A stretch of DNA of 33,938 nt from Candidatus Azambacteria bacterium RIFCSPHIGHO2_02_FULL_52_12. GTDB taxonomy: Bacteria > Patescibacteriota > Minisyncoccia > GWC2-36-17 > WO2-46-25. Shown here piece by piece: positions 1-33,938 of the stretch. Made by a program: the position numbers and the translations under genes. The stretch lies in assembly GCA_001775835.1 (NCBI GenBank), contig MEYP01000005.1:13457-47394 (forward strand), in the 5' to 3' direction. The notes under the pieces were generated by a model. The model saw nothing but the letters and a program-made list of their open reading frames with translations, did not search any database and was not told where the DNA came from. Numbering within the stretch: the stretch's first letter is position 1; every line of letters starts with the position of its first letter.

Positions 1-1
1 T

Positions 2-535
2 GACGCCATCCGCATCAATTTTGAAGTGAAGCGGGAAACCTGCCGATCGCCCTTGATGGTTCTGCGTCACAAGGAAGCCCATTGCATGGAGGGCGCCATG
101 CTCGCCGCCGCCGTCTTCTGGTATCACGGCGAAAAGCCGCTCCTTTTGGATTTGAAAGCCAACAGCAACGACGACGACCACGTCGTGGCGCTTTTTCGGC
201 AAGGAAACCTGTGGGGCGCCATCTCAAAGACCAACCACGCCGTCCTGCAATACCGGGACCCGATTTACAAAACCGTCCGCGAACTGGCGCTGTCGTATTT
301 CAACGAATATTTTCTGGAGAGCGGCGAGAAAACGCTCCGCAGCTACTCTGTTCCCTTTGATCTGTCGGGCTATCCGGGCGACTGGCTGGCCTCGCGGCAG
401 AATCTGTGGCATGTCGCCGTGGACCTCGACACGTCGCCGCATGTTGCTCTCTTGAAAAACGGCGCGGCGCGGCGCCTGCGAAAAGCGAACGCTCTTGAAA
501 TAAAAGCGAGTACGCTGGCGCAGTGGAAAAAATAA
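2..535 (+). CDS. Conserved hypothetical protein, transglutaminase-like/Cys-His-Asp hydrolase candidate (5' partial)
   Basis: The frame is open from base 2 (DAIRINFEVKRETC...). Motifs AHCMEGA, DDDHVVALF and WGAISKTNH suggest a Cys/His catalytic pair. Confidence 0.6.
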   Translation, partial: DAIRINFEVKRETCRSPLMVLRHKEAHCMEGAMLAAAVFWYHGEKPLLLDLKANSNDDDHVVALFRQGNLWGAISKTNHAVLQYRDPIYKTVRELALSYFNEYFLESGEKTLRSYSVPFDLSGYPGDWLASRQNLWHVAVDLDTSPHVALLKNGAARRLRKANALEIKASTLAQWKK

Positions 536-536
536 G

Positions 537-1166
537 TTACTCGTCTTTCTTCGGGAGATTGAAATCGGGCGCGCCGCAGACATCGAGGTCTTCGCGCGTC
601 AGGGGCTGGCCCGTTATCGCCCGCTCGCGCATGAGCGCGCACGGCAGTTTGAGAAACGGCGGCCTTTTACCGGCGGCAAAGTCAGTTGTTGTGAGCCCTC
701 CGCGCTGTTCAAAGTGCGGGAAATCGACTTCATCGTCATGTTCAAGGCGGCAGTACGCGCCTATCCTGCCGAGCTTGTCCCAGTCGATGTCATACCCCCT
801 CCACCGGTCAACCACGTCCACCGCAAGGCCGTAGTTGTGGATGCTTTTGCCCGCCGGCGCATCCGTGACGATATGCCCGTTCACCGTCCTGCCCTGGTTG
901 TATATCTCGTCCTGTTCTTCAAACGTGCGGAAATCCTCGTTGATGCGCAGGGTATATCCGTAAAAAGTCGCGATGGGCATGAAGCAGTCGTTCACCTGCG
1001 CCAGAAAATTCGGGTCGATCATCGTCGGCAAGGGAACAGGCTTCTCTGGCGGCGACTGGTAGTCATTGCGCCGCTCGAAAGCATTGAAAGCGAAAGAAAG
1101 TCCGCCTGCCACAGAGACGGCAAAGACGGCGATGATGATAACAGAAAAGCGTTTACGCACATTCAT
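537..1166 (-). CDS. Peptidase M15 family (L-alanyl-D-glutamate endopeptidase-like) with N-terminal anchor
   Basis: RTFEEQDEIYNQGRT, SIHNYGLAVD (SxHxxGxAxD) and DFPHFE motifs; hydrophobic N-terminus. Confidence 0.85.
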   Translation of the reverse strand: MNVRKRFSVIIIAVFAVSVAGGLSFAFNAFERRNDYQSPPEKPVPLPTMIDPNFLAQVNDCFMPIATFYGYTLRINEDFRTFEEQDEIYNQGRTVNGHIVTDAPAGKSIHNYGLAVDVVDRWRGYDIDWDKLGRIGAYCRLEHDDEVDFPHFEQRGGLTTTDFAAGKRPPFLKLPCALMRERAITGQPLTREDLDVCGAPDFNLPKKDE

Positions 1167-1267
1167 TCCGTTATGGTAATATAATTTTAAATTCCGGTCT
1201 ATGTTTTATATTTCCTAGCGAGCCCACGCGAAAATTTATTTTTGTGATGGGCGAGCGACGGAAATTC

Positions 1268-1289
1268 AAGAAATGCCATGGCATTTCTT
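1268..1289. repeat. 22-bp perfect palindrome at the 3' end of the MFS gene
   Basis: AAGAAATGCCA|TGGCATTTCTT. Confidence 0.7.
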
Positions 1290-2496
1290 ATTTCCTTTTT
1301 CGCGCAAAAAGAACCGCCCGCGCGGCAACCACCAGCGCCGCTCCCGCGATGAAGGGAGCCTGGATGCCAAGAACGCCGGAGCCGACGCCGGCAACAAGCG
1401 GTATCATGCCCTGCGAAAACGCCATGAGAGAACCGTTGATGCCAAGCGCCGCGCCTTGTTTGTCCGGCGAGACGCTCTTGCTGACCAGCGCGCTCATGTT
1501 GGCCATTGAAAGCCCGTTGGGTATCGCCAAAAACGGAATCAAGACGTATACAAATACGACGCTCGGCGCAAACGGATAGACGGCGAGCGTGCCAGCAAGG
1601 ACAAGAAGCGACCAGCGCAGTATCGCGCGCTCGCTGTATTTTTTAGAAAGGATCCGCAGGATAAAAAGCTGGGTGATAACGATCCACGCTCCGACAGCGC
1701 CAAAGAACGTTCCCAGGGACGCTTCGGAAAGACTGAATCGTGACACCAACAAAATTCCGATAAAAGAAATGAAGAACGAAAAACCTGATATATACAAAAA
1801 ACTCGAGATGTATACCGGACGCGCATCCACGTCCCGCAGGGCGGCTCTGATATTATGGATTCCCTTAAAAAACGTAAAGGCGCGGCGCGCAGTTTTGTCC
1901 TTGCGCGTTTCAGGAAGAAAGAGGGAGATGAAAACAATATTTGCAATGCCCATCATGCCGGCAACCAAAAACGGAGCGGCGGCACTGCCCGTGATATGCG
2001 CGATCCATCCGCCGAGCAACGGTCCTAAAATGAAACCGATGCCGAATGCCGCGCCTATCAAGCCGAAGTTTTTCGCCCTGTCTTTGGGCTCCGTAACGTC
2101 GGCGATGCTTGCCTGCGCAATGCTGAAATTGCCTCCCGCGAGTCCCGCGACCGCGCGCGCGAACAAAAGAAGACCAAGAGACGCGACTTCTATGCCAAAC
2201 CCGAAAAGCAACTGGGAAAGCGCGAGCACCGCAACGCCGACGGTCAGCAGGCGCTTCCTGCCGTATACATCAGAAAGCTCGCCCAAAATCGGCGCGGCGA
2301 TAAATTGCATAAGACCGAACAGCGCGGTGGTGGCTCCCGCGATAAGATACTGGGCGTTTTGCGAGTAGCCATGCAAAAGAAACGATGGCGAGCCGGGGTC
2401 GGTGAAAATGATCGGAATGATGGGAATAACCATCCCGATGCCGATCATATCGATCAACAATGTTGCAAAGAGCACCGGGAGTGTTTTTTTCTGCAT
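1288..2496 (-). CDS. MFS transporter, TetA/DHA1-like
   Basis: About 12 hydrophobic segments; motif A GELSDVYGRKR; motif C GAAFGIGFILGPLLGG. Confidence 0.9.
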   Translation of the reverse strand: MQKKTLPVLFATLLIDMIGIGMVIPIIPIIFTDPGSPSFLLHGYSQNAQYLIAGATTALFGLMQFIAAPILGELSDVYGRKRLLTVGVAVLALSQLLFGFGIEVASLGLLLFARAVAGLAGGNFSIAQASIADVTEPKDRAKNFGLIGAAFGIGFILGPLLGGWIAHITGSAAAPFLVAGMMGIANIVFISLFLPETRKDKTARRAFTFFKGIHNIRAALRDVDARPVYISSFLYISGFSFFISFIGILLVSRFSLSEASLGTFFGAVGAWIVITQLFILRILSKKYSERAILRWSLLVLAGTLAVYPFAPSVVFVYVLIPFLAIPNGLSMANMSALVSKSVSPDKQGAALGINGSLMAFSQGMIPLVAGVGSGVLGIQAPFIAGAALVVAARAVLFARKRK

Positions 2497-2577
2497 ACGG
2501 TATTTTTGGATGACCTTTTAAAACCGCTTCACCGAAAGCTTTGCGCGTATTCCCCGGAAAATTGTACGACCAAAAAC

Positions 2578-2904
2578 TTAAAAAGAGAAATGCTTCGAAA
2601 ACTTCCCGACAAGCGGAAGCTCCGCTTCTTTGCCGCCAAGAACGTTCATGATCCCGATGACGGCAAGAACCAGCGTGGCGAGATTCACGATACCGAGAAG
2701 CGGCATCAAAGGCCACATGACCATGCCAAGAACCCATGTGCCAACCTCAATAACGAACAGCACAAGCCCTTGCTTGATGTGGAATTTCACGAACGGGTCG
2801 TCTTTCGCGGTGACGTACGGAACGATGACCAACGGCCCAAGATAGGCCAAAACCCCCATGAGCGTCTTGTTGCCCGCCGGCGGTGTGTTGTATTGAGAAT
2901 CCAT
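2578..2904 (-). CDS. DUF4870-like small membrane protein
   Basis: LAYLG...DDPFVKFHIKQGL...LPLVGK pattern. Start placed at MDSQYN (2904), 6 nt after a TATAAT box. Confidence 0.75.
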   Translation of the reverse strand: MDSQYNTPPAGNKTLMGVLAYLGPLVIVPYVTAKDDPFVKFHIKQGLVLFVIEVGTWVLGMVMWPLMPLLGIVNLATLVLAVIGIMNVLGGKEAELPLVGKFSKHFSF

Positions 2905-2941
2905 GCCTCCATTATACACCGCCGCCCTCTTTCATACAAGG

Positions 2942-4879
2942 TCATACAAACACATAATCCAAAGTTTTCCTTTCGAGGTCGCCGGCGGCGATCTTTATTT
3001 TCACCACGTCTCCGACGGAATATTTTTTCTTGCTTTTGGTCCCTACCAGAGAATACGTTTCTTTGTTGAACACGTAAAAGTCGTCTTTCATGTCTTTGAA
3101 TTTCACCATGCCGCTCGCCTTGGTGTGCGACTCCTCCACGTACACTCCCCACGTCGTGATGCCCGAAATCACCCCCTCAAACACCTGCCCCACCTTGTCC
3201 AGCATATATTCCACCTGTTTGAGCGAGACAGAAGACCGCTCGGCATCGGTGGCGTTGATCTCCCGCTGGGACAGTTCTGCGGCAAAAGCATGATGCCACG
3301 CTATCTCCTCCGCGTTCAAATGCCCGCCTTTCAAATGCTTTTCCAAGATGCGGTGCACCAGCAGGTCGGCATACCGCCTGATGGGCGAAGTGAAGTGCGT
3401 GTAGTTTTCGAGCGCGAGCCCGTAATGCCCGATGTTCCCCACGGAATAGACCGCCTTGGCCATGGCCCGCATGGCGACGGTTTTCACCAGCGACTCTTCC
3501 GGCTTTCCTTTTATCTTCACGAAAATCTCATTCAACTCTTTCGACGAGATGTTCTCTCCCTTGGCCTGTATCTCATGCCCCAGCATCCGCAGGAAAAACA
3601 AAAGCTCGTCCACGGCATCTTTTTTGGGCGCGTCGTGAATGCGGTACACCGAAGCCCCTTTGTTTATCTTTTTAACTTCCCTGCTCAAATACGAAGCCAC
3701 CTCCCTGTTGGCTAATATCATGAACTCCTCCACGAGCTTGTGCACGTCGAGTCGCGGCTTTTGGGCGATGCTCACCGGCTTTCCTTTCGCGTCGAGCTTG
3801 AATTTCACTTCCTCTTTGTCAAAATCGAGCGCTCCCCCTTTCATTCTTTTCTCGCGTATGAGCTTCGCCAGCACATTCAGACGATGAAGCTCGTTGTAAT
3901 ACTCGCCTTTTTTTTCATCCAGCACTTTCTGCGCTTCTTCATACGCGAATCTTCTGTTGGAATTGATGACCGTCCTGCCCAGCCAGACCTTTTGGATATG
4001 CCCGTCCGCGGACATCGTCAGCACCGCCGCAAAGGTCAGCTTGTCCTCCCGCGGATTCAGACTGCAGATGTCGTTGGACAGCACTTCGGGCAACATCGGA
4101 ATGGTCCTGTCCACCAGATAAATGGAAACTCCGCGGTGGCGCGCCTCTTCGTCGAGTCGCCCGCCCGGTTTCACATAATGCGACACGTCGGCGATATGCA
4201 CGCCTATCTCGAACAGGTCATCGGCGACCATTTCAAACGAAATGGCGTCGTCAAAATCCTTCGCGTCAGCCGGGTCGATGGTGAACGTGGTGATGTTTCG
4301 AAAGTCCCTCCTTCCGGCGATGTCTTTGTGCGGTATCGGTTTTGACGCCTTCCCCAGCACCTCCGCCTCTTTTTCAACCTTGGGAGGAAATTTCATCTCA
4401 AATCCCTTTTCAAGCACGATGGATTCCATCTCCACGTCATTATCTCCTTTCTTGCCGAGCGCTTTCACGATCCTGCCTTCCGGATTCTTCTTGGGATCGT
4501 CCCATTTCACTACCCGCACCAGGACTTTCCAGCCGTCGTGGATTTTCCTTGATTCGGCGGGCGAAACAAAGATATCCGTGTACATTTTCTTGTCATCAGG
4601 AACGATAAAAGAAATAGCGCTTCCTTTTTTCTTGTCCACCGTTCCCACAAATTCCATCTTTGCCCGGCGCAATACTTTCGTAATCTCGCCGCTTGGCCGT
4701 TGCGCGCCCTGTTGCGGGAACATGGAAAACTCCACCTCGTCGCCGTGCAAAGCGGTGTTCAAAAACTGCGGTTCGATAAGGATGTCCGTCTCAAACCCGG
4801 CGGCCGTCACATACCCCGTCCCCGCCGACGTGATGCCGATGATCCCCCTTGAGCTTGATTGTGCGTCTTCTTTTTTCAT
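2942..4879 (-). CDS. rnr: Ribonuclease R (RNB family)
   Basis: TIDPADAKDFDDAIS, VHIADVSHYV and YTHFTSPIRRYADL motifs; C-terminal S1 domain. Confidence 0.95.
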   Translation of the reverse strand: MKKEDAQSSSRGIIGITSAGTGYVTAAGFETDILIEPQFLNTALHGDEVEFSMFPQQGAQRPSGEITKVLRRAKMEFVGTVDKKKGSAISFIVPDDKKMYTDIFVSPAESRKIHDGWKVLVRVVKWDDPKKNPEGRIVKALGKKGDNDVEMESIVLEKGFEMKFPPKVEKEAEVLGKASKPIPHKDIAGRRDFRNITTFTIDPADAKDFDDAISFEMVADDLFEIGVHIADVSHYVKPGGRLDEEARHRGVSIYLVDRTIPMLPEVLSNDICSLNPREDKLTFAAVLTMSADGHIQKVWLGRTVINSNRRFAYEEAQKVLDEKKGEYYNELHRLNVLAKLIREKRMKGGALDFDKEEVKFKLDAKGKPVSIAQKPRLDVHKLVEEFMILANREVASYLSREVKKINKGASVYRIHDAPKKDAVDELLFFLRMLGHEIQAKGENISSKELNEIFVKIKGKPEESLVKTVAMRAMAKAVYSVGNIGHYGLALENYTHFTSPIRRYADLLVHRILEKHLKGGHLNAEEIAWHHAFAAELSQREINATDAERSSVSLKQVEYMLDKVGQVFEGVISGITTWGVYVEESHTKASGMVKFKDMKDDFYVFNKETYSLVGTKSKKKYSVGDVVKIKIAAGDLERKTLDYVFV

Positions 4880-5856
4880 GAAATAAGATTTAAAATAAGC
4901 TTCACTGTTTTTTCTTTATGCGTAGGATTGCTTTCAGCCACGAGAACCGTTAGAGCGGTCAGTGCGGATGGAGTAAGTCTCACAACATCTAAAATACCGG
5001 TTTGCTTCAAAAACCACACGAAGGCAAAAGCACCGCTCCGCTTATTGCCATCGATAAAAGGGTGGTTCTTGACCATGAAATACAAAAGATGTGCCGCTTT
5101 TTCTTCAACGGTCGGGTAGACTTCTTTGCCTCCGAACGACTGCATTACATTGCCCACAATCCCGGAAACGGCCCCGGCGCTTCGTTCGGTGCCGAAAATG
5201 TCTGTTGCCTCTGATTTTTCAAGAAGCGACGTTTTCAGTTGCGCCAAGTCTTTCGATATTTCTTTCGCAGTAAACTCAACGTGCTTCTTGGTAAGTTTTT
5301 TCTTCGGGAGCAATTCTCTGTCATACGCATCAAGAGAAAGCCATGTGTCGGCAAAAAGGGAAACCAATTCCACAGCGTCTTTTGGGTGAAGCGCTGAACC
5401 TGCGGGAAGCAGTTTTTTAATATCTTCCACCACGCCCAAAAACCGCGCATGGTTTTTGGCAATACGATTTTTATTGATCGCATAACCGTCGATGATGTAA
5501 CCGCGAAGTGTTTTTGTCGCCCATTGGCGAAACAACGTAGCCTTTTTACTATTTACCCTATATCCAATCGATAGCACAAGATCAAGATTGTAATACTCGA
5601 CAGTTCTTTTTATGGAACGCTTTCCCTCAATTTGAACTGTTTCCATTTTGGAAACAGTTGCTTTTTTTATTAATTCTCCCGAATCAAAGATATTTTTTAT
5701 ATGCTTTGAGATAGCTGATTTTTGTACATTAAAAATATCAGCAACTTGTTGTTGAGTAAGATGAATAGTCTCTTGCTTTATATCTATCGCAAGCTCAAGA
5801 GCTCCTGACTTATTTTGGTAGATAACAATATTCTTCTGCATTATTTTCTTCGGCAT
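4876..5856 (-). CDS. RhuM-family protein with C-terminal Fic/Doc domain
   Basis: N-terminal YNLDLVLSIGYRVNSKKATLFRQWAT; C-terminal HPFIDGNKRSG. Confidence 0.9.
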   Translation of the reverse strand: MPKKIMQKNIVIYQNKSGALELAIDIKQETIHLTQQQVADIFNVQKSAISKHIKNIFDSGELIKKATVSKMETVQIEGKRSIKRTVEYYNLDLVLSIGYRVNSKKATLFRQWATKTLRGYIIDGYAINKNRIAKNHARFLGVVEDIKKLLPAGSALHPKDAVELVSLFADTWLSLDAYDRELLPKKKLTKKHVEFTAKEISKDLAQLKTSLLEKSEATDIFGTERSAGAVSGIVGNVMQSFGGKEVYPTVEEKAAHLLYFMVKNHPFIDGNKRSGAFAFVWFLKQTGILDVVRLTPSALTALTVLVAESNPTHKEKTVKLILNLIS

Positions 5857-5930
5857 ATTGACAATGTAATGGAAATATTACCAAATATAAAGCCATTTTA
5901 CAACTCACCCGAAAATGCTCTGTAAGCAAA

Positions 5931-5956
5931 AGGGGGAGCATGTATACGCTCCCCCC
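5931..5956 (-). terminator. Hairpin, probable terminator
   Basis: GGGGGAGC-ATGTATAC-GCTCCCCC stem next to an A-run, downstream of the 5974..6279 ORF. Confidence 0.5.
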
Positions 5957-5973
5957 TCTGGTATGTATTTTGC

Positions 5974-6279
5974 TTAGTATTCCCCGATCTGCGTTTCTCC
6001 CGTGCGAAACACTTTTTCGACGGTGGATTCACCAATGTACTCCACCCGCTGGTCGTTCCAATATCCGATGCCGATACCTCCCGTCTCGCAAAACGCGTTT
6101 CGCTCCGCAAGCGTGAAATGATACCCGGCATGCACCAACTCTCCCGACACGCGTTCCCCGACAAAATCGCCCGGGACGATGTGGTCGAAACAGATCGCGC
6201 ATTGCACGGTCACGCAATTTTTCATGGCTTCTGCCGCCTTCTTTTTCCATTTTCTCCATCGAAACCATTCAAAGAACAT
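5974..6279 (-). CDS. Hypothetical protein (CxxC plus His, possible Zn binder)
   Basis: 101-aa ORF with a strong SD (GGAGGTGA); CAICFD...H...C. Confidence 0.6.
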   Translation of the reverse strand: MFFEWFRWRKWKKKAAEAMKNCVTVQCAICFDHIVPGDFVGERVSGELVHAGYHFTLAERNAFCETGGIGIGYWNDQRVEYIGESTVEKVFRTGETQIGEY

Positions 6280-6342
6280 GCAATCACCTCCCTTCTGTAA
6301 ACGACATTAGCATATCTGACCCGGAAAGTCGAATTGCATCGA

Positions 6343-6960
6343 TTAGAACCCGAGCTTTTCGCGCACCAGGATCAGGTGCACTTTTCTTCCCATAAAGACG
6401 GGTTCCCGCTCGAAGATGACGAGCTTGGAAATGGCGCTCCCGCCCATACCGACCTCTTTCATGCGCTTGTCTTCAAGCGGAAGAACATGCTCGCGCACGC
6501 GCGCGAGCGCTCTATCGAGATTTTGCGTTATCTTCTGCGTGCTTGCGACGAATATGAGGTTTGGCGAAGTGAAAACGATGTGGGGCAACTGACTGCCGGA
6601 ATTGGAAGCAATGATAAACTCGCCCGTCTCTGCGACCGCGTGCACGCTCCCCAGATAATAATCCGAGAGAACCGCCTGCTTGCGGAGCGTTGCCTGTTTC
6701 GCGGAATCCTTCTCGGCAAGGATTTCCTCATGCAGATTCTTCCAGCCGTGCGCGCCCGATTTGAGCCAGTCCACATACCCGATTTCCTCCAGCGTGCGCG
6801 AGGAGCCGTTCATCACCGAAGCGCCCTTGGAAATAAGCTCTTTTATTTTCTCAAGCGCTTCCGCACGCGTATCGACCGATATGCCCTCAACACCGCGCTC
6901 CGCAAGCGCGGCAATGGTCTTTTGGATGGATTTTTCGTCTGCTAATGTTTCGTAGTTCAT
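6343..6960 (-). CDS. LUD-domain (YkgG/lactate utilization) protein
   Basis: GSSRTLEEIG, SVHAVAETGE, SNSGSQ, QKI and C-terminal EKLGF. Confidence 0.85.
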   Translation of the reverse strand: MNYETLADEKSIQKTIAALAERGVEGISVDTRAEALEKIKELISKGASVMNGSSRTLEEIGYVDWLKSGAHGWKNLHEEILAEKDSAKQATLRKQAVLSDYYLGSVHAVAETGEFIIASNSGSQLPHIVFTSPNLIFVASTQKITQNLDRALARVREHVLPLEDKRMKEVGMGGSAISKLVIFEREPVFMGRKVHLILVREKLGF

Positions 6961-6969
6961 GTGAGTCTG

Positions 6970-8082
6970 TTATCGTTTCGGGCACGGCTCGCCGCCGGGA
7001 AGGCCGCACACTTTTATTTTTCCGCCGGAAGTAGTCGTGGGGGCCGTTGTGGCGGGTGCTGTTGGAGATGAAGGGGTTGCATCGGCGCTCGTGGAATCCT
7101 GCCCCGACGGAGGCACCACGCAATTGATTTCAAGGCGCTTCTTGGGTATCGCCCAACTGTAGTTTCGGCGTTCTCTTCCTATCCATGGTTTCCTTACTTG
7201 TTTCTCTCCTTCGAAAACGGTCATGGTAGTCTGAAGCGTGTAGTAAAACAAACTGCCGGCAAGAGGCGCGTCATAGCCCGCTTTGGCGCAGGTAAACCGG
7301 TTCGTTACCCGGTACTCTTCTGTGGCGGCGAGATCTGTTTTTTTGAGAATAATCTCCTGCGGTTCGACGCGCTCAAATGTTCTTATGCGATGCGGACTTC
7401 TGAAATCGGGGTTTACCTCCCATCGGGTGCCGTTCGCGATCTCAAGCATCGTATGGCGTCCGGATGCCTGAGCGACGTTTGGATCGGACTCGTCCCAATA
7501 CCCCCGAAACTCCCATTTTCCTCCGGGAGTGATGGCATAAGTATGATCGAATGACTGACCGACCGCGACGGTGATTTCTCCATCGGGGATATTCCGTGCG
7601 TCAAAGATCATCGCATCGGCCTTGGCGAGAAAATTGGAGAAGTGCGGCAACTCGCCGGAAACGGTAAGCGTCTTTTGTTTTTCATCCAACTGGAAGTCTG
7701 TGATATTAAGACCCTCAATCTTCCCCTCCTCGTCGGGATCAATAAGAAAAACCGGTGAATACGCCCTGTTCGGATCATACGGAAATGTAACCGATATCGT
7801 TGCGGGTTTCGAGAACGTAAGTCCGTCCGGCTCAAGCCGGTAGACTTTCACCAAATCAATGGGCTGATTGCTTTCTTTGATAACATCCGCGGGAGCAATC
7901 GCGGTCATTGTTATATCCCCGACAGCGCCACCCACAAGAACCGTGTCTTTGGGTATGCGCAGTTCCGCCGCGCCGTCATTCGCGCGCACAACAAAGGCAT
8001 CATCGGCCTTTTCCGGAAAAGCAAAGTACGCTCCCGCGAGCGCCAGCACAAGCAAAACCGCAAAAAGAGAAAGCTTCTTCAT
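6970..8082 (-). CDS. Secreted/anchored protein with ZU5-like domain and Pro/Thr-rich tail
   Basis: Signal-like start MKKLSLFAVLLVLALAG; YRLEPDGLTFSKPATI...PHFS; P/T/A-rich linker and terminal Cys pair. Confidence 0.65.
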   Translation of the reverse strand: MKKLSLFAVLLVLALAGAYFAFPEKADDAFVVRANDGAAELRIPKDTVLVGGAVGDITMTAIAPADVIKESNQPIDLVKVYRLEPDGLTFSKPATISVTFPYDPNRAYSPVFLIDPDEEGKIEGLNITDFQLDEKQKTLTVSGELPHFSNFLAKADAMIFDARNIPDGEITVAVGQSFDHTYAITPGGKWEFRGYWDESDPNVAQASGRHTMLEIANGTRWEVNPDFRSPHRIRTFERVEPQEIILKKTDLAATEEYRVTNRFTCAKAGYDAPLAGSLFYYTLQTTMTVFEGEKQVRKPWIGRERRNYSWAIPKKRLEINCVVPPSGQDSTSADATPSSPTAPATTAPTTTSGGKIKVCGLPGGEPCPKR

Positions 8083-8123
8083 GTGGGTATTGTACCGCTT
8101 CTTAGCAATACCGCAAGACCCGC

Positions 8124-8645
8124 CTACATAACGCACTCCGGCGTTTCGCAATTGTTAGGGTCCCAGCAGAATCCCGATCCTTCCCCCACCGTGCAATTTG
8201 CGCCCACCGCATAGGAATCGCGGTCAAAGGCGTTGATTTCATAAATACTATCCCAGTCAAAACCATATGCCGCAAAGATGTCCGCTGTAGCGATCCATCG
8301 CTTCTCGCCCGTATCACCTTTGGGATAGAGCATGAATACGCGCGGATCGCCGACTGCCCGAACCAAATGCGACGTGGTGAAACCGTCTCGTACGGCGGGC
8401 GTTACCTCGCGGATATCCTCCCAACGCAAATGTCCGTAGTTATCAAATACGCTCGGACTCAAAACCAGCCGCTTGAACTTTTTTGCGCCGACATATTTCA
8501 CGATATAGACATCGATATCGCCTGCGGCACGGATCAATGCGCCATCAGGCAGGGTGAAAGTCGCGCTTTGAGCAGAAACAAAAAGGGCGGATGCGCCAAG
8601 CGCCATGACGCTCACCGCAAACGTAATGATATATTTTTTCATCAT
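8124..8645 (-). CDS. Secreted hypothetical protein with two internal repeats and a Cys-rich tail
   Basis: Signal peptide; repeats LIRAAGDIDVY...KRLV...W and LVRAVGDPRVF...KRWI...W. Start at MMKKY after TATAAT. Confidence 0.7.
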   Translation of the reverse strand: MMKKYIITFAVSVMALGASALFVSAQSATFTLPDGALIRAAGDIDVYIVKYVGAKKFKRLVLSPSVFDNYGHLRWEDIREVTPAVRDGFTTSHLVRAVGDPRVFMLYPKGDTGEKRWIATADIFAAYGFDWDSIYEINAFDRDSYAVGANCTVGEGSGFCWDPNNCETPECVM

Positions 8646-8670
8646 GCTATTATTATACACCATAATCTCC

Positions 8671-8748
8671 AAAACCACCCAGAACTTCTTCAGGAAATCC
8701 TGCGCATCATGCGCACGGGCTGAATCCCCCTACGGCATTATCCCGCCC
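8671..8748 (-). repeat. 78-bp imperfect palindromic repeat, copy 1
   Basis: Gapless alignment to 11451 and 12509; central TGCGCAT-C-ATGCGCA. Confidence 0.95.
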
Positions 8749-8804
8749 GGGCTCTTTTATCGCAAACATAGAGCTGCAAATAATACCGTCTCCGTCCCCA
8801 TTTC

Positions 8805-9314
8805 CTAGAGTCCGTGGTCCATTGTCTGGGCCATGAACCACTCATGAAAGGCATCAATAATTCGCGGGTCAGAGGAGCGATACGCAAGCTGGGCGCCATC
8901 GGCGAGCTCTTCATAGGCGACGGTAAATGCTCCCGGTGATTCTTTCAGCACAGCAATGCCCGGCATGCTTTCTCCGTGCAGGGTTTGCGGATCGCCAAAA
9001 TCTCCCTTGGCAAACCGCTCTTGCTCCGCTTTCAGGTGAGAACGGATAAGCGCGATCTGCTCGCGATCGTTCGGATCTTTTGCCCGTACCTGCTGGATAC
9101 CGCCCTCCGGCGTCTTATTGAATAAGTGCGTCGTTTTAGCCAAATCAAACGGCATGACCAGCGACCCTCGATCATGAATCATCATTTGCCGTTTGGCGAT
9201 ATCCGAAGGAGGCTGCACCCAAAGCGCATCGCCGCGCTGCCACCAATATGTGCCGCCTACAGCGATTGCGCCGCCAAAAGCAATGAGAATAAAAAGGATC
9301 GTCTTGCGTTTCAT
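8805..9314 (-). CDS. Conserved membrane-anchored hypothetical protein
   Basis: N-terminal TM; VMPFDLAKTTHLF, GDFGDPQTLHGESMPG and HEWFMAQTMDHG motifs. Confidence 0.75.
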   Translation of the reverse strand: MKRKTILFILIAFGGAIAVGGTYWWQRGDALWVQPPSDIAKRQMMIHDRGSLVMPFDLAKTTHLFNKTPEGGIQQVRAKDPNDREQIALIRSHLKAEQERFAKGDFGDPQTLHGESMPGIAVLKESPGAFTVAYEELADGAQLAYRSSDPRIIDAFHEWFMAQTMDHGL

Positions 9315-9339
9315 ATCGCGCTTATCTCATTTGTACGGT

Positions 9340-9783
9340 CTATATGATCCGGGTAAACACTTCCGCGCCTGCGCCGTCGTTGATCTGAAAAAGACGTATC
9401 CAGTCCGGCCGTACTTTGAACACCGAAAAATCATACCCGGGAATTTTCAGAAAAATATCGTAGTACGACTTCCGCTTCGTGAGAAACGCTCCCATGACCG
9501 TCTCGCGTTCCGTTCCCTCTACGGGTTCCGCGGTGCCTTCTATCTGGATGCTTACCGGTCCGGGCCCCGTACCGACAACCATCGCCACCCGGCGGTTATG
9601 CATGAGATTTTCATGCTTGCGCGTTTCGCGCCGCGTTGTGAAATAGAACGTCCAGTCGTCTTCCACGAAGTACGTGACGACGGCTGCCTGCGGTCTTCCT
9701 CCCGCGTTCACCGTAGCAAGCACGGCATGTTCTTGTTCCCGTAAAAACACCATGCAAAACTTTTGAGCATCCGCTTTGGTCAT
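9340..9783 (-). CDS. Pyridoxamine 5'-phosphate oxidase-like FMN-binding protein
   Basis: VLATVNAGGRP, FTTRRETRKHENL, IQIEGTA. Start is MTKAD (9783) or 9795. Confidence 0.85.
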   Translation of the reverse strand: MTKADAQKFCMVFLREQEHAVLATVNAGGRPQAAVVTYFVEDDWTFYFTTRRETRKHENLMHNRRVAMVVGTGPGPVSIQIEGTAEPVEGTERETVMGAFLTKRKSYYDIFLKIPGYDFSVFKVRPDWIRLFQINDGAGAEVFTRII

Positions 9784-9838
9784 GCTACTATGCATTATAC
9801 CCCTCTCCGCCTCTTTTTGAAACCACTTCTCCCAGACA

Positions 9839-10132
9839 CTAGGATTTAATCTTAAACGGTCGCTTGTTAACCTCTTCTAGAATTCTCAGCGTCGCATGCA
9901 CCGAAAGATTGTCGCTCGGCAAAAGAATTAGACGATCGCCCAATTGATGAAGCAATGGACTCAAAAATTCATCCGCCCATGAGGGCGATAATGTGAATAC
10001 GCCGGAAAAATCAATTTCCAGCTCTTCATCTTGAGAAAGCTCGCGCAGGGTCGGCTGAAACGCCTTAAAGGCCTCACCCCCCAATTCCCGCGATAGCAAT
10101 GTTTTACCAAACTTTTCCAGTTGCAGTTTCAT
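9839..10132 (-). CDS. STAS-like DUF4325 protein
   Basis: LLSRELG...IDFSGVFTLSPSWADEF pattern. Confidence 0.8.
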   Translation of the reverse strand: MKLQLEKFGKTLLSRELGGEAFKAFQPTLRELSQDEELEIDFSGVFTLSPSWADEFLSPLLHQLGDRLILLPSDNLSVHATLRILEEVNKRPFKIKS

Positions 10133-10145
10133 ATATTTTTATTTA

Positions 10146-10274
10146 CTAAAATTCTATTTCTGCCAGACATCCCCGTACGATACGCTGACCGCGCGTAACA
10201 CGAAATGCTTTATCCGATCCTTTCATGCGCACTTCGGCATCACCGCTGGTTGAGAAGAGAAAATAAGTGGACTC
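10146..10274 (-). pseudogene. Probable C-terminal remnant of the ATPase-like partner normally upstream of DUF4325
   Basis: Open frame ...FSTSGDAEVRMKGSDKAFRVTRGQRIVRGCLAEIEF* with no convincing start; GC-richer than the adjacent TA genes; stops 13 nt before the DUF4325 start. Confidence 0.5.
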
Positions 10275-10275
10275 C

Positions 10276-10671
10276 CTACAAAATTTTAGAATATTCGGGA
10301 TAATTTTCTTTCACTAAATTCTTCCAGCTTGCAGTTTCGTTACCGCCACCCAGATCATTTTTATTGTAAACAACTAACACCTTAACGACGCAAGTATTTT
10401 TATATACAGCGACAATGCAACGGTTTCCTGAAGCGTGTCGAGATTCCTGCGTGCCATGAACACGAAATTCTGTCTTACAAATTCTTATACCTTCCTGATC
10501 GGTCATGGTTTCCGCAATATTAGTTTCCCCGATAAGCGCATCGATACGCTTAAACTCTTCATGTATTGCGTTCCATGTCACATCCCAAGCCCCTTTATAT
10601 TTTTTCTTAAACTTAGAGATAAAGTGTCGCTCAGCATATTTTTCAACGATAACGGCATAATTAATAGACAT
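10276..10671 (-). CDS. Putative RelE/ParE-like toxin
   Basis: 131 aa, overlaps the antitoxin gene; SGNRCIVAV...VKVLVVYNKND resembles the RelE/HigB C-terminal pattern. Confidence 0.55.
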   Translation of the reverse strand: MSINYAVIVEKYAERHFISKFKKKYKGAWDVTWNAIHEEFKRIDALIGETNIAETMTDQEGIRICKTEFRVHGTQESRHASGNRCIVAVYKNTCVVKVLVVYNKNDLGGGNETASWKNLVKENYPEYSKIL

Positions 10672-11344
10672 AATCAGGATCTTGCTGAATTATCAGTTCG
10701 TACGGTATGGCTTCATCAGGAGCGCAAAGTTTGTACGGAAGTTGTTCATGAGTAAAATCGACAATATCGCGAGTATTTTTATTTTTCCATTTTCCACCGA
10801 TTTTTTTTATAAGTTCTACTTCTTTATCATTCAGCAAATCAAGTTTTTGTTTAGAAGAGGAACCGGAAAGCGACACAAGAAACGCGTCTCCTTTATGATC
10901 AACGGATATTTTACCTTCTTCCTCAAGCTCTGTAAGGGCTCGAAAATAAGGGTCGGGTACGGGACCATACGCACGGCGCAGATACTGCATCCCGCTCATG
11001 CTATTCAGATTTTTGTAATACCATGCAAAATCAGCAAGATAGAGTAACTTTGCTAATTTTGTTTTTGGTATTTTGCCGTCAGTAGCTACGGAAGATTTTA
11101 GATATGCAAGGATCATTTGTTTATACTTCTCGTATTTGGGCAACGTTGCGCTGGCAAATTCCTCAATAGAAATACCAAACAAATCTTTTAATTTCTCCGC
11201 TTCTTCTAAAGTTATTTCACGACTTCCATGCTCAATACCAATGTATGAAGGTCTTGAAATATTAAGCTTCCCGGCCATAAAAGACTGGGAAAAACCCCGT
11301 CCCGTTCTAAGAGCCTTGATAAATTGCGCATATTTATTACTCAT
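10661..11344 (-). CDS. XRE-HTH plus Panacea (DUF4065/SocA) antitoxin
   Basis: N-terminal HTH (SQSFMAGKLNISRPSYIGIEHG); KLAKLLYLAD, YGPVP and FTHEQLPY motifs. Start MSNKY chosen from promoter position. Confidence 0.88.
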   Translation of the reverse strand: MSNKYAQFIKALRTGRGFSQSFMAGKLNISRPSYIGIEHGSREITLEEAEKLKDLFGISIEEFASATLPKYEKYKQMILAYLKSSVATDGKIPKTKLAKLLYLADFAWYYKNLNSMSGMQYLRRAYGPVPDPYFRALTELEEEGKISVDHKGDAFLVSLSGSSSKQKLDLLNDKEVELIKKIGGKWKNKNTRDIVDFTHEQLPYKLCAPDEAIPYELIIQQDPDYVY

Positions 11345-11351
11345 ATATCTA

Positions 11352-11403
11352 AGCATATAGATTTATGTAAAAAAGTCAAGCATGGGGTGTTAATAAACTT
11401 GAC
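11352..11403 (-). promoter_or_regulatory. Promoter TTGACT-16-TATGCT with inverted repeat GTCAAG...CTTGAC (candidate autoregulatory operator)
   Basis: -35 at 11374-11379, -10 at 11352-11357; inverted hexamers at 11375-11380 and 11398-11403. Confidence 0.5.
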
Positions 11404-11450
11404 ATTATGCATGTACGCATAGCGCTTTTTCTTCGTACTGTTAAAACTTT

Positions 11451-11528
11451 AAAACCACCCGGAACTTCTTCGGGAAATCCTGCGCATCATGCGCATGGGC
11501 CGAATCCCTCTGCGGCATTACCCCGCTC
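11451..11528 (-). repeat. 78-bp imperfect palindromic repeat, copy 2
   Basis: 8 differences from copy 1, all transitions. Confidence 0.95.
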
Positions 11529-11572
11529 TGTGCGCAGAATATCGCATGTACCTTGCTCAAGGAAATTCTTAA

Positions 11573-11612
11573 GGATAACCAAAAAGCGCCGAGCGGCGCT
11601 TTTTGGTTATCC
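11573..11612. terminator. Bidirectional intrinsic terminator
   Basis: Perfect 18-bp stem GGATAACCAAAAAGCGCC-GAGC-GGCGCTTTTTGGTTATCC. Confidence 0.85.
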
Positions 11613-11786
11613 AGTTTTTGCCTTTAGACGGGATTGTTCAAATACCCTTCTTTGATCTTCATTCGCCTTTCGTATGACCTCTTGAAATAGGCGCTTTTTT
11701 TCTCGAGAACTTGCATCATTAAAAAAAGCTGAAAAATCGCTCTTTTGCAAGCTTTTGCCAAATAATTTAGTTAAAATCCGTTTCAT
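11607..11786 (-). CDS. 59-aa zeta-toxin-associated small protein (putative antitoxin); absent from the ORF track
   Basis: MKRILTKLFGKSLQKSDFSAFFNDASSREKKRLFQEVIRKANEDQRRVFEQSRLKAKTG; ATGA overlap with the zeta gene stop. Confidence 0.75.
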   Translation of the reverse strand: MKRILTKLFGKSLQKSDFSAFFNDASSREKKRLFQEVIRKANEDQRRVFEQSRLKAKTG

Positions 11787-12484
11787 TTAATGAGGTTTAT
11801 TAATTCTTCTTCAGTATATATCTTGTCTAAATAATGGTCAATGGTGTCAATATTCAATTTAAGAAGCTCTAACCCGGTATTAAAATTCTTTATGATGAGG
11901 TTTAATTCTACTTTGTCCTTGAATTGCCGTTTCGCTTCATTCACATTCTCTCTTGAAGCAAGAAAACCCTTGATAAACATCTCTTTTGAAACTCTTCGAT
12001 GCTCAATTTCCTCTCTTTTCTTAGTAAAATCCCACGCAACAATAGGATCTTGGAAAAGATAGAAGATTTCAATCTTCCTGCCATGATCAATTGACCTTTG
12101 AATATTGAGAAGCGCTCCTTTGTAAGCGAAGGTTCCGTCTAAAACAACATTAAGTTGATTTTTAATGACATAATCGTAAAGTTTATTGACGCCAATTGAG
12201 CAGGCTGACTGAAATAAATGGGCATTGCTACCATTGTAATTAGGAAACATATTTCTAATCTCATCCGCATCAATTCGAACCGGCTTAGTAGAAAACCTCT
12301 CAATCAAACGCTTGGAAACTTCTGTTTTACCGGCACCCGGTGAGCCAGCCATAAAAAGAGAAACGGGACTGCTATCCGGTTTATAAAATGCCGGGTCGGC
12401 AAACTTTTTTATAAGCTTTTCTTTTTGCTCTTTTATAAATCTTTCCGATTCGGCGATAATTTTTTGTTCCTCATTATTTTCCAT
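11783..12484 (-). CDS. Zeta toxin family P-loop kinase
   Basis: FMAGSPGAGKT Walker A; RIDADEIR, VVLDGT and RRV motifs. Confidence 0.88.
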   Translation of the reverse strand: MENNEEQKIIAESERFIKEQKEKLIKKFADPAFYKPDSSPVSLFMAGSPGAGKTEVSKRLIERFSTKPVRIDADEIRNMFPNYNGSNAHLFQSACSIGVNKLYDYVIKNQLNVVLDGTFAYKGALLNIQRSIDHGRKIEIFYLFQDPIVAWDFTKKREEIEHRRVSKEMFIKGFLASRENVNEAKRQFKDKVELNLIIKNFNTGLELLKLNIDTIDHYLDKIYTEEELINLIK

Positions 12485-12508
12485 AAATCTATTGTACCCT
12501 ATAACACC

Positions 12509-12586
12509 AAAACCACCCAGAACTTCTTCAGGAAATCCTGCGCATCATGCGCATGAACTGAATCCCTCTACGGCGTTGTCCCATTC
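12509..12586 (-). repeat. 78-bp imperfect palindromic repeat, copy 3
   Basis: 9 differences from copy 1, all transitions. Confidence 0.95.
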
Positions 12587-12688
12587 CGCTGAAAAATTGA
12601 CCTGGTCTTTATACCTTCTGGAATACAAACAAATGCTCGTGCATTATCAATAAAAAATTTGATTCTTTTGATTGTTTTAATTTCATAT

Positions 12689-12919
12689 TTAGTTAACGAT
12701 GCCCGTCTTGCTTATCTGTTTCTTATTTTTAAAAAACTTTAAACTACACAGTGAACAATAGTTTTCAGCTACTTTATCAAAAAACGACATGACCACTGAC
12801 TCCTTTATTTCTTCTTGTGTTTTAAATCCAATATTATACTTTATAAAAATTTCACGCGGAGTACATCGAGCCATATCCAATAAAATTTTGCCTATCTCTT
12901 CTTTCTTTTTTGTTTTCAT
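12689..12919 (-). CDS. Small hypothetical protein
   Basis: 76-aa ORF co-oriented with its neighbours in AT-rich DNA. Confidence 0.45.
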   Translation of the reverse strand: MKTKKKEEIGKILLDMARCTPREIFIKYNIGFKTQEEIKESVVMSFFDKVAENYCSLCSLKFFKNKKQISKTGIVN

Positions 12920-12977
12920 AAAATCAGATGTAAACTAATAATACTCTGATCTTTGATCGAAATGGAAATAAAGTCAA

Positions 12978-13748
12978 CTACCGCACTTGATAAGTTCCTC
13001 GCTCCACAAAATCAAGATATCCTTTATCGCGCAAAACTTGTAGCTGTTGGCGGATTTTATCCTTGATATGCTTATTATCAGGGTGTAATTGGCTCAAATC
13101 TTTTTCAAACGCATATATATCATCGAGTCGAAATTCTTTTTTACCGATTTTGTCCACATACCGCATCACATCAAGCAGCCAGCCTTTCGCTGAAGCTTCT
13201 TTTTCTTCCCGCAGGAACAGCGTCTTCTTCCATTCCGCAAGCACTTTTTCCTTCGATTCAACTTGCTTATTTTTAACAAAAAATATTTTCCCCGTTTGCG
13301 GAATGCTTTGTAAGAGAATATTGCAACCAACCCAGCCCGCACGGCGAGCTGTCAGCGCAAGCTTTTTTCTCTTCTCGATTATTTCCGGCACAAAAAAGTG
13401 TTTTGGAATAACAAGAAAGTTTACAACTTCAAGGCTTGCTAAATTATAATTCAAAAGAAAAAAGTTTGGATTACTGCTACTAGTCAGCCGCTCAAGCATT
13501 GTGCGGTACGCTCCGTCAACAATCTTGTTCCCCATGCTATCTCGCTTACTCTTCAATTCATAATCTTCATTGCAATTTGGACAATAAAAATCACCGACGG
13601 GCTTGTTACTTTTGTATTTCCCTAAATCAACATATCCGCAATTCGGACAAAATATGGAATTGCCGACCCATGCTTCCGTCAAAACACGCGCTCTTTGCGC
13701 TAGATTTTTGTAATTCTCGGCAAGTTTTGTGTTAAAACCTAATTCCAT
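12978..13748 (-). CDS. DpnI-family (Dam-replacing) m6A-dependent restriction endonuclease
   Basis: CPNCG...DFYCPNC.EDYELKSK, IVDGAY, NPNFFLL, RRAGWVGC; winged-helix HIKDKIRQQLQVLRDKG. Confidence 0.93.
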   Translation of the reverse strand: MELGFNTKLAENYKNLAQRARVLTEAWVGNSIFCPNCGYVDLGKYKSNKPVGDFYCPNCNEDYELKSKRDSMGNKIVDGAYRTMLERLTSSSNPNFFLLNYNLASLEVVNFLVIPKHFFVPEIIEKRKKLALTARRAGWVGCNILLQSIPQTGKIFFVKNKQVESKEKVLAEWKKTLFLREEKEASAKGWLLDVMRYVDKIGKKEFRLDDIYAFEKDLSQLHPDNKHIKDKIRQQLQVLRDKGYLDFVERGTYQVR

Positions 13749-13917
13749 AGTTATTGTCCCTTGTCTCAATTTCCATCATTGAATAAATTTTCTAGATATA
13801 TAGCTATTCTGTGACTCATGGATTGTTCGTATGCGTGAAGACTCAGTAATTCAATATTATTATCAAGAAAAATTTAAACTACACTTTCGACTTTGCTTTA
13901 TAAATTTTCCATATTTT

Positions 13918-16740
13918 TTAACCTAACTTTTCCTTATTAAGAATTAATTTTATTTCTAGTTTGCTACACAAACTTTGTTTTTCAGAAATTTTCATATCAA
14001 ATTTGTACAGATATTCAATTACAAGTATGCGAAGGATTCTTCTTGCTAGGTAATTTTTTTCAAAAATTCTATCTAGATTTATAATTTCTTCAGAATGTAG
14101 TCCGCCTGGAAAATTAAGTCTAGCAGCCAAGTTAACAAGCTGGACACCTGGTCGTAAATCCTTTTCCGAAATCTTTTCCATGGTAGGAAATATATTTTTT
14201 GATGCGACGCTATTACTTATCCTTTTTAAAAAAGCATAAACAATCATTTCAGTGAAATTTTGAATGATTTTATCAGCAATTCGTTCTTTCTCAGCCTCAT
14301 CCACAGCCTTCTTCTTCTCAACCACCTTAAGGACTTCAATTTTAAGAGACTCAGCAAACTTTCCAAAATCATCAAGAAGTGCACCTAGAGCCCTAAAACC
14401 CAAGGAATTAATCTCAATTAGTATCTCTGCTTTCCTCTTACCCTCTAATGAGCCATAGTAATTTTGAGTAATTTGACCCATTATCTCTAACAATTTAAAA
14501 GACAAATTGATCTCTCCAAATAGGCCTAAATCTTTTTTGCTTTTGTGTTCTTTTTCTTTCTTATTGTCTTTCTCGTTAACTTCTTCGATTTCATCTCTCT
14601 TGGCAAGCTCTTTTTTCCGATATTCACTCGGTTTCTCGTCCTTGATAGTGAAACTAACTTCTTGGCGAATTAATTTATTAATTTCAAAGGATGCAGAATT
14701 TGTAAGCGCAAAAGGTTCAACTTCTTTGAAGAGATCCGAAGATTCTTTGATTATTTTCTCTAGAATTGATTTGCTTTTTGAATGATGTATTAAAAAGATT
14801 AGGATATTTGCATATTCTGTGCGGTATAGATGTTTAGTAATCTCTTCAATGTTTTGTTTAATATCATCATTTTCAATGTTATCGGCAAAATATTTTGCAA
14901 CAAAAAAATAATAAGAATAGTTATGACTGAATGAATATGAGTCATCATAAAATCTCAATATCTGGGCTCTATTTAGAAGCGGGTGGAGTATATCGAATTC
15001 TTTATCAATATCCATCTCTTGACTATAATTTTTATATATAACTTTAAGCTCGTTCAATGGTATAGATCTTTGACCTTTTCTAAAAAAAGAATATGCAAGG
15101 TATGATAAGTATGTAAGATAAAAATCAAGATCTTCTGGCTTTGCATTAACACTACCTAAAGACTGGATAATAAGATACGTATAAAGTTCTGCATATGAAC
15201 TACCTTGGAGCTTGTTTTTACTCGTAGTCTCAATTAACTGCAGAATTGTAAGCAGATAAAGCGGGTAGGTGGGAATAAAGTTTGTACCTACTGCAACTCT
15301 AATCTTTTCAGATATTTCAATTTTTTTATTATGTATATCACTGTCAGGAGTAATATCACCATCACCGGCTGTTAACCATTTTTCAATAAGCTTATCTCGC
15401 AAGACATAACCAAGTTCTTTTATTTTCAGTGGTATAAAACCAGTTAGTTGTTTTCGAGTTTCACTGTCGGCCATTACTTCAATCTCCATAGATTTGTTAG
15501 CAAAGATAATGACATTTTCAAAATGCTTATTTAGAAATTCATGAAAATCTGCCCTCGCTTGTGTCCTTTTAATACTAAGTGATTCGTAATTATCTATAAT
15601 TAGAGAGATTTTTGAGTTATCCTTCGAAAGGATGTCCTCGAAACAGCTAAGATATTGATCTCCATCAGAATATTGTTTTTTAAAAGAAGTTTTTAAAAGG
15701 TTTGTAAATTTATTTAAATCTGCTTTTTTTATATCTTCAGCATCTAAATAAAGCGAAATGAACCCTTTGCTGTTTATATCTTTTTGAAGCATTTGTGCCA
15801 AAGTCGTCTTGCCCGACAGGTCTTCTCCGAAAACCAGACATTTCTTGAGACCCTTTTCCAGTTCTACAAGTTTTTTAGAGTCAATTTTCTCTTGTTTCTC
15901 GTCCTCAATGGGTTCAAGACTTGGATAAATAAAGATGTCTTCCAAAGAAAGCACATCTTTACCAGGATGCGTGATATGCATCCCTATTTCATTTATTTTC
16001 CTAACATATACATCAGAAAGATTCATGCGCTCTGGACAAACTTGGTTGGCAAATATACCTATTTTGGGAAACTCACACACTTTTTTGCAATTAATATCTT
16101 TATGAAAGATCTCCGTCTGTATAAAAAAATCTAAAAGAGTGGCTTCTTTTACTAGCTCAGAAGTGAGGGCATTGGTAAAAATGACCCCATCTGGCATGCC
16201 TCCATTTAAGGTCTCGACAGCCCAGAAATTGCCCCGCTGTGAAATCACCAATGATACATTTCCAATTTTATTTTTATCTTTAATAGTCTCCTCGACAGCT
16301 CTTTCAGACAAGATACTTGGTTGAATAACTTTAGCATTAACATAAGCTTCGATAAGTTTGTCTGGAGTATAAAAAAAGAAATCGTGATTATTATCTTTTT
16401 TTAATTTATCGACTAAGCCCTCAGCATCTTTTGTTAGCGGTGCAGTAACCACAAGCCACGCCTCAGCATATTTATTGATCTCCTTTACTCCAAAAAGTTT
16501 TGTAATAACTTCAGCAGAAATATTTTTAGATTCATTATAGGCTTTGCACTCAACGTAGATTTCTTTACCATTAGTTTTATGTACACACAACAAATCCAGC
16601 TCCATGCCAGTAAGTCGTAGTTGTTTTTTAACCGCGTAATTTTGCGTTTCAAGAAGTTCTCCAGTTAACTTCTCGAGTATTTTACCCTTTTCTGTGGATG
16701 ATTCCGATTTTAAAATGGCGACTTTAATCGACTGAGACAT
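13918..16740 (-). CDS. Mrr-like nuclease fused to STAND/NACHT-like NTPase and a helical C-terminus
   Basis: N-terminal KGKILE...ELDL...YVECKAY (PD-ExK); Walker A GEDLSGKTT; Walker B LIIDNYE; PLYL; YSFSHNY. Start MSQSIK. Confidence 0.85.
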   Translation of the reverse strand: MSQSIKVAILKSESSTEKGKILEKLTGELLETQNYAVKKQLRLTGMELDLLCVHKTNGKEIYVECKAYNESKNISAEVITKLFGVKEINKYAEAWLVVTAPLTKDAEGLVDKLKKDNNHDFFFYTPDKLIEAYVNAKVIQPSILSERAVEETIKDKNKIGNVSLVISQRGNFWAVETLNGGMPDGVIFTNALTSELVKEATLLDFFIQTEIFHKDINCKKVCEFPKIGIFANQVCPERMNLSDVYVRKINEIGMHITHPGKDVLSLEDIFIYPSLEPIEDEKQEKIDSKKLVELEKGLKKCLVFGEDLSGKTTLAQMLQKDINSKGFISLYLDAEDIKKADLNKFTNLLKTSFKKQYSDGDQYLSCFEDILSKDNSKISLIIDNYESLSIKRTQARADFHEFLNKHFENVIIFANKSMEIEVMADSETRKQLTGFIPLKIKELGYVLRDKLIEKWLTAGDGDITPDSDIHNKKIEISEKIRVAVGTNFIPTYPLYLLTILQLIETTSKNKLQGSSYAELYTYLIIQSLGSVNAKPEDLDFYLTYLSYLAYSFFRKGQRSIPLNELKVIYKNYSQEMDIDKEFDILHPLLNRAQILRFYDDSYSFSHNYSYYFFVAKYFADNIENDDIKQNIEEITKHLYRTEYANILIFLIHHSKSKSILEKIIKESSDLFKEVEPFALTNSASFEINKLIRQEVSFTIKDEKPSEYRKKELAKRDEIEEVNEKDNKKEKEHKSKKDLGLFGEINLSFKLLEIMGQITQNYYGSLEGKRKAEILIEINSLGFRALGALLDDFGKFAESLKIEVLKVVEKKKAVDEAEKERIADKIIQNFTEMIVYAFLKRISNSVASKNIFPTMEKISEKDLRPGVQLVNLAARLNFPGGLHSEEIINLDRIFEKNYLARRILRILVIEYLYKFDMKISEKQSLCSKLEIKLILNKEKLG

Positions 16741-16827
16741 AATGTTTTGGGCGTACTTCCCGAGTGCGAGAATTACACATAAATTAGCTGGCCTTATGGG
16801 ACGATGTTGGAACTGCAATAAAGATGT

Positions 16828-17361
16828 TTAGTAATGCAAGCAAAATAACTTCAGTAGAAAAATCCAAGGCATAACTGACAATAAAAGTGCAGAATAAATA
16901 ACAATAAAAATCCAAGGAACCCAAATCTCGATATGGGTAAAAGGCCAGTATATACTTTTATCCTTGCCTCTTCCTAAGATTTCCCATTCCGTATCGTAAA
17001 GAGCTAAAGGTAAACGTGCCTCTATTATGTGAACAACATTATATTTTCCACCATTAAGGCCTTTATAAGACAATACAATTCGATACCATAAATAACACAT
17101 TGTTATTCCCGCTATAGAAGAAAGGATTAGTAGCCCCGTGATTTCATTTTGTGAAGTTTTTGTAGCAACAAATCCCAACAAAGCTACAAGCCCAGTATTT
17201 AGGCCGAGAAAAAACTCATTGGCCTTTTGTCGACGATCACTTATTTTTTCGGCAGAGTTTATATAGATTTTATACTGCTCTAAAAGATGCTCTATATATT
17301 TGTCTCCGTATTTACTACTTTCAGAAACAAAAAGTATTTTTTCAAGATCATCCTTTTTCAT
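16828..17361 (-). CDS. Small multi-TM protein (RipA/SLATT-like pore-forming effector candidate)
   Basis: LLEQYK...SDRRQKANEFF, two TMs, SYKGLN..KY..IE..LP, EW, third TM. Starts 1 nt after the TIR stop. Confidence 0.7.
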   Translation of the reverse strand: MKKDDLEKILFVSESSKYGDKYIEHLLEQYKIYINSAEKISDRRQKANEFFLGLNTGLVALLGFVATKTSQNEITGLLILSSIAGITMCYLWYRIVLSYKGLNGGKYNVVHIIEARLPLALYDTEWEILGRGKDKSIYWPFTHIEIWVPWIFIVIYSALLLSVMPWIFLLKLFCLHY

Positions 17362-17362
17362 G

Positions 17363-17770
17363 TTAAGCGAGTTCGCGAATACCAGATACAATAGAGCCCG
17401 TGTTCCACTTCACGATTTTATCTGCATTGTCTTTCACTACTTGAGACGTTCTTTCGCTCGCGAATGGTTCTATTGCGAGAATGGGTTTAGGAATTGTAAA
17501 CCCTTTCGCAATATTAATTTCTTTATTGATCCAAATGCTATAGGTTGAATAAACTCCGGCGAGCATGATAATCACATCACAAAATCGCATTTGATTTTGT
17601 ATTGCCGCCGTTAATGCAATGGAATTGGGAGCGTTATGAATAGGATCGTCCTTTGGAACTGAATAGTCCTTAAAGTTAAATCGTGGGTCATTTTTAAGCA
17701 TTTTAACAAGCCTTTCATAATTATCCTCATAAGCCCATGAATGGCTGATGAATATACTGTATTGTTTCAT
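17363..17770 (-). CDS. Stand-alone TIR domain protein (ThsB/MTH538-like)
   Basis: IFISHSW, DYS, CDVIIMLAG, WINKEI (catalytic Glu position), KPILAI. Confidence 0.9.
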   Translation of the reverse strand: MKQYSIFISHSWAYEDNYERLVKMLKNDPRFNFKDYSVPKDDPIHNAPNSIALTAAIQNQMRFCDVIIMLAGVYSTYSIWINKEINIAKGFTIPKPILAIEPFASERTSQVVKDNADKIVKWNTGSIVSGIRELA

Positions 17771-17887
17771 ATATCCTTGGTTAATAGTAAATAATACCTT
17801 CTACCTTGACTGTGTTCATAACTTTTATAAAAATTTTGTCTTATTAAGCTTATAATGTTTCTAGAAAATGTGGGGATAAGTCACTTA

Positions 17888-17946
17888 TGGACTTTCTACT
17901 TTTTTCGTATATACTGTAATTATATGCCTTTCGAATAATAAGTCAA
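17888..17946. promoter_or_regulatory. Overlapping opposed sigma70-like promoters
   Basis: + strand: TGGACT(17888)-16-TATACT(17910). - strand: TTGACT(17946)-16-TATAAT(17924). Confidence 0.55.
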
Positions 17947-17955
17947 CAATAAAAA

Positions 17956-19299
17956 ATGTTGGGGAAAAGAAAAAAACAAATATTAGATTTCGTCAATAGC
18001 TATGTTGGCAAGAATGGTTTTGCCCCATCTCTTGAGGAAATAAAAAAGAAAACCGGCCTTTCTTCTGTGTCGACAGTCCACCACCATCTTAAAGACCTTG
18101 AGAAACAAGGTTATATTAAACGACATGAGGGCAAGCCAAGAAGTATCGAAGCGAGAGATTTAACGGTTACAATTCCCTTGCGAGGATACATTGCTGCAGG
18201 CCAACCCATTGAAGCCATTGAGGTATATGAAACTATTGATGTTCCAAAAAATCTTTTGTCGGGTTCTGGTGAGCATTATGCTCTAAGAGTCTCAGGAGAC
18301 AGCATGATCGACGAAGGTATTTTTGATGGCGATACAGTTGTTGTTAGAAAACAAAATAGTGTTGAAAATGGAGAGACAGCAGTAGCTTTAATAAATGACA
18401 ATGAAGTTACTCTTAAAAAGATTTACAAGGAAAAAAACCGTATCAGACTGCAACCAGCGAATCCAAAATTAAGACCTTTCTATTTTAAAGAGGTGATTAT
18501 TCAAGGCAAGGTTGTAAGTACATTCAGAAATTTCGAAGAACAGGAGAAAAAAGATACTTTTAAATTTAATCAATTCCTCTGCGGAGACGTTTTAGAAATG
18601 ATCAAAAAAACTCCAGATAATTCAATACATTTTGCAGTAACTTCTCCACCATATAATGTTGGTAAGGACTACGACAACCATAACGATAAAATGAATCACC
18701 AAGAATATCTTGATTGGTTATATAAAGTCTGGATTGAAACAAAGAGAGTGCTTGTAGATGGTGGTCGTTTTGCAATCAACATAGCCCCTACTGGTATACG
18801 AGATTTTGTACCAATTCATCACGACTATATCGAACAAATGAAAAAACTTGGTATGAAATTCCGTACAGAAATTTTATGGTATAAACAAACAATGTTAAAA
18901 CGAACTGCTTGGGGTAGTTTTAAGAGTCCGTCTAATCCACACATTGTGCCATCATGGGAATATGTTTTGATTTTTACTAAAGGTGATAATCGCTTAGATG
19001 GTGATCAAAGAATGGCAGATATTACAAAAGAGGAATTTATGAAATTTTCTGATGGATTTTGGAAGATCCAGCCAGAAACAAAAAGGAAAGGACACCCCGC
19101 ACCATTTCCAGAGGATTTAATTTACAGGTTGATGAAATTTTACTCTTACAAGGGTAATAATGTGTTGGATATGTTTGGCGGAACCGGGACAGTTGCGGCG
19201 GTTGCTGCGAAAACAGGAAGAAATTTTATTCACATAGATATTTCACCGCAATACTGTAATGTGGCGAAAGATAGAGTAAATAAAATTCTAGGAAAGTAA
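17956..19299 (+). CDS. lexA: LexA repressor fused to beta-class N4-C/N6-A DNA methyltransferase
   Basis: LexA HTH (PSLEEI...SSVSTVHHHL..LE..GYI), IAAG cleavage site, GDSM Ser, TLKK Lys; then TSPPY, HPAPFP and DMFGGTGT in one frame. Confidence 0.9.
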   Translation: MLGKRKKQILDFVNSYVGKNGFAPSLEEIKKKTGLSSVSTVHHHLKDLEKQGYIKRHEGKPRSIEARDLTVTIPLRGYIAAGQPIEAIEVYETIDVPKNLLSGSGEHYALRVSGDSMIDEGIFDGDTVVVRKQNSVENGETAVALINDNEVTLKKIYKEKNRIRLQPANPKLRPFYFKEVIIQGKVVSTFRNFEEQEKKDTFKFNQFLCGDVLEMIKKTPDNSIHFAVTSPPYNVGKDYDNHNDKMNHQEYLDWLYKVWIETKRVLVDGGRFAINIAPTGIRDFVPIHHDYIEQMKKLGMKFRTEILWYKQTMLKRTAWGSFKSPSNPHIVPSWEYVLIFTKGDNRLDGDQRMADITKEEFMKFSDGFWKIQPETKRKGHPAPFPEDLIYRLMKFYSYKGNNVLDMFGGTGTVAAVAAKTGRNFIHIDISPQYCNVAKDRVNKILGK

Positions 19300-20097
19300 A
19301 TCGTCTTTAGTAAGTAGTTCATCTGAAAAATTCGCAACAACCTCTTTTCGCCACATTTTTAGATCTTCAAAAAGCTTATTAGCACCGTCTTGTTTGGTGA
19401 AATCTAATTTACAAATCTGCGAACATTCGGTAGTTAGTGGATGCGTCGTATAAACACGATCGAGGTATGCTTCACATTTTTTTCTCAACCCACTTGCGTC
19501 ATTATCACCTTTCATAAACTTCTTATCGAGGTCTTGAGTCATTAAACAATACTTAATGTTGTTATCTCGCAATGCAAGAGCCCAAAACAGCACAGCGTCA
19601 TTTCTGCTATGATCGCTTGTCTTGCAATTGAGTAAAGCAAACACCTTTAGTGTGCCTTTGCTGTCTTTAGTTAAGACAACAATGTCTGAGTCAGGCCAAA
19701 CACCAGTTGTTTTTTGTGTGCAACGACGGTTTGCTTTTAATGTTAAAAATTGAACAATATCCTTTGCTTTAGGATGTCGTTTTAATTGGTCCCCCTTAAT
19801 AGCCATGATTCCTTCCCGGTTCAAGGAGTCATTTATCAGATTACGAACAAATTCCTCAAAATTATTTCCACTTGCCACCACCCAACTTTGCCGAGCTTGG
19901 TTAAGATCACGTCCATTTTCAAGGCATAATTTAATATAAATTTCCTGAGTCATTTCCATAACCTTACCCTCTGGAACTTCTACTTCTTGAACAATAGCCA
20001 AAATTTGCCCAACATCTTTGATGGGTTTTATTCCAAAACCTTTTAGTTGCTCCTTGGCTTTTTGGTATATTTCCTCAAAGTTAATTTTTGTAGCCAT
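19288..20097 (-). CDS. Type II restriction endonuclease, BsaWI-like PD-(D/E)xK
   Basis: QSW...GNNFE, PDSDIVV, LLNCKTS; convergent with the MTase and overlapping it by 12 nt. Confidence 0.75.
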   Translation of the reverse strand: MATKINFEEIYQKAKEQLKGFGIKPIKDVGQILAIVQEVEVPEGKVMEMTQEIYIKLCLENGRDLNQARQSWVVASGNNFEEFVRNLINDSLNREGIMAIKGDQLKRHPKAKDIVQFLTLKANRRCTQKTTGVWPDSDIVVLTKDSKGTLKVFALLNCKTSDHSRNDAVLFWALALRDNNIKYCLMTQDLDKKFMKGDNDASGLRKKCEAYLDRVYTTHPLTTECSQICKLDFTKQDGANKLFEDLKMWRKEVVANFSDELLTKDDLLS

Positions 20098-20227
20098 AAT
20101 TTTAGAAGAAATGGGATCGAGCTTTCTTCCGAGGACTCTATTGTTGATCATTGGAAAAATCAACCCATATTGTAATTATGCAGTAAGTAGCGTAAATTAT
20201 CAATTAATATGTGTATATCTAAACTAC

Positions 20228-21076
20228 ATGAAAGACATTGTCGATAGACTCAAAATCCGTTACGAGGCCGCTCTACAAAGCAGCTCTGATTCGCTGTTTT
20301 ATCAAAACGTACATGCGTATATTGATTTTATAGTCAAAACCCCTGTCCTCTCTGCGATTATGGATAAAGGCGAGGAAGAATATCATAACAAGCACTCTGA
20401 GATAGTCCATGTGCGAGCACTTACCGACCAAAAGGCTGATGAGAAAGAACAGCTTATTAATAGGCTTGAGCGTTTCTCTCTGTTCGCAGCACATTACTGC
20501 ACCCTACTCATAAAAATATATAACCCTATTGAAGATTATAAAAACTCTACTGAACCAGATGCTGAGCAAGATCCCGTTGCGCTTCTCATGCTTAAAGGGA
20601 TTAAGAATATCAATACACAACGATGGGGTCAGAAAACACTTGAAATATACAATGGACACTATGATGGCAAACGAAAATCCTATGAAGATGATTTACGACA
20701 ATTTCACGTTGATTTTCTGACCGAAATAGAAAAGGTAGAGACAATAAAAGAAAAACCAAAAATTAGTTTTGATAAGGAAAACAGCATATTGCATATTGAC
20801 GATAAAGATGTCCACATAAAACTAAAGAACGATAAACCAAATGATCACTATGTGCTTGAATATATTTTTGAGAATGAGGAAGGTTTAAAGGAAAAATCAT
20901 TTTATTCTGATATTATCAAAATAAAGTTTGAGCGTGAAAAAGTAGATAATATGTCGTTATACCGCTCTTGTAAGGCTATTAGCAGAAAAGTAAGCGAGCA
21001 GGCAGGGCTAAGTAATTTTCTTGTCATTAAATCTGGGAAAACTGGCTATACACATATAAATCCTGACTATCTATAA
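20228..21076 (+). CDS. Hypothetical protein with probable C-terminal winged HTH
   Basis: Start MKDIV; C-terminal ISFDKENSIL...SLYRSCKAISRKV...GY resembles an OmpR-type wHTH. Confidence 0.6.
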   Translation: MKDIVDRLKIRYEAALQSSSDSLFYQNVHAYIDFIVKTPVLSAIMDKGEEEYHNKHSEIVHVRALTDQKADEKEQLINRLERFSLFAAHYCTLLIKIYNPIEDYKNSTEPDAEQDPVALLMLKGIKNINTQRWGQKTLEIYNGHYDGKRKSYEDDLRQFHVDFLTEIEKVETIKEKPKISFDKENSILHIDDKDVHIKLKNDKPNDHYVLEYIFENEEGLKEKSFYSDIIKIKFEREKVDNMSLYRSCKAISRKVSEQAGLSNFLVIKSGKTGYTHINPDYL

Positions 21077-21113
21077 ATCTTACCCGTAAGATGCTGTAAC
21101 GGCGCTGTGAGAG

Positions 21114-21139
21114 AATCACCTTATTAAATTAAGGTGATT
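21114..21139. repeat. 10-bp inverted repeat covering the RBS region of the small ORF
   Basis: AATCACCTTA-TTAAAT-TAAGGTGATT. Confidence 0.7.
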
Positions 21140-21144
21140 TTTTT

Positions 21145-21309
21145 ATGTCTTTTCAATTCAGCGAAAACCTCATAGCAGAGACGATTAAATGCTTCAAAGA
21201 AGAGGATGGTTTGGACGTATCCCCTGCGCAAGCAAATGAGTATCTGAACTCTTTTGCTGATTTGTTTTTGGCGTTTGCGGGCGGGCGTTCACGCCCGCCC
21301 CTGACTTGA
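21145..21309 (+). CDS. 54-aa small protein; absent from the ORF track
   Basis: MSFQFSENLIAETIKCFKEEDGLDVSPAQANEYLNSFADLFLAFAGGRSRPPLT, preceded by AAGGTGA. Confidence 0.6.
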   Translation: MSFQFSENLIAETIKCFKEEDGLDVSPAQANEYLNSFADLFLAFAGGRSRPPLT

Positions 21310-21311
21310 TA
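21279..21311 (+). other. Putative rolling-circle double-strand origin
   Basis: GC hairpin GGGCGGGCG-TTCA-CGCCCGCCC followed by CTTGATA (21305-21311), the pC194/phiX174-type nick core, just upstream of Rep. Confidence 0.6.
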
Positions 21312-21342
21312 TCCCCTCATAATTGTTAAACAGAATATCCTC

Positions 21343-22077
21343 ATGTATTTCATTTTTAGAATGTATGGAGAAACCGTTGAAATCACAGAAATCGAAAAAG
21401 AGCCGAAAAAAGTACGCGTATATCGTTCCAGAAAAAGGAATCCTATACACGGGCTTAGGCGACCCGATAATATTAGAAGGGCGCGAAAAACATGTTTGTG
21501 GTGCGTGTCTGCTGCTGTTGCAGAACTTGGGTGCCCACTCTTGGTTACTCTCACCTTTGCGGGAGATGCGTCAGACGCCTCCTATGCGAATGATTCCCTT
21601 CGCGTCTTCCAAGTGCGGTTGCGAGCTCAGTTCCCTGATGCGCAATCCCTCTTTGTTCCAGAGCTTTCCCCCCGAGGACGAATCCATTTTCATGGCTTAC
21701 TTTTTAACGTGCCGTTGTCTCTCGGAGATACGCGCAATGGTAAGCGGGTCGTTTCGTACGGCGATGAACGTAAATTACGAACCCTTGCTGAGTTATGGGG
21801 AGAGGGTTATGTTGATGCGAGAAAGACTGATGGTTCTCCAAGGCTGGCAAGTTATCTCAGTAAGTACATAACGAAGGGCGCTGGACAGGTTATGTTCAAT
21901 GCGATGCGCCTTTTACGGATATCGCGTGGCTTCCCACGAGAGGATGTCGTTCGTGGCGACCTTGCAAAAGAACTCGCGCGCCGTTATGCTATGCGTAAAC
22001 CCGCAAGAGTGTGGAAGGGCGATAATATATTTCTTGGACACATTAAGAAAACAATGTATTATCAGAATGTAAAATGA
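21343..22077 (+). CDS. HUH rolling-circle replication initiator
   Basis: Motif 1 LVTLTF; motif 2 ELSPRGRIHFHGL; motif 3 YLSKYITK with two Tyr. Confidence 0.88.
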   Translation: MYFIFRMYGETVEITEIEKEPKKVRVYRSRKRNPIHGLRRPDNIRRARKTCLWCVSAAVAELGCPLLVTLTFAGDASDASYANDSLRVFQVRLRAQFPDAQSLFVPELSPRGRIHFHGLLFNVPLSLGDTRNGKRVVSYGDERKLRTLAELWGEGYVDARKTDGSPRLASYLSKYITKGAGQVMFNAMRLLRISRGFPREDVVRGDLAKELARRYAMRKPARVWKGDNIFLGHIKKTMYYQNVK

Positions 22078-23582
22078 ACTACATCATCTACACTAGAAAA
22101 TCTACCGATACTGAAGATAGGCAGGTTCTGTCTTTGGATTCTCAAGAAAGAGAGCTTTTAGAGATAGCGGATAAGCACAATCTCAAAGTGGTAAAGACGT
22201 TCCGAGAAAGCATGTCTGCTAAATCTGCGGGACGTCCAATTTTTAACGAAATGATGGCGTTGGTTGAGTCAGGTAAGGCCCGAGGAATCCTTTGTTGGAA
22301 GTTGGATCGTCTTGCTCGTAACTTTGTTGATGGTGGTAAAGTTATTGATTCTTTGCAGAGGGGTGCTATACAAGAAATCAGGACGTACGAATCAACCCAC
22401 TTACCTTCCGACAACGTTCTCCTTCTTGCTGTTCAGCTTGGTATGGCTAATCAGTATATCCGGGATTTAAGTGTAAATGTAAAGCGTGGCAACCGAGAGA
22501 AGCTCTCTCGTGGTGAATGGCCTAATCATGCCCCCTTTGGATACTTGAATGATAAAGCCACCAAAACAGTTATTGTTGATCCTGTGCGTTCCCCATATGT
22601 TGTACGAGCTTTTGATCTGTATCTTATCGGCAGTTATAGCTTTAAAAATATTTCTGACATTCTGTATCAGGAAGGTTTGCGGACGAAATCTGGCAAGAAA
22701 GTGTTGAGGGGTCACATCCAAAAAATCATTACCTCTGTTTTTTACACGGGCATCATGAAACGGGAAGGAAAATATTACAACGGCAACCATCAGCCCCTTA
22801 TTTCTAAAGATACATTTGATAAAGCACAGGGGCTTTCTGGTAATCGATCACGACCTCGTCCACAAAAACTTTTCTTTCCACTCCGAGGTTTCCTCACGTG
22901 TGAAAGTTGTGGGTGTATGCTCACTGCCTCTTTGAAAAAAGGTCATCATTACTACTACTGCACCAACGGCAAGCAAAAATGCGATGAACACAAAAGCTAT
23001 CTTCGGGAAAATACCTTATACCAGTCTATCGCTGAAATCCTTGGCTCGTTAGATTTTACCGAACGAAAGATTGAGCTTATGTATCAGGCCGCAAAAGCAA
23101 GGTCTGGTGGTGATACTGAATACGTCCAGAAGGCATTAGAAACGCTTCAGACGCAATTAGAATCGCTTAAGACTAAAGAGATGAAGCTCTTGGACGCTTT
23201 CTTGGCTGAGCAGATACCCAAGGAGCTTTACGATCAGAAAACGCTTGAATTGCAGAATGAACGGATTTCAACTATGAGACAGCTTCGAGAAACAAAATCA
23301 AAACAAACAGTTTCCACTTTGGAACCGGTCAAAGAAGTGTTTTTACGCGCTAGCAGAGCCAAAAAAGAATTCTTGGAGGGTGATGATACAAAAAAGCATA
23401 CCATCCTACAAAGTTTACTTTGGAACCTTTCTCTTAAAGACAAAATTATGGCTTCAGTAAGCCTTAAAAGTCCTTATGACATTATGTCTAAAGCACCTAA
23501 AAACGGGGGTTTCTCTACAAAGCTGCGGGACCTGGATTCGAACCAAGATAACGACCTTCAGAGGGTCGCGTCCTACCGTTAG
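22074..23582 (+). CDS. Large serine recombinase (resolvase, recombinase, Zn ribbon, coiled coil)
   Basis: YTRKST catalytic Ser, ESMSAK..GRP.F, KLDRLARN, APFGY, CESCG...YYYC...C. Confidence 0.95.
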   Translation: MNYIIYTRKSTDTEDRQVLSLDSQERELLEIADKHNLKVVKTFRESMSAKSAGRPIFNEMMALVESGKARGILCWKLDRLARNFVDGGKVIDSLQRGAIQEIRTYESTHLPSDNVLLLAVQLGMANQYIRDLSVNVKRGNREKLSRGEWPNHAPFGYLNDKATKTVIVDPVRSPYVVRAFDLYLIGSYSFKNISDILYQEGLRTKSGKKVLRGHIQKIITSVFYTGIMKREGKYYNGNHQPLISKDTFDKAQGLSGNRSRPRPQKLFFPLRGFLTCESCGCMLTASLKKGHHYYYCTNGKQKCDEHKSYLRENTLYQSIAEILGSLDFTERKIELMYQAAKARSGGDTEYVQKALETLQTQLESLKTKEMKLLDAFLAEQIPKELYDQKTLELQNERISTMRQLRETKSKQTVSTLEPVKEVFLRASRAKKEFLEGDDTKKHTILQSLLWNLSLKDKIMASVSLKSPYDIMSKAPKNGGFSTKLRDLDSNQDNDLQRVASYR

Positions 23583-23593
23583 ACGATCCCGCA
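23523..23593 (-). tRNA. tRNA-Gln(CTG)
   Basis: TGCGGGA/TCCCGCA acceptor stem; CGACC-CTCTGAA-GGTCG anticodon arm; GGTTCGAATCC. Confidence 0.95.
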
Positions 23594-23633
23594 ATGTTCA
23601 CTCACGATAGCAGAATACCGCGGGATTTTCAAG

Positions 23634-24542
23634 CTAAATTTTGAGATACTTGCGGATGGCTATCATGGAGCCGAATACGCCCAGAACGATGCCGCACAAG
23701 AGCAGAATGAGCCAGAGCGTCATGAAATTGCGCTGGAAATACAGGAACAGGTCGGAACCGGGGAAAAAATTGTCCACGTAGGGAGCGAGTAAAAACATGA
23801 TGGGATAGAACACGATGATGGTGGCGGTGGCGGAGATGAGCCCATACAGCACGCCTTCCACGAGGAACGGTCCGCGGATGAACCAGTTGGTGGCGCCGAC
23901 AAGCTTCATGATGGTCACCTCGTCTTTGAGCGTGTAGATGGCGATGCGGATGGTGTTGAGCGCCACCAGCACCGAGATGACGGACAGCGCGAGGGTGATA
24001 AAGAGCCCCGTCTTGCGTATCGCCGATATGACGCTTGAAAGCCGCGCGATGGTCTCCTGGTTTTCGTAATAGTTGACCGCGCTTATCAAAGGAGCGTATT
24101 CTTTCTTTTCCAGAAACTTCGCGATGGCCGCGAACTGATCGGGCGCTTTCGCCTTGATGTTCAGACTCGCCTCGAGCGGATTGGCGTCGAGCTCCTCGAG
24201 CACCTGCGCGATGATGGTGTCGGCCTTGTGCCGTTCTTTAAAGAGGGCGAGCGCGGCGTCTTCCGAAACATATTCGACGCTTTTGACTTCTTTTTCCGCA
24301 AGCAGGTTATTTTTTACCTGTAAAATATCGGGCTCTGCTGTTTTTGGCTTGAAATACACCGAGATGTCTATCTGGTTCTCCAGATGCTGGACCACGGCTT
24401 CGGTCAGCACGGAGATCATCAGAAGCCCCAGAATCATGGACAGCACCAACACCATGACGGACACGGTCGTGGCGGAAAGCCATCCGTTGCGCCAGAAATT
24501 TTGAAACCCGACCAGAAATACTCTTTTGAATGCGGTTATCAT
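23634..24542 (-). CDS. ftsX: Cell division permease FtsX
   Basis: NFWRNGWLS, NPLEASL, IMKLVGATNWFIRGPFLVEG; downstream of ftsE. Confidence 0.95.
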   Translation of the reverse strand: MITAFKRVFLVGFQNFWRNGWLSATTVSVMVLVLSMILGLLMISVLTEAVVQHLENQIDISVYFKPKTAEPDILQVKNNLLAEKEVKSVEYVSEDAALALFKERHKADTIIAQVLEELDANPLEASLNIKAKAPDQFAAIAKFLEKKEYAPLISAVNYYENQETIARLSSVISAIRKTGLFITLALSVISVLVALNTIRIAIYTLKDEVTIMKLVGATNWFIRGPFLVEGVLYGLISATATIIVFYPIMFLLAPYVDNFFPGSDLFLYFQRNFMTLWLILLLCGIVLGVFGSMIAIRKYLKI

Positions 24543-24546
24543 GTAT

Positions 24547-24603
24547 TTAGCTTTTAGCTTTCAGCTTCGTTAGCTTTTAGGAAATTCTCTAAAAGTTGAA
24601 AGC
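24547..24603. repeat. Heptamer (TTAGCTT)-type repeats with an inverted arm
   Basis: ttagctt ttagctt tcagctt cg ttagctt ttag...ctaaaagt tgaaagc. Confidence 0.7.
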
Positions 24604-24607
24604 CCAT

Positions 24608-25285
24608 TTATAATATATAGCGTCCATTTTGCTCGTCGCGTATCACCTTGCCTTTGTCGATGCTCACCACGCGCTTGTTGAGCGTGTTGATTATCTCCCG
24701 GTCGTGCGTGGCGAGCAGTATCGTCGTTCCCAGTTCGTTGATTTTCAGCAGGAGCCGGATGACGTCCCACGTGTTGAGCGGGTCCAGATTCCCCGTCGGC
24801 TCGTCGGCGATGATGATGTCGGGCTGGTGCACCAGCGCCCGCGCGATGGCGACGCGCTGTTGTTCCCCGCCGGAAAGCTGATTTGGGAATTGTTTTGCCT
24901 TTTCTTCGAGCCCCACCAATTGCAAGACCTGTGGCACGTCTTCCTGGATCTCTTTTTTGCTTTTCCCCACGACTTCCATGGCGAACGCGATGTTCTCGTA
25001 CGCCGTTTTCTGCGACAACAGCTTGAAATCCTGGAAAATGGTCCCGATGCGGCGGCGCAGGAACGGAAGCTCCGCGTACGGCAGAGCCGTGACGTCCTGC
25101 TTGTCGAGGAATATCCTGCCCGACGTCGGCTTTTCTTCGGCGATAAGGAGCTTCAACAGCGTGGATTTCCCCGCGCCCGACTGTCCGACGATGGATACGA
25201 ATTCGCCCTGCTCGATATTGAGCGTGATGTTTTCAAGCGCGAAATGCCCGTTGTACGCTTTTGAAATTTTATCAAAAAGTATCAT
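24608..25285 (-). CDS. ftsE: Cell division ATP-binding protein FtsE
   Basis: GQSGAGKST, LRRRIGTIFQDFKLL, LSGGEQQR, ADEPTGNLD. Confidence 0.95.
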   Translation of the reverse strand: MILFDKISKAYNGHFALENITLNIEQGEFVSIVGQSGAGKSTLLKLLIAEEKPTSGRIFLDKQDVTALPYAELPFLRRRIGTIFQDFKLLSQKTAYENIAFAMEVVGKSKKEIQEDVPQVLQLVGLEEKAKQFPNQLSGGEQQRVAIARALVHQPDIIIADEPTGNLDPLNTWDVIRLLLKINELGTTILLATHDREIINTLNKRVVSIDKGKVIRDEQNGRYIL

Positions 25286-25286
25286 G

Positions 25287-26406
25287 TTATTTTTGGTATG
25301 CGAGCTCTGCCTCGATAAATGCTCCCAGTTCGCCGCCCAGCACGTCGTATACTTTGGACGTCTCCGTTTCCGTGCGGTGGTCTTTCACCATCTGATACGG
25401 ATGCAGGACGTACGAGCGTATCTGGCTCCCCCACTCTATCTTCACCTTGTCCCCTTTCAATTCCGAAATCTCGTGCTTGTGCTGTTTTTCCAGCTGTTCC
25501 GCCAGTTTTGACGCGAGCAGTTTCATCGCCCTGTCTTTGTTCGCTTGCTGGTTGCGCTCGCTCTGGCACGCGACGATGATGCCGGTCGGCTTGTGGTGGA
25601 TGCGCACCGCCGTTTCCCGTTTGTTGACATTCTGCCCACCCGGGCCCGACGACCGGAACGTATCCACCTCCAAGTCGGCTTCCTGGATGTCCACATCCTT
25701 CACTTCTTCGATTTCGGGAATGACTTCCACATAGGCGAACGACGTGTGGCGGAGCTTTTGCGCGGAAAAGGGCGAAACCCGCACCAGCCGATGCACGCCC
25801 GCTTCTTTTTTCAAATAGCCGTAGACATACTTGCCCTGGATATGCACCGTGGCGTTTTTCGTCACCGGCCCTTCTGTGCCGTCTCCCTCGCCGTAGTGCT
25901 GGTGTACGATGGTGCTTCGCCATTCTTGAGCATCCGCGTATTTCAGGTACATGCGCAGTAACATAGAAGCCCAGTCCTGCGCGTCCTGCCCTCCGGCGCC
26001 CGCGTAGATGGACACGATGGCGTTGCTCTTGTCATAGGGACCCGACAACAGCGCCTTCTTTTTCTTTTTTTCAAATTGCCGCTCCAGCGCCAAAAGTTCT
26101 TTTTCCACGCCGCTTTCAAATTCCGTGCGCTCCGCTTCGTCGGAAATCTCTGCAATAAACTCGTAATCGCTCGCGATCTTTGTAAACGCTTTTTCAATCT
26201 CCGTTATCTCTTTCACTTCCTCTTTCAGCGCGTTCAGTTGCGAAGTGATTTGGGCGGCTGTGCGATGATCCTGCCAGAAATCCTCCCGCCGTGTTTGCTC
26301 TTCCAGCTCGCGTATTTTGTTTTCAACGGCGGCAACGTCAAAGACGGTCCTTCATGTTCTGAAGGCCCTCCTTAAGTGACGCTAATGTTTCCTTGACGTT
26401 GACCAT
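25287..26406 (-). CDS. prfB: Peptide chain release factor 2 with programmed +1 frameshift (join 26406-26341, 26339-25287)
   Basis: SPF and GGQ motifs; a 22-codon first frame ends CTT TGA C at 26343-26337. Confidence 0.95.
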
Positions 26407-26451
26407 ACTCGCTCCAGTTTACCATATTCCCCGCTTTGAAATCAACCAATA

Positions 26452-26484
26452 AAAAAAACTCCGCATGTTGTGCGGAGTTTTTTT
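26452..26484. terminator. Intrinsic terminator after tRNA-Thr
   Basis: AAAAAAACTCCGCA-TGTTG-TGCGGAGTTTTTTT. Confidence 0.85.
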
Positions 26485-26493
26485 GAAATCCGG

Positions 26494-26566
26494 AGCCGGA
26501 GGCGAGAGTCGAACTCGCGACCTCTACTTTACGAAAGTATTGCTCTACCAACTGAGCTACTCCGGC
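26494..26566 (-). tRNA. tRNA-Thr(CGT)
   Basis: GCCGGAG/CTCCGGC acceptor stem; TAGCTCAGTTGGTAGAGC D arm; loop TTCGTAA; GTTCGAC. Confidence 0.95.
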
Positions 26567-26575
26567 ATAACATGG

Positions 26576-27253
26576 CTATTTCAAGGGGTGCGGAACGAAT
26601 TTCCCGTGCGCTATCCAGATGACCACGGCAAGCCACACGCCGCCCATCACCCAGCTTCCCAGCACGTCGGAAGGCCAATGCACGCCCAGATACAGCCGCG
26701 AGAACCCCACCAAAAAAATGAATAACCCGCTCGCAAGGCACGTCAGGACCTTCGCGCGCAGAGTGTATTCGTGCCGTATGACAAAATACATCAAAAGGCC
26801 GTAAAACACAAGGGAGATGAACGCATGCCCTGAAGGAAAGCTGTAGCTGTCCTCGGAAACAAGATGCAAGAGAAACGGCGGGCGGGCGCGCAAGAAGGTG
26901 TGCTTCATCAGATAGATCATTGCCGCGGCGCCCACGATTGCCGTAGCGGAGACCATGAAATGCGCCACTCTTTTATGGTACGCGAACCACAAAAGCACAG
27001 CCGCAGTGAGCCCGATGATGACGGGCGCGCTTCCCAGGAATGTTATGACCTTCATCAGCGCCGTCAGCGACGCGGCGCGCAGAGAGATGGCATATGCCAG
27101 CATGTCCGCATCAAGCGCGGCAAAATCGTTATTGAAACGGAACGTATCCGTGACATATACGGCAAGAACCGTAAAAAAAAGATAGACCGTAACGCCTATG
27201 GCAAACTGGAAATCAAAAAAATCAAGGCATTTTTTTACAAAAGAGCGGATCAT
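26576..27253 (-). CDS. PAP2-family phosphatase (undecaprenyl-PP phosphatase-like)
   Basis: K......RP, SFPSGH, SRLYLGVHWPSDV. Confidence 0.93.
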   Translation of the reverse strand: MIRSFVKKCLDFFDFQFAIGVTVYLFFTVLAVYVTDTFRFNNDFAALDADMLAYAISLRAASLTALMKVITFLGSAPVIIGLTAAVLLWFAYHKRVAHFMVSATAIVGAAAMIYLMKHTFLRARPPFLLHLVSEDSYSFPSGHAFISLVFYGLLMYFVIRHEYTLRAKVLTCLASGLFIFLVGFSRLYLGVHWPSDVLGSWVMGGVWLAVVIWIAHGKFVPHPLK

Positions 27254-27262
27254 TGTTTTGTG

Positions 27263-27607
27263 TTATATAATCGAGAGCACTAGTATCATAAGCCACCCGA
27301 CGGAAACCATGAGCGCGGCGCCCGCCATCATGTCTTTGAGGATGCGGATTTCCTCAAGCGATGCGGGGAGCAGGATATCCATCGCTTTTTCAAGCGCGGT
27401 ATTGATAAGCTCCACCGCAAGCATCAGCGACCCGGCGATGATGACCGCCGCTTTCTGCCACCCCTCCATGGGCCACCAGAACACCAGCGCGAGAGACGCC
27501 AGCACCAAAGCCAGCATGATACGGAAGTTTTGTTCCCGGTGGAACGCCTCTTTCAATCCGATAAGCGAGTGGCGGAAGCTTTTTACCATTTTTTTTACTT
27601 TGATCAT
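27263..27607 (-). CDS. dgkA: Diacylglycerol/undecaprenol kinase family
   Basis: EQNFR, ELINTALEKAMD, KDMMAGA. Confidence 0.88.
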   Translation of the reverse strand: MIKVKKMVKSFRHSLIGLKEAFHREQNFRIMLALVLASLALVFWWPMEGWQKAAVIIAGSLMLAVELINTALEKAMDILLPASLEEIRILKDMMAGAALMVSVGWLMILVLSII

Positions 27608-27618
27608 ATGCTATGAGT

Positions 27619-28461
27619 TTACCACGCGGCCGTGAAGTTGCGAAATGCGCCCATCAGCGCGTGCGTCGTTTTCCCCACCCTGCCGTTGCCGATCTTCATG
27701 CCGTTTATCCGCACGACCGGCGCGATTTCCTTGCTCGTGGCGGTGATGAACGCTTCATCCGCGGTTTTGAGTTCCCGCACCGCAATGTCGCGCTCAACTG
27801 CGCGCATGCCAAGCTCGCGCGCGCAATCGATCGCCGCGCGGCGCGTAATCCCGTGCAGGATATTCTGTTTTGGCGTTATCAGCGCGCCGTTTTTCACGAT
27901 GAAAAAATTGCTCGTTGCCGCTTCCAGGACCTTCCCCCGCGAAACATACAGCGGCTCGAGCGCGCCCGCTTTTTTGCACGCGTCCCTTGCAAGAAGCGCC
28001 TCAACGTAGTTCAGCGTTTTCGCTTCCGGCAGTTCCCGCTGATATTCGCGCGTGATGAGCTTGAGCCCCTTGGTATACGCGCTTTCGGGAAGCGCGTGCA
28101 GGGACGAGACCAAAATAAAAAAACCCGGATGCCTTTTGTCGTACCCCATGCCGTCTTTGCTTTCGCCGCCGGTGAGTATCATGCGGATGCTCGCCTCTTG
28201 TCCGCCAACTGGCGGATTGTTCTTGGCAAGCAACGCGCCGACGATGCGTTTGATCTTTGCGCGCGGATACGGGAGTTTCAAGCCAAGCATCGTTCCCGAG
28301 AACGCGAGGCGCTCGATATGCTCGTCGAGCATGAACGGTTTGCCGTTATAGGTGCGCAAAGGGTCCGAAACGCCGTAGCCGCGCAAAAAACCGACGTCGT
28401 GCACGCCGACCGACGCCTGCGCATCCGAAACAATACGCCCGTTGATAAAACAATAATTCAT
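27619..28461 (-). CDS. Class IV PLP aminotransferase (BCAT/D-amino acid transaminase-like)
   Basis: GFLRGYGV, HIERL, AKTLNY, EAATSNFF, LHGITR, DEAFIT. Start MNYCF. Confidence 0.92.
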   Translation of the reverse strand: MNYCFINGRIVSDAQASVGVHDVGFLRGYGVSDPLRTYNGKPFMLDEHIERLAFSGTMLGLKLPYPRAKIKRIVGALLAKNNPPVGGQEASIRMILTGGESKDGMGYDKRHPGFFILVSSLHALPESAYTKGLKLITREYQRELPEAKTLNYVEALLARDACKKAGALEPLYVSRGKVLEAATSNFFIVKNGALITPKQNILHGITRRAAIDCARELGMRAVERDIAVRELKTADEAFITATSKEIAPVVRINGMKIGNGRVGKTTHALMGAFRNFTAAW

Positions 28462-28466
28462 GCCGG

Positions 28467-28537
28467 AGCGGGTAAGGGGAATCGAACCCCTGTGTCTAGC
28501 TTGGGAAGCTAGCATAATGCCACTATACGATACCCGC
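28467..28537 (-). tRNA. tRNA-Gly(CCC)
   Basis: GCGGGTA/TACCCGC acceptor stem; CTAGC-TTCCCAA-GCTAG; GGTTCGATTCC. Confidence 0.95.
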
Positions 28538-28541
28538 GCAG

Positions 28542-28940
28542 TTATTTTCCAAACAACACCACAAGCCATTGGCGCGCGTTGGATGACGCCGATGAGGGTT
28601 TGGGGACCGCTTCTTTCTCTGTGGTTGGCGCTTGCGGAGTCTGCTGGGTGATGATGACGGACTGTTCGCCGGGAAGCTGGTAATTGAGCTTTTTGCGCGC
28701 TTCTTTTTCCAAAAACGCCTTGTCCTCCAGGCGCGCCACCAACGCCTTTAAATCTTTGTTCTTCTCGTTCAATTCCTGCAACTTCGCGCTGACCGTTGAA
28801 CTTTGCTTGTTTATCTGGTATCGTTCCAGGGAGACGGCGTAGACTTCATACGACAAAAATCCGGCGGTAGCCACCAGCAGAACAGCCAGGAGCTTCACCT
28901 TCAAAGAACCTCCTGTTCTCTTTTTGTACGCACGAGCCAT
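28542..28940 (-). CDS. ftsB: Septum formation initiator FtsB/DivIC
   Basis: Single TM, coiled coil, EKEARKKLNYQLPGE. Confidence 0.85.
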   Translation of the reverse strand: MARAYKKRTGGSLKVKLLAVLLVATAGFLSYEVYAVSLERYQINKQSSTVSAKLQELNEKNKDLKALVARLEDKAFLEKEARKKLNYQLPGEQSVIITQQTPQAPTTEKEAVPKPSSASSNARQWLVVLFGK

Positions 28941-28958
28941 ATAACCTTATCATACCAT

Positions 28959-29057
28959 ATGTTCAAATTCAAAAAAGCGTCAAAAATCATCTGGAAGATC
29001 GCCATCATCATGGTCATCATCTCCATGGTCGCTTTCACGCTCATTCCGCTCCTTTGA
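28959..29057 (+). CDS. 32-aa single-TM peptide
   Basis: MFKFKKASKIIWKIAIIMVIISMVAFTLIPLL; basic N-terminus plus TM, host-like codons. Confidence 0.55.
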   Translation: MFKFKKASKIIWKIAIIMVIISMVAFTLIPLL

Positions 29058-29063
29058 CAGAAG

Positions 29064-29152
29064 CTGGAATCTAGAAAATAGAACCTAGAATACAAGGGAG
29101 GGTATGAAGGAATGTTTCCCTTTTCTACTTTCTAGTTTCTAGATTCTATTTT

Positions 29153-29157
<5 letters not shown>
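29064..29157. repeat. Inverted arrays of TAGAA-core heptamers
   Basis: ctggaat ctagaaa atagaac ctagaat ... ttctact ttctagt ttctaga ttctatt ttctatt. Confidence 0.75.
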
Positions 29158-30943
<1,786 letters not shown>

Positions 30944-30976
30944 ATCGACAAACGTATCATACTGATGCGAGAAAGT

Positions 30977-31615
30977 CTACGCCTTGTTTGTATGAGAGCT
31001 CAGGATAAAAACGGACGCGCAAACAAAAACGGTGAAGATAAAAATATACGACACGAGCAACGGCCAGAAGTCGTTTACCAGGACTACCAGCGACCCGCCG
31101 AGGCCGGCAAACAGAAACCCAAGACCGAGAAAAAATAGTGGCACTTTATTTTTCTTTATATTGGCCAGATTCGAGAGGAACGTGACCCCCAGAGCAAGCG
31201 TAAAAAGAATAATACCGATACTAAATACTATTGCATCAATAATGGCATAATGCCAATAAATAAGAAATCCTTGTATGACGGGTTGGGGCAAAGCATTCAT
31301 GCCGACAAATAGTTTTATAAAGGAAAAAACTGCGACCACCGCACTGATGAAATTCGGCGAAACGCTTTTCACCTGCTGAAATCGTATGAACGCGCGCAAG
31401 ACAAATGCAAATGAAAACAGCATGATAAAATTGCCGATTTCGGCGGCGATACCTGAAGAAAACGCATATAACGTAAAACTCATGACTAAGAAAACAAAAA
31501 ACAGGTAAAACTCATGATAATTTTGACCGCCTGTTTTTTTCCACGCCTTATAAAAAAAGGCGCTTGCCCACAAAGATATTATGGCGGAAAACAAATAGAC
31601 AAAAATAGAAAACAT
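30977..31615 (-). CDS. Multi-TM (~7) membrane protein, paralog 3
   Basis: MFSIFVYLF start; LIYWHY and LGLGF..GG shared with its neighbours. Confidence 0.8.
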   Translation of the reverse strand: MFSIFVYLFSAIISLWASAFFYKAWKKTGGQNYHEFYLFFVFLVMSFTLYAFSSGIAAEIGNFIMLFSFAFVLRAFIRFQQVKSVSPNFISAVVAVFSFIKLFVGMNALPQPVIQGFLIYWHYAIIDAIVFSIGIILFTLALGVTFLSNLANIKKNKVPLFFLGLGFLFAGLGGSLVVLVNDFWPLLVSYIFIFTVFVCASVFILSSHTNKA

Positions 31616-31626
31616 ATATGCTTACT

Positions 31627-32280
31627 TTATATGGGCCTGGCATTCAGTAAAAACAGGGTGACAAGCACGAAGGTAATAAAAAGAAGGGTGAATCCGAGCA
31701 CAAGAGCCCAGAATACATTAAAAGCGACAAGAGGCAATCCGCTTGCGCCGCCGATCAGAAATGCCAATCCCAGATACACAACCTGTATTTTGCGTTCTTT
31801 AATATTCTTCAGATTGTAAAAGAACGTCATGCCCATGGCGGCGGTATAACATGTTAACAATCCTAGATATACTATACTGCTTGGCAATGCATAATGCCAA
31901 TAGATAAGCCCGTCCGTAAAAGCAGGGATGGGCGGATAACGCAGAGAAACAATAAGACTTACGCATGCCGCAAGAATTCCCAAAATCGTGACTGAATTTA
32001 CTGATATCGCGACAACCTTCCAAAAACGGACCAATGCCCGCAAAACAAAAGAAAAAGAGAGAAGAACAAAAAAATTGATCAGCTCACCACCCAAAGCAAA
32101 AAGCGTTGGATTTTTAAAGAATACCAATGAAGGAGCCATGAAACCCAATCCTAAAAAAAAGAAGAAGGTTCCGAATGCCGTATACAGATCGTAGTTATTT
32201 TTTTTCCCAATCCTAAAGAAATAACTACTCGCCCACAAAGAAACGGCAGCAGAAAACAAATAGACAAAAATAGAGAACAT
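31627..32280 (-). CDS. Multi-TM (~7) membrane protein, paralog 2
   Basis: MFSIFVYLF start; LIYWHY motif. Confidence 0.8.
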   Translation of the reverse strand: MFSIFVYLFSAAVSLWASSYFFRIGKKNNYDLYTAFGTFFFFLGLGFMAPSLVFFKNPTLFALGGELINFFVLLSFSFVLRALVRFWKVVAISVNSVTILGILAACVSLIVSLRYPPIPAFTDGLIYWHYALPSSIVYLGLLTCYTAAMGMTFFYNLKNIKERKIQVVYLGLAFLIGGASGLPLVAFNVFWALVLGFTLLFITFVLVTLFLLNARPI

Positions 32281-32282
32281 AG

Positions 32283-32945
32283 CTATACCTGTTTTTTATT
32301 TGCTGAAATCAGAATGAAGATAAGCCAGAACACAGCGCACGCGAGAAGTATGAGATAGCCGACCATGAGGGGAAGAAAAACATTGAAACTGTGCACAAAC
32401 ACTCCGCCGACGCCTCCGGCAATGAACCCCAACCCTAACAATAAAAGCGTCTTTTTGTTTTGCATAACATTGCCCATGTTAGCGAGAAGCGTATATGCCA
32501 TGGAGATGGTAAAAACAGCGACAAACGCACCGAAGAAAATGGCATGGAAAAGCGGATAGTGCCAATAAATGAGATGGTCTTGCATGACGGGAACGGCAGG
32601 TATGATGATTCCGATACTAAACTTTATAACTGCGGATACGGCAAAGATGATAAGTATGGTGGCGGGAGCTATGAATGAAATCCGCTGAAAACGGAGAAAA
32701 GCGCGAAATACAAATGCAAAAGAAAGAAGAATAAGAAAATTACCGACTTCTATAACAATGCCCCGTGCGGATTGATTTAATAAAAGAGCGAGCGGGTAAA
32801 GAAACATGCCTATTCCCAAAAAAAGAAAGAAAAAGAAAAACTCGCGATAATTCGCATAAGGATGCTCTTTAAAGGCGCGCCGAAAATGTCCGCTTGCCCA
32901 CAGAGAAACGCCTGTAAAAAATAAGTATATAGAGACGGAAAACAT
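32283..32945 (-). CDS. Multi-TM (~7) membrane protein, paralog 1
   Basis: MFSVSIYLF start; LIYWHY motif; TGCTATAAT upstream at 32957-32965. Confidence 0.8.
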   Translation of the reverse strand: MFSVSIYLFFTGVSLWASGHFRRAFKEHPYANYREFFFFFLFLGIGMFLYPLALLLNQSARGIVIEVGNFLILLSFAFVFRAFLRFQRISFIAPATILIIFAVSAVIKFSIGIIIPAVPVMQDHLIYWHYPLFHAIFFGAFVAVFTISMAYTLLANMGNVMQNKKTLLLLGLGFIAGGVGGVFVHSFNVFLPLMVGYLILLACAVFWLIFILISANKKQV

Positions 32946-32970
32946 ATATTTATTTCATTATAGCACATAC

Positions 32971-33938
32971 TCACAACTTGTCCGAGCCGTTCACCTGGAT
33001 GGGGAAAACGCGGGAAAGGAACAGTTTCCTGACCGGTAGGAAGAACGCCTGCCAGAACGTGAAAAATTCAGGGATTTTGAGCGCCCAGGAGCTTGCGCAA
33101 TACGCGAGAAGTCCGGCAAGGAACGCCGCGATGCCTTGCGCGAAAATGCCCGTGAACGTCTGCATATCCACCAGCGCCGCGACCGCGTGCAGCGTGGCGT
33201 ACACCGCAACCGCCATCACGAAAACGGCGATATTGGTCTTAAACAGCGAGCGGATGATGGTGTCGGAATCATATGACTCCATCCTCCAGGAAAACGCCAG
33301 ATAGAGCCAGAGAAAGTTGATGATGCTCGATACGGAAAACGCCAGCGGCAAAGCCAGCACGGAGATGTCGGCGATATCGGATACTTTCAGAAGCGTACCG
33401 ACATAATGCGCGAACGCGCCGTGCGCGCGCATGAGGTTCAGGAAATAAAAGCTGAAGAGAATATTGATGAACACGGAAGCGACGTTGATGAACACCGGCG
33501 TTTTAGTGTTGTGGATGGCGTAGAACGCCCGCGTGAAAAGCGGGATGAGCGACTGCGCGAAAATGGAAACGGCAAAAGCCCCCAGCGCCGCGGCGGTGAG
33601 GCGCGTGTCCTCCCACGAAAACTGCCCGTATCCCAAAATGACGCGGACGATCTGCGCGCGCTCCAGGATGAGGAACAACGAGATGGGAATGACCAAAAAC
33701 AGAATCTGGTTGACGGTGAGGTAGAGCTCGCGCAAGAACCCGCCGGTATCTTTGTTCGCGTACGCCGCGGAGAGCATCGGAAACACGGCGCTGACGAACG
33801 ACAGCGCGACGATGCCGATGGGGACGAACTGGAGGTCGTTGGCGAAGTTGAACACGGAGATGCTTCCCGAAGACATGGTCGAGGCGATGGAGGTGATGAT
33901 GATGAAATTCAGCTGGTAGGCGGCAAGCCCGACGGTGC
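32971..33938 (-). CDS. murJ: Lipid II flippase MurJ (5' partial)
   Basis: Frame open to the window edge; FANDLQFVPIG, VFPMLS, YGQFSWEDT, RAFYAIHNTKTP. Confidence 0.92.
   Translation of the reverse strand, partial: TVGLAAYQLNFIIITSIASTMSSGSISVFNFANDLQFVPIGIVALSFVSAVFPMLSAAYANKDTGGFLRELYLTVNQILFLVIPISLFLILERAQIVRVILGYGQFSWEDTRLTAAALGAFAVSIFAQSLIPLFTRAFYAIHNTKTPVFINVASVFINILFSFYFLNLMRAHGAFAHYVGTLLKVSDIADISVLALPLAFSVSSIINFLWLYLAFSWRMESYDSDTIIRSLFKTNIAVFVMAVAVYATLHAVAALVDMQTFTGIFAQGIAAFLAGLLAYCASSWALKIPEFFTFWQAFFLPVRKLFLSRVFPIQVNGSDKL

Follow-up and report, generated by a model that had tools for sequence, protein, structure and literature searches.

The question raised by this locus is what the short repeats are that stand at the joints between its gene blocks, and how they came to lie there. 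Within the window, that is, the whole stretch of 33,938 nucleotides analysed, three 78-bp units were found on the minus strand (c1, 8671..8748; c2, 11451..11528; c3, 12509..12586), all in the same orientation and each lying between minus-strand genes at a block joint. Re-alignment confirmed the original observation that c2 and c3 align with c1 without gaps and differ from it by 8 and 9 changes, respectively; c2 and c3 differ from each other by 11, and all changes are transitions. In the 83-nt family that includes the copies, c2 and c3 are 88% and 87% identical to c1. A search of the whole genome with nhmmer recovered c1–c3 with E-values from 1.6e-25 to 7.1e-25, the next-best match being at E 0.96. 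The host, a 0.92-Mb Candidatus Azambacteria-like groundwater genome of 96.1% completeness, thus carries three units in total, clustered within 4 kb in one orientation and not scattered in both. A fourth copy occupies the syntenic position in a genome of a sister genus (G002), and these two are the only genomes with the unit: it was not found in the single genome of the same genus, in nine of the ten other genomes of the family or, G002 apart, in about 1,400 other genomes scanned. The GC content of the copies is host-like (51–58%, with c2 at 58%); c2 and c3 are embedded in imported DNA of 36–40% GC, and the DNA around c1 is host-like in this respect.

Each unit is very probably what remains, no longer functional, of the 5' end of a CopB-like P1B-type ATPase gene read from the minus strand. 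Such a stub most likely comprises the start codon and 22 codons, preceded by about 12 nt from the ribosome-site region. The stub terminates in the conserved motif H-x-A-x-D-F-L-K-K-F-W-V-V, which precedes the first membrane helix of such pumps, and the TGCGCA described earlier as the apex of a hairpin corresponds to codons for His-Ala-His-Asp-Ala. An ATPase profile was made from the N-terminal segments, each of 24 residues, of six ATPases of relatives, which had been picked for homology over the whole protein rather than for any likeness to the repeat. Among 33,811 six-frame fragments of the host genome (G000) and the G002 contig, this profile placed c3, c1 and the G002 copy at ranks 1–3 (E 2.3e-5, 4.3e-4 and 4.6e-4), c3 being the best match in the genome. 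Furthermore, the 22-aa peptide of c3 gave 45 non-self matches in 401 genomes of the class, 35 of which lie inside open frames of at least 640 aa. At the 28 loci examined, the motif was situated within an ORF in 24; of these ORFs, 22 contain DKTGT and 23 contain CP[CHS], and all five that were checked against Pfam match E1-E2_ATPase and Hydrolase. The control peptide, translated from the plus-strand frame, matched nothing except the units themselves (19 genomes). This coding origin is a point that goes beyond the earlier reading of the letters.

The unit is a stub rather than a gene, since the rest of the ATPase gene is missing downstream of every copy and none of the 37 ORFs in the window matches E1-E2_ATPase. 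The four P-type ATPases of the host are all encoded on other contigs and have no nucleotide likeness to the unit. In relatives, a search around intact CopB-like genes at nine loci, out to about 10 kb, gave no extra 5' stub. The reading frame itself is dead, with 4–7 nonsynonymous against 0–1 synonymous codon changes per pair and with stops present. Copies c1 and c2 have kept their ATG; c1 has a stop at codon 3 and reads MP*GDSARAHDAQDFLKKFWVV, c3 has its start codon changed to ACG and the same early stop, after which the frame continues as RDSVHAHDAQDFLKKFWVVLVL, and c2 is the sole copy with both an intact ATG and an open frame, of 25 codons (MPQRDSAHAHDAQDFPKKFRVVLKF*). Codon 3 is the stop TAG in c1 and c3, CAG in c2 (one transition away) and TAT in the G002 copy (one transversion away). 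From these codon-3 states it follows that the unit had probably ceased to code by the time of its multiplication, in keeping with a site rather than with an end that restores a gene.

Although non-coding, the unit has not decayed evenly. Among c1–c3, two variable sites fall in the 45 nt forming the gene-3' part of the unit (8671..8715, corresponding to 11451-11495 and 12509-12553), against 12 in the remaining 33 nt, so that this core is about eight times less variable. Copies c1 and c3 differ at 0/45 positions of the core and at 9/33 of the rest (Fisher p 0.0002). The cores of c1 and the G002 copy differ at 2 of 43 positions, compared with a neutral rate of 27/162 in a neighbouring DpnI remnant (p 0.018), and core identity between the two genera is 95%, compared with 73–82% for neighbouring genes. 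The core contains two dyad symmetries, a 6-3-6 palindrome (8701-8715) and a 9-5-9 imperfect inverted repeat (8680-8702). Had the copies arrived as diverged functional alleles, the uneven conservation could stem from constraint at the protein level. The type of substitution is a separate matter: all 14 variable sites of the unit are transitions, and the neutral spectrum of the DpnI remnant consists of 24 transitions and 3 transversions, so that, as judged from these counts, the transition-only pattern matches local neutral decay. The core domains of MutS_V and MutL were not found in the host genome (96% complete).

The boundaries of the unit were as described originally on its gene-3' side, where homology among the copies stops at GGGTGGTT(TT); this edge is sharp and the gene-5' edge is fuzzier. 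Unrelated DNA begins 0–4 nt from GGGTGGTT in c2 and the G002 copy and about 21 nt later in c1 and c3, so that the four boundaries lie near one point, within about 25 nt, yet are not identical. The stretch upstream of c1 (8749..8806, minus strand) begins at the stop of a 169-aa gene and contains a promoter-like site (TTGCGA, 17 nt, GATAAT). Over its distal 33 nt this stretch shares homology with the flank of the G002 copy, with a local alignment score of 18.6 that was reached by none of 2000 shuffles, and because of this common upstream flank c1 and the G002 copy are orthologous; they also share a LUD gene, relative to which both are on the same side. Having retained the ancestral upstream flank, c1 was therefore not itself split by the modules upstream. 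The genes after the two orthologous copies differ, being of 173 aa and 393 aa in the host and of 355 aa in G002.

The first gene past c1 (8124..8645, minus strand) encodes a 173-aa signal-peptide protein of no known family, and its -10 box is positioned about 20 nt beyond the unit. The minus-strand block between c2 and c1 (8805..11356) holds five genes of mosaic GC, namely an HTH-SocA/Panacea gene (10661-11356), a 131-aa ORF (10276-10671), a DUF4325-like 97-aa ORF (9839-10132), a PNPOx-like gene (9340-9795) and the 169-aa ORF (8805-9314), with 40% GC over 9839-11356 and 54% over 8805-9795. The block between c3 and c2 (11607..12484, minus strand, 36% GC) consists of a Zeta-toxin-domain kinase (11783-12484) and an overlapping 59-aa ORF (11607-11786). 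The toxin–antitoxin (TA)-like pairs that had been noticed in both enclosed blocks were thus recovered, as HTH-SocA/Panacea with the 131-aa ORF and as the Zeta toxin with the 59-aa ORF. A strong two-way intrinsic terminator with an 18-pair stem (11573..11612) lies between the 59-aa gene and c2, and the upstream block is therefore terminated before reaching c2. Upstream of c3 extends a defence island of 35% GC (12587..21300), with a 76-aa ORF, a DpnI-type methyl-directed REase, Mrr-STAND (PDC-S60), an 8xMP and ThsB-TIR pair, a LexA-MTase fusion, a BsaWI-like REase and a 352-aa ORF. At its far end, on the plus strand, are a rolling-circle Rep (21343-22077) and a Ccr/XisF-like large serine recombinase (22074-23582), whose ORF runs into a minus-strand tRNA gene (23523-23593).

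None of the recombinases could be linked to the units by any test made. The serine recombinase is about 9.5 kb from the nearest copy and has its own junction at the tRNA gene, 11 kb away, where the whole-genome nhmmer search found no unit-like sequence. The earlier observation that the window lacks IntI was borne out, as none of its 37 ORFs matches Phage_integrase, and the absence of an integron integrase extends to the host genome at its 96.1% completeness. The single tyrosine recombinase of that genome (one PF00589 match) is Xer-like, scoring 255.7 bits against a cut-off of 220 for the XerA-type model; under the integron-integrase model it reaches 125.2 bits, well short of the required 265.

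Taken together, the repeats resemble the scars or landing sites of gene insertions that happened repeatedly, rather than a new RNA. Our reading, offered tentatively, is that the array consists of att-like junction repeats of serially inserted cargo modules, with a recombinase acting in trans. The stub would have acted, perhaps to this day, as an att-type site for circular cargo modules inserted successively by Campbell-type recombination, these being the Zeta-toxin pair, the block containing the SocA/Panacea TA pair and possibly the block downstream of c1. Every such insertion would leave the module with a copy of the site on either side, and the modules would therefore be bracketed by direct repeats. 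The putative protein-bound core is the 45-bp gene-3' part, where the two dyad symmetries lie, and strand exchange would take place at or just past the end of this part, GGGTGGTT. The recombinase would have to act in trans because the modules encode none; candidates are the large serine recombinase of the island and the single Xer-like tyrosine recombinase of the genome. We infer both the site-specificity of the recombination and the enzyme responsible, and the sites may still be active. Several observations weigh against this mechanism: the missing ATPase body and target gene, the ancestral upstream flank kept by c1, right-hand boundaries that nearly but do not fully coincide, the lack of a recombinase tied to the units, and the failure to find extra 5' stubs near intact CopB-like genes of relatives. 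The original idea of a cassette-delimiting recombination site is compatible with these data in a double-stranded, att-like form, which we prefer; its single-stranded, hairpin-based form is unsupported.

There are known precedents. Tandem accretion and CIMEs are known, e.g. from ICESt1-related islands, and such modules lack integrase and transfer genes, stand head to tail in one orientation and are flanked by direct repeats of an att site that stems from the target-gene end (PMC5704250). The same arrangement is seen here, with modules free of integration genes between direct repeats derived from a gene end. The present array differs in that its repeat is the 5' end of a P-type ATPase gene whose body is lost, in that the repeat is long (78 bp) and 8–14% diverged, and in that no cognate integrase is adjacent. 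With the ATPase body missing after every copy, the array has no counterpart of the intact target gene found at one end of the known systems; after c1 comes the gene of the 173-aa secreted protein instead. The ssrA islands of Dehalococcoides and SCC composite islands, driven by CcrB-type large serine recombinases, are likewise tandem cargo islands bounded by repeats of a target-gene fragment, some without an integration module (PMC3146451), and the region studied here also has a Ccr/XisF-like recombinase. Their repeats, however, are about 20 bp of a gene 3' end and the intact gene is kept, whereas the serine recombinase found here has its tRNA-gene junction 11 kb off and no link to the units. 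Insertion at a conserved stretch in the 5' end of a gene, with the displaced 5' end left as a remnant in imperfect direct repeat, is described for dusA-specific genomic islands (PMC4482086). Unlike the present units, those islands have a dedicated tyrosine integrase beside a 21-bp att repeat and restore a whole dusA with a new 5' end; here no gene is restored and no integrase is adjacent. Integron arrays share with this locus the similar, co-oriented repeats placed after short blocks, TA cassettes among them, a gene-3' edge that is sharp and a recombinase outside the blocks, but inverse core sites, a convincingly folded strand and IntI are missing here and one block comprises five genes.

The main competing explanation, possible though unlikely in our view, is that the units are inert fossils of a truncated ATPase pseudogene that was copied twice by non-site-specific processes and has no present function. 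Segmental duplication, a homologous single crossover of circular DNA carrying the stub, or the arrival of c2 and c3 inside foreign islands once seated in the ATPase genes of other hosts are possible routes. The dead coding capacity of every copy and the position of c2 and c3 in low-GC imported DNA agree with such an origin, as do the exclusively transitional changes (14/14, next to 24:3 in the DpnI remnant, in a genome where MutS_V and MutL were not found), right-hand boundaries that are not strictly identical and the want of a linked recombinase. What speaks against inert remains is the roughly eightfold lower variability of a non-coding core than of the adjoining 33 bp, its higher identity between genera (95%) than that of neighbouring genes (73–82%), and four distinct downstream contexts that begin within about 25 nt of one point. 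An attC-like single-stranded site of non-integron cassettes, with the folded bottom strand as substrate of the HUH Rep or another recombinase, is quite improbable. It would account for repeats at the 3' end of TA-like blocks with a sharp gene-3' and fuzzier gene-5' edge, as in integron arrays, and one double change from A-T to G-C does preserve the TTCAG/CTGAA stem. The unit nevertheless folds no better than shuffled sequence, with energies within about 2 sd of the shuffles (z-scores for c1, c2 and c3 of -1.45, -2.08 and -0.63 on the minus strand and of -1.02, -2.73 and -1.83 on the plus strand). The long bulged minus-strand hairpin described earlier is taken by c3 only and is absent from the RNAalifold consensus for that strand, and the consensus structures differ between strands. 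The reported compensatory swap to TTCGG/CCGAA stands as one compensatory pair, in the plus-strand consensus only, where 5 of 17 pairs are broken in one sequence; the G002 copy adds two mismatches to this stem on the minus strand. Read in the decaying frame, the two changes concerned are one from Leu to Pro and one that is synonymous in a Ser codon, and covariation is negligible (RNAalifold terms of -1.0 and -0.12 kcal/mol). As first reported, the canonical motifs RYYYAAC and GTTRRRY (the R''/R' core motifs) are absent from c1–c3 on either strand; the G002 copy has one internal match to each and none at its ends. Besides the absence of IntI, the five genes and mixed GC of the c2–c1 block are unlike a single cassette.

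A non-coding cis element acting on expression, either a weak terminator or insulator RNA or an operator for an HTH protein at the 6-3-6 palindrome, is slightly less probable again. The core is conserved, a hairpin with a U-rich tail was flagged in c1 and c3 (a weak stem of 9 pairs, 3 G-C and 2 G-T), and a promoter follows within about 20 nt of c1, c3 and the G002 copy. The claim that the repeat lies just upstream of the next promoter thus holds for c1 and c3, but after c2 the promoter-like site is about 70 nt further on, and the spacing between the palindrome and the -10 box that follows varies (about 62, 135, 62 and 82 nt for c1, c2, c3 and the G002 copy). Moreover, c2 was not flagged in the terminator scan and already has the strong canonical terminator 45 nt upstream; the region as a whole has 8 terminator-like sites, compared with 5.2 ± 2.5 in shuffles. 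A new structured RNA, as had been suggested, is disfavoured by the weak folding, by the negligible covariation and by the lack of any Rfam 15 family match on the copies, the window yielding three tRNAs in total; at E up to 1, one sub-threshold sraL match was seen at 11577-11729, outside the units. Dead protein-coding DNA accounts fully for the sequence. The suggested REP/MITE-type small mobile repeat is largely refuted and has next to no likelihood left: the unit is short, GC-rich, partly palindromic and intergenic, but three copies within 4 kb in a single orientation, terminal positions of which 2–6 of 20 are complementary and hence no terminal inverted repeats, no target duplications and the near-absence from relatives do not describe such an element.

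Beyond junction repeats, the boldest reading of the locus, which we consider improbable, is that of an integron-like array by which CPR bacteria capture genes, with the 45-bp core as a recombination site that is still live. If it were true, a recombinase acting in trans, either the Ccr/XisF-like serine recombinase of the island or the lone Xer-like enzyme, would insert and shuffle TA and defence cassettes that bear their own promoters. The site would then derive from the 5' end of a metal-pump gene that has since been consumed by the array.

The repeat search placed the units in a single family of three direct repeats (8664-8746, 11444-11526 and 12502-12584), the other two members being 88% and 87% identical to copy 1. 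In the 78-bp frame, copies c1 (8671-8748), c2 (11451-11528) and c3 (12509-12586) were confirmed as gap-free and co-oriented, differing by transitions only (8 sites for c1/c2, 9 for c1/c3 and 11 for c2/c3), and the genes around them lie on the minus strand throughout. Whole-genome BLASTN and exhaustive nhmmer searches of the genome, G000 (923 kb in 28 contigs, 96.1% complete, with the window on contig C5), returned these three copies with E-values from 1.6e-25 to 7.1e-25, the next match having an E-value of 0.96. A REP/MITE element, one of the natures considered in the original prediction, is a less likely reading, and the genome-wide check that it had called for found the three copies clustered and in one orientation. 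Outside G000 a single copy was found, 84-89% identical, in G002, a genome of the same family and a different genus; the closest carrier of the repeat bears the label Candidatus Azambacteria. The unit was not detected in the sole other genome of the genus, in nine of the ten other family genomes, in 17 of 19 genomes of the order, or in 401-genome samples of both the class and the phylum, the class sample yielding just three partial matches of 19-27 nt. A scan for exact matches to a 23-mer pattern with 21 specified bases hit three stretches in genome contigs, four in metagenome contigs and none in viral contigs; by this exact pattern, no true copy was found in these collections beyond that on the G002 contig. 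The six other matches were rejected, their likeness ending at the pattern edge and their sequence resembling unrelated coding DNA. Two short blastn matches, from searches of the class and of the order to which the genome G089 belongs, were also set aside; they sit in peptidoglycan-binding-like ORFs carrying LQDFLKKF, and blastn matches of 20-25 nt are therefore unspecific alone.

The minus-strand reading of the unit was prompted by a 25-nt partial match in G089, located where a heavy-metal P-type ATPase gene has its 5' end. On this strand c2 has an ATG and the open frame MPQRDSAHAHDAQDFPKKFRVV..., while c1 reads MP*GDSARAHDAQDFLKKFWVV, c3 reads TP*RDSVHAHDAQDFLKKFWVV and the G002 copy reads LPYRDPTHAHDADDFLKKFWVV. 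A profile of 24 residues ending in ...FWV/I was built from six ATPases of relatives, picked by whole-protein homology and with G089 excluded, so that the comparison is non-circular. Among 33,811 stop-to-stop fragments from G000 and the G002 contig, the top three matches to this ATPase N-terminal profile were c3 (E 2.3e-5), c1 (E 4.3e-4) and the G002 copy (E 4.6e-4); c2, which carries Leu-to-Pro and Trp-to-Arg changes, had an E-value of 2.7. Furthermore, the c3 peptide gave 45 matches outside the units in 401 class genomes, 35 of them in open frames of 640-778 aa. The motif-bearing ORF was recovered by pattern in 24 of 28 loci, and DKTGT was present in 22 and CP[CHS] in 23 of these 24, counts that leave out the four loci missed by the pattern; five such ORFs were assigned by Pfam to E1-E2_ATPase plus Hydrolase. 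On the profile ranks and the class-wide ATPase ORF matches, the unit is very probably the 5' stub of a CopB-like pump gene: it starts with the ribosome-site region and the start codon, includes the initial 22 codons and breaks off at the onset of the first membrane helix. The codons for His-Ala-His-Asp-Ala make up the palindromic "apex" of the unit.

None of the copies is followed by an ATPase body. G000 encodes its four P-type ATPases on other contigs; their identity to the G089 type does not exceed 41%, and at the nucleotide level they do not resemble the unit. A homologous-protein search with a 40-aa stretch across the c1 stub returned the window's own protein only, and NCBIfam gave no matches to the four unit peptides of 21-25 aa. 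The ATPase neighbourhoods of relatives show no synteny with the window, and no convincing extra stub was found by the intact CopB-like genes at nine loci of relatives or among six short-frame peptide matches. Coding on the plus strand, with the peptide NHPELLQEILRIMRMG..., had been considered as the differences cluster at third positions of the plus frame; it was rejected since the frame lacks a start, is preceded at once by stops and has an in-frame TGA in c1 and c3, and since there is no source gene in 19 genomes, where this plus-strand peptide matched nothing but the units.

On the gene-5' side, the homology common to all four copies takes in about 12 nt ahead of the start codon; it reaches further only between c1 and the G002 copy. 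The gene-3' limit of homology is GGGTGGTT in the G002 copy, and c2 goes on for another 2-4 nt; c1 and c3 may have some 21 more bases in common, as far as their -10 boxes (4 of 1000 shuffles, without correction for the six comparisons). Beyond that point the four downstream sequences are mutually unrelated, c1 and G002 included. The variable sites among the three G000 copies are unevenly placed, with two in the gene-3' 45 nt (the core) and 12 in the other 33 nt; c1 and c3 differ at 0/45 core positions and 9/33 elsewhere (p 0.0002), and c1 and the G002 copy at 2 positions in 43 nt, as compared with 27/162 for a DpnI remnant in G002 (p 0.018). Since the frame is dead, such uneven variation points to constraint on the core, or its homogenisation, at the level of DNA. 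The conserved part carries a perfect 6-3-6 palindrome and a 9-5-9 imperfect inverted repeat.

The original prediction had described a long minus-strand hairpin, with a single-strand cassette recombination site and a structured RNA among its readings. Single-sequence fold z-scores were unremarkable (minus strand, -0.63 to -2.08; plus strand, -1.02 to -2.73), and the RNAalifold covariation terms were -1.0 and -0.12 kcal/mol. The long hairpin is present in the plus-strand consensus only, with one compensatory pair and with 5 of 17 pairs broken in one sequence, and the swap in c2 described as compensatory is, in the ATPase frame, a Leu-to-Pro change plus a synonymous Ser change. The observation itself stands; its structural interpretation does not. 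An attC-like site recombining as a folded strand is less likely in view of the weak folds and minimal covariation, and what is left of the cassette-boundary idea is a double-stranded, att-like version. A cis-acting RNA or an operator, for which the 6-3-6 palindrome could serve, is also less likely, and Rfam has no match on the units.

Transition-only divergence is not special to the unit. All 14 of the 14 variable sites among the G000 copies are transitions, and a comparison of the DpnI 5' remnant of G002 with the gene of G000 gives 24 transitions to 3 transversions; the LUD genes of the two genomes, which are selected and saturated, differ by 76 transitions to 77 transversions. Mismatch-repair-deficient lineages are known to pile up almost only transitions. 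Neither MutS_V (PF00488) nor the MutL core (PF01119) had a match in the 96% complete G000, in searches for which 11 of 14 control genomes were positive, and this result agrees with the strongly transition-biased divergence of non-coding remnants.

In G002 (contig C30, locus L006), a truncated DpnI 5' fragment comes first, then a 31-nt flank and the unit, and after these a gene of 355 aa and the orthologous LUD gene. The DpnI-type fragment (L006 13530-13691), with about 52 codons and then two stops, shares 82% identity with the G000 gene (window 13613-13774); a second, full-length DpnI of G002, with a different 5' end, is found on contig C24. Homology links the 31-nt flank to the DNA immediately upstream of c1, with 27 of 33 aligned positions matching and a score that none of 2000 shuffles reached. 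This makes c1 and the G002 copy orthologues that are older than the split of the two genera. In both contexts the same LUD gene lies about 1-1.8 kb beyond the unit, despite unrelated DNA between. The homology ends exactly at the LUD start codon (window 6960-6972; L006 12303-12307), so that the variable segment runs from the ATPase stub to a gene start; the preceding gene ends 9 nt before it in G000 (393 aa) and 1 nt before it in G002 (355 aa). Downstream of ftsX, the relatives G008, G003 and G009 have only ftsE/ftsX/RF in common with the window, to which G002 adds only a LexA-MTase homologue, and with so few common genes no "empty site" can be defined. Logan contigs of the metagenome runs X8-X11, which at a depth of about 3 are blind to rare variants, connect c2 with c3 in an unchanged arrangement, and no contig joint falls at a unit.

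The units are found in a composite foreign-DNA region, at its host-proximal edge. The GC content is 51.2% in the genome, 35% in 12587-21300, 36% in the c2-c3 block and 51-58% in the units. Read 5' to 3' on the minus strand, the order starts with a tRNA, a large serine recombinase and a rolling-circle Rep, followed by defence genes (BsaWI-like REase, LexA-MTase, ThsB-TIR with 8xMP, Mrr-STAND, DpnI and a 76-aa ORF) and c3. Then come a Zeta toxin with a 59-aa ORF, a strong terminator and c2; HTH-SocA/Panacea, a 131-aa ORF, a DUF4325-like ORF, a PNPOx-like gene, a 169-aa ORF and c1; and finally a 173-aa secreted protein, the 393-aa ORF and the LUD gene. The LexA-MTase (17956-19299, plus strand) is one ORF combining a LexA DNA-binding domain, an S24 peptidase and an N6/N4 DNA methyltransferase; it adjoins the BsaWI-like endonuclease gene, and its homologue near ftsX in G002 (contig C24) is 39% identical. 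The ThsB-like TIR protein followed by the 8xMP octameric membrane protein (16828-17770, minus strand) may constitute a two-gene defence pair without ThsA. The segment 9854-10281, with the DUF4325-like ORF of 97 aa and the following spacer, has 3-15 times its neighbours' depth in three other metagenome runs, where the many contigs that cover it have loose ends and differ in their letters, which suggests a sequence shared with other organisms of higher abundance; in run X11 the same holds for parts of 11566-12207. Elsewhere in the window, a RhuM-Fic fusion (4876-5856, minus strand; PADLOC candidate system PDC-S23, E 3.9e-111) sits in a separate low-GC (41%) patch by RNase R. Tandem paralogous ORFs of 212, 217 and 220 aa without a Pfam family (30977-32945, minus strand) show as periodic repeats of 644-665 nt (families D2-D7), and a 32-nt inverted repeat of TAGAA-type heptamer units (29059-29154) lies directly upstream of lepA.

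The reading that we find best supported, though with a little less than even confidence, takes the stub for an att-type site of circular cargo module insertion. At its gene-3' end or close by, Campbell-type recombination would bring in circular modules, and every insertion would leave the site on both sides of the module, which would yield co-oriented repeats between modules without their own recombinase. Candidate enzymes are the 502-aa serine recombinase of the island (PHROG integrase family, E 5.4e-80, with weak Ccr/XisF likeness) and the only tyrosine recombinase of G000, which is Xer-like. The same architecture, direct repeats between recombinase-free modules, is known from CIME/ICE accretion (PMC5704250) and from tandem ssrA islands with CcrB-like serine recombinases (PMC3146451); the likeness to dusA islands is the displaced 5' gene end (PMC4482086). 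Confidence in the att-type mechanism is limited because the ATPase body is missing, c1 retains its ancestral upstream flank, the boundaries are not base-identical, the relatives' intact CopB-like genes (nine loci) have no extra stubs nearby and no recombinase is tied to the site. That the units are inert fossils of the pump gene is a less probable explanation, though a likelier one than the attC-like, cis-acting and REP/MITE readings, with the dead frame in its favour and the uneven conservation of the core against it.

The serine recombinase ORF (22074-23582) overlaps a complete opposite-strand tRNA gene (23523-23593) by about 60 nt, and the rolling-circle Rep (21343-22077) has 44% GC as against 35% alongside. 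Together they look like a separate small integrated element at the island end; a search for its other end through direct repeats of the tRNA gene gave only chance matches of 9-15 nt.

In full-text searches of the literature we found no paper with such a site in Patescibacteria or with a P-type ATPase gene as an integration target; repeat-bounded accreted modules are known. For sequence-only scans the case is a caution, since a palindromic, transition-only and "compensatory" repeat is very probably DNA that once coded for protein and is now in decay, with a mutation spectrum biased to transitions. Should the stubs be inert fossils, the finding would be an ordinary one. If they are att-type junctions, a target gene would have been sacrificed, its own 5' end persisting as a landing pad, and the island, with site, candidate enzymes and modules all defined, would be a concrete and testable case of how defence and toxin-antitoxin islands are assembled in ultra-small CPR/Patescibacteria genomes, which have few recombinases and, in G000, no mismatch repair genes that could be found.

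Follow-up and report, generated by a model that had tools for sequence, protein, structure and literature searches.

Three adjacent genes of Candidatus Azambacteria bacterium RIFCSPHIGHO2_02_FULL_52_12, encoding a small TIR protein, a small membrane protein, and a large nuclease-STAND NTPase, raise the question of whether they form a single antiphage system or more than one, and whether any such system has already been described. A first inspection made without database searches (the sequence-only reading) had proposed either a membrane effector gated by a TIR signal or a three-part system whose sensor is the STAND protein. We analyzed the window, a 33,938-nucleotide stretch of contig MEYP01000005.1, together with related loci from other genomes.

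The low-GC interval and its genes

The TIR, membrane protein, and STAND genes all lie on the minus strand (Table 1), and the GC content across 13.5 to 18 kb is 0.32 to 0.36, compared with 0.52 to 0.58 in the flanks, which confirmed their description as three co-oriented AT-rich genes. Over the window as a whole, the drop in GC content extends from about 10.0 to 23.5 kb. With a serine recombinase gene beside tRNA-Gln, this interval is most likely an integrative island, carried in the 0.92-Mb genome of a Patescibacteria/CPR bacterium. Judging from their profile matches, the island's three genes between 10661 and 13769 probably also serve defence or addiction. The product of the gene divergent from the TIR gene matched the Pfam families LexA_DNA_bind (4.3e-18), Peptidase_S24 (6.8e-31), and N6_N4_Mtase (8.6e-46). 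Promoter-like sites were not enriched in the region (16, versus 17.7 in shuffled sequences), and the one upstream of the TIR gene is weak evidence for a promoter.

Table 1. Positions in the window of the genes and sites discussed
Feature	Position	Strand	Basis or remark
HTH-SocA/Panacea gene	10661-11356	-	Pfam
Zeta toxin gene	11783-12484	-	Pfam
DpnI-like methyl-directed REase	12978-13769	-	Pfam; PADLOC mREase_II 1.5e-114
STAND gene, 940 aa: Mrr-type PD-(D/E)xK nuclease, STAND NTPase, long C-terminal region	13918..16740	-	From ATG
Membrane protein gene, 177 aa, PF24838 (8xMP)	16828..17361	-	From ATG; proposed effector of the TIR
thsB-like gene, 135-aa minimal TIR protein ("type A")	17363..17770	-	Pfam ThsB_TIR 1.3e-13
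Promoter-like site TTGACT-16-TATAAT	17919..17946	-	Upstream of the TIR gene; 11/12 consensus matches
LexA DNA-binding and S24 peptidase domains fused to N6/N4 DNA methyltransferase	17956..19299	+	Divergent from the TIR gene
Large serine recombinase	22074..23582	+	Pfam Resolvase 1.4e-20, Recombinase, Zn_ribbon_recom; right end of island
tRNA-Gln	23522-23593	-	Abuts the serine recombinase gene

The TIR protein and its membrane partner

The earlier identification of a ThsB-like TIR with a putative catalytic glutamate held in profile, alignment, and predicted fold. Besides its Pfam match, the protein matched PADLOC ThsB models (best E value, 3.1e-8), and Glu84 is invariant in all 34 aligned TIRs of the two types that we distinguish below; it aligns with a Glu in solved ThsB chains. 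The AF2 model (pLDDT, 89.8) has a TIR fold, and in Foldseek its highest TM score was 0.70 to 0.71, to the Bacillus cereus TIR 8fz9; the score to EcThsB2 (8v6t) was 0.68. The same search placed DNPH1 at rank 1 (TM score, 0.62) and returned nucleoside deoxyribosyltransferases (NDT; TM score, 0.69), and because of this resemblance the substrate of the TIR may not be NAD+.

A single base separates the TAA stop codon of the TIR gene from the ATG of the 8xMP gene. The 8xMP protein matched Pfam PF24838 with 144.4 bits (E value, 2.5e-42) over profile positions 1 to 134 of 136, well above the curated gathering cutoff of 30 bits. The name of this family, 8xMP, stands for octameric membrane protein. The AF2 model (pLDDT, 95.8) contains two long helices, residues 22 to 68 and 71 to 114, and a third at 141 to 163; these probably correspond to three membrane spans, as their hydrophobic stretches suggest, in agreement with the roughly three-span protein that had been described 1 nucleotide after the TIR gene. 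The model had no fold match in the PDB at an E value of ≤0.001. The PF24838 family comprises 3974 representative clusters (50% identity) at an E value of ≤0.001, and one distant member matched SLATT_1 at an E value of 0.23.

A four-copy model of 8xMP scored 0.61, against 0.00 for the best control, on a scale calibrated on two-copy complexes and with an alignment that we built ourselves. Of 30 proteins whose solved structure is a pair of one chain, 20 scored at least this high, as did 1 of 23 solved as single chains. At least 95% of the contacts were common to the four-copy runs, with partner pLDDT of at least 74. The predicted interface is head-to-tail and includes residues 41 to 47, 105 to 109, and 113 to 125, and the conserved R43, R44, N48, K106, H111, E114, E125, and W126 are predicted to lie at or near it. 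The octamer implied by the family name was modelled as four copies only and has no solved relative.

The pairing recurs across genomes. A TIR gene lies directly upstream of the 8xMP gene, on the same strand, in 67 of 78 evaluable loci, and in 52 of 62 after clustering of the 8xMP proteins at 90% identity, which is the conserved operon of a TIR and a non-TIR effector gene that is expected of Thoeris. The upstream TIRs fall into two types that are only about 17 to 25% identical, with S37, E84, and W122 invariant in both: 14 loci have type A, 43 have type B, and 10 have both. All are bare domains of 124 to 135 amino acids with no sensor domain. In Thoeris, the TIRs that accompany an effector are characteristically interchangeable or doubled, which supports the TIR and 8xMP as a Thoeris-like pair. 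Gene order shows a conserved operon in which a PF24838 membrane protein gene follows one or two genes for minimal TIRs of the ThsB type.

No TIR was detectable in 11 of the 78 loci (10 of the 62 nonredundant ones). Four of these loci (L007, L008, L010, and L011), from four Patescibacteria MAGs, sit among ordinary genes, and therefore TIRs are not obligate companions of the 8xMP family. Also scored as lacking a TIR were L112, which has a TIR_2 protein upstream, and L108, which has a DUF4062-NACHT-TPR protein downstream. In a Bacteroidota sample, a TIR occurred within 1.5 kb in only about a third of loci. Among 105 open reading frames (ORFs) from 27 loci, 25 were 8xMP, 9 matched ThsB_TIR, and 5 matched TIR_2, and the same loci also hold restriction, Wadjet, AbiEii, HipA, and BrnT genes and integrases. 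The distribution of the pair is sporadic (6/401 and 25/401 genomes in two phyla). In 16 of the 48 loci with enough upstream sequence, the 2 kb that precede 8xMP include a LexA-like gene. A single protein, P0352, is a fusion of TIR and 8xMP, and two long 8xMP ORFs in Bacteroidota loci also match our TIR profile (L136, 1.4e-8; L124, 8.1e-6).

Relation to Thoeris and a proposed mechanism

According to a preprint (10.64898/2025.12.03.692087), membrane effectors are used by Thoeris types II (TM-Macro), V (ThsF, DUF2270/PF10028), VII (ThsH, SLATT), and X (an ion channel), and those of types V and VII were modelled as homo-oligomers in which charged pockets lie between neighbouring protomers. The pair described here resembles these types in having a ThsB-type TIR gene directly upstream of a small multihelix membrane protein gene, a variable number of TIR genes per effector, a location in a defence island, and an effector predicted to be a homo-oligomer with conserved polar residues between protomers; it differs in that the effector belongs to PF24838 and the TIRs are very small. 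The pair does not belong to type I (SIR2-SLOG) or type II: as the sequence-only reading had stated, none of the three proteins has a SIR2, SLOG, or Macro match in Pfam at E values up to 1. It is not type V, since 8xMP had no DUF2270/PF10028 match in Pfam and hhalign against a 20-sequence DUF2270 profile gave a probability of 0.2%. Nor was there a Pfam match to SLATT, the domain of the type VII effector ThsH; hhalign against a 9-sequence profile, limited to the SLATT_1 subfamily, gave a probability of 2.9%, with only the N-terminal helix and the first membrane helix aligned. Neither profile comparison revealed homology of 8xMP to a proven effector, which is a point against the effector reading.

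The claim that the locus is undescribed stood only in part. The STAND protein matches PDC-S60 and DS8_antiphage, 8xMP is a named Pfam family, and TIR and membrane-effector operons have been published as a class. What appears to be new is the pairing of a TIR with PF24838: we found no mention of it in the literature text searched, and the preprint defining types V to XI (10.64898/2025.12.03.692087) does not mention PF24838 in its main text.

Phage lambda RexAB is likewise a two-gene module of a cytoplasmic component and a membrane protein, although RexA is not a TIR. The likeness is one of gene organization, and it includes the proximity to a LexA/CI-type S24 repressor gene on a mobile element in the 16 of 48 loci noted above.

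With 67 of 78 loci pairing the two genes, a membrane effector gated by a TIR signal, one of the two options first proposed, appears to be the best reading of the pair. Upon infection, the TIR would use its conserved Glu to produce, from NAD+ or a related nucleotide, a small signal, which would bind the cytoplasmic face of the 8xMP protomer ring; the ring would then open or disrupt the membrane, and the infected cell would be stopped before the phage cycle is completed. In its most far-reaching form, this proposal is tentative, with chances that we put slightly below even: PF24838 would be a large, so far unvalidated family of ring-forming membrane effectors, of which one clade is the dedicated partner of 124- to 135-amino-acid TIRs in a further Thoeris type, with an effector fold that has no solved or profile-detectable relative, a signal that may differ from the known cADPR isomers, and carriage by ultra-small CPR bacteria, beside LexA-type repressors on their integrative islands.

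We consider it unlikely that the logic runs in reverse, with the 8xMP ring as a membrane sensor or scaffold that responds to phage-caused membrane events by clustering the TIR, which would itself be the effector and deplete NAD+ or another nucleotide. TIR NADases need clustering for activity, and the absence of a sensor domain from these TIRs fits such an arrangement, as do P0352 and the two Bacteroidota ORFs that also match the TIR profile. The fusion is as compatible with direct physical coupling as with diffusible signalling, which counts against the proposal favoured above. On the other side, ThsB-type TIRs of about this size are among the solved structures (8fz9, 138 amino acids), and two TIR types that are only ~20% identical serve the same 8xMP, both together in 10 of 78 loci, and a shared small-molecule signal explains this more easily than a shared docking surface.

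Less probable still is a role outside defence, in which 8xMP would be a general membrane channel or regulator and the small TIR-like protein a DNPH1/NDT-like N-glycosidase of nucleotides or nucleosides, with a role in metabolism or in mobile-element maintenance (addiction). The orphan 8xMP genes among ordinary genes in four MAGs, the very large size of the family, the first rank of DNPH1 in the structural search, and the zeta toxin and Panacea antitoxin on the same island are all consistent with this alternative. Against it, the pair is sporadic in both phyla and occupies low-GC islands that also hold restriction, Wadjet, Abi, and toxin-antitoxin genes, and for the TIRs, the ThsB profiles and solved ThsB chains are better matches than the NDT profiles.

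The STAND protein as a probable separate module

The 940-amino-acid protein had been described as a nuclease-STAND NTPase, and profile searches bore this out: in Pfam, Mrr_cat matched residues 19 to 112 (3.2e-10), and the NTPase matched nSTAND_NTPase4. Its ATG lies 87 nucleotides past the 8xMP stop codon, and the alignment of homologues begins at the same ATG. All 22 aligned homologues share E47, D49, E64, K66, the Walker A residues G305, G310, and K311, and D383, so that the catalytic D...E-x-K of an Mrr-type nuclease is kept in all of them. A subthreshold match to the "inactive" NA-iREase1 family (26 bits, versus a cutoff of 27) is at odds with these conserved nuclease residues.

Residues 240 to 931 matched model positions 191 to 889 of 906 in PADLOC PDC-S60 (1.6e-88, 296 bits), a single-gene model of which the protein is thus a member and which denotes a candidate, not a validated system. 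Residues 236 to 930 matched positions 305 to 994 of NCBIfam DS8_antiphage (1.9e-181, 605.2 bits). This falls below the 790 bits of the DS-8 equivalog (NF053861): the NTPase and the C-terminal region of ~690 amino acids are homologous, and both are single proteins with an N-terminal effector, but the STAND protein has an Mrr-type PD-(D/E)xK nuclease instead of a metallophosphatase. Homology shows that the protein is a member of the DS-8/PDC-S60 family, in which it presumably acts as a stand-alone STAND NTPase. Avs/AVAST and bacterial NACHT nuclease-STAND proteins follow the same logic, with a nuclease at the N terminus, a STAND NTPase in the middle, and a sensor at the C terminus of a single chain, but no Avs model was among the PADLOC matches of the STAND protein at E values up to 1, and its Pfam NTPase family is nSTAND_NTPase4. 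The N termini of 113 relatives carry Mrr_cat (70), TIR (16), Metallophos (11), or DUF4062 (1); swapping of N-terminal effectors is typical of single-protein STAND systems. The C-terminal region would sense a phage component and trigger ATP-dependent oligomerization, upon which the Mrr-type nuclease would cut DNA.

A published study (PMC13092281) reports DS-8, in its metallophosphatase form, as an experimentally validated single-protein system. A search by tblastn (E value, ≤1e-3) found a homologue of the STAND protein (P0003) beside 8xMP in none of 92 loci. Among 401 genomes of the phylum, 8xMP occurs above the cutoff in 6 and the STAND family (E value, ≤1e-20) in 3, and the two occur together in 1, the genome of the window itself. 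The neighbourhood search that the sequence-only reading had called for thus supported the recurrence of the TIR and membrane protein genes together but not of the STAND gene alongside them. Because of this lack of co-occurrence, the effector-swapping relatives, and the single-protein nature of DS-8, we favour, with somewhat better than even confidence, two independent defence modules on the low-GC island, a Thoeris-like TIR and 8xMP pair and a separate STAND protein. That the STAND protein instead senses phage and controls the other two in one three-part system is very improbable: the genes are adjacent and co-oriented, the 87-nucleotide gap between the 8xMP and STAND genes has no predicted terminator, and the 16 relatives with a fused TIR imply that STAND-to-TIR coupling exists elsewhere, but the STAND gene was found in none of the 92 8xMP loci, only 1 of the 401 genomes has both, the protein has its own conserved nuclease effector, and its DS-8 relative works alone (PMC13092281). 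The 8xMP and STAND genes may be cotranscribed at this one locus. Adjacency within a defence island is no evidence of one system.

With the Mrr-STAND protein, the validated DS-8 family would come to include a nuclease effector, a probable example of effector swapping on a single sensor chassis. If the TIR and 8xMP form a working Thoeris-type system, TIR signalling would gain a membrane effector family of distinct structure, and the very small TIR enzymes could help in the search for new signal molecules. To our knowledge, abortive-infection signalling has hardly been studied in ultra-small CPR bacteria, and such a system would show that the mobile islands of episymbiotic bacteria with genomes of <1 Mb can encode suicide-type immunity.

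A TIR gene upstream of an 8xMP-family membrane protein gene

The sequence-only reading had described three co-oriented AT-rich genes, the second beginning 1 nt after the first, and this arrangement held. P0001 (a ThsB-type TIR protein), P0002 (a membrane protein), and P0003 (an Mrr-STAND protein) are encoded on one strand, and the GC content of the three-gene region is 32 to 36%, compared to 52 to 58% in the flanks. P0002 belongs to Pfam family PF24838, the "octameric membrane protein family (8xMP)," with 144 bits versus a cutoff of 30. A family profile search of 1.84 billion representatives returned 3974 proteins at an E value of ≤0.001 and 2396 at ≤1e-10. No NCBIfam model matched 8xMP members, and none of the papers listed in a literature search, judged by title and opening of the abstract, appeared to concern PF24838 or the octameric membrane protein family. 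A link between 8xMP and Francisella RipA was sought, not confirmed, and dropped, and the nearest named cluster in a protein atlas, PycTM (0.76), fell under the level counted as a lead.

Features of the window, by position where assigned
Feature	Coordinates	Strand	Remark
RhuM/Fic-domain protein	4876-5856	minus	in second, smaller low-GC patch
Second low-GC patch	~5.0-6.5 kb		GC 0.41-0.45
Mobile defense island	~10.0-23.5 kb		low GC
83-nt GC-rich element, first copy	11442-11524
83-nt GC-rich element, second copy	12500-12582
P0003, 940 aa	13918-16740	minus	start 87 nt past P0002 stop
P0002, 177 aa	16828-17361	minus	ATG one base after P0001 TAA
P0001, 135 aa	17363-17770	minus
LexA-S24 peptidase fused to N6/N4 DNA methyltransferase	17956-19299	plus	island gene, divergent from TIR gene
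BsaWI-like restriction enzyme			island gene, adjoining LexA-S24-methyltransferase gene
HTH-SocA/Panacea protein			island gene
Zeta toxin			island gene
Methyl-directed restriction enzyme, DpnI-like			island gene
Rep-like protein, rolling-circle type			island gene
Large serine recombinase			island gene, abutting tRNA-Gln
Further low-GC stretch	31000-33000		GC 0.41

We collected 92 loci encoding P0002 relatives, 12 from genomes and 80 from metagenomes, and typed the upstream gene by tblastn in the 78 loci where 420 nt or more of sequence preceded the match. A TIR gene lay upstream in 67 of the 78: a same-strand type A TIR (P0001-like, 135 aa) in 14, a same-strand type B TIR (124 aa) in 43, and both types, in the order B-A-8xMP, in 10. 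No TIR was detected upstream in the other 11, where every 8xMP protein is ≤51% identical to P0002. TIR fragments were present in 6 of the remaining 14 loci, which had short flanks, and 8 were not judgeable. A TIR was present in 52 of the 62 clusters into which the 8xMP proteins fell at a 90% identity threshold. In a Bacteroidota sample, 8xMP scored above the cutoff in 25 of 401 genomes, and the 105 open reading frames (ORFs) of 27 loci with 1.5-kb flanks included 25 8xMP proteins, 9 ThsB_TIR matches, and 5 TIR_2 matches, as well as BsuBI/PstI restriction enzymes, JetD, AbiEii-type AAA_21, HipA, BrnT, and integrases; by our own TIR profile, six of the loci have a TIR immediately upstream. These counts show that the TIR link is near-universal in the clade of P0002 and frequent, not general, across the family.

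Among ten longer 8xMP forms scanned, P0352 is a TIR-8xMP fusion, P0363 joins 8xMP to an NMT1-type solute-binding domain, and the others bear extensions that could not be assigned; P0300 and P0327 carry hydrophobic N-terminal extensions of ~220 aa without a Pfam match. Within the TIR-less set, a TIR_2 protein is encoded upstream at L112 and a DUF4062-NACHT-TPR protein is encoded downstream at L108, and at L007, L008, L010, and L011 8xMP stands without a TIR amid ordinary genes. The orphan 8xMP proteins of Patescibacteria metagenome-assembled genomes (MAGs; L007:6001-9223 and L010:5971-7887) are 42 to 44% identical to P0002. The L007 orphan is followed by genes for an S24 LexA-like protein and a PIF1-type helicase (Pfam), and the ORF after the L010 orphan resembles that helicase, by eye only. 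In a Magnetococcales MAG, the gene for a 542-aa protein (L013:3647-5272) that combines a cytidine/dCMP deaminase domain with a weak AAA_18 match below the Pfam cutoff is separated from a TIR-less 8xMP gene, ~0.7 kb downstream, by a single 202-aa ORF. A Bacteroidetes MAG has a third TIR gene (L009:4951-5436, minus strand; ThsB_TIR, 4.3e-12), which is oriented opposite to a TIR-8xMP pair and located just upstream of it, beside a gene for a 1018-aa TrwB/TraG-like ATPase (L009:1313-4369, minus strand).

Type B TIRs match ThsB_TIR (1.4e-7) and TIR_2 (1.6e-6) in Pfam and are 17 to 25% identical to type A, and S37, E84, and W122 are invariant in all 34 sequences of the two types. E84 aligns to a glutamate of solved ThsB chains, the residue with which TIR NADases perform catalysis, as the earlier description of P0001 as a lone ThsB-like TIR with this residue had anticipated. 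A paper on type II Thoeris ascribes a "catalytic glutamate" to ThsB TIRs (PMC11204291), and a text search of PMC7272460 for the residue number of this glutamate in Bacillus cereus ThsB gave none. The AlphaFold2 (AF2) model of P0001 (pLDDT, 89.8) had its closest TM-scores to a Bacillus cereus TIR (8fz9; 0.70 to 0.71) and EcThsB2 (0.68), and it also resembled deoxyribosyltransferases (0.69) and DNPH1 (0.62).

One contig kept as viral in IMG/VR (G802; CheckV, 31%) carries TIR and 8xMP genes (L165/L166) and is the sole such contig with the pair. Among the first 25 of its 53 families are FtsA, FtsZ, ClpB, and a tRNA synthetase and no phage structural family, and the pair lies in an island with a resolvase, RT-bAvd (diversity-generating retroelement parts), methyltransferases, and an S24 LexA-like gene. 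The contig looks chromosomal and the island not a prophage, and a phage origin of the pair was dropped.

The predicted membrane effector and Thoeris

The AF2 model of P0002 (pLDDT, 95.8; pTM, 0.84) has long helices at residues 22 to 68, 71 to 114, and 141 to 163 and a short one at 121 to 128. Judging by where hydrophobic stretches, Lys, and Arg fall in the sequence, we infer an intracellular N terminus, membrane spans at ~49 to 67, 75 to 97, and 141 to 163, and cytoplasmic placement of the conserved segments 22 to 48 and 98 to 140, in agreement with the ~3-TM protein first proposed. Foldseek, suggested by that reading as a check, recovered the TIR fold for P0001 and no PDB likeness for P0002 (best E value, 2.2), and sequence and profile searches for solved relatives of 8xMP likewise gave nothing meaningful.

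Modeling showed a predicted self-association of P0002. Four-copy cofolding scored 0.61, compared to 0.00 for the best control, with contact agreement of ≥95% between runs and partner pLDDT of ≥74. Of the proteins solved as same-chain pairs, 20 of 30 attained the 0.61 mark, as did 1 of 23 single-chain structures; these counts are only rough for four copies because calibration was done with two copies and different alignments. The modeled interface is head to tail, as for a ring or filament, and takes in conserved positions near R43/R44, K106, E114-P118, and E125.

A December 2025 preprint catalogs 29 putative Thoeris types and provides validation for types V to XI (10.64898/2025.12.03.692087). 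According to its main text, the type V effector ThsF is a DUF2270 protein with three membrane helices, a heptamer model, and the signal 3'cADPR, the type VII effector ThsH is a SLATT protein responding to cADPR, the type X effector is an ion channel, and the proposed signal sites are positively charged interprotomer pockets. That main text, as distinct from the figures and tables, mentions neither PF24838 nor Patescibacteria. The profile-profile probability between 8xMP and DUF2270 was 0.2%, and we rejected this relationship; homology to SLATT_1, for type VII, was left unproven by a probability of 2.9% and an alignment confined to the N-terminal helix plus membrane helix 1. On these comparisons, which for SLATT took in SLATT_1, the effector appears to fall outside the effector families named in the preprint's main text.

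By analogy, the pair would be Thoeris-like in its working. The TIR would produce a signal, the signal would gate the 8xMP ring as its ligand, and the ring would damage the membrane and hence provide defense, with the STAND protein acting alone. We consider this reading probable; it keeps, for the pair, the TIR-signal-gated membrane effector proposed earlier, with the recurrent upstream TIR consistent with such a function. The roles could instead be exchanged, with 8xMP as sensor or scaffold and the TIR as effector, which we regard as unlikely. That the pair is not a defense system at all appears less likely still.

The Mrr-STAND protein

P0003 was correctly read as a nuclease-STAND NTPase. Mrr_cat spans residues 19 to 112 (Pfam), and none of 22 homologues varies at the nuclease residues E47, D49, E64, and K66, at Walker A residues G305, G310, and K311, or at D383 of the P-loop NTPase; the long C-terminal region matches nSTAND_NTPase4 (Pfam). 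A PADLOC comparison for known systems, also suggested earlier, matched P0003 to the candidate PDC-S60 (1.6e-88). The NCBIfam model DS8_antiphage matched at 1.9e-181 with 605 bits, below its 790 cutoff, with the match limited to residues 236 to 930 (model positions 305 to 994). DS-8 is a metallophosphatase-NACHT system in one protein, with defense shown experimentally and abolished by mutating either domain (PMC13092281). Judged by its sequence, P0003 is a member of this known family, DS-8/PDC-S60, with Mrr_cat where DS-8 has a metallophosphatase domain. Among 113 relatives, the N-terminal domain is Mrr_cat in 70 (typically ~940 aa), TIR in 16 (~830 to 850 aa), Metallophos in 11 (~1030 aa), and DUF4062 in 1, a variety that makes P0003 the nuclease-armed form of an effector-swapping sensor chassis. 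Relatives of P0003 on viral contigs align only to the first ~200 residues, the Mrr part.

No P0003 homologue was found in the fetched flanks of any of the 92 8xMP loci (tblastn; E value, ≤1e-3). Among 401 sampled genomes from the window's phylum, PF24838 scored above the cutoff in 6 and the STAND family (E value, ≤1e-20) was present in 3, and both occurred together only in the window's genome. On this gene content, the comparisons show the STAND gene to be independent of the TIR-8xMP pair. The neighborhood search therefore upheld the link between the TIR and membrane protein genes and not that to the STAND gene, and a single three-part system with a STAND sensor is very improbable.

The mobile defense island

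The window's genome is 923 kb in 28 contigs and 96% complete, within a phylum whose sampled genomes range from 0.5 to 1.3 Mb, and the loci closest to that of P0002 come from MAGs of Saccharibacteria or Patescibacteria. Megablast gave no match to E. coli genomes for either the locus or its flank. The low-GC stretch containing the three genes is a mobile defense island (table). A search for a direct repeat at its ends found none, and an Rfam scan of the region gave only the tRNA and one subthreshold sRNA match. Within the AT-rich island, two 84% identical copies of an 83-nt element bracket the zeta toxin gene; ORFs spanning both have a common peptide, and Rfam gave no match above threshold at either copy. 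Elsewhere in the window, the RhuM/Fic-domain protein matches PADLOC candidate PDC-S23 (3.9e-111), and the further low-GC stretch, whose AT skew is strongly positive (+0.30 to +0.35), contains three co-oriented minus-strand ORFs of 212 to 220 aa.

In 16 of the 48 loci with at least 2.5 kb of upstream sequence, the 2 kb preceding 8xMP contained a LexA-type S24 repressor gene, co-oriented in 15 of the 16, and 16 of the 48 had an N6/N4 methyltransferase gene farther upstream. Loci with the LexA-like context include L003, L005, L040, and L091; the LexA-like genes that recur upstream of TIR-8xMP operons are free-standing, and in the window the LexA-S24 part is fused to a methyltransferase. The recurrent LexA-like and methyltransferase context suggests a recurrent island family, and the TIR-8xMP pair could be under SOS-type control.

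The gene pairing, the conserved glutamate, and the folds are established, and we regard the TIR-8xMP pair as a well-supported candidate Thoeris-type system whose effector family is unvalidated.

Follow-up and report, generated by a model that had tools for sequence, protein, structure and literature searches.

What kind of element carries a rolling-circle replication protein, an origin-like motif and a large serine recombinase (LSR) beside a tRNA gene in an ultra-small member of the Patescibacteria, where are its ends, and does it move? We analysed a window of 33,938 nt from Candidatus Azambacteria bacterium RIFCSPHIGHO2_02_FULL_52_12 (GCA_001775835.1, MEYP01000005.1, positions 13,457-47,394 of the forward strand). 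The hairpin, the CTTGATA motif, the two-Tyr HUH Rep, the ATGA overlap, the LSR and the tRNA-Gln were all found where the original prediction had located them. We consider that positions 16787-23525 (6,735 bp) probably represent a small mobile element with site-specific integration, present here as a single integrated copy in a Patescibacteria host; after excision it would be nicked by its Rep and replicate as a rolling circle. The features of this copy are as follows.

16786-16790, plus strand: attL core AGCTG, the sole identity common to attR; the same GCTG precedes the left arm in loci L067 and L079
16791-16814, plus strand: left attachment arm (P'), holding TGGGACGATGTTGGAACT; the 18-mer at 16797-16814 matches at 17/18 positions
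16828-17391, minus strand: 8xMP (octameric membrane protein family), cargo (PF24838, 2.9e-42)
17363-17770, minus strand: ThsB-like TIR protein, cargo (PF08937, 1.3e-13; PADLOC ThsB, 3.1e-8)
17956-19299, plus strand: LexA DNA-binding domain and S24 peptidase fused to an N6/N4 DNA methyltransferase, cargo (Pfam; PADLOC MTase_II, 1.6e-71)
19288-20163, minus strand: BsaWI-like type II restriction endonuclease, cargo (PF18643, 7.9e-12)
20228-21076, plus strand: conserved accessory gene, 282 aa from the ATG at 20228 (tblastn)
21106-21147, plus strand: AT-rich terminator-like hairpin and T run, after the 282-aa gene
21145-21309, plus strand: small gene of 54 aa, conserved (at many loci tblastn places a homologue upstream of Rep)
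21279-21300, plus strand: GC-rich hairpin directly 5' of the nick-like motif (folding)
21301-21329, plus strand: conserved origin-like block with the predicted nick G21308/A21309 (column conservation; comparison with the phiX174 origin)
21343-22077, plus strand: two-Tyr HUH rolling-circle Rep, 244 aa (Pfam, PHROG, motifs, fold)
22074-23582, plus strand: LSR, 502 aa as read in the integrated state (Pfam; phrog_95 integrase, 5.4e-80)
23521-23525, plus strand: attR core AGCTG, at the extreme 3' end of the tRNA gene
23522-23593, minus strand: host tRNA-Gln(CTG), the integration target (tRNA search, Rfam)

The Rep matches PF23343 (REP_ORF2-G2P) at 1.9e-11 with 44.5 bits (cut-off 27.8) and PHROG 3419, 'rolling circle DNA replication initiation', at 4.1e-11. 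Its motifs follow the order of HUH initiators, namely LVTLTF (motif I, uTLT), HFHGLLF (motif II, HUH) and YLSKYITK (motif III, YxxKY), and the residues H115, H117, Y171, K174 and Y175 are invariant in 32/32 aligned homologues. The structural model (pLDDT 85) has the HUH nuclease fold. VIA-align ranks the Rep of SIRV1 (ORF119) first among the fold matches, with Z 9.7 and an rmsd of 3.1 over 110 aligned residues, before the nuclease domains of Helitron (Z 6.5) and AAV5 Rep (Z 6.4); Foldseek alone returned weak rows only, and a sequence search of PDB gave no match. From the conserved site and the analogy with phiX174 we infer that the protein nicks DNA site-specifically, becomes covalently linked through a 5'-phosphotyrosine and initiates replication.

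Upstream of this gene, the GC-rich hairpin has a 9-bp stem and a 4-nt loop, with a folding energy of -13.8 kcal/mol (DNA parameters) and a z value of -4.4 against shuffles; a consensus scan found it not terminator-like. The motif CTTGATA follows at 21305-21311, within CTGACTTGATAT. CTTG/ATA is the nick core of pC194-family double-strand origins, and the original prediction had named phiX174 beside that family. The phiX174 record marks the A that follows CAACTTG as the origin, and phage and window have the 9-mer ACTTGATAT in common. A lone 7-mer would be chance; it is the conservation across loci that lifts the motif above chance. Upstream sequence is available from 71 sources, and in 68 of them GACTTGAT lies at most 200 nt upstream of Rep, as part of a block of 28 conserved nt on both sides of which conservation falls sharply. 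The hairpin behaves differently, as it is present at -10 kcal/mol or below in 49 of 57 distinct upstream segments (the other 8 have no strong hairpin) and its sequences are unrelated between loci. At loci L062 and L063 the hairpin is absent and the core is altered (ACATAGATA), with the end of the small gene still there. These two loci and the 8 segments count against our explanation. A homology break exactly at the nick was considered for these two loci and rejected in favour of a degenerate origin.

The LSR, whose start codon overlaps the stop codon of Rep (ATGA, 22074-22077), has Resolvase, Recombinase and Zn_ribbon_recom domains, all over the Pfam cut-offs. The catalytic Ser10 is kept in 34/34, and the model has long helices at 330-448 after the zinc ribbon. 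The tRNA-Gln gene overlaps the final 61 nt of the LSR reading frame, and the last 20 or so codons of the recombinase are the antisense of the tRNA. In this family, attP straddles the 3' terminus of the recombinase gene, and the recombinase joins it to the 3' terminus of a tRNA gene, which in this copy is tRNA-Gln(CTG). Because the LSR gene runs across attP, integration swaps the C-terminal tail of the protein. In an excised circle TGGGACGATGTTGGAACT would read as a W-D-D-V-G-T tail of the LSR (translation of 16788-16880), and at least 8 of 120 database LSRs carry such an attP-type tail. In a quick tree of the LSRs, which is indicative only, the tRNA targets are scattered, with 20 changes compared with a shuffled mean of 20.2.

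The left end needs a different kind of evidence. attL and attR share only AGCTG; the crossover is therefore predicted at these 5 nt, and the left boundary rests on a match of the attachment arm, not on a repeat. No direct repeat of the tRNA of 10 nt or more was found in the window. When compared with the window, the shared cores of L020, L024 and L007 are longer (12-19 nt), and direct repeats of this length bound elements of 4.2-6.4 kb in these loci. The 18-mer of the left arm forms the left end of the integrated copies L020, L067 and L079 and follows the recombinase directly in the circular contig L021. As it also occurs at 16797-16814 in the window (17/18 match, 0.02 expected by chance), the element is placed at 16787-23525, and the extent of 21114-23593 proposed at first was too small. 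In 5 relatives ftsX has a tRNA-Gln(CTG) gene downstream of it, and the tRNA was the sole match in the Rfam scan. Three other candidates were discarded: the whole low-GC island at 10.1-23.5 kb as a single element is ruled out by the left arm at 16797, the resemblance of the 5' part of the tRNA to 9928-9944 (15/17) is no better than background, and a repeat at 4889 in L025 was replaced by a proper left arm at 5883.

With these boundaries, the cargo of the element is only the TIR/8xMP pair, whose genes overlap, and the type II restriction-modification pair. The original prediction had spoken of defence genes as neighbouring cargo, which holds for these two pairs and fails for the Mrr-STAND, DpnI-like, zeta and Panacea genes, since these sit left of attL and thus outside the element. 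An older low-GC defence island (10.1-16.8 kb) adjoins the element. In relatives the cargo includes ThsB-TIR, an AAA_15/21 ATPase and a HIT protein. Two further genes are conserved. The 282-aa gene has homologues at the same position in 12 related loci (tblastn); it matched no Pfam, PHROG or PADLOC family, and its Atlas matches are all 'hypothetical'. The 54-aa gene crosses the GC hairpin with its 3' end and takes its stop codon, TGA, from within CTTGATA. Both are candidates for a recombination directionality factor. No such factor and no complementary-strand origin were identified, which counts against our explanation.

The element belongs to a widespread family. We collected 276 Rep homologues, of which the best 120 have 62-73% identity, on contigs of up to 941 kb. 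The pairing of Rep and recombinase across genomes was borne out: of the 63 related loci for which downstream DNA is available, 59 have an LSR after Rep. A minus-strand tRNA gene (Gln, Leu, Lys, Ser, Tyr, Trp, Gly or Asn) adjoins the LSR end in 38 of 48 loci. The genes are not a syntenic part of the host lineage: Rep was found in 0 of 10 other genomes of the host family, and of 400 further genomes sampled from the phylum 1 has it and 399 do not. As predicted, no match to a capsid, Zot, type IV secretion system (T4SS) or canonical relaxase gene was obtained among the ORFs at 16.8-23.6 kb with Pfam, PHROGs and PADLOC, nor was there an FtsK/TraSA-like domain in any of these ORFs. A search of the openly accessible literature found no description of this family.

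Relatives exist as free circles. The contig L021 has a terminal overlap of 55 nt, which implies a circle of 5,696 bp. The contig L009 is an attP junction, in which an L007-like element has its right end joined to its left end via its 19-nt core. A real attP is visible in both contigs; together with the attP-type LSR tails they provide the excised form that had been anticipated. An empty site, too, is seen among the relatives. For this copy, the expected circular junction and coverage rise did not appear: no circular junction (23525 would be joined to 16791), empty site or copy-number rise was seen in the Logan data of 4 public runs (X1, X8, X9 and X10), which consist of contigs and so drop rare variants. 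In run X1 the depths are flat, with 44-53 for the flanks, 55-57 for the neighbouring island and the left part of the element, and 51.7 for the contig with Rep and LSR. On sequence grounds, the original picture of a minimal, excising rolling-circle element in a CPR-like host is supported, with its boundaries corrected.

We propose that the element is mostly kept integrated. Once it is excised, its two-Tyr HUH Rep would nick the plus strand in CTGACTTG/ATAT, between G21308 and A21309, and would then prime rolling-circle replication with the helicase and polymerase of the host. For the GC hairpin 5' of the nick, structure and not sequence may be what counts; its role could be to help in exposing the nick site, to end a replication round or to start the complementary strand. 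The anti-phage cargo would be exchangeable and occupy a slot between attL and the conserved backbone.

We also weighed three other explanations. The locus might be an integrative mobilizable element in which Rep is mainly or also a relaxase. An oriT usually has an inverted repeat immediately 5' of its nick site, a layout that the hairpin and nick of the window fit. Precedents exist in Firmicutes: according to PMC5704250, relaxases akin to rolling-circle initiators serve many of the integrative mobilizable elements there, in some of them alongside serine recombinases, and Tn916 and ICEBs1 use one protein for both relaxase and rolling-circle initiation. The host further encodes a T4CP-like ORF that passes the PF02534 cut-off with 32.7 bits, and another ORF, of 827 aa, with a weaker match to the same family (22.5 bits). 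On the other hand, the element has no coupling-protein gene, and nothing ties the T4SS of the host to DNA transfer. The hairpin sequence varies freely and Rep is highly conserved, which argues against the sequence-specific hairpin recognition that is typical of relaxases. We think this explanation unlikely, and it would in any case be compatible with replication.

The kinship of Rep raises a second explanation, in which the element is a satellite of a filamentous (inovirus-like) phage, its phage-type Rep and origin making single-stranded circles that a helper phage packages. PF23343 is the domain family of plectrovirus ORF2 and inovirus G2P. At locus L030, from a distant Rep clade (45-48% identity), Rep directly follows a Zot/pI-like ATPase in an inovirus-like gene order, and the core is kept as GACTTGATA; the ATPase matches phrog_20922 at 6.5e-12, Zot-like phrog_197 at 4.9e-9 and M13 protein I phrog_1675 at 4.3e-5. 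Nevertheless, we judge this explanation improbable. The assembly ATPase is present only in that distant clade, the inovirus-like relatives have no GC hairpin, genes for coat or assembly proteins are missing from the element, no Zot-like gene occurs in the 96% complete assembly of the host, and no relatives of the family were found among the IMG/VR viral contigs. It is very unlikely that the locus is a fixed, no longer mobile remnant in a defence island at a tRNA hotspot: the flat depth, the lack of junction contigs for this copy and the adjoining older island at 10.1-16.8 kb are set against intact backbone ORFs with their catalytic residues in place, a left arm matching at 17/18, an intact origin block and the absence of the element from all 10 other genomes of the family.

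Within the preferred explanation, a replicating element that excises and integrates, the recombinase gene allows a bolder idea, which we regard as possible and somewhat doubtful. As the gene extends over its own attachment site, only the excised circle would yield the full-length LSR with the conserved V-W-x-x-V-G-T tail (511 aa, against 502 aa in the integrated state), and the integrated isoform would take its tail from codons antisense to the target tRNA. In this way the element would sense its own state. The isoforms may differ in stability or in the direction of recombination (integration versus excision), and the codons of the A-P-K-N and V-G-T motifs would double as the two attP arms. 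AlphaFold modelled an attP-type recombinase with a pLDDT of 43-54 over its final 20 residues, too low for any reading of the tail structure. An integrase gene spanning its own attachment site is unusual for a serine integrase, and a search of the openly accessible literature found no serine integrase gene spanning attP.

Patescibacteria make up a large share of bacterial diversity, their plasmids are almost unstudied and there are few genetic tools for them. The family offers three usable parts, namely a compact native replicon whose origin is defined (by prediction), a serine integrase whose attP and attB sites in tRNA genes are readable, and a slot for cargo, which make it a candidate source of shuttle or integration vectors for these bacteria. 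It illustrates one route by which defence genes may pass between Patescibacteria and ties their small plasmids to inovirus-like replicons. Its Rep is also a candidate for the 'missing relaxase' of Patescibacteria type IV secretion systems.

Integrative and conjugative elements of the pSAM2 type have a tyrosine integrase, an FtsK-like transfer protein and a rolling-circle Rep, integrate in tRNA genes and excise to a circle. Our element is likewise small, integrated at a tRNA gene, excised to a circle in its family and equipped with a rolling-circle Rep, which has a weak, sub-threshold match to RepSA (E 0.006). It differs in using an LSR, in having no FtsK-like transfer gene, in its size of 4-7 kb and in its Patescibacteria host. 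Elements of the pSAM2 type belong to actinomycetes (PMC2440964). The pCRESS groups (Kazlauskas et al. 2019, PMC6668415) are also Rep-encoding, site-specifically integrated in chromosomes, bounded by att repeats and devoid of virus structural genes; their Reps are nuclease-helicase fusions related to CRESS-DNA viruses, whereas the Rep here, with 244 aa and two Tyr, is a nuclease only and of the G2P/ORF2 kind. In the passages on these groups, Patescibacteria and serine recombinases have 0 occurrences.

The integrative mobilizable elements of Firmicutes (PMC5704250) share with our element the combination of an HUH initiator and a serine recombinase, very short junction repeats, and restriction-modification or toxin-antitoxin passengers. 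Their Reps are of the Rep_trans, Rep_2 and PHA00330 kinds, the members with serine recombinases mostly insert within protein genes, and a helper conjugative element is known, whereas none is known for the element here.

As for phages and viruses, the likeness to the origin of phiX174 gpA lies in the shared 9-mer and in the two-Tyr YxxKY motif of both proteins; the Rep here belongs to another Pfam family than gpA, a GC hairpin precedes the site, and there are no capsid genes. In fuselloviruses of the SSV1 type the integrase gene contains attP and is split by integration, and this integrase is a tyrosine integrase split near its middle. The element described here likewise has its attachment site within the integrase gene, but its serine integrase loses only the last 9-30 codons, which are replaced by codons antisense to the tRNA.

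It is likely that the element is an integrative rolling-circle plasmid, and its main features are listed here in window coordinates.

Main features of the element
16786-16790: attL core, AGCTG
21279-21300: GC hairpin, 9-bp stem and 4-nt loop, dG -13.8 kcal/mol (DNA parameters), z -4.4 against shuffles
21343-22077: Rep, 244 aa; PF23343 REP_ORF2-G2P (1.9e-11), PHROG 3419 'rolling circle DNA replication initiation' (4.1e-11)
22074-23582: large serine recombinase (LSR), integrated-state ORF, 502 aa; Resolvase, Recombinase and Zn_ribbon_recom domains
23521-23525: attR core, AGCTG
23522-23593: tRNA-Gln(CTG), strand opposite the LSR, covering the final 61 nt of the LSR ORF

The original prediction of a two-Tyr HUH Rep agrees with both profile matches, with the motifs LVTLTF, HFHGLLF and YLSKYITK, and with the catalytic residues, since H115, H117, Y171, K174 and Y175 are invariant in all 32 aligned sequences. 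HUH nucleases are the best structural matches of its AlphaFold model (pLDDT 85), namely SIRV1 ORF119 Rep (Z 9.7), Helitron (Z 6.5) and AAV5 Rep (Z 6.4). There are 276 homologues; the best 120, all unnamed, are 62-73% identical and lie on contigs of 1 kb to 941 kb which, where labelled at all, are labelled Patescibacteria. Of 400 other genomes sampled from the phylum, 1 contains Rep; it was found in none of the 10 other genomes of the host family, and not in IMG/VR. The predicted overlap of the Rep stop with the LSR start is present (22074-22077), and the search for further Rep-recombinase pairs that had been proposed shows that the pair recurs. Among the loci gathered for comparison (26 from species genomes and 45 from metagenomes), the LSR follows Rep in 59 of the 63 with downstream DNA, and the other four form a separate Rep clade with 45-48% identity.

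The hairpin and CTTGATA are likewise where they had been predicted, upstream of Rep, and the same arrangement recurs before homologous Reps. In the window, CTGACTTGATAT begins 2 bases after the hairpin and contains CTTGATA at 21305-21311. Of the 71 sources that have sequence upstream of Rep (the window counted), 68 carry GACTTGAT no more than 200 nt before the gene; the misses are L062, L063 and L090. The columns flanking this anchor give a 28-nt block, CTGACTTGATATCCCCTCAyAGTTGTAA, and conservation collapses on either side of it. Directly 5' of the block, a GC-rich hairpin with a dG of -10 or lower (median -17.6) folds in 49 of 57 distinct segments. Most stems stop 0-3 nt before GACTTGAT, and their sequences are unrelated from locus to locus; what is conserved is therefore the structure rather than the sequence. 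In the phiX174 record, the origin stands at the A after CAACTTG, and the 9-mer ACTTGATAT is common to phiX174 and the element. By this likeness, the nick would fall between G21308 and A21309. L062 and L063 have a degenerate origin upstream of Rep, in which the GC hairpin is gone and the core reads ACATAGATA, with the 20 nt downstream intact.

Related elements are bounded by direct repeats identical to the tRNA 3' end (L007, 19 nt and 4,411 bp; L024, 16 nt and 4,188 bp; L020, 12 nt and 6,366 bp). The two ends of contig L021 (5,751 bp) overlap by 55 nt, which implies a 5,696-bp circle, and in it TGGGACGATGTTGGAACC stands directly after the LSR. This 18-mer also marks the left end of L020, L067 and L079, which are integrated. 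In another contig, L009, the right and left ends of an L007-like element are joined via its 19-nt core. The window has a single copy of the 18-mer (16797-16814, one mismatch, against a chance expectation of 0.02), preceded by GCTGGCCTTA compared with GCTGGCCGTC in L067 and L079. This left arm and its preceding core place the ends of the element at the AGCTG copies of 16786-16790 and 23521-23525, giving 6,735 bp in place of the 21114-23593 first assigned. The crossover appears to lie at the very 3' end of tRNA-Gln, so that the tRNA stays intact.

Of the 48 loci that include the end of the LSR, 38 have a minus-strand tRNA next to it or overlapping it (Gln 18, Leu 6, Lys 4, Ser 3, Tyr 3, Trp 2, Gly 1, Asn 1; some elements are counted twice, from two assemblies). 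These targets are scattered over the LSR tree, a quick tree that is indicative only. In five related genomes tRNA-Gln(CTG) is downstream of ftsX, and so it is the host's own locus. Left arms also occur in tandem, four in L011 (1720, 3459, 4774 and 5198) and two in L025 (4061 and 5883), all upstream of one Rep-recombinase module. This suggests repeated integration at one site, as would arise if successive elements had accumulated at one tRNA and the older ones had lost their backbone. Junctions resembling attP, in which the left arm comes after the recombinase, lie within the 46-kb contig L008 (10200-10420) and the 13.8-kb contig L022 (6560-6800), and may represent tandem copies or plasmids of larger size.

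Translated in the LSR frame, the left arm reads W-D-D-V-G-T, and its variation across loci is mostly at third codon positions (GAC/GAT, GAT/GAA/GAG, GTT/ATT/ATC, ACC/ACT). Judged by this reading frame, the LSR gene spans attP, and the excised-state LSR of the window would have 511 aa compared with 502 aa when integrated. Among the best 120 LSR homologues, at least 8 have this kind of tail (attP state), about 64 end in the antisense of the tRNA T-arm (integrated state), and 31 stop within a few codons. The tail is poorly modelled (pLDDT 43-54).

The predicted excised form is represented in relatives (the L021 circle and the L009 junction), but no circle was seen for the window copy. The contigs of four public runs, which cannot show rare forms, contain neither a circle joint nor an empty-site joint for it, and the coverage rise anticipated in the original prediction is also not seen in them. 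In one run, X1, attL is spanned by a single contig and the depth stays level (flanks 44-53, Rep-LSR contig 51.7). The window copy is at least mostly integrated. Elsewhere, at 9752-10335, the metagenome contigs add up to 2-3 times the depth of the neighbouring sequence, variant contigs are numerous around 9995, and a 97-aa ORF lies on the minus strand (9839-10132); this suggests sequence common to several community members.

The element carries genes for an 8xMP membrane protein, a ThsB-like TIR protein, a LexA-S24-methyltransferase fusion and a BsaWI-like endonuclease. Two further genes are conserved, one for a 282-aa protein without assigned function, the other for a 54-aa protein, with its stop codon in the nick motif. 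In the same slot, relatives have other small cargo (ThsB-TIR with DUF559, an AAA_15/21 ATPase, a HIT protein). The fusion joins a LexA DNA-binding domain and S24 peptidase to a DNA methyltransferase (17956-19299); a 39% identical homologue is at 2812-4233 of L047, about 1.7 kb from tRNA-Gln of the related genome G002, in which Rep was not found. The neighbouring defence genes had been taken as cargo, which holds for the TIR/8xMP and methyltransferase/endonuclease genes inside the element, but not for the remaining low-GC sequence (10.1-16.8 kb), which lies beyond attL. At 10100-16790 the GC content is 0.32-0.38 vs about 0.52, and the genes are a Panacea-HTH antitoxin-like gene with a 131-aa ORF, a zeta toxin, a DpnI-like methyl-directed endonuclease and a 939-aa Mrr-STAND protein (PADLOC PDC-S60); neither an integrase nor a left-arm remnant was found in this stretch. 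Copies of an 83-nt direct repeat (84% identical) precede the Panacea-HTH gene (11442-11524) and the zeta toxin gene (12500-12582), and there is a perfect 19-nt inverted repeat at 11573-11612. Two further GC dips, of about 0.41, are at 4500-6500 and 31000-33000.

The comparison demonstrates, for the family, that the LSR integrates at the 3' ends of tRNAs and that circles exist. In the plasmid reading, Rep would nick between CTTG and ATA, and rolling-circle replication would follow. Rep might also serve as a relaxase for the Patescibacteria type IV system, in which a relaxase is mostly missing (PMC12102498); the host genome has a T4CP-like ORF and ComEC, and we consider this role improbable. A satellite of inovirus-like phages is also an unlikely reading: in the related locus L030, a distant-clade Rep adjoins a Zot/pI-like ATPase and the nick core is the same, but no such ATPase gene was found in the host. 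The Rep clade with 45-48% identity (L030, 2843-8729; also L091 and L092) is without the recombinase. In L030, which may be a filamentous phage of Patescibacteria, Rep comes after the ATPase in an inovirus-like gene order and the GACTTGATA core is kept. That the element is a fixed remnant is very improbable.

A search of the literature outside subscription journals found no paper on this Rep-LSR family. The element is of a kind already known. PMC6668415 describes integrated HUH-Rep plasmids, PMC2440964 elements of the pSAM2 type, and PMC5704250 mobilizable elements that use serine recombinases and relaxases resembling initiators. When compared with an AICE, the element lacks both the tyrosine integrase and the transfer gene, and therefore it is not an AICE.
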